A stretch of DNA of 36,270 nt from assembly GCA_964623925.1 (NCBI GenBank), contig CAZUVT010000003.1, positions 1 through 36,270 on the forward strand. Reading direction: 5' to 3'. Source of the DNA: an uncultured Erysipelotrichaceae bacterium (GTDB lineage Bacteria; Bacillota_I; Bacilli_A; Erysipelotrichales; Erysipelotrichaceae). The translations under genes and the position numbers were made by a program. The notes below the pieces were generated by a model that saw nothing but the letters and a program-made list of their open reading frames with translations, ran no database searches and was not told where the DNA came from. This document shows, in pieces, positions 1 to 36,270 of this stretch (position 1 is the first letter of the stretch; each line of letters begins with the position of its first letter).

Positions 1-19
1 CAATTAGGGTTTAAATAGT

Positions 20-304
20 TCATTTTTTCTGTCTACTTTCTGTTGACAAGTTCACTTTCAGAATCTTATCATTTTCCTGATGAATCTGATTCAGCTTTTC
101 GGCACAGTTGTGAATTGTTTGAATAACCGCATCTTTTGACATTTCTGCATGGATCGGAGGCTTTGTCAAATTACGCGCCAATGTTATATTGTTAAGGTAT
201 AACTGATGTAGTCTTTCCATTTCAATCACATCCCAATCTTGAATATCCTGTTTTGTTCTTATTTCATCTTCAATAAGTTTACCATGTAATTTTCTTCTTA
301 TCAA
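20..304 (-). CDS. hypothetical small protein (94 aa)
   Basis: Open frame from the six-frame track. The annotated start is a TTG with no obvious SD. An internal ATG (MERLHQ, about 220) has a weak SD. No recognisable motifs. Confidence 0.3.
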   Translation of the reverse strand: MIRRKLHGKLIEDEIRTKQDIQDWDVIEMERLHQLYLNNITLARNLTKPPIHAEMSKDAVIQTIHNCAEKLNQIHQENDKILKVNLSTESRQKK

Positions 305-411
305 GGCAGGATTTTTTTCAATTCCTTACTATATTTCATTTAAAAAGTGACCTCCAATAGTTGATCTAACTTTTGGGGGCCACTACATTCAGACTCTGTT
401 TGATTTAAGAT

Positions 412-1533
412 TTATTGTTCAATGATTTCATATCCCTGGTAATGACCATGCAGACGATATACCTGGTTTGAAACATTGAAGATATCACTGATAATGATCG
501 TATCTTCTACGACCAATTCTTTAGAAATCGAAATCATATCCAATCCATTATTTTCTTCAACACGATAGTCATGTTCTTTAATCAAGATGACGAATTCGAT
601 CAGATCTTCAATCTTATCAAATCCAACGCGATGAACGATCTTGATCGGCTGATTGTCATGATATACATGATTAAAGCCAATATTTGCATCTAAGATCTTA
701 TCGATCATTTCATATGAAAGGTATGGATATAAATCGCTTACTTCATAAACAGTACCGGAATAACGAAGTTCCTCATCTTTTTGCTGATTACCGCGAACGA
801 AATCACTGAAATCATTATTATCTTTGATCTCCTGTTCGACTTCATTCAAGATCTTTCCCTGCAGATCTTTATCTGCCGATTCAGTATCTTCTGATTCCTC
901 AGCTTCCATTTCTGCTACATTTAACTCCTCAAAATAATCAGGAACGATCAGATTTTCCTCTTGAACCGGCTCTTCTTCCTGCATATTTGTAACCTGATCT
1001 TCTATTTTCACTTCTTCTGCCGGACTCTCTGTAACTTCAACGGTTTCTTCTTCAACAGGAAGCAAAGATTCATTTTCTTCCTGAACAGCTTCAGCTTCGG
1101 ATTCATCTTCTACAGGTTCTTCTGTAATTTCCTGTACCTCTTCCTCAGTAACGGATTCTTGAACTTCTTCTACCGGTTCAAAATTTTCTTCCACAATTGT
1201 TTCTTCAGAATTTAACTCATTATGTAATTCTTCTGCCTTTGGCTCAGTCATCAGATCGGAAACAGTTTCTTCTTCTTTTAAAACAACTTCTTCAATTACT
1301 TCCGGTTTTACTTCTGCTTCCGTTTTATCTTCTTCCATAGGAACAGTCTCTTCTTTTTCCTCTTGAGGATCTTCTGTTGAATCATTATAACTATCCGGTT
1401 CATCATGTTCCTTCTTTAAATCAATCAGTTTGATCTCAGGAGTTTCGCTTTTTTCTTCTTCCTTATCCTTGGATAGAAGATAAATCACAGCTCCGGCAGC
1501 AACCAAAGCCATTGTAAACAACGATTTTTTCAT
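412..1533 (-). CDS. membrane-anchored, extremely acidic (Glu-rich) protein with globular C-terminal domain
   Basis: N-terminal hydrophobic helix (FTMALVAAGAVIYLL). Then about 200 aa of E/D-rich low complexity, then a non-repetitive C-terminal roughly 130 aa. GGAGG sits 8 nt upstream of the ATG at 1533. Confidence 0.55.
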   Translation of the reverse strand: MKKSLFTMALVAAGAVIYLLSKDKEEEKSETPEIKLIDLKKEHDEPDSYNDSTEDPQEEKEETVPMEEDKTEAEVKPEVIEEVVLKEEETVSDLMTEPKAEELHNELNSEETIVEENFEPVEEVQESVTEEEVQEITEEPVEDESEAEAVQEENESLLPVEEETVEVTESPAEEVKIEDQVTNMQEEEPVQEENLIVPDYFEELNVAEMEAEESEDTESADKDLQGKILNEVEQEIKDNNDFSDFVRGNQQKDEELRYSGTVYEVSDLYPYLSYEMIDKILDANIGFNHVYHDNQPIKIVHRVGFDKIEDLIEFVILIKEHDYRVEENNGLDMISISKELVVEDTIIISDIFNVSNQVYRLHGHYQGYEIIEQ

Positions 1534-1589
1534 ACCAATTTCCTCCTAATCTATATTTTATTTTATCATATTCGACAAAACTTTTAAAC

Positions 1590-2174
1590 TTATTTATTCC
1601 CGTTTTTAATAATCATAATGCCATCTCCGACATTTTTTAAGAAAGTTACATGATATTTTTCATTTACTTGAATCTCATCTCTGAATTTTTTGATTTTTCT
1701 GATCATCTGACGGGTATTCCGATTCTCAGTAAGAGACGGATCATCAACCATTCCATGGAAATTCAGATTATCAACGACAACGATTCCCTCTTCTTTCAAA
1801 TTCCCTGCAAAATGGTCCAGATAACGCTGTGTCTGAGATTTTGCCGCATCGATAAATATCAGGTCAAATTTCTTTTCTGTTTCATACAACATGGCATCCA
1901 TCAGCACGGCATGGATCTGATCTTCCAGATGAGCCTCCCTGATATTGATGAGCGCCTGTTGATATCTTTCTTCATCGATTTCCAAGGTCGTCACACAAAT
2001 ATCTTTGCGGATCTCTGCCATTTTGATTGCCGAATATCCGATTGCTGTTCCCAACTCAAGAATATCCCGGATCTGATTTTCTCTAATTAACTGACAAAGC
2101 AGTTCGATCCCGTCTTTCATCATGATCGGCACCTTGTTATTCTGAGCAAATTTCTCTATTTCATCGTATTTCAT
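1590..2174 (-). CDS. class I SAM-dependent O-methyltransferase (YrrM/TrmR-like)
   Basis: Glycine-rich SAM loop ILELGTAIGYSA and the acidic DLIFIDAAK motif typical of O-methyltransferase family 3. The start probably lies at the internal MKYDEIEK (ATG 2174, preceded by GAGGG) rather than the track start at 2213. Confidence 0.75.
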   Translation of the reverse strand: MKYDEIEKFAQNNKVPIMMKDGIELLCQLIRENQIRDILELGTAIGYSAIKMAEIRKDICVTTLEIDEERYQQALINIREAHLEDQIHAVLMDAMLYETEKKFDLIFIDAAKSQTQRYLDHFAGNLKEEGIVVVDNLNFHGMVDDPSLTENRNTRQMIRKIKKFRDEIQVNEKYHVTFLKNVGDGIMIIKNGNK

Positions 2175-2299
2175 TTTTTCCCTCGAACCCGGTTTGACTC
2201 TATTATTATACAATAATTTTTATAAAATTGGAAAACTCTTTTATCATTCCGCCATGCTGTACACATCCTTTCCTAGTGAGATTCTCAAATCTTCTATCG

Positions 2300-2328
2300 T
2301 TGACAAGTCAAAATGGCAATGCTATAAT
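2300..2328 (+). promoter_or_regulatory. sigma-A type promoter (TTGACA-17-TATAAT) driving T-box leader/trpB
   Basis: TTGACA at 2300-2305 and TATAAT at 2323-2328, exactly 17 nt apart, read directly from the sequence. Confidence 0.6.
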
Positions 2329-2334
2329 GTACAT

Positions 2335-2617
2335 GAACAAACCGTTGAAGCGGAGATAACGGCAATGATGCCTATACAGAGAGTCTGGGATGCTGAGAAC
2401 CGGGCAAGAAACAAGTTGTCAAATGGACCGCGGAGGGTGCAGTCAAATGTGGTAAATCACAGAGTATTCTGCAACGTTGTAGGCAGACGTAACTTGCCGG
2501 GGATATGTTGGTATCCTGCTAAGCGCATAGGGTCATTCCTATGAAACAAGGTGGCACCGCGGATAAAAGATTTATTCGTCCTTGATAGAAAGCGTTTTTC
2601 TGTCAAGGGCGTTTTTA
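2335..2617 (+). promoter_or_regulatory. T-box riboswitch leader (probable Trp specifier) with intrinsic terminator
   Basis: Conserved T-box sequence AACAAGGTGGCACCGCGG at about 2545-2562. A terminator hairpin (CCTTGATAG...CTGTCAAGG) at 2580-2608 is followed by GCGTTTTTA and overlaps the T-box antiterminator region. An AGAGA box is followed by a UGG at 2386-2388. The downstream gene is trpB. Confidence 0.7.
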
Positions 2618-2680
2618 TTTCTAAACTTCCTTGAAGAAAGAGAAATCAAAGGAGCATTCCTTTATTCAGGAGGTCAAAGA

Positions 2681-2758
2681 ATGAAACATGTCAAACGATG
2701 GTGGCGCATCGCGCCAAATTACAGAACGATCAGAAATGATGAAACCAACCATAAATAA
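2681..2758 (+). CDS. candidate 25-aa leader peptide [25 protein letters not shown] with tandem Trp codons
   Basis: AGGAGG at 2668-2673, 7 nt before ATG 2681. Codons 7 and 8 are both TGG. It lies between the T-box terminator and the trpB RBS. It is too short for the ORF track, so I translated it by hand. Confidence 0.35.
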
Positions 2759-2781
2759 AACGTGAACAGGAGGAAAAAAAT

Positions 2782-4002
2782 ATGAAATTTAACAACATCG
2801 AATTTGACACATACTTAAAAGATTATCCAAACGAAAACGGCTTTTTCGGAAAATACGGCGGATCCTTTATCCCGGAAGAATTGCAGGAAGCAATGGATGA
2901 AATCGCAGAAGCATATAATCGGCTGTCTAAATCCAGTGAATTTATCTCTGAACTAAAACGAATCAGAAAAGAGTTTCAGGGACGTCCTACCCCAATCTCT
3001 CATTTAAAACGGCTATCCGATGAGATCGGAAACGGTGCACAGCTTTATGTCAAGCGCGAAGATTTAAATCATACCGGAGCTCACAAGCTGAATCACTGCA
3101 TGGGTGAAGCTCTTCTTGCCAAATATATGGGAAAGAAAAAAGTCATTGCCGAAACCGGTGCCGGACAACACGGTGTTGCTTTAGCCACGGCTGCTGCTTA
3201 TTTCGGCTTGGAATGTGATATCTACATGGGTGCTGTCGACATCAAGAAACAAGCTCCGAATGTAGCCAGAATGAAAATCCTCGGTGCCCGGGTCATTGAA
3301 GTAACCGATGGATTGCAGACTTTAAAAGAAGCGGTAGATGCTGCCTTTGCAGCTTACTGCAAAGAATATAAAACAGCGATCTACTGCATCGGTTCTGTTG
3401 TAGGACCTCATCCATTCCCGCTTATGGTCCGCGATTTCCAAAGCATCGTCGGTATCGAGGCAAGAGAACAATTTCTTGAAATGACCGGAAATCTTCCGGA
3501 TGCCGTTGTAGCCTGTGTCGGCGGAGGATCCAATGCCATGGGACTTTTCAGTGGTTTCTTAAACGACCCGATCGATATTTACGGAATCGAACCTTTAGGC
3601 AGAGGTACTACTCTAGGCGATCATGCCGCAAGCTTGACTTATGGAAAAGAAGGAATCATGCATGGCTTCAACAGCATTATGCTGAAAGATGAAAATGGTG
3701 ATCCGGCACCGGTCTATTCAGTCGCCAGCGGATTAGATTACCCTTCCTGCGGACCGGAACATGCCTTCCTTCACGATTTAGGAAGAGTAAAATATGATGT
3801 TGTCGATGATGAAGAAACGATCAACGCATTTTATGCTCTATCCAAATTAGAGGGGATCATTCCGGCTATTGAAAGCTCCCATGCCGTTGCCTATGGCATC
3901 AAATTAGCCAAGAAAATGAAAAAAGGAGCAATCCTGATCAATCTTTCCGGCAGGGGTGATAAAGATATGGACTATGTCATCGAACATTACGGAATTCGCT
4001 AG
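2782..4002 (+). CDS. trpB: tryptophan synthase beta chain (TrpB1-like, PLP-dependent)
   Basis: [12 protein letters not shown]-lysine motif, GAGQHGVA and the GGGSNA glycine loop. [12 protein letters not shown]...[14 protein letters not shown] matches the TrpB core. Strong RBS AGGAGGAAAAAAAT. No trpA is adjacent. Confidence 0.9.
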
Positions 4003-4019
4003 ATCATTCAAAATTTAAA

Positions 4020-4052
4020 AGAACTCTTCATTCTGATATGAAGAGTTTTTTA
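4020..4052 (+). terminator. rho-independent terminator after trpB
   Basis: AACTCTTCAT / ATGAAGAGTT 10-bp stem with a TCTGAT loop, followed by a T run. Confidence 0.7.
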
Positions 4053-4108
4053 TTCGCACTTGCATTTTTAATCATGAAACAGTATAGTATTTAAAAAGGA
4101 GTTGACTT

Positions 4109-4417
4109 ATGAAAATTATCAGAACCGATGAAATCGATGCCTTTTTTGAAAGATGTATCCGCAACATGCAAAATGATGCAATGAATGAATATGTCGGCGT
4201 GATCATTCAATCTCCTGAAGAGGAAGAGGAAATAAAACAGGAGTTGCATGACTTAGGCGATCCGGAATTTCAGGGTGATAAAGAAAACTGGCCGTCACTT
4301 TATCTGGACATCGACTACTATACAAAAACACCCTATAACACAAATATCCATTTAGATAAGATTTCCGATCACGGCTTCAGTTTGCCGCAGAGACGATGCC
4401 GGCCCATGAACTTTTGA
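4109..4417 (+). CDS. hypothetical protein (102 aa), acidic
   Basis: AAGGAG RBS 7 nt before the ATG. No recognisable domain. It overlaps the next ORF by 22 nt in a different frame. Confidence 0.4.
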   Translation: MKIIRTDEIDAFFERCIRNMQNDAMNEYVGVIIQSPEEEEEIKQELHDLGDPEFQGDKENWPSLYLDIDYYTKTPYNTNIHLDKISDHGFSLPQRRCRPMNF

Positions 4418-5136
4418 ATATGACCTTTATTCAGCCGGATCCAAATCGCGAATTGAATGATTATATGATCCTTCGCGCCTTTAATAAACCCTATACGGCA
4501 ACAGCGCTTCGGCAGAACGGTGAATTCTGGATGACCGATAATCCGGCAGAAGCCAACACAACTGATCCCTGTGTCGAAAAAGCACATGGAAATGTTCTGA
4601 CTTTTGGTCTTGGGATCGGATACTTTGTTTATATGTGTCTGTTAAAGCCCGAAGTAAGATCCGTAACGGTGGTGGAACTATCCGAATCCGTAATCAAGAT
4701 GTTTAAGAAATACATCCTGCCGCAATTTCCAAAAGACAAGGAAGTCCGGATCATTCACGGCAATGCCTTTGATTATTTCAATCAGGAATTTGTGAATCAG
4801 TTTGATTATACCTTCGTGGATGTCTGGAAAAATCATGAAGATGGTTATGGCATGATTGAAAAAATGCTCGAACAGTATCTGCCGCCTTATGAACAGGTTG
4901 ATTTCTGGATCGAATCTACCTGCTTTGAATTCATCACTAGTATGATCTGTCTTTACTTCAATAACATCTCACAAGGTTTAAAAACTCCAAGAAATCGAAG
5001 ATTTCAGAAACAATATAAAAAGATTCACGCTTATTTTGAGAAAATTGATAAGACCGTGGATCATGTTGATGAATTGAAAAACTACATGTATGATCCGAAG
5101 ATCCTTCGTGAAATCGTATCCATGAATACCAAATAA
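4396..5136 (+). CDS. spermidine synthase-like / class I SAM-MTase-fold protein
   Basis: The pattern VLTFGLGIGY ... VTVVELSESVIKMFKKY ... EVRIIHGNAFDYF ... FDYTFVDVW parallels the aminopropyltransferase (SpeE) motif spacing (GGGDGG-like loop, then VEID, then D/E). The N-terminal tetramerisation region is absent. The RBS is weak. Confidence 0.45.
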   Translation: MPAHELLNMTFIQPDPNRELNDYMILRAFNKPYTATALRQNGEFWMTDNPAEANTTDPCVEKAHGNVLTFGLGIGYFVYMCLLKPEVRSVTVVELSESVIKMFKKYILPQFPKDKEVRIIHGNAFDYFNQEFVNQFDYTFVDVWKNHEDGYGMIEKMLEQYLPPYEQVDFWIESTCFEFITSMICLYFNNISQGLKTPRNRRFQKQYKKIHAYFEKIDKTVDHVDELKNYMYDPKILREIVSMNTK

Positions 5137-5199
5137 AAAAGAGGATGTAACTGTTAGAATCGTTTGATTTAAAACTTTTCTATCATGTTATCCCTCTTT

Positions 5200-5988
5200 T
5201 TATTTTGAATTTTCTCTTTGTTTATAAGCATATGCCAGATTTTGAACTACGATTCCCTCAATGACCTGCATCAGGTAGGGATTGGCGGCAAGATAAGGCG
5301 TAGAAGCATTAAATTGAATTATTTCATCCACATATCCATTCACCTGATTATTTTCATTGGTTGTGATCATATAGATCTTCGGCTTTTGCCCTTTGGAAAA
5401 AGAAAGCCGATCATAATTAGTAAAATAGTATCCTCCGTAGCTGAAAATCACAATACAATCATTTTCATCTGCCTTTTTCATAAACTCTTTCTGCTGAGAA
5501 AAACTGACTTTGGTCGTCACGATCTTTCCAAGCATCAACATATCATGCTGAAAGTTCATCGCTGCGCTTTCGGCCTTCAAAAGCCCAAAAGCTGCAATGC
5601 GCGGATATTTCATCAGATCTTCCGCAAGACGGTCAAATACCGCATAATCAAGCGATTCCACCATTGTCTTGATTCCATCTTGGATCATGGAAACAAACTC
5701 TTCGCTTCTTTCTTTTGTCGTCTCCTTTTGAGAAAGGAGACGATAACTTAATTCTGAGGATCGAAGAAGATCTTTCAGTTCGACAAAATCATGCAGTCCG
5801 ATATCTTTGCAGAATCGACTGATCGAACTGTTGGAAACATAACAGCCCTGAGCCAGTTCAACGATCGTCATTCGTTTTACCGATTCCAGATTTTCCAGAA
5901 TATAAGAGGCAATCTGACAATTCGTCGAATCATCTTTCTGACTTGCGATCGTTGAAAGCAAATAGATCGGCATTCTTCCATCTCCCAT
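5200..5988 (-). CDS. RpiR/MurR family transcriptional regulator (HTH_6 + SIS domain)
   Basis: N-terminal HTH (MTIVELAQGCYVSNSSISRFCKDIG) followed by a SIS-type phosphosugar-binding fold. Confidence 0.85.
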   Translation of the reverse strand: MGDGRMPIYLLSTIASQKDDSTNCQIASYILENLESVKRMTIVELAQGCYVSNSSISRFCKDIGLHDFVELKDLLRSSELSYRLLSQKETTKERSEEFVSMIQDGIKTMVESLDYAVFDRLAEDLMKYPRIAAFGLLKAESAAMNFQHDMLMLGKIVTTKVSFSQQKEFMKKADENDCIVIFSYGGYYFTNYDRLSFSKGQKPKIYMITTNENNQVNGYVDEIIQFNASTPYLAANPYLMQVIEGIVVQNLAYAYKQRENSK

Positions 5989-6012
5989 TTTTTCACCCCT
6001 TCCTAAGCTGAA

Positions 6013-6034
6013 AGAAGCTGCATATCTGCAGCTT
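6013..6034 (-). promoter_or_regulatory. perfect 9-bp-stem hairpin between aminopeptidase and rpiR-like gene (possible attenuator/terminator)
   Basis: GAAGCTGCA-gata-TGCAGCTTC. The U-tract is weak, so its function is uncertain. Confidence 0.25.
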
Positions 6035-6043
6035 CATGTAAAA

Positions 6044-7423
6044 TTATTCTGCTTTTTCCAAGAATACTTTATAAGCACACATCGCTTCATAAACATCGAT
6101 CTTGCTTACAACTTCCCATGGTGCATGCATGTTCTGTACGGCAACACCCATATCAATGCAATCCATGCCATATTGAGCACAGATATAAGCGATGGTTCCG
6201 CCGCCTCCGACATCAACCGCTCCGAGTTCAGATGTCTGATAGGCTACTTCTGCTTCATCAAATATTTTTCTCAACTGCGCAATGAATTCCGGACGAGCAT
6301 CATTCGCCCCGCCTTTGCCGCGCGATCCGGTGAATTTAACCATAACGATTCCTTTTGAGAAGAATGAAGTATTCTTCATTTCATTTACACCCGGATAATT
6401 CGGATCATAAGCTGCTGCAACATCACTGCTCAGCATCTTGGAGTTAGCAAGTGCTCGGCGAACTGCCAATTCACTGTACTGCCCGCATTTATTCATGACT
6501 TCAGCCACTGTATTCTCAAAGAATTTTGAATGAGCCCCGGTTGCACCGATACTTCCGACTTCTTCTTTATCTGTCAATAAGCAGACGCCTGTTCTATTCA
6601 GCTCTTTGGCATTCAATAATCCGGCTAAAGAAGTATAGGCACAGACTCTGTCATCATGACCGTAACCCATGATCATACCGCGATCAAATCCAAGATCTCT
6701 TGCACATCCTGCCGGTACGACTTCCAGCTCGGCACTCAAGAAATCTTCCTCATCAAAGCCGTATTTTTCTTCCAACAGTTTCAAGATATTGGCTTTAACA
6801 GAATGCTTTTCCTCTTCTTTTAATGGAATGCATCCAACTGTCACATTCAATGCTTCTCCGTCAATTACCTTGCCTGCCGGCTTTGACATCTGATCACCGG
6901 CCAAATGGATAAGAAGATCGGAAATCTCAACGACCGGATCAGAAATCTCTTCTCCAATGACGACATTCACAGTTGTTCCGTCTTTCTTGCAGACGACACC
7001 ATGGATAGCTAAAGGTGTTGCGACCCACTGATATTTCTTGATACCGCCATAATAATGTGTATCCAATAAGGCAATATCCTGATCCTCATATAAAGGATTC
7101 TGCTTAACATCAATACGAGGCGAATCGATATGAGCGCCTAGAATATTCAATCCTTTTTCTAAATTTTCTTTACCGATCACAAATAATGCCAAAGTCTTAT
7201 TCATCAGATGTGCATAAACTTTATCTCCGGCTTTTAATGTTTCAAATTCATCTAAGCTCTTGAATCCATTCTCACGAGCCAATCGGATACTTTCGGTAAC
7301 ACATTCTCTTTCTGTCTTGCAGTCAGAGATAAACTTTTTATAGTCTTCATTAAAGCTCATGACCTCAGCCAATTTTGCTTCATCGCATCTCAACCATGCA
7401 TTTTTGCGTTCAATTTTTCCCAT
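6044..7423 (-). CDS. M18-family aminopeptidase (aminopeptidase I-like zinc metallopeptidase)
   Basis: The length (459 aa) and the GYGHDDRVC / HxD metal-ligand region fit the M18/M42 fold. GAGGAAAAATA RBS. Confidence 0.7.
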   Translation of the reverse strand: MGKIERKNAWLRCDEAKLAEVMSFNEDYKKFISDCKTERECVTESIRLARENGFKSLDEFETLKAGDKVYAHLMNKTLALFVIGKENLEKGLNILGAHIDSPRIDVKQNPLYEDQDIALLDTHYYGGIKKYQWVATPLAIHGVVCKKDGTTVNVVIGEEISDPVVEISDLLIHLAGDQMSKPAGKVIDGEALNVTVGCIPLKEEEKHSVKANILKLLEEKYGFDEEDFLSAELEVVPAGCARDLGFDRGMIMGYGHDDRVCAYTSLAGLLNAKELNRTGVCLLTDKEEVGSIGATGAHSKFFENTVAEVMNKCGQYSELAVRRALANSKMLSSDVAAAYDPNYPGVNEMKNTSFFSKGIVMVKFTGSRGKGGANDARPEFIAQLRKIFDEAEVAYQTSELGAVDVGGGGTIAYICAQYGMDCIDMGVAVQNMHAPWEVVSKIDVYEAMCAYKVFLEKAE

Positions 7424-7438
7424 TATTTTTCCTCTTTT

Positions 7439-9349
7439 CTATCGAATGATCGTTCCTTTAGGAAGATCGACTTCTACTACTTTGATTTTTCCATCTGCTT
7501 CTCCGGCTAAGATCATTCCCTGACTTTCCACTCCGCGAAGTTTAGCAGCTGCCAGATTGCTGATGACGACAACTTTCTTACCGACCATCTCTTCCGGCTT
7601 ATAACTGGATGCGATACCACTGACGATCTGACGGGTTTCATAACCCAGATCGATCTGTGATACCAGCAGCTTATCTGCCTTTGGATGCTTTTCACAGGCA
7701 ATGACTTCACCGACTGTCATTTCAACCTTGCCGAAATCATCAATCGTAATTTCCGGTTTTGTCTGCGGCTTTTGGATCTGAGGCTTGCTTTCAGCGACAA
7801 TCTTTTCCAAGACTTCTTTTTCATCCAATCTTGCAAACAGGATCTCTGCTTTATTCAAAGTAATTCCGTTTTCCAGCTGACCAAATGTTCCGACTGTTTC
7901 AAAATCTCTCTTCTCTGTATTCAGCTGATCCAAGATCTTCTTTGAAGTTTCCGGCAAGAACGGCTCCAACAAGACAGCCGAAGTACGGATGCATTCAAGC
8001 AGATTATACAAAACGGTTGCCAGACGAGTTTTTTTGCTTTCATCTTTACCAAGTGTCCAGGGGGTCGTTTCATCGATATACTTATTGCTTCTTCTAAGAA
8101 GGGTGAAGATATCATCGATGGCATCAGCCACACGCAACTGATTCATCTTCTCTTCAACTTTTGCAGGCAAAGAAGCACACATTTCAATCAGTTCTTCATC
8201 AATCGCTTCTTTTTCATTGGTGTTTTCGACTAAACCGCCGAAATACTTATGGCTCATCGTGATCGTACGATTGACTAAGTTTCCAAGAATATTCGCCAAA
8301 TCCGAATTGATGCGTTCAATAATCAATTCATGAGTGACCGTTCCATCTTGGGCAAAAGGCATTTCATGCAGCATGATATATCGAACTGCATCCACACCAA
8401 AATGACGCACAAGATCATCGGCATAGATTACATTTCCCTTGGATTTGCTCATCTTTCCTTCGCCGACCAGCAGCCATGGATGACCGAAAACCTGCTTAGG
8501 AAGTGGCAGATCCAGTGCCATCAGCATGATCGGCCAGTAAATCGTATGGAATCTTAAGATATCCTTTCCAATCAAATGAACATCAGCCGGCCAGTATTTC
8601 TCATAAAGTTCACCGTGATTTCCATCCATATCAAACCCCAATCCGGTGATATAGTTGGATAAGGCATCGATCCAGACATAGACAACATGACGATCATCAA
8701 AGTCAACCGGAACGCCCCATTTGAAAGAAGTTCTGGATACACACAGATCCTGCAAGCCCGGCTTGATGAAATTGTTGATCATTTCATTCTTTCTCGATTC
8801 AGGCTGAATAAAATCCGGATGTTCCTCGATATGTTTCAATAAACGGTCTGCATATTTGCTCATCTTAAAGAAATAAGCTTCTTCTTTAGCTTTCTGAACA
8901 GGCCTTCCGCAATCCGGACATTTTCCGTCAACCAACTGAGATTCGGTATAGAAAGATTCACAAGGAGTGCAATACCACCCTTCATATTCTCCCTTGTAAA
9001 TATCGCCCTGCTCATACAATTTCTTAAACATCTTTTGAACCTGCTTTTTATGATATGCATCTGTCGTTCTCATGAAACGATCATATGAGGTATTCATCAG
9101 ATCCCAGATATCCTTGATCTGTCCTGCCGCATTATCTACAAATGCCTGTGGTTCAAGGTTAGCAGCTTTCGCCTTCTCTTCGATTTTTTGACCATGCTCA
9201 TCTGTTCCGGTCTGGAAATAGACATCATAGCCTGCATCTCTTTTATAGCGGGCAATCGCATCGGCAAGTACGATCTCATATGTATTTCCGATATGCGGCT
9301 TTCCGGATGCATAGGCAATTGCCGTTGTAATATAATACTTTCCTTTCAT
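7439..9349 (-). CDS. metG: methionyl-tRNA synthetase with C-terminal tRNA-binding (EMAP-like) domain
   Basis: HIGH motif (GKPHIGN), KMSKS motif (KMSKSKGN) and a zinc knuckle CPDCG. The C-terminal about 100 aa forms an OB-fold tRNA-binding domain. Confidence 0.95.
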   Translation of the reverse strand: MKGKYYITTAIAYASGKPHIGNTYEIVLADAIARYKRDAGYDVYFQTGTDEHGQKIEEKAKAANLEPQAFVDNAAGQIKDIWDLMNTSYDRFMRTTDAYHKKQVQKMFKKLYEQGDIYKGEYEGWYCTPCESFYTESQLVDGKCPDCGRPVQKAKEEAYFFKMSKYADRLLKHIEEHPDFIQPESRKNEMINNFIKPGLQDLCVSRTSFKWGVPVDFDDRHVVYVWIDALSNYITGLGFDMDGNHGELYEKYWPADVHLIGKDILRFHTIYWPIMLMALDLPLPKQVFGHPWLLVGEGKMSKSKGNVIYADDLVRHFGVDAVRYIMLHEMPFAQDGTVTHELIIERINSDLANILGNLVNRTITMSHKYFGGLVENTNEKEAIDEELIEMCASLPAKVEEKMNQLRVADAIDDIFTLLRRSNKYIDETTPWTLGKDESKKTRLATVLYNLLECIRTSAVLLEPFLPETSKKILDQLNTEKRDFETVGTFGQLENGITLNKAEILFARLDEKEVLEKIVAESKPQIQKPQTKPEITIDDFGKVEMTVGEVIACEKHPKADKLLVSQIDLGYETRQIVSGIASSYKPEEMVGKKVVVISNLAAAKLRGVESQGMILAGEADGKIKVVEVDLPKGTIIR

Positions 9350-9384
9350 TTACATTCCTCCTTAATAAATAGAACTTTTGATAA

Positions 9385-9603
9385 TCCTAAAAACAAAAAA
9401 GCGCCTGCTAAGGACGCTTTTGCGTGGTACCACCTTACTTTACATTCAATTGAATGCCTCGTGTCAGATAACGCCTTCCCGCGGTCAAGCCTACCTATCG
9501 ACTCAACTGTTCAAGGACCATGTTCACATTCTGTTTCTATAGATTCTCACCGGCCATCTACTCTCTTAAAGAAGCACAATGCTACTCTTCCCATCATTAC
9601 ATT
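9385..9603 (-). promoter_or_regulatory. T-box riboswitch leader of metG with terminator
   Basis: The minus-strand sequence AAGGTGGTACCACGC (plus 9422-9434) matches the T-box core. Immediately 3' is a stem followed by UUUUUUGUUUUU (plus 9391-9420). Confidence 0.6.
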
Positions 9604-9609
9604 TACTAC

Positions 9610-9638
9610 ATTATATCGGTTAAAGAGAAAATTGTAAA
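9610..9638 (-). promoter_or_regulatory. promoter TTTACA-17-TATAAT for metG leader
   Basis: Minus-strand TTTACA (plus 9633-9638) and TATAAT (plus 9610-9615), 17 nt apart. Confidence 0.55.
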
Positions 9639-9752
9639 GAAGCGTGCCTGCAACTTTTTATGCTTTTAAACAATTTCTCATACTTTTCTCTTTAACATGC
9701 CGTTCTTTTAAAATAAATAATCCCCTGCTCCAATCTCGAAGTTCAGATTCGA

Positions 9753-10115
9753 TTATTTCTCCAATTCGAGATATTCCTTTTCTTTTTTCCCGACGATGAC
9801 ATGATCTCCATACACCAAGATCGGTCTTTTTACAAGCATCCCATCGCTTGCCAATAATTCCAGCATTTCTTCCTCATTCATAGCCGGAAGTTTCTCTTTC
9901 AAATTCAATTCCTTATATTTCAATCCGGAGGTATTGAAGAATTTTCTGATTGACAATCCACTTAAGGATACCAACTTCCTCAACTCTTCTTTATTCAATC
10001 TCTCCTCTTTGATATTCCGTGATTCAAATGTATATCCGTTTTCTTCCAGCACTTTTCTTGCGGCTTTGCATGTCGTACACTTCGGATATTCGATCAATAA
10101 TTTCATAATTTTCAC
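9753..10115 (-). CDS. ArsC/Spx-family thioredoxin-fold protein (YffB-like)
   Basis: N-terminal CTTC (CxxC) redox motif in a roughly 120-aa protein, with YPKCTTCKAARKVLEENG similar to Spx/ArsC family N-termini. Confidence 0.7.
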   Translation of the reverse strand: MKIMKLLIEYPKCTTCKAARKVLEENGYTFESRNIKEERLNKEELRKLVSLSGLSIRKFFNTSGLKYKELNLKEKLPAMNEEEMLELLASDGMLVKRPILVYGDHVIVGKKEKEYLELEK

Positions 10116-10333
10116 CTCAATCTTATTATACCTCGGTTTATCTCTTTTTCAACTTATTCTCCCCACTACTTTTTAAAAATAATTATCCACCTGCATAGCA
10201 GGTGGTTTTGCCGTTTCGGGTATAACCCTATCTCTTTTAGCTGCACACAAGTGCGCTTTTATTTGCCTGTCAGCTTTGCGTATTTTACTGGCTACCCTTT
10301 GCTGAAGGGGTCTCTCGGATCGAACAAGGACAT

Positions 10334-10759
10334 CTAATCTGCTTCCTTATCCGCTTTTAACTGATTCGCTATATACTCTTTGATTATTTTCGTATTCTTC
10401 CCTACTGTGTCCACATAGTATCCCTTACACCAAAACTCTCGATTCCGATATGCAAATTTCATATTCCCAAATCGCTGAAACAGCATCAAACTGCTTTTCC
10501 CTTTTAAGTACCCCATGAATCCGGATACACTCATTTTGGGTGGTATCGCCAACAATAAATGTACATGATCTGCACAGACCTCTCCTTCGATAATCTCGAC
10601 TCCTTTCCATGTACATAATGTCTTGATGATTTCTCTTATTGCCGCCCTTTTTTCATTGAAGAATACTTTCCTTCGATATTTTGGTGCAAATACGACATGA
10701 TATTTACAATTCCATTTTGTATGTGCTAAACTATTCGTAGCATTATTTTGTTCACTCAA
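10334..10759 (-). CDS. tnpA: IS200-family Y1 (HUH) transposase TnpA
   Basis: HUH motif HVHLLL, YHVVFAPKYRRKV and catalytic-Tyr region FWCKGYYV. Probable TTG start 8 nt after AGGAGG. Confidence 0.85.
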   Translation of the reverse strand: MSEQNNATNSLAHTKWNCKYHVVFAPKYRRKVFFNEKRAAIREIIKTLCTWKGVEIIEGEVCADHVHLLLAIPPKMSVSGFMGYLKGKSSLMLFQRFGNMKFAYRNREFWCKGYYVDTVGKNTKIIKEYIANQLKADKEAD

Positions 10760-10821
10760 TTTAATGTCCTCCTATTGTGTCTTTCTTTTTCTAGCTGCCA
10801 GGCTACGAATAGTTTAGCACA
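10722..10821 (-). promoter_or_regulatory. 20-bp perfect inverted repeat enclosing tnpA RBS/start (translation-sequestering stem-loop)
   Basis: Arms TGTGCTAAACTATTCGTAGC (10722-10741) and GCTACGAATAGTTTAGCACA (10802-10821). The 60-nt loop contains AGGAGG and the start codon. Confidence 0.6.
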
Positions 10822-10889
10822 CAATAGGATTCATCGCTTAAGCTTTCTCCAACCACATCACTATGATGTGGTTTTCTTATACAATTAAA

Positions 10890-10910
10890 AAGGAGTCTCG
10901 AAAACTCCTT
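10890..10910 (-). terminator. rho-independent terminator of heavy-metal ATPase gene
   Basis: AAGGAGT/ACTCCTT stem with a 7-nt loop, followed on the minus strand by TTTTTAATT. Confidence 0.65.
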
Positions 10911-10919
10911 TGATCATCC

Positions 10920-13754
10920 TTATTTTAAAGCACGGATTGCGTTGAATACCGCCAGAAGCATAACTCCGACATCCGCAAAGATAGCCAATCCCATATTAGC
11001 CTGACCGATCGCACTTAATACGAGGATAAATGCTTTTACCAATAATGAGAAAATGATATTTTGCATTACAATCCGGCGGGTCTTCTTCGCTCCTTTGATG
11101 GCATCGTTGATCAGCATCAGATCATCATTCATAATGACTACATCTGCTGCTTCGATTGCCGCATCACTCCCAAGTCCGCCCATTGCCAATCCGACATTGG
11201 CCAATGCCAGTACCGGTGCATCATTGATTCCATCTCCGACATAAGCACAGTTTGCATGCTGATTCAGCTTTTCAAATGCTTCCACTTTATCTGTTGGTAA
11301 CAGTTCGCCGTGAACTTCATTGATTCCGCATTCTTGTGCAACTGCCGAAACACTCTTATTATTGTCACCGCTTAAAATTACGGTCTTCTTGATTCCAATT
11401 GTTTTCAGATCACGGATAGCCTGTTTTGCTGTCGGCTTGATTTGATCATTGATGATGATCACACCACTGTATTTTCCATCGATTGCCACATAAACAGCCG
11501 TTCCTTGAGTTGCGGTTTCTTCAAATTCAATGCCGTTCTTTCTCATTAACTTTGAATTCCCGGCCAGAATCACATGATGATCAAATTGCGCTTCAACTCC
11601 ATGTCCGGCTAATTCATTGACACTTTCGATTTTAGTTGAATCAATCGTTTTTCCATATGCTTTGACGATCGCTTTGGAAATCGGATGGGTAGAATTCGAT
11701 TCAGCATAAGCACAGTATTCAATCAATCGTTCTTCCTCGATTTCCGATTTGACTTCAGAGACAAAGAATTCTCCTTTTGTAATCGTACCTGTTTTATCAA
11801 ATACAACGGTATCCACCGCATTTAATGCATCTAAATAGTTGCTTCCCTTTACAAGAATTCCCTTTTTGGAAAGTCCACCGATGCCGGCAAAATAAGTTAG
11901 CGGTACTGAAATAACCAACGCACACGGACAAGATACAACCAAGAAGATCAATCCACGATGGAAATATTCCCAGAAATCTGCCGAAGGAATGATCAGCGGA
12001 CAGATAAAGGCAATGATACAAGCCAATGCAACGACAGATGGCGTATAGACTCTTGCAAAAGTAGTAATGAAATTTTCAGCATGGGCTTTACGATTGGATG
12101 AATTTTCTACAAGATCCAAAATCTTGGAAACTGTTGATTCATCGGAGGTTTTCGTAACCCGTACTTCAAGGAGTCCCTGCATATTGACACATCCGCTGAT
12201 GACCTCATCATTCACGCTGACATCTCTTGGCAAACTTTCCCCTGTCAAAGCAGCCGTATTCAAGCTGGAAGCTCCATTTAGTACAACCCCATCCAACGGC
12301 ACTTTTTCACCCGGTCTAATAACGATGATATCGCCCACATTTACTTCTTCAACTGCCATTTTCTCAATTCGATCGCCAAGCTTAACATTGGCTTCATCCG
12401 CTCGAATATTCATCAACTCAGAAATAGAGCGGCGGGAATTCTCTACCGCAATAGCTTGAAGAAGCTCTCCGATCTGATAAAGCAACATAACGAAGACACC
12501 TTCCGCAAATTCACCTGTTCCGATCGCTCCGACTGTAGCCAAAGCCATCAGGAAATTTTCATCCATCCACTGTCCTTTTCCCATATTTCTAATCGCGGTT
12601 TTCAATACCGGATATCCAACCAAAAGATAAGAAACCAAATAACAGATCAAATTGATCGGTGATTTTAGAAACTGTGCACCCACTAAAAATAAAATAGACC
12701 CTACGATCTTCAATATATCAGAACGATGATTTTTTGTTTCTTTTTTATTTTGTCCGGATGATTTTTTTTCTTCCAAGGTACAATCAGGCTCTACCCGCTG
12801 GATCGTTTTTCTGATATTCGAAATTGCCTCATCATAATATTTTTGTTCAACATCAAAAGACAATGTTTCATTCATAAATATCAGCTGAACATTTTTCAAA
12901 TGATCGATTTTTGCAATTTCTCTCTCTAGCTGAGCTGCACAATTGGCACAATCCAAACCTTTCACAAGCATCTGAATCTTTCCGACAGGAACTCGATGAT
13001 CTTCAACCTGTTCATCATAATGATGCTCACCATGATCGTGTCCACATCCACATTTGTGATCATGATGGTGCTCGTGATGATCGTGGTTATGGTGATGTTC
13101 ATGATGACATTCACAATGTGAATCATGTTCGTGATGATGGCTATGATGTGCTTGATTTTTCTCTAAACTTGCTTCTGGTTCCACCCTTTCAATCACTTCT
13201 TCAATTTCGTGAATCATTTCATCCAACCGTTCTTCTTCACATTCAAACAACAATTTTTCCTGCATAAAATTGATCGATACGTTTTTCAATCCTTCAATTT
13301 TTGCAATCTCTCTTTCAAGCTTAGCTGCGCAATTAGCACAATCCAGCCCGCTTATTTTCATTTGGATCTTTTTATCTGAAGACTCGTGATCTTCTTGGCA
13401 ATTGCATTCATGGTCACAATGAGAATGATGATCCTCTCCACACTCATATTCATGATGATGGTGTTCATGTCCGCAGCCACAGCTGTGACTATGCTCATAA
13501 TCATGGTGATGTTCTTTTTCGTTGTGATGCGACCCTTTGACTAAACTCGCCTCCGGCTCCACTCTTTCAATCACTTCTTCAATTTCATGAATCATGTTAT
13601 CCAACTGTTCTTCCTCACACTCAAACAACAGTTTCTCCTGCATAAAATTAATTGATACGTTTTTCAGTCCTTCAATTTTTGTAATCTCTCTTTCAAGCTT
13701 GGCTGCACAATTAGCACAATCCAAGCCCTCGATTCCCATTTTCACTTGTTTCAT
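10920..13754 (-). CDS. P1B-type heavy-metal translocating ATPase (CPC motif; Zn/Cd/Co/Pb-type) with three N-terminal HMA domains and His-rich linkers
   Basis: DKTGT phosphorylation site, SCPC transmembrane metal site, GDGINDAP and a TGES-like TGESLP motif. There are three GLDCANCAA(K/Q)LE HMA repeats separated by His/Cys-rich stretches. Start is placed at the second ATG (13754, preceded by GGAGG), which also aligns repeat 1 with repeats 2 and 3. The track start at 13775 has no SD. Confidence 0.9.
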   Translation of the reverse strand: MKQVKMGIEGLDCANCAAKLEREITKIEGLKNVSINFMQEKLLFECEEEQLDNMIHEIEEVIERVEPEASLVKGSHHNEKEHHHDYEHSHSCGCGHEHHHHEYECGEDHHSHCDHECNCQEDHESSDKKIQMKISGLDCANCAAKLEREIAKIEGLKNVSINFMQEKLLFECEEERLDEMIHEIEEVIERVEPEASLEKNQAHHSHHHEHDSHCECHHEHHHNHDHHEHHHDHKCGCGHDHGEHHYDEQVEDHRVPVGKIQMLVKGLDCANCAAQLEREIAKIDHLKNVQLIFMNETLSFDVEQKYYDEAISNIRKTIQRVEPDCTLEEKKSSGQNKKETKNHRSDILKIVGSILFLVGAQFLKSPINLICYLVSYLLVGYPVLKTAIRNMGKGQWMDENFLMALATVGAIGTGEFAEGVFVMLLYQIGELLQAIAVENSRRSISELMNIRADEANVKLGDRIEKMAVEEVNVGDIIVIRPGEKVPLDGVVLNGASSLNTAALTGESLPRDVSVNDEVISGCVNMQGLLEVRVTKTSDESTVSKILDLVENSSNRKAHAENFITTFARVYTPSVVALACIIAFICPLIIPSADFWEYFHRGLIFLVVSCPCALVISVPLTYFAGIGGLSKKGILVKGSNYLDALNAVDTVVFDKTGTITKGEFFVSEVKSEIEEERLIEYCAYAESNSTHPISKAIVKAYGKTIDSTKIESVNELAGHGVEAQFDHHVILAGNSKLMRKNGIEFEETATQGTAVYVAIDGKYSGVIIINDQIKPTAKQAIRDLKTIGIKKTVILSGDNNKSVSAVAQECGINEVHGELLPTDKVEAFEKLNQHANCAYVGDGINDAPVLALANVGLAMGGLGSDAAIEAADVVIMNDDLMLINDAIKGAKKTRRIVMQNIIFSLLVKAFILVLSAIGQANMGLAIFADVGVMLLAVFNAIRALK
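13160..13345 (-). repeat. intragenic direct repeat copy A (HMA-domain unit 2), about 90% nt identity to copy B
   Basis: Direct comparison of 13184-13350 with 13560-13728 shows near-identical runs, for example CAATCACTTCTTCAATTTC(G/A)TGAATCAT and TGCAATCTCTCTTTCAAGCTT. Confidence 0.7.
13536..13722 (-). repeat. intragenic direct repeat copy B (HMA-domain unit 1)
   Basis: See copy A. The period is about 376 nt. Confidence 0.7.
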
Positions 13755-13773
13755 AGCGCCTCCAACATCAAAC

Positions 13774-13793
13774 ATATGAACAACTGTTCATAT
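13774..13793. promoter_or_regulatory. ArsR/SmtB-family-like operator (ATATGAACA-AC-TGTTCATAT) overlapping ATPase promoter/5' UTR
   Basis: Perfect 9-2-9 inverted repeat with a TGAACA/TGTTCA core. It sits immediately downstream of the predicted -10. Confidence 0.55.
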
Positions 13794-13795
13794 AT

Positions 13796-13824
13796 AGTAT
13801 ATGAAAGCTTTCTGATTCTGTCAA
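13796..13824 (-). promoter_or_regulatory. promoter TTGACA-17-TATACT for heavy-metal ATPase
   Basis: Minus-strand TTGACA (plus 13819-13824) and TATACT (plus 13796-13801), 17 nt apart. Confidence 0.55.
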
Positions 13825-13834
13825 TCAAAATATA

Positions 13835-13859
13835 GAAAAAAGATCAATTTCTTGATCTT
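13835..13859 (-). terminator. terminator of TIR-domain gene
   Basis: AAGATCAA-tttc-TTGATCTT stem, followed on the minus strand by TTTTTT. It lies 3 nt after the stop codon. Confidence 0.65.
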
Positions 13860-13862
13860 TTC

Positions 13863-15368
13863 TTATATAGAACATGCAACAATCAAAAATGGAATAATGA
13901 ATATTAGGATAAAAAACGATACGACGAAAACGACCCAACCAGCTCCTGAACTTTCAGAATCACGTCTAATTGCTTTCAGTTTACATTCTTCTGCAAGTTT
14001 TTTAGAATCCTTATAATCCACAATAGAATTAAATGTCTTCTCTAATTCTTCATAATCATATTTTGAAACGGCTGTTTCCATCGCTTTAACAGCTTCGGCA
14101 TAGATTTTCTCATTGCGCATCTCTTGTGCCTGATCTACATATCCTTGAATTTCATTTGCCAATTTTGGATCAGCATACAACATCAACTTCTTATAACTGG
14201 TTTTCGTACTGAAATCGATTTTTGAGTTGACCAATTCCTCTTTTTTATTGACATGGACATTGGCCATGATTTTATACAAATAAATGAGTGGATTTTGCGG
14301 ATCTTGATCTAATGCTTTTTCACAATACTCATTCGCTTCATCCCATTCTTCAAAATTTAAAAAGATTTCAATTCGTTTAAGTAAATTTTCCACTTTCGCT
14401 TCCTCAGTAAGATCCTTACTCTCTCCTGAATCATGATTTACTTTAATTTCAGTTTTGATTTCTTTTTTCTCATCTTTTGCACAGATCTTTTTAATTCCTC
14501 GAATCAGATCCTGCATAAAGCCCAATTTTGACATATCCTGAGCCTGCAAATGCGAGAATTCTTCCGGAAGATCATAAGGATCCATGTCCCGATAAGCCGG
14601 AATCAGTGTCTTCTTTTCTCCTCGCTTGATCAATTCCAGATAGCGGCTCCATTCATTCTTGACCCATACCGAATTCAAATGTTCTACGTTCGTCCCGATT
14701 ACAACCATGACTTTAGCACTGTGTAAAGCAGAGAATATGCATGATTCGTAATTCTCACCCAATTTATTTTCTAATGTAATTCGTGAGAAAAAGACTTTAA
14801 ATCCTTCATCTTTCAGTTCATAATACAATTCATTGGCCAAGACCGAATCTTTAGTTCTATTGCCTTCCTTATCACTTTCTTTATAACAGATAAATACATC
14901 ATACGGAGATTCTTTTTGAGAAAGTACCAAGATCTGTTTGCGGATATTTTCGATTTCATTTCCTGATTCTTCATAAAGCACTTTTGAATCTTCATCTGCG
15001 TATTCAATCGCTTTCTTATAATCATCATCTTCCAGTAAAGATTGTACTTGCAAGCGATGGATCGTCGGTATCCTTCTCTTAGTTTGCGGATCTTCAACAT
15101 ATTCGACTCCATATCGACACAAAACAAGTGACCAATAAGCCAAAGCCTCTTTTGAATCTTCCAATAAGATCTGCTCATATAGATTCATAGCGCGATCATA
15201 TTCATGAAGTCGAAGAAAATGATCTGCACGATCAAATAAGTTTATTTTTCTATCATTCCCCATCTTAGGAAGTGCCTGCTTAATGCCGCAGCTATCACAG
15301 ACTCCAACCACATCTCCCTCTTTAAATTCCAACTTTCCCCCACAAATCTTACACTTCAACTCAACCAT
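13863..15368 (-). CDS. zinc-ribbon / TPR-like / TIR-domain protein with C-terminal transmembrane anchor
   Basis: N-terminal CxxC...CxxC (CKICGG...CDSCG). TIR core YDVFICYKESD ... SVWVKNEWSRYLEL, including a W-x-x-x-E motif. The C-terminus is a hydrophobic helix WVVFVVSFFILIFIIPFLIVA. RBS GGGAG. Confidence 0.7.
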   Translation of the reverse strand: MVELKCKICGGKLEFKEGDVVGVCDSCGIKQALPKMGNDRKINLFDRADHFLRLHEYDRAMNLYEQILLEDSKEALAYWSLVLCRYGVEYVEDPQTKRRIPTIHRLQVQSLLEDDDYKKAIEYADEDSKVLYEESGNEIENIRKQILVLSQKESPYDVFICYKESDKEGNRTKDSVLANELYYELKDEGFKVFFSRITLENKLGENYESCIFSALHSAKVMVVIGTNVEHLNSVWVKNEWSRYLELIKRGEKKTLIPAYRDMDPYDLPEEFSHLQAQDMSKLGFMQDLIRGIKKICAKDEKKEIKTEIKVNHDSGESKDLTEEAKVENLLKRIEIFLNFEEWDEANEYCEKALDQDPQNPLIYLYKIMANVHVNKKEELVNSKIDFSTKTSYKKLMLYADPKLANEIQGYVDQAQEMRNEKIYAEAVKAMETAVSKYDYEELEKTFNSIVDYKDSKKLAEECKLKAIRRDSESSGAGWVVFVVSFFILIFIIPFLIVACSI

Positions 15369-15399
15369 TTCTATTTCTCCCTTTCCATTCTAATTACAT

Positions 15400-16104
15400 T
15401 TATTTCTTATCCTTTAGTGTTGATAAAATATTTTGAACATTTGATTCTTTTATAACATCAGGATATTTTTTATCAAATTCAATTAAAACATTTTGAGTTT
15501 CAATTTCCGAAGATCGGACAGATTCATAAATCTCTATAAAATTCTTATTGATAAATGCTTTCTCAATAAATATTCTTGAATCTGCCGAAAAATCATCCCA
15601 TCCCCCATAAAGGTTTTGTACTGCTGTATCGATCATTTCAAATGTAATCGGCATATTTCTTTTTTCATGTTCTGCAAGTATTCCAACAATATCTGATAAA
15701 TCGTTTTTATATATTCTTCCCGCCTTTAATTTCATGGCAATTAAATATTCTCCGGTAACTGTTCTAATTGAAAGCACATTTGAAAATGTTTTATAATATG
15801 TGGAAAACTCATCTAATTTCATCGAATAGGAACTTGTATTTATAAAATCTGTATTGATCCATTCTTTTGGCAAATCAAATTTTTCTCCTACAACATTAAT
15901 GGCTTCTTTCATTGCAGAAGAAGCATAGATAATTGCATCGATATCGGTAGTCATATCTCTAAAACCATAGTTTGTCAAAATTGCAGCACCACCAACCAAA
16001 ATAATTTCGGCTGGCATGATCTTTCCATTGCGTTTTCTAAATTCTTTAGCCAAATCTTTAAGTATTAACTCTAAATTCTCTTTAGTAAACTTTCTATGCG
16101 ACAT
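15400..16104 (-). CDS. AbiEii-like (DUF1814-type) nucleotidyltransferase
   Basis: VGGAAILTNYGFRDMTTDIDAI matches the GG-x14-DID spacing and the R-x-T-x-D-I-D signature of AbiEii/Pol-beta NTases. The start overlaps the upstream gene by 11 nt. RBS GAGGT. Confidence 0.5.
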   Translation of the reverse strand: MSHRKFTKENLELILKDLAKEFRKRNGKIMPAEIILVGGAAILTNYGFRDMTTDIDAIIYASSAMKEAINVVGEKFDLPKEWINTDFINTSSYSMKLDEFSTYYKTFSNVLSIRTVTGEYLIAMKLKAGRIYKNDLSDIVGILAEHEKRNMPITFEMIDTAVQNLYGGWDDFSADSRIFIEKAFINKNFIEIYESVRSSEIETQNVLIEFDKKYPDVIKESNVQNILSTLKDKK

Positions 16105-16663
16105 TTCTTACCTCGCTTTCAATAATATTAAAACGCAAGAACTCTGGAATTGCTTCAGATATGGCTTTTTTCTTTATGTCATCATCATTCATCACATGTG
16201 ACATCACCAAGACACTCTTTGGAAAAAGATAATCTTTTAGTTTTGCATTCCGGATATATTCATAATCTGTGCATAATGGAATATCGTTTTCTCTGCTCAA
16301 ATAATCAAGCATAGCAAGAAGATAAAAACATTCAGGAAAATACTTTTTATTGTAATATTCAAGTATTTTATTTTTGCTCAGTAACTCAATTATAAAATCA
16401 ATATCTCCCAATGCTTTCAGTCTATGACAGACATTGCTTTTAAAAAGTTCAAAATCCACTCGATCATATAAATAGGATTCGATAAGTTGTTCCATGGAAA
16501 TACCAAGAGTTTTAGAAATACGATAAATCGTTTCTCCGGTACATTTATTCAAATGTACTTTTCCATTACAAATATCGTTGATCGTTGTATACGCAATTCC
16601 ACTCTCCTTGGATAATCGATATTTGGTGATCTTTTTTTTCTCCATCAATTCATTAATTGTCAT
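16094..16663 (-). CDS. Xre-family HTH protein with about 130-aa C-terminal domain (putative regulator/antitoxin partner of the NTase)
   Basis: N-terminal HTH (ITKYRLSKESGIAYTTINDICNGKV). Translationally coupled to the NTase gene. Confidence 0.55.
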   Translation of the reverse strand: MTINELMEKKKITKYRLSKESGIAYTTINDICNGKVHLNKCTGETIYRISKTLGISMEQLIESYLYDRVDFELFKSNVCHRLKALGDIDFIIELLSKNKILEYYNKKYFPECFYLLAMLDYLSRENDIPLCTDYEYIRNAKLKDYLFPKSVLVMSHVMNDDDIKKKAISEAIPEFLRFNIIESEVRNVA

Positions 16664-16683
16664 CGTTATTTCCTCGCCTTAAA

Positions 16684-16712
16684 ATTATAACGGTATACCG
16701 ACATAATATCAA
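16684..16712 (-). promoter_or_regulatory. promoter TTGATA-17-TATAAT for HTH–NTase–TIR cassette
   Basis: Minus-strand TTGATA (plus 16707-16712) and TATAAT (plus 16684-16689), 17 nt apart. The predicted start is about 20 nt upstream of the ATG. Confidence 0.5.
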
Positions 16713-16766
16713 TAGTCTATGCTGTCTATTAATTATTTATTCTATATTAAAATTAAGAAGATCCGA

Positions 16767-17462
16767 TTATTTTCTTCGTAACAATTTGCTGTTTCTTTCC
16801 TGAATCTTTTGCTGTATTTCATTTGAAATCATTTGAACCTGTTCCAATTCTGACTTTTTAACAGCTTCTATTAATCTTGAAAACAATACTTGAATCTCTC
16901 CTTCCAGTTCAATCAGATCCTCTGTGCTCATCGGATCGGCATATCGGAAGAGTTCGTATACTTTCTGACACTCTTTTCTTATTTCTTTTGAATCTGTCTT
17001 TTGAATCAGCTGTTTTGATACAGTCGTCATCGAACGGATAAAATCCGTTTGATTGAGGATCCTATCATCAATCGATTCAAGATAATCTGCTGTTTTTTTC
17101 GCTTTAATTGAAGCAAAGACCGTTATACATGCTATCATCATGCACCCAATAGCACCGATCCAATTCGGGAAATTCGGCACAAACAGAATGACAACGATCA
17201 TGAAAACGATTCCTGCCAGTCCCCATAGTCCGATCTTAATTAAAGGGAAATGATAAAAAACATGCGACAACTTCCCGGCCCGATAGGCGGAAAATATGAG
17301 AATACTCTGCATGATCAAACTTAAATTAACTAAAATAAAGGTTCCGATCACCACTTTATTGGATGCATCCTGCATAGAAAAACCGGACCGGATCGCAAAA
17401 ATATTATAAAAAACAAGCGCGGCAAGAGAACAGATTTGAAACTCTTTAAATTCTTTCTCCAT
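16767..17462 (-). CDS. integral membrane protein (about 4 TM) with C-terminal coiled-coil, YdjH-like position
   Basis: Hydrophobic helices throughout the N-terminal half. The start is probably MEKEFKEF (ATG 17462, RBS GAGGA) and not the track start at 17540, which overlaps the upstream gene. Confidence 0.5.
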   Translation of the reverse strand: MEKEFKEFQICSLAALVFYNIFAIRSGFSMQDASNKVVIGTFILVNLSLIMQSILIFSAYRAGKLSHVFYHFPLIKIGLWGLAGIVFMIVVILFVPNFPNWIGAIGCMMIACITVFASIKAKKTADYLESIDDRILNQTDFIRSMTTVSKQLIQKTDSKEIRKECQKVYELFRYADPMSTEDLIELEGEIQVLFSRLIEAVKKSELEQVQMISNEIQQKIQERNSKLLRRK

Positions 17463-17467
17463 CCTGC

Positions 17468-18346
17468 TTATCCTCTTTTCTTTCCACATTTCGGGCAGAA
17501 ATTCCCTGATCTTGTAAAAACATACCCGCAATTTGAACAAACTTTCTGCTCATCATAAAGAGGATTTCCACATTGCTCGCAAAATGAAGAATCCGCATGA
17601 TTCTTCATGCCGCAGTTCTCACAATAGATTTCCTCTTTCATTGTATTTGATTCTTTTTGAAAATACATCTGCTTGTACTTTTCGTATTCTTCATCTTCCG
17701 GCTTAACGATCGTTGTAATAAAAAAGCGTTCCAGAACAACTCCATATTCTTCGAAATCTGCGCTGAGAAGATTCTTCAGATTCTCTGACAATAAAGACAG
17801 ATTCTCATCAATACTGAAAATCGTGAATTCTTTCTGACTCATAACATGGGCAAGATAAGTTTTTATTTTTGTCATCAATACAGCTCTAAAAAACTGCTGA
17901 ACTTCCTGCCGATCCACTTCCGGATCTGAGCCGGCCACTTTAATCAGAAACTTTCGGCTGTCTTCGATTCGCAAAGACATTTCTCCGGAAGCACCGATAG
18001 ATAAAAGAAAATGATAGGTAGGTTCCAAGTATTCCACCCGGCTATCTGTTCCCCATTTAATCGGCATCAACTCATTCTTGTTGATAAAATAGACAGCGCA
18101 GTGAAAAGCCGTTTTATTTTCCTTTTTTCGATTGAAAAAATCTGTTATTTTCGGGATATTCTGTGTTTCAAGTGTATACCTTCCAGGGCCAAACAAATCT
18201 AATGCCTGACCATTCATAAAAAAGATGGCCTCTTGATTTTCCTGTACCACAAGTTGAGTAAAAGAGTCGAAATCTTCATGTGGATGTTTCCAAGAAAATG
18301 CATGACTATCTCCTTCATATTTAATTACTTCTGTCGCTCTTCCCAT
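17468..18346 (-). CDS. SPFH-superfamily protein of the YdjI / COG4260 type with two C-terminal zinc ribbons
   Basis: The N-terminus VIKYEGDSHAFSWKHP...LVVQENQEAIFFMNGQ resembles the YdjI family start. The C-terminus has CENCG...CEQCG and CSNCG...CPKCG. The real start is MGRATEV (ATG 18346 after GGAGG); the track extension to 18538 overlaps mscS. Confidence 0.55.
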   Translation of the reverse strand: MGRATEVIKYEGDSHAFSWKHPHEDFDSFTQLVVQENQEAIFFMNGQALDLFGPGRYTLETQNIPKITDFFNRKKENKTAFHCAVYFINKNELMPIKWGTDSRVEYLEPTYHFLLSIGASGEMSLRIEDSRKFLIKVAGSDPEVDRQEVQQFFRAVLMTKIKTYLAHVMSQKEFTIFSIDENLSLLSENLKNLLSADFEEYGVVLERFFITTIVKPEDEEYEKYKQMYFQKESNTMKEEIYCENCGMKNHADSSFCEQCGNPLYDEQKVCSNCGYVFTRSGNFCPKCGKKRG

Positions 18347-18455
18347 TTTTCCTCCCCAACAATTTCTATATGTTCTTATAAGATGACTATACAATAAAAT
18401 CCAGATAAATTCAAGACAGAGTCTTCGGGAATCGAATGAACTTAAAAACAGCAGA

Positions 18456-19340
18456 TTACTCTGCTGTTTCGTTTTGATTTTCCTTTGTCTTGATCGTAAC
18501 ATCCAACTGATTAAACGGAATTTCGATCTGGTTGGCATCTAATGCCTCTTTAATGCTTAAGCGAAGCGCTCTTTCCATTTCCCAGTGTTTCAAAGTCTTG
18601 ACTTTGCATATCAACGTAACAGCAATACTGGAATCCTCAAAGGCTGTGATCCCCAGCATTTTCGGTTGTTCCAAAACAAGATCAGAATGTTCCTTTGCGC
18701 ATTTTTCAGCCGCTTTCAAGCATACATCCATCGCCTTTTTCAAATCGCCTTCATAGCTTAGCGGAATCTGCACTTTCGCCAAAGAATCAGCGCGGGAATA
18801 GTTGATCACTGTTTCGATTTTGCCGTTTGGGATAATGATCTGTTGTCCTGCTGCTGTTTTCAAATAGGTGACACGCATTGCTGTAGCGCTGACCGTTCCT
18901 TCCACATCTCCGATCTTAACAAAATCTCCTACTGAGAATTGATTTTCAAACATTAAGAAAAAGCCGGTCACAACATCTTTTACCAGACTTTGTGCTCCAA
19001 ATCCGAGCGCTACTGACCCAATTCCTGCCGTCACTAAAAGATTATGAAGCGTTGTTCCAAATCCCAAAACCGATAGAATGAGCATCGCACAAATGAAATA
19101 AACCGCATATCTCGCCACACTGCGAAGCAGAGTCATCAGCGTCTTGATGCGCTTTTTCTGCATTTCCGGTTTTTCTTCCGCTTTTTTCATATTATAACTG
19201 GTCATCCTGCTGATCAGAGATAAAATTGCTTTCCCGGCTATCACAATAAAAATAATGCATAGCGTATTCCAAACAATGGCCCCGCTGTTTTCACTGAGCA
19301 TCTTGAATTGATTTTCAAAATAAATCTGAATATTTTCCAT
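18456..19340 (-). CDS. MscS-family small-conductance mechanosensitive channel
   Basis: Three TM helices, then the conserved MscS beta domain (GDFVKIGDVEGTVSATAMRVTYLKT...IIIPNGKI). Confidence 0.85.
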   Translation of the reverse strand: MENIQIYFENQFKMLSENSGAIVWNTLCIIFIVIAGKAILSLISRMTSYNMKKAEEKPEMQKKRIKTLMTLLRSVARYAVYFICAMLILSVLGFGTTLHNLLVTAGIGSVALGFGAQSLVKDVVTGFFLMFENQFSVGDFVKIGDVEGTVSATAMRVTYLKTAAGQQIIIPNGKIETVINYSRADSLAKVQIPLSYEGDLKKAMDVCLKAAEKCAKEHSDLVLEQPKMLGITAFEDSSIAVTLICKVKTLKHWEMERALRLSIKEALDANQIEIPFNQLDVTIKTKENQNETAE

Positions 19341-19357
19341 CTTATACCTCTAACAAT

Positions 19358-20800
19358 CTATTTTTTGATCCATACGCTTGGTGTCATCAACAAAAGAAGC
19401 GGAAAGATTTCCAACCTTCCAAGCAACATATCTGCACTTAAGATCATTTTAGAAAAATCGCTGAATATCGAGAAATTTCCTGTCGGCCCGACTAATCCAA
19501 GACCCGGCCCGATATTATTGAAACAGGACAACACCGATGTAACTGTTGTTTCAAAATCAAATCCGTCAATGGAAATCAAAGCAATGGAGCACAACATGAT
19601 CATGATGTAAATCGTGAAGTAAATATTGACTCCGCCACTCAAACTATCCTCCACACTCTTTCCATCAATTCGAATACGAGTAATCTCTCTTGGATTGGCA
19701 ATTTTGATGATCTCTCGTCTTATCGACTTGATCAAAATCATAAAGCGTGAGACTTTTAATCCACCGGCAGTACTTCCTGCGCAAGCACCGATGATCATCA
19801 GCAGACATAAGATCATCTTAGAAAGTGTCGGCCACAGATTGAAATCAGCAGTACCAAATCCGGTCGTTGAAATAACTGTTGCAACGGAAAAACTCGAATA
19901 ACGAAGCGCTTCCCAAATATTGGAATAAATGCCTAAAATATTCAATGTAATCAGGGCAATCGAAACTAAAATGATTCCGAAATAGACTTTCAATTCTTCA
20001 TTATGTAAAATCTCCTTAAACTTTCTAACGACGATAAAATAATAAATATTGAAATTCACACCGAATATAATCATAAAGATCGTAATAATCATCTCAATTG
20101 AGGCACTGTTATAAGCGGCGATACTTGTATTACGGATGGCAAATCCTCCGGTTCCTGCAGTCGCCATGGCATTACAAATAGAATCAAACAGTGGCATCCC
20201 GGCAAACATAAGACAAACAGTCATCACAATCGTCAATGCAAAGTACATTTGATAAAGGATCTTTGCCGTATTTTTCAGTTTCGGAACGATCTTTCCGACA
20301 GAAGGTCCCGGTGATTCAGCTCTAAGCATATGCATGGAATAGTCATTGGATTGTGAAACGACGGCTAATAGGAAAACCAAGATTCCCATTCCTCCTACCC
20401 AGTGGGTAAAGCTTCTCCAAAATAAAATTCCATGATCTAAGGATTCGACTTCTGTTAAAATAGAAGCTCCGGTTGTAGTAAATCCGGATGTAGTTTCAAA
20501 AAATGCATCCACAAACGAAGGAATCGAACCACTAATAACAAATGGCAAGGCTCCAAATACAGATAGCAGTACCCAAGCCAGGCCTACTACAACAAAGCCG
20601 TCTTTTGGTGTCATGCGGGTATTTTCCGGTTTAAACGACTTAAACAGCAATCCTGCGATTCCCGTAATAATTCCGGATATCGCAAAAGCTTCCGCACAGC
20701 TTTCCTTGTATAGAAAGGATACAACCAGAGATGGAATCATTAAAATCGCTTCCAAAATCAAAATCTTACCTAAAATAGAAAAAATTATTTTACGATTCAT
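19358..20800 (-). CDS. trkH: TrkH/KtrB-family K+ transporter membrane subunit
   Basis: Repeated selectivity-filter-like segments (TTSGFTTTG, TGGFA, STTGFGT), 480 aa and polytopic. Confidence 0.9.
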   Translation of the reverse strand: MNRKIIFSILGKILILEAILMIPSLVVSFLYKESCAEAFAISGIITGIAGLLFKSFKPENTRMTPKDGFVVVGLAWVLLSVFGALPFVISGSIPSFVDAFFETTSGFTTTGASILTEVESLDHGILFWRSFTHWVGGMGILVFLLAVVSQSNDYSMHMLRAESPGPSVGKIVPKLKNTAKILYQMYFALTIVMTVCLMFAGMPLFDSICNAMATAGTGGFAIRNTSIAAYNSASIEMIITIFMIIFGVNFNIYYFIVVRKFKEILHNEELKVYFGIILVSIALITLNILGIYSNIWEALRYSSFSVATVISTTGFGTADFNLWPTLSKMILCLLMIIGACAGSTAGGLKVSRFMILIKSIRREIIKIANPREITRIRIDGKSVEDSLSGGVNIYFTIYIMIMLCSIALISIDGFDFETTVTSVLSCFNNIGPGLGLVGPTGNFSIFSDFSKMILSADMLLGRLEIFPLLLLMTPSVWIKK

Positions 20801-20811
20801 ATCTGATTCCT

Positions 20812-22170
20812 CTATTCAAAAATATCTTCCAGATCTTTGCAGTTCGGATTGGATGTTACCACGATCACGCTGTCCTTCAATTCAATCGTATCATTTCCTC
20901 CCGGAATGATCAGGGTACTATTTCTCAAGATGCTGGTCACAAGGATTCCTTTTTTCAATTTAAGATCTTTCAATGGAACTCCGATGTTTTTTGATTTTTG
21001 ACGGACATAAAATTCCAAAGCTTCTGCTTTGCCGTCAACGATCTTATACAGAGTTTCAATATTACTTCCTAATCCATTCTGCATAGCCCGCACATATTGA
21101 ATAATAGAATTAGCCGTAATGTTCTTCGGTGAGATCACCGTATTGTTGCTCATGGTCTTTTCAATCATGTCAATATATCCGATGCGGTTCACTTTGGTGA
21201 TGACTTTCGAGATATTCATGCTGTCTGCATACATCGATAAGACCACATTTTCTTCATCCATATTTGTCAATGCCACAAATGCATCTGTCTTCTCAAATCC
21301 TTCTGACAAAAGAAGATTCTGATCCGTACAGTCTCCCTTAATGATAATGGCAGATGGAAGCATGTCTTTTAATGTGTAGCATCTTTCTTCGTTGATTTCA
21401 ATAATTTTAACCTGAATTCCCATCTCAATCAGCTGCTTTGTTAAATAATAAGTAATTCGGCTTCCACCGGCAATCATGACCGAACGTACACGGGGAGCAC
21501 TCAAGCCGATTTCTTTAAAGAATTTTTCAATATTATACGGACTTGCCGTTACTGTAATTTTATCATTTGCTTGGAGCACAAAATTGCCATCCGGAATAAA
21601 GACTTCTTCTCCTCTCTGAACTGTACAGATCAAAACTTTGACTTTTACTTTCTTATAAAGAGAAGACAATGGTTCATTGACGATCAGACTATCCTCTTTC
21701 AATTTGATTTCAACCAATTCAACTCTGCCTTTCGCAAAGCTCTCCACTTTTAAAGCACTCGGAATTCGCAAGATCCTTGAAATCTCTCTTGCCGCAGCAC
21801 GTTCCGGGTTGATCGTCATGCTCAATCCAAGTTCATCTTTCATATAAACCATCTGATCCGCGTATTCCGGATTTCTTACCCGGGCAATCGTATGCTTAGC
21901 CCCGACTTTTTTCGCAATCATACAACAGAGCATATTAACCTCATCCCGTGAAGTTGCCGCAATCAAAAGATCACATTCATCTACTCCTGCTTCCTTTTGT
22001 GTCTTATAACTGATTCCGTCTCCCTCAATACACATGACATCATGCATATTCCCAAGGTTCTCCAAAACTTCTCCCTTATTGTCTATTACTACAATATCAT
22101 GGCCTTCTTTTGAAAGCTGCTCAACCAAGGCAGATCCAACTTTACCATCACCGATAATAACTATCTTCAT
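20812..22170 (-). CDS. trkA: TrkA K+ uptake regulatory subunit (tandem RCK/NAD-binding domains)
   Basis: Two Rossmann GxGxxG motifs (IIGDGKVG, IAGGSRIT), 452 aa, located 11 nt upstream of trkH. Confidence 0.9.
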   Translation of the reverse strand: MKIVIIGDGKVGSALVEQLSKEGHDIVVIDNKGEVLENLGNMHDVMCIEGDGISYKTQKEAGVDECDLLIAATSRDEVNMLCCMIAKKVGAKHTIARVRNPEYADQMVYMKDELGLSMTINPERAAAREISRILRIPSALKVESFAKGRVELVEIKLKEDSLIVNEPLSSLYKKVKVKVLICTVQRGEEVFIPDGNFVLQANDKITVTASPYNIEKFFKEIGLSAPRVRSVMIAGGSRITYYLTKQLIEMGIQVKIIEINEERCYTLKDMLPSAIIIKGDCTDQNLLLSEGFEKTDAFVALTNMDEENVVLSMYADSMNISKVITKVNRIGYIDMIEKTMSNNTVISPKNITANSIIQYVRAMQNGLGSNIETLYKIVDGKAEALEFYVRQKSKNIGVPLKDLKLKKGILVTSILRNSTLIIPGGNDTIELKDSVIVVTSNPNCKDLEDIFE

Positions 22171-22197
22171 AAAATTCTCCTTTAAAGAATTGCCTTC

Positions 22198-22226
22198 ATT
22201 ATAACACTTTTATAAAGTAAGGTAAA
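22198..22226 (-). promoter_or_regulatory. promoter TTTACC-17-TATAAT upstream of trkA
   Basis: Minus-strand TTTACC (plus 22221-22226) and TATAAT (plus 22198-22203), 17 nt apart. Confidence 0.45.
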
Positions 22227-22278
22227 TCTTATAAAATCATCAAACAAACTTTTCCCATTATGATACTGTCTTTAATTC

Positions 22279-22310
22279 AAAAAGGAAGATGACGATTCAT
22301 CTTCCCTCTT
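22279..22310 (-). terminator. terminator of deoC
   Basis: GGAAGATG-aatcgt-CATCTTCC, followed by TTTTTG on the minus strand. Confidence 0.65.
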
Positions 22311-22319
22311 TGATAAGTG

Positions 22320-22985
22320 CTAGTATTCTCCGTTTGTATCTCTTCCCGCCAAAATCTTCACAGCACCGGATGTCCCGATTCGATCACAGCCGGCATTGAT
22401 GAACATTTCAAGATCATCCACTGTTTTAACACCACCGGCAGCTTTCATCTTCACATTTGGGCCGATGTGCTTTTTAAATAATTCAATATCTTCAATCGTA
22501 GCACCGCCTGTTCCAAATCCTGTCGAAGTCTTGATGTAGTCTGCTTTTGCATTGGTGACTGCCTTACACATCGCAATCTTTTCTTCTTCAGTTAAGTAGC
22601 ATGTTTCAATGATGACTTTTAGAATCTTATCTCCGACAGTTTCTTTCAAGACGGCGATTTCTTTTTCAACAGCATCATAATTTCCATTTTTGACATCACT
22701 GATATTGACGACCATATCAACTTCATTCACTCCGTCTTCCAATGCCTTTTTCACTTCTGCAACTTTTGCCTCCGTCACAGAATAACCAAGCGGAAATCCA
22801 ACAACCGTACAGATATTCAAAGTTGGATAAGCCTCACGGATCCTCTTGATATAGTTTGGCGGAACACAGACGGATGCCGTCTGATATTTCACTGCTTCAT
22901 CACACAAAGCCTGAATCTGCTCCCATGTCGCAAAAGCCTTAAGCAAAGTGTGATCAATGTGTTTTAAAATTTCCTTATTTTCCAT
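22320..22985 (-). CDS. deoC: deoxyribose-phosphate aldolase
   Basis: HIDHTLLK N-terminus, with the Schiff-base lysine region DYIKTSTGF and VKAAGGV. Confidence 0.9.
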   Translation of the reverse strand: MENKEILKHIDHTLLKAFATWEQIQALCDEAVKYQTASVCVPPNYIKRIREAYPTLNICTVVGFPLGYSVTEAKVAEVKKALEDGVNEVDMVVNISDVKNGNYDAVEKEIAVLKETVGDKILKVIIETCYLTEEEKIAMCKAVTNAKADYIKTSTGFGTGGATIEDIELFKKHIGPNVKMKAAGGVKTVDDLEMFINAGCDRIGTSGAVKILAGRDTNGEY

Positions 22986-23470
22986 TATTTTGCCTCTTTT
23001 TTCTTTCTAATTTCATTTTAACACTCATTTCAAAAATTGACAACTTTCCTTTTCATGTTTATGAAAACGTTAAGTCAAATGAGGGTAGATTATGAAACTA
23101 TCAAGAGAAGTGAAGATCCTTCCCTACATTTTTACTGTGTATTCTATTTTTCTATATTATTCCAATCTTTCTTCCACAGAAAGAGCGGATTTCTATCTTA
23201 TTATTTACCGTTTCCGGTCGTCTTCCATATATACCTTCCACACTTATCTATTAGGATCCTTCTTGTTGGATCTATATTCTCATTTATCTCTTATTTAGTT
23301 TCTAAAAATAAAAAGGAAGCCAAAGTAACTTCTTCAGCAGAAACACCCGAATCCAAGATTTACTCTTTTGGACATTCAGTGCAAGATACAAAAGAGTTTA
23401 TGTAACTCACCTTGATTTTGTTGCTTTGCCTTTTTTATTTTGATAAGTTAATCTTCAAGGAGGAATCTTT

Positions 23471-24169
23471 ATGCTTATCAAGATCTTATTAGTTGTCGTT
23501 CTTTTCTTATCTGGATGTAATTCTTCCATATCTTCCTCAAACGATTCAGAATCAGAAAATAAAAAAGAATCGGTAGAAGGAGAAGTCATCTCTGTTTCAG
23601 AAAACTCTTTGCTTATTTCCTATGAACAAACTTTAGCGACCGTATCCTTGAATGATTCTGATCATTCATTTTCGATCGGCAACATCGTAAAAGTCAATTA
23701 TGAAGAAATTCAAGAAACTTATCCTGTCACTTTAACTGATCCGGATATTGAATTAAAAGAAATCGGCGATAACCGAATTGAAATGATATTCAATGTTATC
23801 TGTGAAATTTACGAAATTGATCCGGGACTCAACTCTGAAATCAATTTTATCGCATTGAATCTCACTGAATTTGATTTTCTCAATGAATCTCAAAAAAATG
23901 CCTTGTGCTATTTGGTTGAGTCCAAGTTTAAATTTACCGTCCAACAAGCAACCATGGAGGAGTTGATTGAACAAGGCTTAGCCGAAGAGATGCTGATTCC
24001 TGAAGGAATTTTATTCACCTTTAAGTGCGATGATTTCAATTCAAAAGAGCTAAAATTTACCTGTGCAAAATACAGAAGTGGGCTTGGTGCTATCTTCTTT
24101 TCCGAAAGCAAAGCAAAACTAAAAAATCATATTTGGAATTATGAGCTTGGCGGTTTCTCTATATCATAA
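23471..24169 (+). CDS. lipoprotein, unknown function
   Basis: Signal peptide with lipobox LFLSGC, then an acidic Ser-rich linker. AAGGAGG RBS. Confidence 0.6.
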   Translation: MLIKILLVVVLFLSGCNSSISSSNDSESENKKESVEGEVISVSENSLLISYEQTLATVSLNDSDHSFSIGNIVKVNYEEIQETYPVTLTDPDIELKEIGDNRIEMIFNVICEIYEIDPGLNSEINFIALNLTEFDFLNESQKNALCYLVESKFKFTVQQATMEELIEQGLAEEMLIPEGILFTFKCDDFNSKELKFTCAKYRSGLGAIFFSESKAKLKNHIWNYELGGFSIS

Positions 24170-24198
24170 TCTCTTCTCCTATCAAATATCAATTCTAA

Positions 24199-24238
24199 CA
24201 AAAACTCACTTTCAACCAATAAAAGTGAGTTTTTTATT
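24199..24238. terminator. bidirectional terminator between convergent genes
   Basis: AAAACTCACT / AGTGAGTTTT 10-bp stem, flanked by A-run and T-run. Confidence 0.65.
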
Positions 24239-24239
24239 T

Positions 24240-25136
24240 TCAATATTCTGCTTTCATTTCTTCGACATCATTAACTGATAATCCAGACAAAAGGGCTATT
24301 ACTTCAGTCGTTAATAATCCATAATCAATCATTCTCTTAACAATTAAAGATCTTTCTTTCTCCTGTCCACATTTCAAACCAATTAATTTCCCTTTTTCTA
24401 CAGAATGCTTTATCATGTCTTCTACTGCTTTACACATATCCAATACATCCTCCTTTTCTTTGATTTTAACAGGCAATCTTGTATAAGCTTTAATCATCAT
24501 GAAACACTCTTCATCCAACTCACGATACTCTTCTCTTTTTAAACATTCTAACATATCAATCTCATGTTGGGAATACTTCAAAACCCGCAGTAATTTTTCA
24601 ACTCCACTCGAACATTTATTCAAAATTTTTTCACCAATCAAATAAGGATCCAAGATCCGGATCTTATATTCGCTTACCCAATTAGAATAATCCAGCATCT
24701 CTGTGATACTTTTCGCTCCTAACCATCTTTTTCCGCTCAAATTCAAAACCAGAGTAATCACTCGATGAATCCGATCTGTAAATTTGATACCACTTAAAAA
24801 CTCACCTTTTTTCAACTTATTTCGTTCATGATTCCCCTTCATGCGCTTCAATAATTTCTTATAGGTCAATGCATCATATTCCATAATTCTTACTGGCATG
24901 GTTGGATCAATAAATGATTGAATTTCTATTCCGACAAGAATAACTTCTCCCGATTTCAATCGGCACTTCTTCAGAATATCTCTTTGATTATTCTGAAAAA
25001 TCGGATCCAATTCCTGAATATCACATGAAGAAAGAAATCGTTCTCCATCAAATAAAGAAAGATTGACTAAATCTACAAAAACATCATTTCTACCAATATA
25101 GGATTTCGCAAGAATATTTTTATTAAATTTACCCAC
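24240..25136 (-). CDS. Rpn-family recombination-promoting nuclease / putative transposase (PD-(D/E)xK, YhgA-like)
   Basis: NDVFVDL ... EVILVGIEIQS matches the D...E.QS nuclease core of the Rpn/TIGR01784 family. The C-terminal TEVIALLSGLSVNDVEEM tail is typical of this family. Confidence 0.6.
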   Translation of the reverse strand: MGKFNKNILAKSYIGRNDVFVDLVNLSLFDGERFLSSCDIQELDPIFQNNQRDILKKCRLKSGEVILVGIEIQSFIDPTMPVRIMEYDALTYKKLLKRMKGNHERNKLKKGEFLSGIKFTDRIHRVITLVLNLSGKRWLGAKSITEMLDYSNWVSEYKIRILDPYLIGEKILNKCSSGVEKLLRVLKYSQHEIDMLECLKREEYRELDEECFMMIKAYTRLPVKIKEKEDVLDMCKAVEDMIKHSVEKGKLIGLKCGQEKERSLIVKRMIDYGLLTTEVIALLSGLSVNDVEEMKAEY

Positions 25137-25274
25137 TGTCTTTTTCCTCCTAATATATTTATTCGTACAAATTCCTATTCTCCCAAATTTTTCCTATATA
25201 TTCCCGAAATACGAAAAATTTTAAAATTCTTATTTCCCGAGAAAAGAAAAAGGCTGAAGTTTTCCTTCAACCCT

Positions 25275-26549
25275 TTAGTTCTTTCTTGGCTCACTCATCT
25301 TTCTCTTTAAAAGATTCATCTGAATTCTACTATAATCCATGGCCTCACGAAATCTTTTCTGCTTGGATAGATTCTCAATTAACAGATCCAGAATAAAATC
25401 CTGAACAATAAATATATTGTCTTCCTCAGTATGAACGTATAATAATTTCAAATATTGAACAATTTTTGTTTCATTTCGTTCTAAAATTGCCTGCATTGTT
25501 CCGATCATTAAACGATAATATTCATCTAATCCATCATGAGCTTTCTTTAACTGTTCCAAAGCGCGACTGCATTTTTGCAAATCACCAAGCTTATAATACG
25601 ACCACATTTGAATATCATTCATTTGCATCAAATATAATCCTTCATCAATACATTCTTGAGAAACTGCAACAGCTTTTTCATAATCTCCCTTATAGAAATA
25701 GTTTTCTGCCATATTAAATCTTACCGCGTTAATTACTTTATTAATATGTAATAATTGAGCAGTTTTAAATACTTCATTGTAGTACTCTTCTGCATCATCA
25801 AATCGATATAAATGCATTAAATTCATGCCAATATGACAACAGGTATATAATGCTCTAATATAATTATTTGTAGAGTCAAATAACTGTTTAGCTTTTTGAT
25901 GACTGATCAACGAATTAATTGGATTGCCCATCTTCCAATAAACAAACCCTAAACCATAATATAGCATTCCTTTTAAATCATCACAAATATTTGAGAATTT
26001 TGATATTGCCTGGTTGTATATTTTTAGTGCATCTTGCCAATTTAGTTGTTCGCAGTAGTAATTTCCTCGATAAAGTAAATAGATAAAATATTCTTCAGGA
26101 CTATACAAATCAACAAAGTATCCATTTATGATCTTTATATCATTTTTCACTCCATTATAATCATCTACAATAAAACAGTAAATCATTTCTAATAAATAAT
26201 ATAATGGTGCATCCGGTGTATATGCTTGACTCATTTTAGCCTTTAAAAGATTCTTTGTTTTATCAACAAATGAATCATAATCGGCATAAACTAAAAAATT
26301 AATACAATCCCAAAAACTATTTTTAAAATTTCTTTCACTTTTACATCTAATATCAAAGAAGTCTGCATAAAGTTTTATCTTTTCAAAAGATACATTTTTA
26401 CTTCCTCTTTCAATATCTGAAATCATCTGCTTACTTAGCCCAATTATTTGAGCAACTTCCTGACCTGTATAGCATCCAGATTCACGTTCTTTTTTTAAAA
26501 CTCTTCCTAGAGTTGACAGTTCATCTCTTTCCGCAAACGGTTGATTCAT
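25275..26549 (-). CDS. Xre-HTH + TPR-repeat transcriptional regulator (RNPP/Rgg-like architecture)
   Basis: N-terminal HTH_3 (TGQEVAQIIGLSKQMISDIERG). The rest is predicted helical repeats with TPR-like W/Y/L periodicity. 424 aa. Confidence 0.55.
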   Translation of the reverse strand: MNQPFAERDELSTLGRVLKKERESGCYTGQEVAQIIGLSKQMISDIERGSKNVSFEKIKLYADFFDIRCKSERNFKNSFWDCINFLVYADYDSFVDKTKNLLKAKMSQAYTPDAPLYYLLEMIYCFIVDDYNGVKNDIKIINGYFVDLYSPEEYFIYLLYRGNYYCEQLNWQDALKIYNQAISKFSNICDDLKGMLYYGLGFVYWKMGNPINSLISHQKAKQLFDSTNNYIRALYTCCHIGMNLMHLYRFDDAEEYYNEVFKTAQLLHINKVINAVRFNMAENYFYKGDYEKAVAVSQECIDEGLYLMQMNDIQMWSYYKLGDLQKCSRALEQLKKAHDGLDEYYRLMIGTMQAILERNETKIVQYLKLLYVHTEEDNIFIVQDFILDLLIENLSKQKRFREAMDYSRIQMNLLKRKMSEPRKN

Positions 26550-26555
26550 CGTATT

Positions 26556-26777
26556 TTACTTAACTCCACAGCCATCATTTTTTTCAGGATCACATCTTCC
26601 ATAAAGCCCATCTCCAGGCCTCTCACATACTGTATTTCCTTCATCATCAAGATAGCAGCAAATTTCAACACCTTCCTCATTAACATTGCATCCAAGTGCT
26701 GAGTTTGCCTTCACATTCTGGCTTGCGCTTGCCAACATGGCAACACATAGTGTAATTGTAAGAATTAACTTTTTCAT
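26556..26777 (-). CDS. secreted Cys-rich small protein (73-aa precursor, about 49-aa mature, 6 Cys)
   Basis: Sec signal peptide MKKLILTITLCVAMLASASQNVKA with an AxA-like cleavage site. GGGAGG RBS. The stop lies 6 nt before the regulator start. Confidence 0.5.
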   Translation of the reverse strand: MKKLILTITLCVAMLASASQNVKANSALGCNVNEEGVEICCYLDDEGNTVCERPGDGLYGRCDPEKNDGCGVK

Positions 26778-26912
26778 ATTTTATCCTCCCTATTCTTAAC
26801 CGACGCCATTTTAACATTTATTGTAAATTTGAACAATGATATAGTCGTACGACTGAGCAATTTGTTAAGTAAATATTAATTTTTTTAATTTTCAATGAAA
26901 ATCACAACCTTT

Positions 26913-26942
26913 CATTAAAAAATCCACGATTTATCGTGGACT
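26913..26942 (-). terminator. terminator of UDP-sugar pyrophosphorylase gene
   Basis: TCCACGA-ttta-TCGTGGA, followed by TTTTTT on the minus strand. Confidence 0.65.
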
Positions 26943-26961
26943 TATTATTGTTATTTTATCA

Positions 26962-28188
26962 CTATAATTCTACATGATTCAGTTTTAACAGTTCTCTTGC
27001 AGTTTCAACGCTGTCAACACCGGTTGCATTTTTGATCGGAGCAAATTCATGTTCCCGAATACATTCAAACGGAAGACAATTATCCATTAAATGTACCATA
27101 TCCAATGCCAATGTTTCAAATTTATAACCATTTGGTTTATCCGGAGTAACTGTTTCCCCATTCTCATTTAAATAAGGAATCTTTTTCTCTACGACATGAA
27201 TCGGCATATTGGCATTTAAGATTTCTTCTAGCTTTTCCTCTTTAAAAATGTAATTCAAAGTTACACCGAAATTATACGCCAGCTCGTTTTTTGCATTGCG
27301 AAGTGAAATCATATCCTGAGTCATCTCATAATATTCAACGATCTGAGGTCTTCCATCTTCCAGACAAAGTACGCCGATCTTTTCGTGTGGTTCTGCTTTA
27401 CGGACAACTTTTCCGCCGCTGACACATCCCTGTTTGATCGTAGCTCCGATGAATACCGGATCGGCAATCCTTTGCAGTACATTATCTACTGAGAAGACAT
27501 TCAGCCATTCAATTTTTCTTTCTTTCAACTCTTCCAGCAAGCCAGCTTTAGCCATACTGGAAAACCATCCACCATTGCCGTTTGGCGAGAGACTTAAAGA
27601 AGATTTGCTTTCCAAATAGATCTTGCCGCTGAAATCCACAGCAGGAACCATTTCCTGCTTAAAAAAAGATACATACTCTTTTGGATAACGGAAATAATCA
27701 TGTTCTTCAAAAAAACCGACAGTATCTTCGTAATTTTTTTCAGAACACATAATATAAAACGGAACATAGGCATTTGCCTTGTTTGTTACATCCAAAAGAT
27801 TGTTGATAAGGCATTCAAAGATGTATAGATCTCTATTCACTCCGACATTGAACATTCCTTTCGGTTTATCAAAACCTAATCTCGTCCCCTGCCCTCCGGC
27901 AAGAAGAACAGCGCCGACTTTCCCTAAACGGATCTGTTCAAGTCCGATTTCTTCATATTCTTTGCGATTCTTATTGATCTCATCGACTTCCAATGCATCC
28001 AAAGGTTGAATGAATCGCTCTTTCTTTTCAGACTGAGATTCATGCAATTTCTCCAGCAAGCTGAAATCCGCTTCTTCAATCTGAGCCAACAACTGTTTCC
28101 TTTCCTTTTCGTTCAACTCATCGACATATTTCAAAAGATGGGTCTGCCCTGAAGCTTCTGTTTTCTTTTTAATTTCCTGTAAATTCAT
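26962..28188 (-). CDS. UDPGP-family UDP-sugar (UDP-GlcNAc/UDP-Glc) pyrophosphorylase
   Basis: LLAGGQGTRLG nucleotide-binding loop. The length and layout match the eukaryotic-type UAP1/PF01704 family found in Firmicutes. Confidence 0.75.
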   Translation of the reverse strand: MNLQEIKKKTEASGQTHLLKYVDELNEKERKQLLAQIEEADFSLLEKLHESQSEKKERFIQPLDALEVDEINKNRKEYEEIGLEQIRLGKVGAVLLAGGQGTRLGFDKPKGMFNVGVNRDLYIFECLINNLLDVTNKANAYVPFYIMCSEKNYEDTVGFFEEHDYFRYPKEYVSFFKQEMVPAVDFSGKIYLESKSSLSLSPNGNGGWFSSMAKAGLLEELKERKIEWLNVFSVDNVLQRIADPVFIGATIKQGCVSGGKVVRKAEPHEKIGVLCLEDGRPQIVEYYEMTQDMISLRNAKNELAYNFGVTLNYIFKEEKLEEILNANMPIHVVEKKIPYLNENGETVTPDKPNGYKFETLALDMVHLMDNCLPFECIREHEFAPIKNATGVDSVETARELLKLNHVEL

Positions 28189-28206
28189 GATCTTTTCCTC
28201 TTTTAA

Positions 28207-28689
28207 TTATTTATTTTTCTCTATTGTAATTATTTTTTCTTCTTGAATGCGGACATCTTTTCCTTCCTTTAACAGTTTTACTTTTTCACCATTGACAAAG
28301 ATAACCGGTGAGATCACATTCCCTTGTAATTTTCTAATCGTATCCACATCCACATCAACAAGCGTTGTCCCTTTTTGTACCTTTTGTCCATTGAGAACTC
28401 TTACCTTAAAACAACCGCTCGGACAATTTAATGTATCGATTCCGATATGAATCAATACTTTGACTCCGTCTTCTCTTTCCAATCCAACCGCATGACCTCT
28501 TGCGGAAATCACCGTTACAGTTCCGTCAAAAGGAGCTACAACTGATCCGCTGATGCAGTCGATCGCAAAACCGTCTCCCATTGCCTTCTTCGCAAAAATC
28601 GGATCTTGAATCGTTTCTAATGCCAAACATTTTCCTTCCATCGGCGAAACAAAATTTTCTTCTTTTCTTTTTAGTCCAAACAATCCCAT
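28207..28689 (-). CDS. PTS glucose-family EIIA component
   Basis: EIIA-Glc signature VLIHIGIDT with the active His region. The start is probably MGLFGLK (ATG 28689 after GAGGA), not the track start at 28722. Confidence 0.8.
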   Translation of the reverse strand: MGLFGLKRKEENFVSPMEGKCLALETIQDPIFAKKAMGDGFAIDCISGSVVAPFDGTVTVISARGHAVGLEREDGVKVLIHIGIDTLNCPSGCFKVRVLNGQKVQKGTTLVDVDVDTIRKLQGNVISPVIFVNGEKVKLLKEGKDVRIQEEKIITIEKNK

Positions 28690-28744
28690 AAAAACGTCCT
28701 CACTGCTTATATGATACATCATTTTAACTCTTTTGTCTTGCCTT

Positions 28745-28789
28745 TTTCCATAATAAAAGCATACAAATCATGACCTGATCGTATGCTTA
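28745..28789 (-). terminator. terminator of fur-family gene
   Basis: AAGCATAC...GTATGCTT stem overlapping the stop codon, followed by TTTTATT on the minus strand. Confidence 0.55.
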
Positions 28790-29185
28790 AGCTTCTACCT
28801 TTTCTTTTTCTCGACATTTTGTGCAGATACCCTCAAAAACCATGGTATGCCCGCTTACTGCAACTCCCATTTTTTCAGCAATCAACTGATCCAATTCCTC
28901 TGCATATTCAACAGGAACATCCATGATCTTGTTGCATTCCGTACAATGGAAGTGATAGTGCTTGTTTGCCGCATTTTCGTAGATAAATCCTTTTTCCGGA
29001 TCTTTTATGCGGGAAAGAGCTCCCCAATCGGTCAACAAATTCAGATTTCGGTAAACTGTTGCAATACCGATTCCCGAATTCTTCTTTTTCAATATCGCAA
29101 ATACTTCATCGGCACTTACATGCCTGTCTGCTGCCAATACTGCGTCAAGAACAGCCTGTCTTTGTCTTGAATGCTTATAATTCAT
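28787..29185 (-). CDS. Fur-family metalloregulator (Fur/PerR/Zur)
   Basis: Winged-helix N-terminus, HxH-rich metal site (HYHFHC) and two CxxC pairs (CTEC, CTKC). Confidence 0.85.
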   Translation of the reverse strand: MNYKHSRQRQAVLDAVLAADRHVSADEVFAILKKKNSGIGIATVYRNLNLLTDWGALSRIKDPEKGFIYENAANKHYHFHCTECNKIMDVPVEYAEELDQLIAEKMGVAVSGHTMVFEGICTKCREKEKVEA

Positions 29186-29204
29186 ATTTTCACCTCATTC
29201 ACAA

Positions 29205-29225
29205 AATTGATAGCTGCTATCAATT
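29205..29225. promoter_or_regulatory. perfect 10-1-10 palindrome AATTGATAGC-T-GCTATCAATT upstream of fur-family gene (candidate autoregulatory box)
   Basis: Read directly from the sequence. It lies about 20 nt upstream of the start codon. Its core TGATAGC-T-GCTATCA resembles the 7-1-7 Fur box TGATAAT-N-ATTATCA. Confidence 0.5.
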
Positions 29226-29433
29226 ATTTTACCACAAATTCAAAATTGTTCAACCCTGTAAAAAATGGAGATCAAATCGTGGTTTACAACTAGTACTTTA
29301 CCATTGATAAAATGAGAAAATTCAGTTTTTTTGTCGATGAAATAAGATTTTTTAAAAATTTTGCAAGATTTATACAAGAATTCGTCTATGCCTAACTAAA
29401 ATTTCCAACCAATGGATCTAAACAATCTTTTCG

Positions 29434-30132
29434 CTAACAACCTTGTTCTTCTTCAATGCTGCAAGCACCCATATAGACCTGATTGAGCTTTTCCATCAAT
29501 TCCGCTTCCAATTCTTTTCTCTGTTCCTCTGTGATTCCTGCCCAGACATCTTTTTGCGAATCTACGGTGCCGACATGGGAAGCGATGATCTCTCCGCCTT
29601 TTATAAACAAAACAGTCGGATAGTACATATGCTTGATGGAATCATCATTCAATCCCGCATAGACCGGGGCATAATCACCCATGATTTCCAAAAGCTTATA
29701 ATAGTCGTCAGAGCCTTGCTGAGTTGTCACGATCTCCCCGTCCTTTAATTCTTTCAGATCTCGTTCCGCATAGTTGTTGACATAATACAGCCTCTCAATT
29801 CCCCCTACATTCAAAGCACTTAAAAGGGATGGAAGCAATGTCCTGCACCAAGGGCATTCCGGGAATCCGAAATAAACGATGGCAGATTTTCCCTCTTCCA
29901 TCAAATCAAATAATTCTTCCATGGTCATATAAACGACCGGATTTTTCTCGGAGATTTCTACTTCAATATAGTTATGTCCTCGATCATCATCAAATTCACC
30001 GTTATGGACTTCATATTCTTCTTTAAATTTCATTGCATCTGACATTTCTGTCTCATCAGATGAAGTCGGTTTATCTGTACAGCCGCAAAGCAACAAAGCG
30101 GCTACGATTAATAGAACTAGTTTTTTCATCAT
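29434..30132 (-). CDS. thioredoxin-fold lipoprotein (CPWC active site)
   Basis: Lipobox LLLCGC, then a thioredoxin-like FGFPECPWC motif. Confidence 0.7.
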   Translation of the reverse strand: MMKKLVLLIVAALLLCGCTDKPTSSDETEMSDAMKFKEEYEVHNGEFDDDRGHNYIEVEISEKNPVVYMTMEELFDLMEEGKSAIVYFGFPECPWCRTLLPSLLSALNVGGIERLYYVNNYAERDLKELKDGEIVTTQQGSDDYYKLLEIMGDYAPVYAGLNDDSIKHMYYPTVLFIKGGEIIASHVGTVDSQKDVWAGITEEQRKELEAELMEKLNQVYMGACSIEEEQGC

Positions 30133-30314
30133 CTCTGCTCCTTCAATAAATCTATAATCAGTATAGACTATTTCACATCAAATTACAAAAAATATTCCAC
30201 TTTTTTAAGATTCAAAGATGAATTTCTTATTTTTATCTCCCATATTTCAAGATTCTACTTCTATTTTTTTAAAGTTTCCTCTATAATTTTATCCAGAACA
30301 GAAGGAGGGATTTC

Positions 30315-30587
30315 ATGAAACGTTATTTTTGTATCGCTTCAGGTATCGTGCAGGGAGTCGGATTTCGCCACTTCTGTACGATGTGTGCACTGACTCATCA
30401 ACTTACAGGAACAGTCAGAAATATGAATAATGGATTGGTAGAAATGCAAGTGCAAGGAGATCCTGAACAGTTTGATCTATTCATAAAAGAAATTCAATCC
30501 GGCAATCGGTTTATTAAAATCGACAGTATTTCAATCAAGGAAATTCCGGTTATTGAAAAAGAAAAGAAATTCAAAGTGATCTATTGA
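30315..30587 (+). CDS. acyP: acylphosphatase
   Basis: Signature VxGxVQGVGFR at the N-terminus. 90 aa. Confidence 0.85.
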   Translation: MKRYFCIASGIVQGVGFRHFCTMCALTHQLTGTVRNMNNGLVEMQVQGDPEQFDLFIKEIQSGNRFIKIDSISIKEIPVIEKEKKFKVIY

Positions 30588-30667
30588 AGCACAATAAAAA
30601 AGAGCGGAAGTAAATTTTGATATTCATCTTCTGCTCTGATTTTTTGTCTTCCACTAAAGATTCTCAG

Positions 30668-31192
30668 TTAATAATTATAAATATTATTTCCCAGGCAATC
30701 AATTCCTACATATACCGGAAAATCTTCCACTTCCAGACGATAAACAGCTTCGCTTTGAAGCTCGGGATAAGCAATCAATTCCGCTTTTTTTATGCACTGA
30801 CTGATATAAGCTCCAGCTCCACCGACCGTAATAAAATAGATTCCTTGATTTTTAAGGATGCTTTGAGTGACTTCATCATTTCTTTTTCCTTTTCCGATAC
30901 AGGCACTCATTCCTAAATTAAAGAGTTGAGGGGTATAAACATCCATTCTTCCCGAGGTGGTTGGTCCGGCAGAACCGATTATTTTCCCATTGGGAGCCGG
31001 TGTCGCTCCAACATAGTAGATCACTTGATCCTTTAAATCAAACGGCAGCGAATCTCCTTTTTGAATCGCTTCCAAAAATCTTTTATGAGCGGCATCCCTG
31101 GCAGTATAGATTACTCCGCTTAGCAGAACTTCATCCCCCGCTCTTAATAAACACGACTCTTTTTTAGTAAAGGGAATTTGCATCTTGATCAT
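30668..31192 (-). CDS. class I fumarate hydratase / L(+)-tartrate dehydratase beta subunit (C-terminal domain type)
   Basis: YYVGATPAPNGKIIGSAGPTTSGRMD and FITVGGAGAY are typical of the Fe-S hydro-lyase beta subunit. The start ATG at 31192 overlaps the alpha-subunit stop (ATGA). Confidence 0.8.
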   Translation of the reverse strand: MIKMQIPFTKKESCLLRAGDEVLLSGVIYTARDAAHKRFLEAIQKGDSLPFDLKDQVIYYVGATPAPNGKIIGSAGPTTSGRMDVYTPQLFNLGMSACIGKGKRNDEVTQSILKNQGIYFITVGGAGAYISQCIKKAELIAYPELQSEAVYRLEVEDFPVYVGIDCLGNNIYNY

Positions 31193-32028
31193 AAGATCAC
31201 CTCTTTGTGTCTTGAAACATGGCAGCAGATATTCACAGCCAAAGGCATCCCGGCGATATGACAAGGCGCTTCTAAGATATGAACGGCTAAAGCCGTCGTT
31301 TTCCCTTGCAAGCCCTGAGGACCGATATTTAATTGATTGATTTCCATCAACAGATCATCTTCTAACTGATGATAAAAGTCATTGGGATTCGGCTCTGTCG
31401 ATAACAATGCTTTCTTGGATAACACCGTACAGCCATCAAAGCTGCCTCCGATTCCTACTCCGATCACCATCGGCGGACAGGCATTCGGTCCTGCTGCTTT
31501 CACCGTTTCCAAGACCGCCTGCATGATTCCTTCTTTTCCTTGAGCCGGTTTCAGCATGAAGACTTTCGAGCAATTTTCCGATCCCTGCCCTTTGCAGCAG
31601 ATCTGTAATTTGACTTGTTCGCCCTCCGTCAAATTCGTATAAATCATAGCCGGCGTATTGTCTTTGGTATTGATTCTTTTTTCAACCGGATCCGATACGA
31701 TCGACTTGCGCAGATATCCCTTTTCATATCCATCCTTTACACCGTCATTGATTGCCTGAGTCACACTGCCGCCGCTAAAGTGAACCTCTTGTCCCACTTC
31801 CATAAACACAGTGACAAAGCCTGTATCCTGACATAGCGGAATCCTTTCTCTTTCGGCGATTTCGGCATTTTCCAGCAGAATCTGCAATAATCGCCTGGCC
31901 CGCTCGTTCTCCTCTTGCCGGATGCCTTCTTTCATCTTTTCAAGAAGTATTTCATCTGCTTTGATATTCATTTCGATCACCGCATTAAAAACAGCTTCTC
32001 TGATCAATTTCACATCGATTTCTCTCAT
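31189..32028 (-). CDS. class I fumarate hydratase / tartrate dehydratase alpha subunit
   Basis: The Cys ligands ([17 protein letters not shown]) fit the Fe-S hydro-lyase alpha family. The start is probably MREIDV (ATG 32028 after AAAGGGG). Confidence 0.8.
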
Positions 32029-32074
32029 AAAAACCCCTTTCAAACAAAGAAGAACTGCCTTGGCAGTCCCTCAA

Positions 32075-32896
32075 TTAATTTTCTTTTGGCTTAGATGAAT
32101 TTCTCCACATTTCACTATAGGAAGTGAACGGAACTTCATCGGCATTGATTTTAGCCTGATTTCTTTGTTTCTTGATATTGTTCTCATGAACACGAGTCAG
32201 GATATCCTTATTGACCATATAATATACATAAACCACCTTTTTCAGCAAGAACCACTGAATAACTGCCTGAATGATCAAAGGTTCCTTTTCTTCTGCATCC
32301 TGCAAGGCCGGAATGATCGAGTCCTTTAATGCAGCAGCTTTATCTAACGACAACTGCTTTAATTGTTCGTAGTTTGCGAAATGAACACGATCGATCTCCC
32401 GCTGTAAAGCCCCTGCTTTCACCTTAAATAGACGGGTAAAAACGGATAAAACCTCTTCCTCATCTTCAAGAAGCATGGCAACGATATCATTCTTGCATTC
32501 TGCAAACATGCTGAATGGCTCAGTCATGCAGTAATACATTCCCTTTACAAACAAATAATCATCATCTTTTCCATTCATCAGCATCAAAGCTCTTTCATTG
32601 CCCTGTTTTTCGCCATAGATGATATAAGGAATACATAACGGCTCCCCTTTAAGCTTAAATGCATCCTTATAACGAATGATCTGATTGGATACGACACTCT
32701 GATTGATGCCGATGTGCAGATCGACACAGATCTTCAAATCCGAATCGGATTCAAACATCTTAGTCAATACACTTTTTGCCTGACATTCTTCCTCTTCGAT
32801 GCTGGACAGATAATCTTCAAGATACCCGTTAAAGGTACACTTGCCCTCTTCTTTTCTGATGTCCTGAACATCTTTTAAAATTTGATAAACACCCAT
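32075..32896 (-). CDS. hypothetical protein (273 aa)
   Basis: GGGAG RBS and a long clean ORF. No recognisable motif. Confidence 0.45.
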   Translation of the reverse strand: MGVYQILKDVQDIRKEEGKCTFNGYLEDYLSSIEEEECQAKSVLTKMFESDSDLKICVDLHIGINQSVVSNQIIRYKDAFKLKGEPLCIPYIIYGEKQGNERALMLMNGKDDDYLFVKGMYYCMTEPFSMFAECKNDIVAMLLEDEEEVLSVFTRLFKVKAGALQREIDRVHFANYEQLKQLSLDKAAALKDSIIPALQDAEEKEPLIIQAVIQWFLLKKVVYVYYMVNKDILTRVHENNIKKQRNQAKINADEVPFTSYSEMWRNSSKPKEN

Positions 32897-33230
32897 TTTC
32901 TTTCTCCCTTTGAAGTATTTTCATAACTTTATTATAATCGTTTTCCCCGGCTGAAAAAAGAGAAAATTTCATTTTTCATGAATTATTTCAACTTTTTTTG
33001 TATTTCAAACAAATATTGTGAACAGAACCCGGATCATTATTCATATCTGCCAAATTTCAGCAAGATATGGTATCCTATTTTTATGCCTGAAAACATTTCT
33101 TTATGCAAAAAATATTCCCTTTAATTAAAGAAAAACCTGGCAGGTAAAAATTCTCTCGAAAATAGAATATTCATAATGAAACTCTACCTCAAATCATGTA
33201 TAATAAAGAAAGAAATTTGAGGGTAAATTT

Positions 33231-33797
33231 ATGGCAAAATTATATTTCAGACATGGAGCAATGGGAAGCTCAAAAAGTGCGTCAGCATTGATGACGCGTT
33301 ACAATTATGTGGAAAGAGGTAAAAATCCGCTTTTAGTTAAACCAATGCTGGATACAAGAGATGGGGCAAGAACAGTAAGATCGCGTATCGGTCTTGCAGA
33401 AGAAGCCGTCTTCTTTGAAGAACTCAAGGCTTACAGCGACGAACAGATCAAGCAATTTGACGCTATCATCGTTGATGAAGTACAGTTTTTACATAGCGAA
33501 GATATTGAATTCCTCGCCCATATCGTTGATGATTTCGGAATCCCGATTCTGTGTTACGGGTTAAAGACAGATTTCAGAAGTGAACTATTTGAAGGTTCAA
33601 AGCGCTTATTGGAACTGGCAGATGAAATTGAAGAGATTCCTACTGTCTGCTGGTGCGGAAGAAAAGCTCATTTCAATGCCCGAGTCATTAATGGAAAAGT
33701 CGTTACCGAAGGTGAACAGATCGTCCTCGGTGCCAACGAAAGCTACGTTTCTCTTTGCCGAAGACACTTCCTCGAAAAGAAAACAAAAGCAGATTAA
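33231..33797 (+). CDS. tdk: thymidine kinase
   Basis: P-loop GAMGSSKS, plus a C-terminal zinc ribbon (CWCG...CRRH). Confidence 0.9.
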   Translation: MAKLYFRHGAMGSSKSASALMTRYNYVERGKNPLLVKPMLDTRDGARTVRSRIGLAEEAVFFEELKAYSDEQIKQFDAIIVDEVQFLHSEDIEFLAHIVDDFGIPILCYGLKTDFRSELFEGSKRLLELADEIEEIPTVCWCGRKAHFNARVINGKVVTEGEQIVLGANESYVSLCRRHFLEKKTKAD

Positions 33798-33802
33798 AAC
33801 AA

Positions 33803-33852
33803 AAAGTGTTATTTTCTCCCTCGTGTGGTTGAAAATGACACTTTTTTAATGC
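33803..33852. terminator. bidirectional terminator after tdk
   Basis: AAAAGTGTTATTTTC ... GAAAATGACACTTTT extended stem, followed by TTTT. Confidence 0.55.
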
Positions 33853-33854
33853 AA

Positions 33855-34211
33855 TTACCAGATTTCATAAACCTCTTTATAGAAAAGAAGCATCAGTGCC
33901 GCTGCCGGCCCTCCTTCTTCACCTCTATACTTTCCCACTTTTTCTCTAAAAAATCCTTTTCCACGATAAATTGATCCCCGCTCATATTCTCCGATATGAG
34001 TTCTTTTATTTTTTCCTTTATACACATGACCGTTTTCATATGAACCAATCAAAATCTTTTGAGGAAAAAACCATCCTTTGATCTGATAAATCTGTCCCTC
34101 ATCATAATAAGCAACCAATTTATAATTGGCATATATTTTACCATCTTCTATGGATCCGGCCTTTTCATTAAACATATCAATGCGATATACAACAGTTTTT
34201 TTATTTTTCAT
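33855..34211 (-). CDS. MORN-like repeat protein (118 aa)
   Basis: Repeated Y-x-G-x-x-x-x-G-x-x-Y-x-G units (GHVYKGKNKRTHIGEYERGSIYRGKG). Confidence 0.4.
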   Translation of the reverse strand: MKNKKTVVYRIDMFNEKAGSIEDGKIYANYKLVAYYDEGQIYQIKGWFFPQKILIGSYENGHVYKGKNKRTHIGEYERGSIYRGKGFFREKVGKYRGEEGGPAAALMLLFYKEVYEIW

Positions 34212-34579
34212 AAATGTCGTGCTCCCTATCCTAAATATCTAGCAACCAATCCAAAGCATTGATCTGCTTAATACTATTATGCGAAATAAAAAGTGAATAA
34301 TCCATATCTGCCTGCTTTGTTCCAAATGATTACAGAACAAAGAATATGGTGTTGGTTTTCCACCTCTTTAGATACCTGTAATAACTTTAATAATATTGTT
34401 TTTCTTTGAATCGAATTAATTGATTTAAATATGTAGGACAATCTATTAATTTTAAATTGAATCAAACCTTTCTGTGAAGTGATTTCAACTTAATGACTAC
34501 AAAACATCAGTTTCATTAAATCAAATTAACAAAATGATTAAAATTATATAATTTTATTAAATGAATTTCACGAAATCCA

Positions 34580-36001
34580 TCATTTAAACATTTCGATCGT
34601 CAACCATTCTTTTCCTTTTTTAACCAAAGCTGCTTTGTTGTATATAACCGCATAATCGTATTCAAATGGCAGTAATTCATTGCCGTTATAATCCAATACT
34701 CCAAATTTTCCATCCTGATTTTTTACAGCGATAAGTCCATCATAAGCAGGAAAAGCCACTTCATTACTTTTATAAGTATAAACAGGTAGATATTGACATG
34801 GAATCACTTCTTTACCCTCTTCATTTACATATCCCCACAATCCGTTTTTGCATACAGCAATCAAATCATATGTATAGCCAACACCCATATCATAGACAGG
34901 ATCTGTAATCTTTCCTTTTTCTGAAAAAACACCGTATTTATTCATCATTTGATAGGATTCTTCCAGTGTCCAAAGATTGGCATTTTCTTCCGTTTCCTTC
35001 ACGAGCTGATATAAAACGAGCTGTCCGTTTAATTCTTTGTCATCGATTTCCATCCAGTTTCCCGGTCCATCATCTCCATAAAAGTATTTTTTAATCGCTT
35101 CCCCTTCCACTTGATAATAAGTATAATCTCCTAAGCCATGCCCATCTGTACATAATCTATATTCAGTGTTATCTCTTCCAAGAATATGATTCAAATAATA
35201 TCGATTGGAACCTAGCAAAGAATAATGAATGTGATCAAAATACACAATCGGAACTATCGTACTTTCAATAGGTAACCATAACATTCCATTCTCGTCAATA
35301 ACTCCCCATAATCCGTCTTTTTCAACACCATATAATCCATATGCCAACCCGTGATTTCCGCAAAGAGGCACCATAGAATCGATGGTAAAATCTTTAAACA
35401 GAACCATCGGGACTTTTGAATCAAGCAATATGAATTCATGTGAAGTCTTCTCATTTTCTTTAAATGAGATTTCCTCGATTCCCTGAGATGCAAAAATAGC
35501 TTGGGCCATTTCATAGCAGTTTTCTATTTTCCCTGCATTCATCTTCACAATTTCCCTGCATTTTCTTTTTATTTCATATTGCAGAGAAGAAGTAAAGATG
35601 ATTTCCTCTTGATGGACTTCATCATATAAGTAAATCGTGTCCAATTCTTCATTATAAAAAAATGAGTATTGAGCTGAATTTTCCTCGATGCTTAATTCGC
35701 AATAAAGCAAGCAATTATAACGATCCTCTTGATTCACATAATAAACCGTTTTTAATTCTGCTTCTTTTTCAACTCCATTTTTCATATAGATGATCTGGGC
35801 TTCATCTTTTAAATTGAGTTCAACAAGAACAGTATATTCCTCTAGAGTCTTGATATTCATAAATTCTTCATTTTGTATTTTGATCTGAATAAGGTTTTCT
35901 GAAATTTCAATTTCCGGTTCCGTAGCCTCAACTACCCAACCGGAAGTGAAAAGCATCGTACACAGAAAAATGCTTAAAACAGAAGATAGCATTTTTTTCA
36001 T
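34580..36001 (-). CDS. secreted WG-repeat (KWG-like) protein
   Basis: Signal peptide, then C-terminal repeats of WGYV(N/D)xxGKxVIPxxY and GLWGVIDENG. The start is MKKML (ATG 36001, AAGGAG 8 nt upstream). Confidence 0.6.
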   Translation of the reverse strand: MKKMLSSVLSIFLCTMLFTSGWVVEATEPEIEISENLIQIKIQNEEFMNIKTLEEYTVLVELNLKDEAQIIYMKNGVEKEAELKTVYYVNQEDRYNCLLYCELSIEENSAQYSFFYNEELDTIYLYDEVHQEEIIFTSSLQYEIKRKCREIVKMNAGKIENCYEMAQAIFASQGIEEISFKENEKTSHEFILLDSKVPMVLFKDFTIDSMVPLCGNHGLAYGLYGVEKDGLWGVIDENGMLWLPIESTIVPIVYFDHIHYSLLGSNRYYLNHILGRDNTEYRLCTDGHGLGDYTYYQVEGEAIKKYFYGDDGPGNWMEIDDKELNGQLVLYQLVKETEENANLWTLEESYQMMNKYGVFSEKGKITDPVYDMGVGYTYDLIAVCKNGLWGYVNEEGKEVIPCQYLPVYTYKSNEVAFPAYDGLIAVKNQDGKFGVLDYNGNELLPFEYDYAVIYNKAALVKKGKEWLTIEMFK

Positions 36002-36018
36002 CTCAAAATTCTCCTTCT

Positions 36019-36270
36019 TTACTTTATTTTCTTGCCGCATTTGGTACAGAACTTGTCCCCTAATACAATCGGCGCGCCGCAGTTAGCACAGAATTTTGGC
36101 GTGTCCCTTTCGGCTTTTTCCGGTTCGGTTTGAGCGGCAACGCTTGATTCCGACGAAGTCTCCGGCGTTAATGCCGATACTGACAGAGCTGCTGGTTGGG
36201 GTCGAGAAGCTTTTTTCTTTTTTAATAGGATTACAGCCGCTATGACTGCCAGAACGACCACACCCGCACC
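36019..36270 (-). CDS. zinc-ribbon-domain protein with TM helix, 5'-truncated by window edge
   Basis: C-terminal CANCG...CTKCG zinc ribbon. The reading frame stays open to the window end (GAGVVVLAVIAAV...). Confidence 0.45.
   Translation of the reverse strand, partial: GAGVVVLAVIAAVILLKKKKASRPQPAALSVSALTPETSSESSVAAQTEPEKAERDTPKFCANCGAPIVLGDKFCTKCGKKIK

Follow-up and report, generated by a model that had tools for sequence, protein, structure and literature searches.

The DNA analysed in this study is a stretch of 36,270 nt (hereafter the window), in which a trpB gene is preceded by a T-box. Between the T-box terminator and the gene lies a short upstream ORF (uORF) with two consecutive Trp codons. 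The question raised by this locus is what such an ORF could add to a gene that already stands behind a tRNA-sensing leader. The earlier note on this DNA had proposed that the uORF may add a translational layer of Trp sensing, or that it may be coincidental.

Layout of the trpB leader

The features of the leader are collected in Table 1. The elements named in the earlier note, namely the T-box, the terminator, the uORF, the tandem UGG codons and trpB, were all present at their coordinates. The T-box matched the full RF00230 model (model positions 1-219) with a score of 87.6 bits (E 1.3e-19). Since this score falls just under the Rfam gathering score of 93 bits, the T-box is missed by a default Rfam scan. 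Against RF00230, the T-boxes of ten relatives scored 56-90 bits and those of two others 95 and 110 bits. The specifier loop reads CAA-A-UGG-A, in which the UGG (Trp) codon at 2424-2426 is followed by a purine. This codon occupies the RF00230 columns in which the metS T-box, found elsewhere in the window, has its AUG, and the specifier CAAAUGGAC is kept among relatives. The UGGN bulge was also found, as were the mutually exclusive antiterminator and terminator with the U tract. Judged from its sequence, the T-box of this clade is divergent yet complete. At the position of the pyrimidine-rich segment that follows the terminator, the relatives have an equivalent hairpin or none.

Table 1. Coordinates of the features between the promoter and the end of trpB in the window.
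Feature	Position	Strand	Basis or detail
Sigma-70-type promoter, TTGACA-17 nt-TATAAT with extended TG	2300..2328	+	12/12 consensus matches
T-box leader, Stem I to antiterminator	2336..2586	+	RF00230 match
T-box sequence GGUGGCACCGCGG (also given as GGTGGCACCGCGG), UGGC bulge	2550-2562	+	RF00230 alignment
T-box intrinsic terminator and U tract	2577..2621	+	Stem-loop 2577-2611, 16 pairs, then TTTTTATTTC
Pyrimidine-rich segment CUUCCUUGA	2626..2654	+	Predicted to pair with SD-like UCAAAGGAG or uORF SD
uORF SD, AGGAGG	2668..2673	+	7-nt spacer before ATG
uORF (leader peptide), 25 codons and TAA	2681..2758	+	ATG at 2681; homologues in related trpB loci
Putative sensor core, CGA-UGG-UGG-CGC	2696..2707	+	Rare Arg codon, two Trp codons, Arg CGN
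Tandem UGG codons of the uORF	2699-2704
GC hairpin, UGGCGC-AUC-GCGCCA	2702..2716	+	Begins within second Trp codon; -9.5 kcal/mol
uORF stop codon	2756-2758
trpB SD, AGGAGG	2768..2773	+	9 nt past uORF stop, 8 nt before trpB ATG
trpB, tryptophan synthase beta chain	2782..4002	+	TIGR00263, 531.1 bits

The score of the window TrpB lies above the TIGR00263 equivalog cut-off of 392.45, and a PALP domain was found in the protein. The gene stands alone, as neither trpA nor any other trp gene is found close by. This orphan trpB probably serves indole salvage, in which microbially made indole is converted to tryptophan. The window TrpB contains no Trp residue, and the same is true of 74 of the 75 uORF-bearing relatives. 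The uORF therefore carries the only Trp codons of the transcript. No exact match to the window TrpB was recorded among public assemblies. Since the nearest relatives are 88% identical, the comparison described below is one across species and not within a species.

Folding predicts a paired uORF SD in the window (unpaired probability 0.00). It had been pointed out that the uORF and trpB share the heptamer CAGGAGG. This heptamer does precede both the uORF (2667-2673) and trpB (2767-2773), but it is merely the SD consensus, and its leading C is not kept in relatives.

Conservation of the uORF and of its core

The earlier note had asked for a check of conservation in orthologous trpB leaders, and the outcome was strongly positive. 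An SD-led short ORF with a shared core was found after the T-box at 76 of 106 related T-box trpB loci, the window included, whereas 200 shuffles of the same spacers gave a mean of 0.57 and a maximum of 4 core-bearing ORFs; the genome loci were sampled one per GTDB species, and these statistics ignore kinship. The possibility that the uORF is coincidental is rejected by this result. The core is hydrophobic-hydrophobic-T-K-R-W-R (L-L-T-K-R-W-R), and the 76 uORFs correspond to 67 distinct peptides. The genome loci span Lachnospiraceae, Oscillospiraceae, Acutalibacteraceae, Christensenellales and others. Searches of Pfam and NCBIfam with the uORF peptides gave no family match, even at E<=10, and the literature searches turned up no description of a uORF behind a trpB T-box.

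The initiation signals of the family are an ATG start (58/69), a GGAGG SD (49/69) and a modal SD spacing of 8 nt. Among the 68 loci with the nucleotide core, 63 were scored positive for a detected T-box followed by an in-frame start with an SD. The five exceptions were three loci (L053, L119 and L123) with an in-frame ATG and no T-box detected nearby, one false match inside a T-box (L024) and one locus with no start codon (L076). The uORF was absent from 30 of the 106 T-box trpB loci, in three of which the terminator directly adjoins the SD. It is therefore dispensable. At one locus (L047) the uORF lies ahead of a gene other than trpB, that of an ECF S-component. In L053 it has an ECF S-component gene on one side and trpB on the other, and is away from a 5' end; this placement counts against a 5' roadblock.

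Synonymous codons vary within the core, at Leu (TTA/CTT/CTG/CTA/TTG), at Thr (ACA/ACC/ACT/ACG) and at Lys (AAA/AAG). Selection therefore acts at the coding (peptide) level. RNAalifold over the uORF core gave 0 consensus pairs with 61 sequences. The Trp residue is invariant, sits at codon 5-8 in 64 of 69 uORFs and is followed by Arg in 65 of 69. As for the tandem Trp codons, to which attention had first been drawn, it is one UGG within the K-R-W-R core that is invariant, and the WW pair occurs in only 13 of 68 non-redundant uORFs. The Arg codon preceding Trp is CGA in 57 of 62 cases, compared with 2.7% of the Arg codons in trpB of the same loci. The Arg codon following Trp is CGN in 65 of 65 cases and never AGR, while AGR accounts for 52% of the trpB Arg codons.

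The use of CGA differs between the two forms of the uORF, being found in 53 of 55 single-Trp uORFs and in 3 of 13 WW uORFs. A hairpin after the Trp codon is present in 12 of the 13 WW uORFs and in every non-CGA form. On this distribution, CGA and the GC hairpin look like interchangeable stall enhancers. The window uORF has both of these proposed sensitisers, CGA as well as the tandem UGG with the GC hairpin. In the hairpin alignment 97% of the cells were paired, with one compensatory change, a count not above that of shuffles. The hairpin is supported since it is independent of frame, its 3' arm falling in three different reading frames, and since it is built from alternative stem sequences.

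The tail of the uORF and the position of its stop are free, the stop lying 1 to about 30 codons past Trp. In-frame stops come earlier than those in the other frames (median 5 versus 9-10 codons, p = 5e-4), and selection for long uORFs or for a fixed stop was accordingly rejected. For most uORFs the stop lies 36-108 nt ahead of trpB. In twelve long-form relatives the stop is 23-31 nt from the trpB ATG, and about six uORFs run into the trpB SD or start codon, an arrangement that resembles coupling.

Two switches at the RNA level were examined and rejected. An erm-like unmasking of the trpB SD was not predicted, the mean accessibility of this SD being alike (0.49 versus 0.51 over 49 loci) whether or not a ribosome is parked at Trp. 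Many relatives repeat the 5' arm of the terminator after the terminator, and this repeat has two possible partners, the 3' arm of the terminator and the SD of the uORF. The predicted accessibility of the uORF SD, however, was equal in the terminator and antiterminator states (0.31 and 0.30), and such a three-way switch was not supported.

Readings of the uORF

The best reading of the uORF is a translational layer of Trp sensing, for which the evidence is all comparative. The uORF would be a translated leader peptide, by which the orphan trpB behind its T-box acquires a second, ribosome-based tryptophan checkpoint. We hold this reading with middling confidence. By analogy, the uORF would best be described as a sensitised hungry-codon leader peptide in tandem with a T-box, as is rtpLP of the B. 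subtilis rtpA-ycbK operon. In rtpLP, as here, a Trp T-box is followed by a short Trp-codon ORF between the terminator and the regulated gene, which is that of anti-TRAP there and orphan trpB here. rtpLP consists of ten codons with three Trp codons, unlike the present uORFs, which usually have one Trp, the conserved L-L-T-K-R-W-R context and the CGA codon. The uORF family is probably a different one from that of rtpLP, and it is unannotated. It should be noted that the conserved L-L-T-K-R before Trp and the Arg after it are superfluous for a plain hungry-codon sensor, and this counts against the reading.

Several other readings were weighed. That the uORF is untranslated, being a conserved non-coding RNA motif or a chance ORF, is barely credible. 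The nucleotide sequence CGAUGGCG is conserved, and predicted folds often leave the uORF SD paired (mean unpaired probability 0.31), but a properly spaced SD with an in-frame start in essentially all core-bearing loci, the synonymous codon variation, the absence of a consensus structure and the excess over shuffles (76 against 0.57) all argue against it. Translation of the uORF might instead control a second terminator, or the loading of Rho, before trpB. Like E. coli trpL (Rfam Trp_leader), the leader places a short ORF with its own SD and one or more Trp codons ahead of a trp gene, and the spacer is unstructured, with slightly more C than G. However, no terminator-like hairpin, and no terminator/antiterminator pair as in trpL, was found between the Trp codon and trpB at any of 70 loci, and no Rfam Trp_leader match was obtained. 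The conservation of the peptide sequence is also atypical for attenuator leader peptides. As for Rho, the spacer is A/U-rich and its bias (C 17%, G 14%) is weak for a rut site. The Trp core showed no enriched pairing with the spacer that follows it, CCAACCA (the complement of UGGUGG) included; the mean z was +0.13, and p<=0.1 was reached at 10% of loci. Attenuation and Rho-dependent polarity are both highly improbable. A negative or processing role is very unlikely as well. A stall on the uORF would in this case trigger Rae1-like endonucleolytic cleavage at the tail of the stalled ribosome, cutting the T-box leader off the trpB mRNA or destabilising the message. Rae1 cuts 12 nt upstream of ribosomes stalled on short ORFs in a manner dependent on the peptide sequence (PMC12407103). 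With Trp at codon 7-8 the cut would fall inside the uORF, and the spacer is rich in A (40%) and T (29%). On the other hand, a less stable trpB mRNA during Trp starvation would contradict both the T-box logic and the Trp-free TrpB, and the uORF does not resemble in sequence the peptide known as a Rae1 target.

Two further readings were considered. In occlusion of the rtpLP type, a ribosome that has finished the uORF would sit at the stop next to the trpB SD and block initiation, and a stall at the upstream UGG would free the SD. The window uORF ends 9 nt short of the trpB SD, a borderline distance for covering it, at which a ribosome in termination and a 30S in initiation would have overlapping footprints, and the twelve long-form relatives favour this reading also. 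There is a precedent in B. subtilis anti-TRAP, for which a T-box and tRNA-dependent ribosome stalling are described in PMC10327191 (refs 21 and 22, citing Chen & Yanofsky 2003 Science 301:211; 2004 Mol Cell 13:703; also cited in PMC4027176). Nevertheless, most stops lie elsewhere, in-frame stops come earlier than in control frames, the conserved part is the 5' core and not the end of the uORF, and in L047 the uORF precedes a different gene. Since the distance from stop to SD is unconserved, the output mechanism of rtpLP cannot be general here, and occlusion is an unlikely explanation. It is quite unlikely, too, that the nascent peptide is itself the signal, L-L-T-K-R-W with an incoming Arg-tRNA stalling the ribosome either intrinsically or via indole or free tryptophan and so adding substrate/product sensing. 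Five or six residues are conserved at the amino-acid level despite synonymous codon changes, Trp lies at a fixed short distance from the N-terminus with Arg nearly always behind it, and orphan TrpB is useful only with indole present. The R-W-R sequence moreover fits the basic-x-basic pattern of macrolide-dependent arrest. That peptide sequence can govern ribosome-dependent events on short ORFs of Firmicutes (PMC12407103) also favours this reading. When the T-box permits the transcript, however, a stall at UGG is expected from the lack of Trp-tRNA, and the step after Trp would rarely be reached. The preference for CGA over other Arg codons points to decoding kinetics and not to residue identity, and the WW forms have His, Leu or Ile in place of the Arg before Trp. 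The resemblance to TnaC suggested earlier lies in a short leader peptide, a Trp essential in TnaC and a gene of indole/tryptophan interconversion. TnaC senses free L-Trp, for which Trp12, Asp16 and Pro24 must stand at set distances from one another; the ribosome halts at the stop codon, and Rho is blocked (PMC8429421). In the present family, in contrast, the distance from Trp to the stop and the tail are free, no Asp or Pro is conserved, no family match was found and the gene is biosynthetic. TnaC-like arrest is thus unsupported.

A more far-reaching idea, to which we give a small chance, is that L-L-T-K-R-W-R together with tRNA-Arg(ICG) on a P-site CGA forms a new short programmed-arrest module of Clostridia. 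The module would either sense a small molecule (indole or free Trp), so that module and T-box together form an AND gate on an indole-salvage enzyme, or amplify starvation stalling, with joint selection of peptide, codon pair and hairpin.

A proposed second tryptophan checkpoint behind the T-box

The preferred reading, a ribosome-based checkpoint in tandem with the T-box, would operate as follows. RNA polymerase would read through the terminator only with uncharged tRNA-Trp; the anatomy for this step is present in the leader, and the function is that expected of the T-box family. A ribosome would then load on the uORF, which has a strong SD and an AUG, and meet the only Trp codon(s) of the transcript at codons 5-8. 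Where Trp-tRNA-Trp is scarce, it would park at UGG. The codon statistics suggest that parking may be sensitised by CGA in the P-site, where the I:A wobble would disturb decoding in the A-site, or by another route, two UGG codons followed by the GC hairpin. In yeast, P-site CGA read by tRNA-Arg(ICG) impairs decoding of the next codon, as in CGA-CGA and CGA-CCG (bioRxiv 10.1101/755652). Those pairs act on eukaryotic ribosomes, whereas the pair found here is CGA-UGG in bacteria, with CGA directly before the sensing codon.

The last step is the least certain. A ribosome parked right behind the T-box terminator may act as a 5' roadblock and an occupancy signal, which would keep the Trp-free trpB message alive and translatable. 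With ample Trp-tRNA, the ribosome would reach the nearby stop and depart, and leaky or outdated read-through transcripts would soon be silenced. In the long form found in the window, the ribosome terminating close to the trpB SD may in addition briefly occlude this SD, in the manner described for rtpLP. The roadblock is favoured because of the elimination of other outputs and the analogy with ermC, and is not read from the sequence. In B. subtilis, a stalled ribosome acting as a 5' roadblock stabilises long downstream mRNA, and AU-rich regions are the places at which T-box leaders are processed (PMC3997798). In ermC and ermA, an early ribosome stall in a 5'-proximal leader ORF with a strong SD likewise protects the downstream message (PMC3997798). 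The stall signal there is a macrolide and the peptide, whereas here it would presumably be the lack of Trp-tRNA, and no SD-sequestering hairpin opened by stalling is predicted here.

Double sensing is common in Bacillota trp operons, which often use tandem T-boxes (PMC12452182). The trpB leader would likewise hold two serial Trp-dependent checkpoints, but the second is a candidate translated ORF and not a tRNA-binding RNA. Because the T-boxes of this clade fall under the Rfam threshold and gene callers pass over an ORF as short as this one, the whole regulatory unit is invisible in standard annotation.

To our knowledge, the B. subtilis anti-TRAP operon is the sole characterised tandem of a T-box and a Trp-codon leader peptide. 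The trpB uORF would be the second such tandem and a much more widespread one, present in gut and rumen Clostridia across dozens of species-level lineages. Its leader has the unusual features of a conserved peptide core, a near-invariant CGA before UGG, a GC hairpin that seems to substitute for CGA, and a Trp-free enzyme encoded downstream. The family therefore raises testable questions about how a hungry-codon sensor may be tuned, and about how I:A wobble in the P-site may affect A-site decoding in bacteria.

Architecture of the trpB leader

The earlier note had placed a T-box with its terminator and an SD-led, 25-codon leader reading frame (uORF) ahead of trpB. All of these elements were found, and its description of the locus was right in every detail. 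Its family score marks the trpB product as a genuine tryptophan synthase beta chain.

Features of the trpB leader in the window
Feature	Position	Remarks
Sigma-70-type promoter	2300-2328	perfect TTGACA-17-TATAAT, extended TG
T-box leader	2336-2586	full-length model match, 87.6 bits, E 1.3e-19
Specifier UGG	2424-2426	loop CAA-A-UGG-A in the alignment to the T-box model
T-box sequence GGUGGCACCGCGG	2550-2562	
T-box terminator	2577-2611	U tract next
uORF SD AGGAGG	2668-2673	about 55 nt after terminator; 7 nt to ATG
uORF	ATG 2681, TAA 2756-2758	25 codons
CGA codon before Trp	2696-2698	
Tandem UGG (WW)	2699-2704	
GC hairpin in uORF	2702-2716	-9.5 kcal/mol
trpB SD AGGAGG	2768-2773	
trpB	2782-4002	ATG at 2782; TIGR00263 531 bits, cut-off 392

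The score of the trpB T-box is slightly lower than the Rfam gathering score of 93, and the default scan therefore listed only the other T-box of the window. This second T-box (9407-9606, minus strand; 124 bits, over the Rfam threshold) has the Met specifier AUG and precedes a methionyl-tRNA synthetase gene (7439-9349, minus strand; Pfam tRNA-synt_1g); no uORF was noticed ahead of that gene. Since the aligned specifier columns read AUG in the metS T-box and UGG here, the T-box ahead of trpB is, on this alignment, tryptophan-specific.

When ten relatives were tested against Rfam, a full-length T-box was found in all ten (56-90 bits, E 1e-9 to 1e-18). The trpB loci of relatives with a sub-threshold T-box are L002, L003, L005, L006, L012, L013, L016, L037, L048 and L066; two further relatives have a T-box over the threshold. 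The specifier CAAAUGGAC is kept across relatives, and the Trp T-boxes of this trpB clade, the window included, are full-model matches at E 1e-9 to 1e-19. Most of them would escape standard annotation, their scores being below 93.

Conservation and coding character of the uORF

The comparison set consisted of 80 loci from genomes, with each GTDB species represented once, and 80 from metagenomes, all encoding a TrpB of 72-88% identity. No closer TrpB relative was found in the genome and metagenome collections, and an exact look-up gave no match. With the window counted in, 146 loci were usable, 106 of which carried a T-box motif no more than 400 nt ahead of trpB. Between terminator and trpB, an SD-led short ORF with a (basic)-R-W-R core was found at 76 of these 106 loci, with 67 distinct peptides; shuffled spacers of the same loci (200 trials) gave a mean of 0.57 such ORFs and a maximum of 4. 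The conservation in related trpB leaders that the earlier note had asked about was thus borne out, and the chance origin that it had allowed for is contradicted by these counts. The hosts, sampled mostly from gut and rumen, carry the labels Lachnospiraceae, Oscillospiraceae, Acutalibacteraceae, Christensenellales, Ruminococcus, Saccharofermentanales and others.

The uORF peptides share the consensus M-(x)-L/I/F-L-T-K-R-W-R. Among 69 non-redundant uORFs, the start is ATG in 58, the SD is GGAGG in 49 (modal spacing 8 nt) and Trp lies at codon 5-8 in 64; lengths range from 7 to 39 residues (median 14). As for the conserved Trp codons, a Trp is indeed part of the core, but the tandem WW is found in 13 uORFs versus 55 with a single Trp.

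Codons were aligned on the Trp codon and their usage was compared. The two Leu positions use TTA, CTT, CTG, CTA, TTG and CTC, the Thr position all four ACN codons, and the Lys position AAA, AAG or, with Arg instead, AGA, AGG, CGG and CGT. In such an alignment, this synonymous variation is a signature of selection on the peptide. No consensus base pairs were found over the uORF core (RNAalifold, 61 aligned cores). The nucleotide core was present at 68 loci, 63 of which scored as SD-led with an in-frame start past a detected T-box; among the other five, three had an in-frame ATG but no nearby T-box detected, one was a false match within a T-box and one had no start codon.

By the same comparison, the Arg codons flanking Trp are constrained beyond amino acid identity. 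The Arg before Trp is CGA in 57 of 62 uORFs, CGA making up 2.7% of the 1175 Arg codons counted in the accompanying trpB genes. The Arg after Trp is CGN in 65 of 65 and never AGR, which accounts for 52% of trpB Arg codons. Past W-R, both sequence and length are free, and the uORF frame is closed by a stop sooner than the other two frames are (median 5 vs 9-10 codons, p = 5e-4). A second 25-codon ORF (2688-2765, plus strand) overlaps the window uORF in another frame, beginning 7 nt past its ATG, and the conserved CGAUGG of single-Trp relatives also yields an out-of-frame AUG; these alternative frames are without an SD of their own and without conserved length.

CGA precedes UGG in 53 of 55 single-Trp uORFs. 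Only 3 of 13 WW uORFs have CGA, but a GC hairpin beginning within the second UGG is present in 12 of 13, and no uORF that lacks CGA is without a hairpin of this kind. The Fisher p values for these contrasts are 6e-8 and 2e-7, phylogeny not being corrected for. All three elements are present in the window uORF. The hairpin 3' arm GCGCC sits in three different reading frames (residues RIAP, RFAP, RLCA, RALRR), and there are other stems too, e.g. CGUCCC-GGCG-GGGACG in the relatives L031, L107 and L133; formal evidence of covariation is weak (one compensatory change). We read CGA, the second UGG and the hairpin as interchangeable means that would prolong ribosome dwell at the sensing codon. In yeast, P-site CGA distorts the mRNA via I:A wobble and disfavours A-site decoding (bioRxiv 10.1101/755652), an effect that we infer to carry over to bacteria.

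Proposed stalling at the uORF and its possible output

From the comparative pattern, it is quite probable that the uORF is translated and functions as a leader that senses Trp. The transcript would be made by the T-box only while tRNA-Trp is uncharged, and a ribosome begun on the uORF would reach UGG within eight codons and should stall without Trp-tRNA. This predicted logic is that shown for the B. subtilis anti-TRAP operon, where control by a T-box plus tRNA-dependent ribosome stalling is described in passages of PMC10327191 and PMC4027176 citing Chen & Yanofsky (2003, 2004).

Several candidates for a general output were rejected. A second terminator was found at 0 of 70 loci, and the uORF, which had reminded the earlier note of trp-operon leader peptides, is not a trpL-type attenuator. 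Predicted accessibility of the trpB SD did not change consistently on stalling (0.49 vs 0.51). For a switch in which the terminator 3' arm and the uORF SD compete for an anti-SD copy, predicted uORF SD accessibility was 0.31 vs 0.30 in the terminator and antiterminator states. The Trp core showed no enriched pairing to the spacer downstream of it (mean z +0.13), and a rut site was unconvincing (C 17% vs G 14%). In rtpLP, the leader peptide of the anti-TRAP operon rtpA-ycbK, the terminating ribosome reportedly occludes the SD. In the window, whose uORF stops 9 nt from the trpB SD, the geometry would allow such occlusion, as it would in about a dozen long-form relatives. It cannot be the conserved function, since the majority of uORFs end 36-108 nt ahead of trpB and about six run into its SD or start codon.

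With these outputs excluded as general, an effect of ribosome occupancy remains, and we therefore favour a 5' roadblock as the output, as a tentative proposal rather than a probable one. Upon Trp starvation, the ribosome would be parked and the trpB message would persist; upon repletion, it would be cleared, and leaky or outdated transcripts would decay. For B. subtilis, it is described that a stalled ribosome close to the 5' end confers stability on long downstream RNA, that strong SDs also have a stabilising effect and that processing of T-box leaders takes place in AU-rich regions (PMC3997798); on the decay of an operon under T-box control, see PMC7913692.

Stalling at a hungry codon, however, leaves the conserved L-L-T-K-R and the Arg after Trp unexplained. 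The peptide may hold a short peptidyl-tRNA on the ribosome, or it may be a sequence-specific arrest module, since R-W-R matches the basic-x-basic pattern of drug-dependent arrest peptides. The arrest reading also draws on Firmicutes, where Rae1 cuts at stalled ribosomes as dictated by the sequence of the peptide (PMC12407103). A third reading is that a ligand such as indole is sensed by the peptide; the main argument against it is that, under an open T-box, the ribosome should have stalled ahead of Trp incorporation. The likeness to TnaC once suggested did not hold up against the TnaC features in PMC8429421.

Two further leader elements were observed. At 14 of 70 uORF loci versus 4 of 76 others, the trpB ATG is preceded at a distance of 33-57 nt by the A/C-rich motif AAACCAAYC (window 2742-2750; L002, L003, L012, L016, L022, L037, L063, L081, L082, L087, L097), whether inside the uORF or not; CCAACCA complements UGGUGG with one bulge, general enrichment of such pairing not being found. 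In many leaders, a near copy of the terminator 5' arm (CCUUUGAC-like) follows the T-box terminator, as between terminator and uORF in the window (2626-2654) and in L002, L003, L008, L015 and L022. Its pairing partner is an SD-like UCAAAGGAG or else the SD of the uORF; in L002, L003 and L022 a U-rich run after the hairpin resembles a second terminator. A switch model for this hairpin was unsupported by folding.

Known systems and the trpB context

No family model for the uORF was found in Rfam, Pfam or NCBIfam searches, and no description of a uORF behind a trpB T-box in literature searches. The closest system, rtpLP, has the same tandem architecture and logic, but gene, peptide and stop-codon geometry all differ. 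On trp operons in Bacillota, tandem T-boxes are the usual double check (PMC12452182); here they are replaced by a T-box and a leader peptide. On wholly comparative evidence, we class this leader as a variant of known tandem control.

Two relatives carry, within this leader or operon, an ECF transporter S-component gene (PF07155, E 7.7e-34), probably encoding an importer of tryptophan or an indole-related compound. The order is T-box, uORF (MILLTKRWRRLF), ECF S gene and trpB in L047 (1334-3465), and T-box, ECF S gene, degenerate uORF (MFIMSKRWCF) and trpB in L053 (2090-4221). Gene order at these loci shows the uORF to be a module that can be uncoupled from the terminator as well as from the trpB RBS.

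Downstream of the window trpB (4109-5136, plus strand), a 102-aa ORF has no family match, and an overlapping 246-aa ORF has weak, sub-threshold similarity to spermidine synthase-type methyltransferases. Elsewhere (13863-16663, minus strand), a TIR-domain protein with TPR repeats (501 aa) adjoins a DUF6036 nucleotidyltransferase and an HTH (Cro/C1-type) protein; this cluster may be a defence or toxin-antitoxin-like module.

No other trp genes were found within the 36-kb window, and the ten downstream genes examined in relatives were unrelated to one another and to Trp synthesis; trpB is an orphan gene. Gut bacteria keeping only the last pathway step are predicted indole salvagers (PMC9026213; PMC11085991 for Bifidobacterium). 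TrpB contains no Trp in the window, in 74 of 75 uORF-bearing relatives and in 70 of 80 other relatives. The uORF therefore holds the only Trp codons of the transcript, and synthesis of the enzyme would be possible even under complete Trp starvation.

Follow-up and report, generated by a model that had tools for sequence, protein, structure and literature searches.

A mobile HTH-nucleotidyltransferase pair probably inserted beside the TIR gene of an SPFH-TM-TIR cluster in an Erysipelotrichaceae genome

Do three co-oriented genes that share a promoter and a terminator form one defence system, or have they become neighbours by insertion? The question is raised by a 36,270-nt stretch of DNA from an uncultured Erysipelotrichaceae bacterium (hereafter the window), in which genes for an Xre-type helix-turn-helix (HTH) protein, a nucleotidyltransferase (NTase) and a TIR protein follow one another on the minus strand. 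A sequence-only reading of the window had put the three forward as a candidate undescribed defence module, and had inferred that the TIR protein might be gated by a nucleotide signal which the NTase makes or uses. Here we favor a different account, to which we give a probability of roughly 0.6: the locus holds two unrelated units made neighbours by insertion, namely a mobile, autoregulated, toxin-antitoxin (TA)-like HTH-NTase pair and the TIR gene of an SPFH-TM-TIR cluster.

Genes and signals of the locus

The local layout is as first described. The Xre-HTH protein (16094-16663, minus strand, 189 aa), a putative antitoxin and autorepressor, carries an N-terminal HTH at residues 3-62 and a helical, family-specific C-terminal domain at about residues 70-170. 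Its ORF overlaps by 11 nt (16094-16104) that of a 234-aa DUF6036 NTase, the putative toxin (15400-16104, minus strand). A gap of 31 nt (15369-15399), holding a Shine-Dalgarno sequence (GGAAAGGGAG) 5' of the TIR ATG and no terminator, then leads to the gene for a 501-aa protein (13863-15368, minus strand) built of a Zn ribbon, TPR, TIR, TPR and a C-terminal TM segment. The terminator expected after the TIR gene was recovered by folding (13822..13868, minus strand): a hairpin (-12.7 kcal/mol, z = -3.0) with a U-run behind it lies directly 3' of the stop codon, and had been missed by a consensus scan because its stem is AT-rich.

The TTGATA-17-TATAAT promoter upstream of the HTH gene (16684..16712, minus strand) is borne out by comparison. 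A scan of the window returned 16 promoter-like sites where 15.6 were expected, so that the scan is not evidence on its own; the same -35/-10 pair recurs upstream of 36 of 43 homologous HTH-NTase pairs. In each of these 36 loci a promoter whose spacer holds a CGGT-N2-ACCG palindrome is found exactly once, and it is found in none of 88 other loci. The window's copy of the palindrome, CGGTATACCG (16691..16700), is likewise its only one (0.06 expected); across homologous loci the position is conserved and the central dinucleotide varies. This conservation fits negative autoregulation of the pair, and we infer that the palindrome is a candidate operator to which the HTH protein probably binds.

Two further minus-strand genes, passed over in the sequence-only reading, sit between the MscS gene and the cassette. 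One encodes a protein with four TM segments and a coiled coil (16767-17540; about 230-257 aa, the start codon being uncertain), the other an SPFH protein with a C-terminal double Zn ribbon (17468-18346; Band_7_1 at E 5e-37, DZR at E 5e-10). The SPFH protein has 292 aa if counted from Met65 of an ORF that extends to 18538, and its orthologue in the related locus L008 also has 292 aa. PADLOC matches of the 4-TM protein to Cas7 and to a type I S subunit were rejected, as they reached about 12-19 bits and were limited to the predicted coiled-coil C-terminal region. The surroundings had been taken for a defence-island position, an idea that did not survive comparison: the flanking Trk, MscS, SPFH, P-type ATPase and ArsC genes are of the housekeeping kind, and a related genome has them in synteny.

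Separate distributions and an empty site

Beyond the window, the HTH and NTase genes are inseparable from each other. An HTH gene lies directly upstream of, and overlaps, the NTase gene in all 43 NTase-homologue loci, and with 4562 and 4466 matches the families are equally large. Around them the context changes freely: about 40 loci fall into 27 upstream and 28 downstream flank groups, with settings that range from an integrase element and a RepL replicon to housekeeping genes. Elsewhere the pair mostly has its own terminator, directly 3' of the NTase gene. We saw no recombinase or terminal repeats that would account for movement of the cassette; the NTase was absent from the viral-contig and phage collections searched, and the plasmid collection held only distant actinobacterial members. 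Upstream of distant plasmid DUF6036 genes, too, there is a small gene that overlaps or adjoins them, and hhalign found no relation between the HTH family and these small upstream partners for the two plasmid genes compared. The pairing, overlap, conserved promoter-operator and mobility together uphold the earlier view of HTH and NTase as a coupled TA- or Abi-like unit. No TIR, SPFH or 4-TM homologue occurs within 5 kb in any of the 43 NTase loci.

The TIR gene keeps other company. Its assignment is confirmed by a TIR_2 match at E 1e-12, alongside TPR matches. The CxxC..CxxC motif and W235xxxE239 are invariant in the family, the latter across 14 diverse members, and W235xxxE239 aligns with the W..E of Brucella TcpB (4lzp). 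The TIR domain is genuine and retains the conserved catalytic Glu, with NADase activity predicted. There are at least 8000 homologues, most of about 800 aa with an additional extracellular DUF6273 domain, and the window protein is a short form of this very large Clostridial family. Of 83 TIR loci, 38-39 have an SPFH gene (in 38 of these 39 it shares the strand) and 38 a 4-TM gene, which follows the SPFH gene in fixed order on the same strand; 31 have both genes. The window has this order (SPFH, 4-TM, TIR), which only the insert breaks; L008 and L129-L131 show the same order. Other neighbours in the window (ATPase, MscS, TrkH, TrkA) come back in no more than 2 of the 34 TIR loci with full flanks, and neither an HTH nor an NTase gene was found near the TIR homologues in any of the 83 loci. 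The TIR gene thus belongs to a Clostridia-wide cluster in which an SPFH/Band_7_1 gene with Zn ribbon is followed by a 4-TM gene of about 230 codons and one to five tandem TIR paralogues.

Two syntenic relatives, L008 and L010, show what the site looks like when empty: 13 nt separate the 4-TM stop codon from the TIR ATG. In blastn comparisons with these loci, homology ends at 16767, with the 4-TM stop codon, and is picked up again some 20 nt ahead of the TIR start. The empty site marks the intervening 1.38 kb (about 15386..16766, minus strand), which comprises the promoter/operator and the HTH and NTase genes, as an insertion. The insert has a GC content of 0.31, against 0.35-0.39 in the flanks. 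Loss of the pair from L008 and L010 was considered and rejected, given the deviant GC and the tight spacing of 12-60 nt between TM and TIR genes even in distant loci. At the junctions we recognized neither a target-site duplication nor a terminal inverted repeat. Each of them ends in AAGAAA(A)TAA, possibly a microhomology and possibly a coincidence.

We are therefore confident that the arrangement reflects insertion and not a three-gene system. Since the 31-nt gap lacks a terminator, it is plausible that the TIR gene is co-transcribed with the pair in this genome, and for the same reason a lineage-specific functional coupling could in principle exist; co-transcription, if real, is a by-product of the insertion.

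Candidate functions and competing explanations

What the SPFH-TM-TIR cluster does can be addressed tentatively. Most TIR proteins of the family carry variable ectodomains, such as the C-type-lectin-like DUF6273 or RCC1 repeats, and in other loci SIR2/ThsA-like, HerA-like, HEPN-like and PDC-S31-like genes lie at or near the TM-to-TIR junction. The cluster is absent from PADLOC, and the literature searched yielded no description of an SPFH-TIR pairing or of an anti-phage role for SPFH proteins. A speculative possibility, which we rate well short of even, is an undescribed receptor-like, membrane-organized TIR signalling or immune system with a soluble SPFH protein, in which an outside ligand or envelope damage would be relayed to a cytoplasmic TIR NADase, and whose variable junction occasionally accommodates SIR2, HerA or HEPN cargo or, here, the TA-like HTH-DUF6036 cassette. 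One may go further and regard the cluster as a defence locus whose junction is a cargo slot, the HTH-NTase pair being one loosely cooperating cargo. The genes found at or near the same junction elsewhere speak for this, but 43 other loci hold the cassette and lack a neighbouring TIR cluster, junction cargo is rare (a handful of 83 loci) and heterogeneous, and several SPFH-TM-TIR clusters lie among housekeeping genes; we consider it an unlikely explanation.

For the pair itself, the NTase has been called AbiEii-like; the relation is a distant one. The window protein has no match to AbiEii (PF08843) at E<=10. It matches DUF6036 (PF19502) above the gathering cut-off (30.9 bits against 23.6, E 2.9e-7), as do 22 of 22 homologues, and 21 of these 22 also match AbiEii, weakly and short of its cut-off (best E 0.002); a distant plasmid DUF6036 protein exceeds that cut-off (28.1 bits against 22.5). 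The hGG...DxD catalytic signature of Pol-beta NTases is present, and G38 G39, D54xD56 (D54-I-D56) and AMK125..R130..D135LxD138 are invariant, even in actinobacterial plasmid homologues of 23-25% identity. Among PDB profiles the best match, 5uvd ('nucleotidyltransferase-like protein'), falls below significance at E 0.23, and an AF2 model from a shallow alignment of about 66% identity is all-helical and of unusably low confidence (pLDDT 59). A Pol-beta fold is thus predicted from the Pfam profile and motifs. We found no publication on DUF6036 and no published characterization, and PADLOC had no model for the pair beyond a weak HTH match.

The HTH protein is of the Xre type (HTH_26/HTH_3; HTH_26 at E 8e-12), with an N-terminal domain structurally nearest to SinR, DdrO, C-proteins, HigA and HipB. 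Its 120-aa C-terminal domain had no detectable relative in our searches, and a neutralizing role for it is a guess. That the two proteins form a TA-like pair with the NTase as toxin seems to us slightly better than an even bet.

The proposed course of events is as follows. The cassette inserted into the 13-nt junction of the 4-TM and TIR genes, bringing a sigma-70 promoter that the HTH protein presumably represses at the spacer palindrome. The C-terminal domain of the HTH protein may neutralize the NTase, and freed NTase would act as a toxin, by analogy with AbiEii/MenT enzymes that add nucleotides to tRNA acceptor ends; the pair could serve in addiction or in abortive infection. The TIR gene would be transcribed by read-through from the cassette promoter, from the upstream operon or from both, and would be functionally independent of the cassette.

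Antibiotic nucleotidyltransferases of like size belong to the Pol-beta NTase clan, and the cassette is horizontally mobile. The pair may accordingly be no conflict module, and instead an enzyme under repressor control that transfers nucleotides to a small molecule (such as an antibiotic, in the manner of ANT and Lnu) or to another cellular substrate. This is improbable in our judgement: the NTase has no match of any kind at E<=0.1 in NCBIfam, which is understood to contain NCBI's resistance-gene models, its nearest Pfam relatives are AbiEii and DUF2204 (the latter also matched weakly by its homologues), and TA modules typically show such strict, translationally coupled pairing with a partner that has a domain of its own.

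Somewhat less probable again is a reversal of roles. Minimal NTases are the antitoxins of HEPN-MNT (type VII) modules, and the C-terminal domain of the HTH protein has no family assignment, so that it might itself be a toxin that the NTase nucleotidylates. However, the residues invariant across the HTH family include no Rx4-6H HEPN motif, and a leading gene whose product bears an HTH fits an antitoxin and repressor. With 234 aa, a helical C-terminal half and AMK..R..DLxD, the NTase resembles AbiEii-type toxins and not MNTs of about 100-140 aa. One locus (L044), where the NTase is truncated and the HTH gene intact, speaks for reversal in showing that the HTH protein is tolerated by itself, but an intact HTH beside a decayed NTase is what a dispensable toxin would predict.

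The idea that HTH, NTase and TIR constitute one system gated by a nucleotide signal draws on co-orientation, a single strong upstream promoter, the terminator-free NTase-TIR gap, the terminator behind the TIR gene and the retained catalytic Glu, yet it is very improbable in view of the missing co-occurrence across the 43 NTase and 83 TIR loci, the empty sites, the terminator that elsewhere mostly closes the pair and the different genes that are the TIR gene's conserved partners. Signalling from NTase to TIR protein, which had been suggested, is likewise not supported, and a gene-neighbourhood comparison across genomes, the check put forward with that suggestion, found their homologues not to be syntenic, an outcome named there in advance as a refutation.

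Insertion of a probably TA-like pair beside an unrelated TIR gene makes this locus a cautionary case: a neat 'operon' with promoter, translational coupling and terminator can arise by insertion accident, and comparative synteny, not local grammar, settles what forms a system. Both units are uncharacterized, and both are abundant in Clostridia of the gut and rumen. The Xre-HTH-DUF6036 cassette, with about 4500 cluster representatives, would enlarge the AbiE/MenT-like NTase TA systems by a new family of toxins and a new type of antitoxin, and brings a testable candidate operator. The SPFH-TM-TIR cluster, with at least 8000 TIR members, links a flotillin-like scaffold with membrane-anchored, receptor-like TIR proteins, and is the more interesting lead of the two.

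Comparison with known systems

Among described systems, the pair most invites comparison with AbiE and MenAT, whose biology has been described together with the AbiEi antitoxin classes AbiEi_3, AbiEi_4 and DUF4095 (PMC7725324). As there, a two-gene operon places the gene of an HTH-bearing (here putative) antitoxin first and that of a Pol-beta-superfamily NTase second (PMC7725324), and this bicistronic order, with overlap, is kept in every NTase locus that we compared. Likely autoregulation through a promoter operator, a mobile and patchy distribution, and an NTase with GG, DxD and a K..R..D..D helix motif whose homologues weakly match the AbiEii profile are further likenesses. The putative toxin here, however, belongs to DUF6036 and not to AbiEii/DUF1814 (PF08843), and its partner is an Xre/Cro-type HTH protein with an unrelated C-terminal domain instead of an AbiEi winged-helix protein. 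The HEPN-MNT type VII modules differ in having a HEPN partner with the Rx4-6H motif. Type II TA systems with Xre antitoxins (HigA, HipB, Xre-RES/ParST) share the N-terminal Xre HTH, the upstream gene overlapping its partner and the spacer palindrome; their partners are RNases, kinases or ADP-ribosyltransferases, whereas here the partner is an NTase and the antitoxin candidate ends in the 120-aa domain of its own.

For the TIR gene, a near parallel is Thoeris (ThsB TIR with ThsA). The conserved catalytic Glu of the TIR domain is shared, and in 4 of 83 related loci the TIR genes directly adjoin a SIR2_2/ThsA-like gene. Unlike Thoeris, the window has no ThsA-like gene, no SIR2/SLOG gene beside the TIR gene and no PADLOC match to the system; the TIR protein reaches 26.7 bits against NCBIfam ThcB4, where the cut-off is 220. 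It is also a Zn-ribbon/TPR fusion anchored in the membrane, and the genes conserved beside its own are those for SPFH and 4-TM proteins.

The SPFH side of the cluster recalls pspA-ydjGHI (samGHI) of Bacillus subtilis, a membrane-stress module in which the gene for an SPFH (Band_7_1) protein that ends in a zinc finger lies beside genes for membrane proteins, one of these starting with a Zn ribbon (PMC8581546; 10.1101/2021.02.15.431232). YdjG differs in having no TIR domain according to the same descriptions (PMC8581546; 10.1101/2021.02.15.431232), and the neighbourhoods of the TIR clusters show no recurrent PspA-like family. In a comparison of architectures alone, the window SPFH protein has the same Band_7_1 plus Zn-ribbon build as its counterpart in that module.

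Three consecutive minus-strand genes

The stretch that the sequence-only reading proposed as one undescribed defence module does contain three consecutive minus-strand ORFs, with the overlap, gap, promoter and terminator as described. By Pfam, they encode a 189-aa Xre-type helix-turn-helix (HTH) protein (16094-16663; HTH_26/HTH_3 at residues 3-62), a 234-aa nucleotidyltransferase (NTase; 15400-16104) that scores 30.9 bits on DUF6036 (‘nucleotidyltransferase of unknown function’; cut-off 23.6), and a 501-aa TIR protein (13863-15368; TIR_2 at residues 158-281, E 1e-12, with TPRs on both sides). The HTH and NTase ORFs overlap by 11 nt, and the 31-nt gap between the NTase and TIR genes holds a Shine-Dalgarno-like stretch, GGAAAGGGAG. 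A consensus scan placed a TTGATA-17-TATAAT promoter at 16712..16684 (-), a scan that is by itself uninformative, as it gave 16 matches in the window versus 15.6 expected. Folding identified an AT-rich hairpin (-12.7 kcal/mol, z = -3.0) with a U-run 3' of the stop codon of the TIR gene.

Also seen in the TIR protein sequence are an N-terminal CxxC..CxxC and a hydrophobic C-terminal tail, both conserved. Neither the NTase nor the TIR protein has a PADLOC model, and the sole NCBIfam match on the TIR domain was Thoeris ThcB4, far below threshold.

The HTH-NTase pair as an inserted unit

Here we report that the HTH and NTase genes form a unit of their own. A collection of 5.8 billion proteins contains 4562 homologues of the NTase and 4466 of the HTH protein, mostly about 65% identical. 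We compared 43 NTase loci, seven reached via three homologues and 36 from species-representative genomes; the HTH gene lies directly upstream with the same overlap in all 43, and none has a homologue of the TIR protein, or of the SPFH and four-helix membrane (4-TM) proteins encoded upstream of the pair in the window, within 5 kb of the pair. Conservation extends from a few bases 5' of the -35 box to the NTase stop codon. By sequence, the flanks form 27 groups on the upstream side and 28 on the downstream side; among the neighbours elsewhere are housekeeping genes, a RepL replicon and an element that carries an integrase gene. A hairpin terminator directly 3' of the NTase gene is seen in most other copies but not in the window copy. 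Two degenerate cassettes were also observed: in L044 (5001-5249) an intact HTH gene stands beside an NTase cut off after residue 83, while in L045 (4709-5476) a truncated HTH gene accompanies an NTase with an internal deletion and a frameshift.

The promoter of the pair is distinctive. TTGACA-17-TATAAT with CGGT-N2-ACCG in the spacer occurs exactly once in 36 of the 43 pair loci and is absent from all 88 other loci examined. The palindrome in the window, CGGTATACCG at 16691-16700, is the single occurrence there, with 0.06 expected.

In this genome the pair is an insertion between the 4-TM gene (16767-17540) and the TIR gene. A syntenic relative, L008 (GCA_949744505.1), carries DeoC, TrkA, TrkH, MscS, SPFH, a 251-aa membrane protein, TIR (65% identical to the window protein), an HMA P-type ATPase and ArsC, with just 13 nt from the membrane-protein stop codon to the TIR ATG; the junction in a second relative, L010, is the same. 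By blastn and junction alignment, homology to these relatives ends at window position 16767 and returns about 20 nt 5' of the TIR start, and the intervening ~1.38-kb segment has a GC content of 0.31 versus 0.35-0.39 in its surroundings. Near-identical strings lie at the two ends of the insertion, AAGAAAATAA at the stop codon of the 4-TM gene and AAGAAATAA at that of the NTase gene (junctions 16767/16766 and 15400/15399), which may represent insertion microhomology or chance in AT-rich DNA. We found neither a recombinase nor terminal repeats for the cassette.

The HTH-NTase-TIR ‘system’ is thus refuted as a real unit by the lack of co-occurrence elsewhere, which extends to all 83 TIR loci, none with an HTH or NTase gene, and by the insertion at a junction left empty in L008 and L010. 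The novelty of a three-gene module falls away, and two abundant, uncharacterised units are delineated instead.

Other features of the window were noted. An IS200-type Y1 transposase gene (10334-10759, -; PF01797, E 2e-40) separates the P-type ATPase gene from the ArsC-like gene; since the ATPase directly adjoins ArsC in both relatives, this element is a second lineage-specific insertion. A second low-GC stretch (23000-26600; 0.29-0.33), with an HTH_3+TPR protein of RRNPP/PlcR-like build (25275-26549) and two ORFs lacking Pfam matches (23471-24169 and 24240-25136), may be another acquired segment. The P-type ATPase (10920-13775, -) carries three HMA-like repeats at its N terminus, with long linkers rich in His and Cys between them, and at 951 aa exceeds its orthologues (860 in L008, 816 in L010) by about 90-135 aa. 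An ordinary T-box leader (9407-9606, -; Rfam RF00230, 124 bits) precedes the methionyl-tRNA synthetase gene (7439-9349).

The TIR family and its SPFH and 4-TM partners

The family of the TIR protein has at least 8000 members, highly conserved over residues 1 to ~300, which comprise the Zn ribbon, a helical region and the TIR domain. Invariant among them is W235xxxE239, which in alignment matches the W..E of Brucella TcpB. Most members are of about 800 aa, with DUF6273 or RCC1-type domains beyond the TM segment; the form encoded in the window is short and tail-anchored. DUF6273, which resembles C-type lectins, is known to be targeted by DGRs in phages (PMC10743442, PMC11792537).

The real partners of the TIR gene are the SPFH and 4-TM genes. 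When all neighbouring ORFs in the 83 loci were clustered, just two families recurred: Band_7_1 SPFH proteins with Zn ribbons at the C terminus and 4-TM/coiled-coil proteins of ~230 aa, each in 38 loci, both in 31 and one or more in 45. Their SPFH-TM order is fixed, both share the orientation of the TIR genes, and one to five tandem TIR paralogues lie directly 3' or 5' of them (two or more in 39/83). In the 34 loci that extend for 2.5 kb or more on each side, SPFH is found in 19 versus at most two each for ATPase, MscS, TrkH and TrkA, and the SPFH-TIR linkage is therefore more than local synteny. The same triplet appears in gene-called loci of one complete genome and two metagenomes. The cluster (window 16767-18346, SPFH at 17468-18346, plus 13863-15368; also L008, L049-L122 and L129-L131) occurs in gut and rumen Clostridia; it matched no PADLOC model, and no description of it was found in the literature searched.

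In some loci the TM-TIR junction or the space between paralogues holds defence-like genes (L105 2895-3854; L063 8271-9179; L084 7897-8796; L114 2680-3585; L110 1952-4585; L061 3134-3613; L098 4194-4976), encoding SIR2_2/ThsA-like, 877-aa HerA/DUF87 ATPase, 159-aa RNGLVH (HEPN-like) and PDC-S31-like proteins. This junction may be a variable cargo slot, and such genes, present in few loci, hint at a conflict-related role of the cluster but are far from proof of one. Two loci (L055 1021-2100; L063 811-2124) carry TIR-less paralogues (Zn ribbon, TPR and coiled coil) between the 4-TM and TIR genes, reminiscent of Bacillus subtilis YdjG; the L055 paralogue in addition ends in a hydrophobic segment that apparently spans the membrane. 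B. subtilis YdjI is a soluble Zn-finger SPFH protein recruited by the membrane proteins YdjG and YdjH (PMC8581546). By analogy with this architecture, we hypothesize that the SPFH and 4-TM proteins may organise membrane-anchored TIR proteins, with predicted catalytic competence in their cytoplasmic TIR domain.

Proposed function and relation to known systems

That the pair is toxin-antitoxin (TA)- or Abi-like is the part of the original proposal that stands. An autoregulated TA-like pair is the best-supported model because of its gene order, translational coupling, palindrome within the promoter, mobility and decayed copies, which together are a standard TA signature. The NTase motifs GG, DxD and AMK..R..DLxD are kept even in plasmid relatives only 23-25% identical, which also have a small coupled gene upstream, and the nearest Pfam families are AbiEii and DUF2204. 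No publication on DUF6036 was found in the literature searched. Structure prediction was uninformative for the NTase and identified only the HTH domain in its partner.

AbiEii/MenT toxins add nucleotides to the acceptor ends of tRNA, and the HTH antitoxins paired with them are autoregulators (PMC7725324). We infer that the NTase would be the toxin and may act on tRNA, and that it would be neutralised by the C-terminal domain private to its HTH partner. Under the proposed model the pair resembles AbiE and MenAT in its way of working. It differs from AbiE in both components, as its putative toxin is of the DUF6036 rather than the AbiEii family and its putative antitoxin is of Xre type rather than AbiEi; the pair is a variant akin to AbiE/MenAT, built from different toxin and antitoxin families.

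What the first reader, a model, noticed from the sequence alone, without database searches (positions are those of the whole stretch)
13863..15368. Unusual TIR protein architecture: N-terminal zinc ribbon, TPR-like helical region, TIR with WxxxE catalytic-type motif, long coiled region and C-terminal tail anchor
The TIR core contains both the DVFICY beta-A strand and the SVWVKNEW...LEL helix, in which the Glu aligns with the catalytic Glu of NAD-cleaving bacterial TIRs. A single C-terminal TM helix places the protein as a tail-anchored membrane protein. An N-terminal CxxC-x-CxxC ribbon could bind nucleic acid or a partner. This domain combination is not one of the commonly described TIR fusions (ThsB, TIR-STING, TIR-SAVED, TIR-NLR).
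Basis: partly seen in the sequence, partly recalled or inferred. Interest (0 to 1): 0.7.

Follow-up and report, generated by a model that had tools for sequence, protein, structure and literature searches.

The report
Tail-anchored TIR protein in SPFH operon
The gene encodes a membrane-anchored TIR (immune-type NAD-cleaving) protein that is a short, sensor-less member of a very large uncharacterised family from gut Clostridia. Most members look like bacterial 'Toll-like receptors', sit in a conserved three-gene operon with a flotillin-like SPFH scaffold, and in some genomes have their outer domain hypermutated by a retroelement.

Summary
ORF 13863-15368 (-) encodes 501 aa with these parts:
- a 4-Cys zinc ribbon
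- a helical N-domain
- a disordered linker
- a TPR-like repeat domain, not a coiled coil
- one C-terminal TM helix with 2 residues after it

The architecture is not rare. There are at least 8000 clusters at 90% identity, 4602 representatives at 50% identity, and at least 541 species of gut and rumen Clostridia and Erysipelotrichia.

Most members continue past the TM helix into a variable ectodomain: DUF6273 C-type lectin in 55 of 78, otherwise RCC1 propeller, BspA-type LRR or TPR. The window protein is a recurrent ectodomain-less form.

The gene is the third part of a conserved same-strand operon: soluble SPFH/Band_7_1 with zinc ribbons, then a 4-TM helical-bundle protein, then one to three TIR receptors. 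Both partners are present in 56 of 80 loci. In the window this operon is split by an inserted HTH + DUF6036 cassette.

Six related loci carry a DGR repeat pair that mutagenises the lectin tip; three of them, plus a seventh, also hold both Avd and RT. Some cassettes ride ICE-like elements or include SIR2-like genes.

The most likely function is an SPFH-scaffolded membrane surveillance or abortive-infection NADase. This is inferred, not shown.

The parts
13863..15368 (-). Whole ORF, 501 aa: ZnR / helical NTD / TIR / linker / TPR-like domain / TM
   Evidence: ORF list. An identical protein is in the NCBI-derived collection on a 36270-nt contig. An RBS-like AGGGAG lies 8 nt upstream of the ATG.
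15267..15368 (-). N-terminal 4-Cys zinc ribbon (residues 1-34; C6, C9, C24, C27)
   Evidence: Read directly from the sequence. The cysteines are invariant or nearly so and present in 98 of 99 family ORFs. AF2 predicts three short strands. TIR-less paralogues keep this ribbon.
14913..15266 (-). Helical N-domain with beta-hairpin (residues 35-152), obligately paired with the TIR domain
   Evidence: AF2 secondary structure with pLDDT mostly 75-93. The exhaustive search with residues 1-150 found 4602 representatives, always at the N-terminus. 49 of 50 sampled carry TIR_2.
14478..14906 (-). TIR domain (residues 155-297)
14652..14666 (-). W235-V-K-N-E239, the WxxxE motif holding the putative catalytic Glu
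   Evidence: Aligned to TcpB/BtpA 'WPARE' and flax L7 'WCLME'. Invariant in alignment A1. Present in 99 of 99 family ORFs.
14409..14477 (-). Low-complexity or disordered linker (residues 298-320)
   Evidence: pLDDT below 50 for residues 299-320. This stretch is variable in the alignment consensus.
13944..14408 (-).
   Evidence: Pfam TPR_14 at 327-366, above cut-off. pLDDT 88-97. CTPR and SPAG1 TPR hits in the PDB. This domain is shared with TIR-less paralogues.
13872..13940 (-). Single C-terminal transmembrane helix (residues 477-499), with 2 residues after it
   Evidence: Kyte-Doolittle 3.3 over 19 aa and no other segment above 1.43. Four K/R precede it. The homologous TM helix in long forms is followed by an ectodomain.
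17468..18346 (-). Operon partner 1: soluble SPFH (Band_7_1) protein with a C-terminal double zinc ribbon. The likely true start is M65 of the listed ORF, giving 292 aa.
   Evidence: Pfam Band_7_1 E=5e-37 plus DZR. The orthologue in L003 is 292 aa. An RBS (GGGGAGG) lies before M65. An SPFH homologue, called on the same strand as the TIR gene, is present in 55 of 80 loci.
16767..17462 (-). Operon partner 2: 231-aa protein with four TM helices and a cytoplasmic helical bundle, no Pfam family (called 'MEM' here)
   Evidence: No significant Pfam hit. AF2 pLDDT 80. At least 1567 clusters, all 'hypothetical'. Present with the TIR gene in 54 of 80 loci and in 3 of 3 contexts seeded from MEM itself.
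15400..16663 (-). Inserted two-gene cassette (XRE-type HTH 16094-16663; DUF6036 nucleotidyltransferase 15400-16104) that splits the operon between MEM and TIR
   Evidence: Pfam. It is absent from the syntenic locus L004, where MEM and TIR are 13 nt apart. GC content here is low, 0.31-0.33.
16684..16712 (-). Promoter-like site (TTGATA-17-TATAAT) ahead of the inserted cassette. It could drive HTH-NTase-TIR read-through.
   Evidence: Consensus scan, 11 of 12 matches. The number of such sites in the region is no higher than chance, so this is weak evidence.

Best explanation
The ORF encodes the ectodomain-less, tail-anchored form of a family of N-in single-pass membrane TIR proteins found in Clostridia and Erysipelotrichia.

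**What is shown**
- The family chassis is: zinc ribbon, helical N-domain, TIR with WxxxE, flexible linker, juxtamembrane TPR-like domain, TM helix.
- Most members then carry a fast-evolving extracellular binding domain: DUF6273 C-type lectin, RCC1 propeller, BspA-type LRR or TPR.
- The gene is the third component of a conserved operon. The first is a soluble SPFH/Band_7_1 protein ending in zinc ribbons. The second is a 4-TM protein with a cytoplasmic helical bundle. Then come one to three TIR receptors.

**What is inferred**
1. The 4-TM protein recruits the SPFH protein to the membrane, as B. subtilis YdjG/YdjH recruit YdjI.
2. Together they corral the TIR proteins into a membrane patch, probably through the zinc ribbon and the juxtamembrane TPR domain.
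3. A stimulus then drives TIR-TIR assembly. The stimulus is ligand binding to the ectodomain (phage or another surface ligand) in long forms, or envelope perturbation sensed through the SPFH/4-TM pair.
4. Assembly completes the active site around E239 and NAD+ is cleaved, either depleting it or making a signal nucleotide. The cell arrests or dies.

The window protein has no sensor domain. It would act as the ligand-independent effector of the SPFH/4-TM module, or as a co-assembling partner of long-form paralogues encoded elsewhere.
For: **Domain assignments:**

**Catalytic-type Glu:** aligned to the Glu in 'WPARE' of TcpB/BtpA (which I take, from my own knowledge, to be its catalytic E217) and to the Glu in 'WCLME' of flax L7. 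It is invariant.

**Topology:** one C-terminal TM helix, positive residues on the inside.

**Family size and architecture:**

**Operon**
- 56 of 80 loci hold SPFH and MEM, and all 117 SPFH and MEM hits are on the TIR strand.
- 32 of 40 loci with at least 3 kb of sequence on both sides hold both.
- The dominant order is S-M-T(n).
- These are the only three gene families conserved across the loci.
- Three of three contexts seeded from MEM also hold SPFH and TIR.
- The window shows the same order and synteny as L003/L004.

**Signs of a conflict system**
- The cytoplasmic part is 51-70% identical to the query across the aligned homologues, while the ectodomains have 11% mean column identity.
- Tandem paralogue arrays occur.
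- DGR: TR/VR repeat pairs on the lectin tip in six loci; in five of them 86-100% of 17-21 mismatches lie at TR adenines, and in the sixth, L029, all 3 do. Avd and RT confirmed by Pfam in L030 and L039.
- SIR2_2/AbiH-like genes sit inside some operons.
- One widespread cassette lies between ICE-type genes, with alternative TIR genes at the same site.

**SPFH recruitment precedent:** PMC8581546, bioRxiv 10.64898/2026.02.06.704340 and 10.1101/2021.02.15.431232.
Against: - No activity, localisation or phenotype data exist for any member.
- The aligned Glu also occurs in the TLR15/TLR2 TIR sequence that came up as the best PDB match. From my own knowledge, TLR TIR domains act as scaffolds rather than NADases. 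The motif is therefore necessary for catalysis but not sufficient.
- AF2 confidence inside the TIR domain is only moderate (pLDDT 52-87, with a loop below 50).
- No PADLOC or PHROG model matches the TIR, SPFH or MEM proteins, and there are no hits in phage or plasmid collections.
- Many loci, including the window, sit among housekeeping genes (Trk, MscS, MetRS) rather than in defence islands.
- The high conservation of the cytoplasmic part across families fits a core physiological role as well as it fits defence.
- In the window the operon is interrupted, so co-regulation with SPFH and MEM is uncertain.
- Homology of MEM to YdjH, and of the zinc ribbon to YdjG, was not tested.
Confidence: 0.45

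Rival explanations
1. Envelope-stress or membrane-homeostasis complex. The SPFH / 4-TM / ZnR-TM trio would be a Clostridial counterpart of B. subtilis YdjI/YdjH/YdjG (SamIHG). The TIR domain would act mainly as an oligomerisation or signalling scaffold, or as a mild NAD-linked regulator, that reports membrane state. It would not be an immune executioner.
For: - The component logic matches the published B. subtilis system: a soluble Band 7 protein with a C-terminal zinc finger, recruited by a multi-TM protein and by a TM protein with an N-terminal zinc ribbon.
- The window's operon lies next to MscS and Trk genes.
- The cytoplasmic part is strongly conserved across families.
- TIR-less paralogues with the same ribbon, TPR domain and TM chassis sit in the same operons.
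- There are no PADLOC hits.
Against: - None of the called or scanned genes beside the operon in the window or in L001-L003 and L084-L088 carries a PspA-type Pfam hit.
- The invariant WxxxE argues for retained catalysis.
- DGR hypermutation of ectodomains, SIR2_2/AbiH-like insertions and carriage on ICE-like elements are typical of conflict systems, not housekeeping stress sensors.
- Sequence homology to YdjG or YdjH was not established.
Confidence: 0.25
2. Surface-recognition receptor for the gut niche. The lectin, LRR or propeller ectodomains would bind host glycans, mucus, IgA or other bacteria. The TIR domain would pass that information inward. The window's short form would be a regulatory or decoy subunit that modulates signalling by long forms.
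For: - The ectodomains are classic ligand-binding folds.
- DUF6273 is the C-type-lectin fold that gut-phage receptor-binding proteins use and that DGRs diversify.
- The family is restricted to gut and rumen Clostridia.
- The closest relative's genome (the MAG behind L001 and L003) has both a short and a long paralogue.
Against: - No downstream signalling partner is conserved in the loci.
- A catalytically intact TIR with no reader protein points to NAD+ depletion rather than signalling.
- The window protein has no ectodomain, so this does not explain why it is kept in at least four diverged orthologues.
- SIR2/AbiH-like co-occurrence suggests a cell-suicide logic.
Confidence: 0.15
3. Decayed remnant. 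The 501-aa protein would be a truncated long-form gene that lost its ectodomain and, after the HTH-NTase insertion, its operon context, and is now non-functional.
For: - The operon is interrupted by a 1.37-kb insertion.
- An IS200 element lies nearby.
- Most family members are about 800 aa.
Against: - The reading frame is intact, and every invariant family residue I checked is retained, including the four Cys, W235 and E239.
- The same tail-anchored form is found in relatives only 65-69% identical (P0002-P0004). Tail-anchored forms also occur in other lineages: P0009 by its sequence, the L072 gene at 7001-8674 by its TM position, and probably P0101 and P0104 by length only.
- The syntenic relative keeps the short form directly behind SPFH and MEM.
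- A good RBS precedes the gene.
Confidence: 0.05

Closest known systems
Bacterial TIR NADases (Brucella BtpA/TcpB, Acinetobacter AbTir) and plant or animal enzymatic TIRs (L6/L7, RPS4, SARM1)
   Different: This protein is membrane-anchored by a C-terminal TM helix. It has an obligate zinc-ribbon and helical N-domain and a juxtamembrane TPR domain. It is encoded in an SPFH operon. Sequence similarity is weak (TcpB E=0.03). Activity is untested.
Thoeris (ThsB TIR sensor plus ThsA SIR2/SLOG effector)
   Same: A TIR protein. A few related operons contain a SIR2_2-family gene. There is a weak NCBIfam hit to the TIR part of ThcB4.
   Different: The window has no ThsA-like gene. The ThcB4 score is 26.7 bits against a cut-off of 220. 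PADLOC Thoeris models do not match. The SIR2_2 genes are sporadic and Pfam reported only SIR2_2, with a sub-threshold AbiH match in two, for them.
B. subtilis PspA-YdjGHI (SamGHI) membrane-stress module
   Same: A soluble Band 7/SPFH protein with a C-terminal zinc finger, plus a multi-TM protein, plus a TM protein with an N-terminal zinc ribbon, all in one operon.
   Different: There is no PspA gene. The gene order differs. The ZnR-TM protein here carries a TIR domain and usually a large ectodomain. Homology beyond the SPFH domain family was not tested.
DGR-diversified C-type-lectin 'antigen sensors' of multicellular bacteria (PMC10907252; PMC7159879; PMC7517822)
   Same: In related loci a DGR (Avd-TR-RT) mutagenises the C-terminal lectin tip of a protein that also carries a TIR domain.
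   Different: In those systems, as that paper describes them, the sensors are mostly predicted cytoplasmic STAND-NTPase or MoxR/vWA ternary proteins, with a few secreted or periplasmic, in Proteobacteria and Cyanobacteria. Here they are single-pass membrane proteins with the lectin outside, in an SPFH operon, in gut Firmicutes. The window member has no lectin domain and no DGR.
Animal Toll-like receptors (analogy only)
   Same: The topological logic matches: an extracellular LRR or lectin-type binding domain, one TM helix, and a cytoplasmic TIR domain. The best PDB sequence hit is a TLR15/TLR2 TIR. Some family members have LRR ectodomains.
   Different: The polarity is reversed: TIR at the N-terminus inside, ectodomain at the C-terminus. 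The LRRs are BspA-type and I did not test them against TLR LRRs. Extra ZnR and TPR domains are present. There is no evidence of common descent of the whole architecture. The window protein has no ectodomain.

Membership tests
TIR domain superfamily (Pfam TIR_2, PF13676) | Profile score above the curated gathering threshold | tested here: met
   49.1 bits against a cut-off of 28, residues 158-281.
TIR domain superfamily (Pfam TIR_2, PF13676) | Flavodoxin-like TIR fold | tested here: met
   [not shown]
Enzymatic (NAD+-cleaving) TIRs | Glutamate at the catalytic position of the alpha-C region (WxxxE in bacterial TIRs) | tested here: met
   E239 aligns with the Glu of TcpB 'WPARE' and of L7 'WCLME'. 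It is invariant in the family. Caveat: the TLR15/TLR2 TIR also has a Glu here.
Enzymatic (NAD+-cleaving) TIRs | Measured NAD+ hydrolase or cyclase activity that depends on that Glu | not testable with these tools
   Needs a biochemical assay.
Thoeris ThsB | Adjacent ThsA-type effector (SIR2, TM or Macro with a SLOG sensor), and a match to ThsB models | tested here: not met
   No PADLOC hit. NCBIfam ThcB4 scores 26.7 bits against 220. No SIR2 in the window by tblastn. The neighbours are HTH, NTase and a P-type ATPase.
Tail-anchored membrane proteins | A single TM helix at the extreme C-terminus, no other hydrophobic segment, and only a few residues beyond it | tested here: met
   Residues 477-499 score Kyte-Doolittle 3.3, the next best segment scores 1.43, and 2 residues follow. 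Actual membrane insertion cannot be tested here.
SPFH / 4-TM / ZnR-TIR-TM operon family (defined here) | Full-length homology of the cytoplasmic chassis (ZnR, N-domain, TIR, TPR) | tested here: met
   51-70% identity over 90-100% of the query to thousands of proteins.
SPFH / 4-TM / ZnR-TIR-TM operon family (defined here) | Band_7_1 SPFH gene and MEM gene immediately upstream on the same strand | tested here: met
   The window has SPFH at 17468-18346 and MEM at 16767-17462 on the same strand. A 1.37-kb two-gene insertion lies before the TIR gene, and it is absent from L004.
SPFH / 4-TM / ZnR-TIR-TM operon family (defined here) | Extracellular domain after the TM helix | tested here: not met
   The protein ends 2 residues after the TM helix. 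The window has no DUF6273. This is the minority short form, also seen in P0002-4, P0009 and L072.
DGR target proteins | A variable repeat in the gene with a template repeat nearby that differs at adenines, plus RT and Avd | tested here: not met
   The TIR gene has no repeat elsewhere in the window, and no RT or Avd is found by tblastn. This feature is met in related loci L029, L030, L033, L039, L051 and L059.
PspA-YdjGHI / SamGHI module | Soluble Band 7 SPFH protein with a C-terminal zinc finger, encoded with membrane partners | tested here: met
   Band_7_1 plus DZR. With the M65 start its length matches the 292-aa L003 orthologue. The absence of a TM segment in it was judged by eye only. Literature description.
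PspA-YdjGHI / SamGHI module | PspA gene in the operon | tested here: not met
   The genes upstream are MscS, TrkH and TrkA. No PspA-family Pfam hit appears among the window ORFs I scanned or among the called genes of L001-L003 and L084-L088.
PspA-YdjGHI / SamGHI module | Sequence homology of MEM to YdjH and of the ZnR-TM protein to YdjG | not tested

The most novel reading that the evidence does not exclude
The family is a bacterial outside-in immune receptor system.
- Single-pass TIR receptors have their extracellular lectin, LRR or propeller domains diversified by gene duplication, cassette exchange on ICE-like elements and, in some genomes, DGR hypermutation. These domains would detect phages or competitors at the cell surface.
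- An SPFH scaffold and its 4-TM anchor would organise the receptors so that ligand-induced clustering switches on the cytoplasmic TIR NADase.
- The window's tail-anchored form would be the ligand-independent signalling or adaptor subunit, comparable to MyD88, or the sensor of membrane damage itself.

This would be a prokaryotic counterpart of Toll-like-receptor logic with an adaptive, hypermutating repertoire.
Probability: 0.2. Interest if true: 0.9.

Novelty: new variant of a known kind. Interest (0 to 1): 0.66.

Why it matters
TIR domains are the shared core of animal, plant and bacterial immunity. The bacterial TIR systems I know of sense infection from inside the cell.

This family puts a catalytically intact-looking TIR on the inner face of the membrane. 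It is usually wired to a fast-evolving, sometimes DGR-hypermutated, extracellular binding domain, and it is coupled to an SPFH scaffold.

If the family is active, it would show three things:
- bacteria can use TIR signalling for surface or envelope surveillance;
- SPFH/flotillin-type proteins have a role in immunity-like signalling;
- a very abundant, unannotated gene family of human and animal gut Clostridia (thousands of clusters) has a function.

The window's short form is a natural minimal version. It has no ectodomain, which makes it a convenient construct for biochemistry.

Tried and rejected
- **PADLOC, PHROGs and NCBIfam** on the TIR, SPFH, MEM, HTH and NTase proteins gave no usable system assignment. 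The only hits were a weak ThcB4 TIR match and a PDC-M69A hit to the HTH protein.
- **tblastn of the TIR protein** against phage and plasmid collections found nothing. I dropped the idea that the family is typically carried on phages or plasmids, although one cassette sits in ICE-like flanks.
- **PDB profile search with the full-length alignment** returned only TPR hits. I needed a TIR-only query and a TIR-only profile to see the catalytic alignment.
- **The first MEM homologue search with a single sequence** found only 6 proteins. A 46-sequence profile was needed.
- **The afdb50 fold library** was unavailable.
- **A repeat search in L011** found no TR/VR pair even though Avd and RT are present.
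- **Literature searches** for SPFH plus TIR, DGR plus TIR in Clostridia, and TM-TIR found no description of this family.
- **Coiled coil** was considered for residues 300-470 and rejected in favour of a TPR-like repeat domain.
- **A truncation artefact** was considered and rejected, because diverged orthologues share the short form.
Full report
**1. The observation**

The ORF at 13863-15368 (minus strand, ATG start, 501 aa) exists as described. Its features are as follows.

- **Zinc ribbon.** The sequence carries C6-x2-C9-x14-C24-x2-C27. These cysteines are invariant or nearly so among 30 homologues. The motif is present in 98 of 99 family ORFs.
- **TIR domain.** Pfam places TIR_2 at residues 158-281 (49 bits against a cut-off of 28, E=9.7e-13).
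- **TPR matches.** TPR_14 at 327-366 is above cut-off. A weaker TPR match lies at 45-84.
- **AF2 model.** Built from a 30-sequence alignment, mean pLDDT 79. It shows a three-stranded ribbon, helices at 39-86, a hairpin at 88-103, helices at 115-152, an alpha/beta TIR core at 158-297, a disordered linker at 299-320, a confidently predicted helical repeat domain at 320-447, and a long terminal helix at 455-500.
- **TM helix.** The only hydrophobic segment is 477-499 (Kyte-Doolittle 3.3; next best 1.43). Four K/R precede it and 2 residues follow.

The one correction is that the 'coiled' region is a TPR-like repeat domain.

**2. The TIR domain and its catalytic-type residue**

Sequence searches of the TIR segment against the PDB align query 'W235-V-K-N-E239' with 'W-P-A-R-E' of Brucella TcpB/BtpA. 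With a family profile, it also aligns with 'W-C-L-M-E' of flax L7. From my own knowledge, those glutamates are the catalytic residues of TIR NADases.

WV[KR]NEW is present in 99 of 99 family ORFs. One caveat applies. The TLR15/TLR2 TIR, the best PDB sequence hit, also has a Glu at this position. The motif is therefore necessary for catalysis but does not prove it.

**3. A very large family, of which this is the short form**

The top 120 are about 55% identical over about 94% of the query.
- An exhaustive HMMER search with residues 1-150 found 4602 representatives at 50% identity, with the match always at the N-terminus. Of 50 sampled, 49 carry TIR_2.
- A scan of one genome per species found at least 541 loci. 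They lie in Lachnospiraceae, Oscillospiraceae, Ruminococcaceae, Christensenellales, Erysipelotrichaceae and other gut or rumen Bacillota. The closest (65%) is a mouse-gut Erysipelotrichaceae MAG.
- The few source names given are 'TIR domain-containing protein' or 'DUF6273 domain-containing protein'.
- Most members are 700-900 aa. The region equivalent to the query's C-terminal TM helix is followed by 250-400 more residues.
- Of 78 such ectodomains, 55 are DUF6273. Others are RCC1-like propellers (8), BspA-type LRRs (3; two of these also match LRR_8) or TPR arrays. Flg_new and Lcl_C appear in the broader sample.
- DUF6273 is reported to have a C-type-lectin fold and to be a DGR target in gut-phage receptor-binding proteins.
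- The cytoplasmic chassis is 51-70% identical to the query across the aligned homologues. The ectodomains share 11% mean column identity and no invariant column.
- Tail-anchored short forms like the query recur in P0002-P0004 (65-69% identical), in P0009 by its sequence, in the L072 gene by its TM position, and probably in P0101 and P0104 by length only. The short form is therefore a maintained variant, not an assembly or truncation artefact.

**4. A conserved three-gene operon**

In the closest relatives the TIR gene directly follows a Band_7_1 (SPFH) gene and a roughly 233-aa gene with no Pfam family, all on the same strand. Across 80 genome loci:

- 56 contain homologues of both the window's SPFH and 'MEM' proteins.
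- All 117 such hits are on the TIR strand.
- 32 of the 40 loci with at least 3 kb on both sides have both.
- The dominant order is SPFH, MEM, then TIR, often with two or three tandem TIR paralogues.
- Clustering every ORF of these loci shows these are the only three conserved families (80, 55 and 54 loci). The next most frequent families are in 7 or fewer loci.
- Three contexts seeded from MEM homologues, not from TIR, all contain SPFH and TIR neighbours.

The window has the same arrangement and the same flanks as the Erysipelotrichaceae MAG: DeoC, TrkA, TrkH, MscS | SPFH, MEM, TIR | HMA P-type ATPase, ArsC. It has two extra insertions:

- A 1.37-kb HTH + DUF6036 nucleotidyltransferase cassette lies between MEM and TIR. 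In L004 these two genes are 13 nt apart.
- An IS200 transposase lies between the ATPase and ArsC.

By comparison with orthologues and by RBS position, the real SPFH gene is 17468-18346 (292 aa; I saw no TM-like stretch by eye but did not run a hydropathy scan on it). The real MEM gene is 16767-17462 (231 aa).

**5. The partners**

The SPFH protein is Band_7_1 (E=5e-37) with a C-terminal double zinc ribbon. Orthologues carry DZR or SHOCT tails.

TIR-less paralogues in the same operons keep the N-terminal ribbon fused directly to the juxtamembrane TPR domain, the TM helix and the ectodomain. This suggests two modules. The ribbon, TPR domain and TM helix form the chassis that docks into the system. 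The N-domain and TIR form an inserted effector module.

The closest described parallel is B. subtilis pspA-ydjGHI (samGHI). There the soluble Band 7 protein YdjI, which has a C-terminal zinc finger, is recruited to membrane foci by YdjH and by YdjG. YdjG is a TM protein with an N-terminal zinc ribbon. Homology beyond the SPFH family was not tested.

**6. Signs of a conflict system in related loci**

- **DGR.** Six loci have a second copy of the last 52-150 nt of the TIR-DUF6273 gene, about 570-700 nt downstream in five of them. In five of the six, 86-100% of the 17-21 differences lie at adenines of the downstream, AAY-rich copy: 21 of 21 in L039, 18 of 20 in L030, 18 of 21 in L033, 16 of 17 in L059, and 17 of 18 and 17 of 20 for two paralogues sharing one template in L051. 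L029 has only 3, all at adenines. Pfam confirms the intervening and following ORFs as bAvd and an RVT_1 reverse transcriptase in L030 and L039, and a bAvd in L051. ORF clustering adds Avd in L029, L059 and L011 and RT in L059 and L011, where no repeat pair was found. L033 was not examined for Avd or RT. These are canonical DGR cassettes acting on the lectin tip.
- **SIR2.** SIR2_2/AbiH-like genes are embedded in a few operons: L010, L071, L072, L084 and L085.
- **Integrase.** A tyrosine integrase sits about 300 nt upstream of SPFH in 7 of 80 loci.
- **ICE-like carriage.** One very prevalent cassette (its MEM protein is indexed in 535 blocks of the collection) lies between ICE/IME-type genes: NikA-like, ALP_N, Cys_rich_VLP and TnpV. 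Two contigs share these flanks but carry different TIR genes, one with a DGR and one without.

None of these accessories is in the window.

**7. Mechanism**

Shown by computation:
- the domain composition
- the N-in tail-anchored topology
- the intact WxxxE motif
- membership of the SPFH-MEM-TIR operon family

Inferred:
1. MEM anchors the soluble SPFH protein.
2. The pair organises TIR proteins at the membrane through the ribbon and TPR chassis.
3. Clustering switches on NAD+ cleavage by the TIR domain. Ectodomain ligands would drive it in long forms, and envelope perturbation would drive it for the sensor-less window protein.
4. The result is growth arrest or death, or production of a signal nucleotide.

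I give this 0.45. The main rival is a YdjGHI-like envelope-stress signalling complex in which TIR is chiefly a scaffold (0.25). A niche or adhesion receptor role (0.15) and a decayed remnant (0.05) follow.

The evidence that limits confidence:
- no experimental data for any member
- no match to known defence-system models
- housekeeping-type flanks in many loci
- a Glu at the same position in a TLR TIR domain
- interruption of the operon in the window

**8. Novelty and verdict**

The TIR domain is a known kind, and DGR-diversified lectin sensors with TIR effectors have been described in multicellular Proteobacteria and Cyanobacteria. I found no description of three things in the papers I could search:
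- the membrane-anchored ZnR-TPR-TIR chassis
- its TLR-like topology with extracellular lectin, LRR or propeller domains
- its obligate association with an SPFH scaffold and a 4-TM partner

I classify it as a new variant of a known kind. The window's gene is a genuine, intact, minimal member of this family. It is interesting mainly for what the family appears to be.

Noticed in passing
window 15400-16663 (-): A two-gene cassette, XRE-type HTH (189 aa) overlapping by 11 nt a DUF6036 nucleotidyltransferase (234 aa), is inserted between the MEM and TIR genes. It is absent from the syntenic locus L004. It has low GC and its own promoter-like site. The layout resembles AbiE-type HTH-antitoxin / NTase-toxin pairs, and the HTH protein hits the PADLOC candidate PDC-M69A (E=1.5e-5).
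   Followed up: partly
L030 9312-11401; L039 2676-4761; L051 5376-10000; L059 9424-10243; L033 9422-10250; L029 9407-10177: DGR activity on the C-terminal lectin (DUF6273) tip of long-form TIR receptors. VR/TR pairs have 86-100% of 17-21 mismatches at template adenines (L029 has only 3, all at adenines). Avd and RT are confirmed by Pfam in L030 and L039 and inferred by ORF clustering in L059. L051 and L029 have an Avd but no RT was found, and L033 was not checked. In L051 one TR serves two TIR paralogues.
   Followed up: yes
L086 and L087 (whole loci); L019 3930-4769 and six other loci: A tyrosine integrase lies about 300 nt upstream of SPFH in 7 of 80 loci. In L086 and L087 the cassette lies between ICE/IME-type genes (NikA-like, ALP_N, Cys_rich_VLP, TnpV). 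The two contigs share these flanks but hold different TIR genes, which suggests a swappable cargo cassette.
   Followed up: partly
L084 3905-4867; L071 118-1227; L010 4090-5031; L072 5934-6857: SIR2_2/AbiH-like genes are embedded in or next to some SPFH-MEM-TIR operons. SIR2_2 is a second NAD+-consuming enzyme family.
   Followed up: partly
window 10334-10759 (-): An IS200-like (Y1_Tnp) transposase is inserted between the P-type ATPase and the ArsC/glutaredoxin gene, relative to the syntenic MAG locus L003.
   Followed up: no
window 10920-13775 (-): A 951-aa heavy-metal P-type ATPase has what look by eye like three N-terminal HMA-type repeats separated by long His/Cys/Glu-rich spacers (HHHEHDSHCECHHEHHH...). 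The window protein was not scanned against Pfam. The 860-aa orthologue in L003 carries HMA, E1-E2_ATPase and Hydrolase hits, and the extra 91 aa may be an extra repeat.
   Followed up: no
window 17468-18538 and 16767-17540 (-): The mechanically listed ORFs for SPFH (356 aa) and MEM (257 aa, TTG start) are over-extended upstream. Orthologue lengths and RBS positions indicate starts at M65 (18346) and M27 (17462). These starts remove the apparent overlaps with MscS and SPFH.
   Followed up: yes
L075 5727-6977: An FtsK/SpoIIIE-type ATPase with an FtsK-gamma domain carries the family's N-terminal zinc ribbon (query residues 3-56) and sits just upstream of a TIR receptor gene. This suggests the ribbon is a portable docking module.
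   Followed up: no
window 23000-27000: A low-GC stretch (0.30-0.33) holds two ORFs with no Pfam match (23471-24169 on the plus strand, 24240-25136 on the minus strand) and an HTH_3 + TPR regulator of RRNPP-like layout (25275-26549 on the minus strand).
   Followed up: no
[not shown]
   Followed up: no
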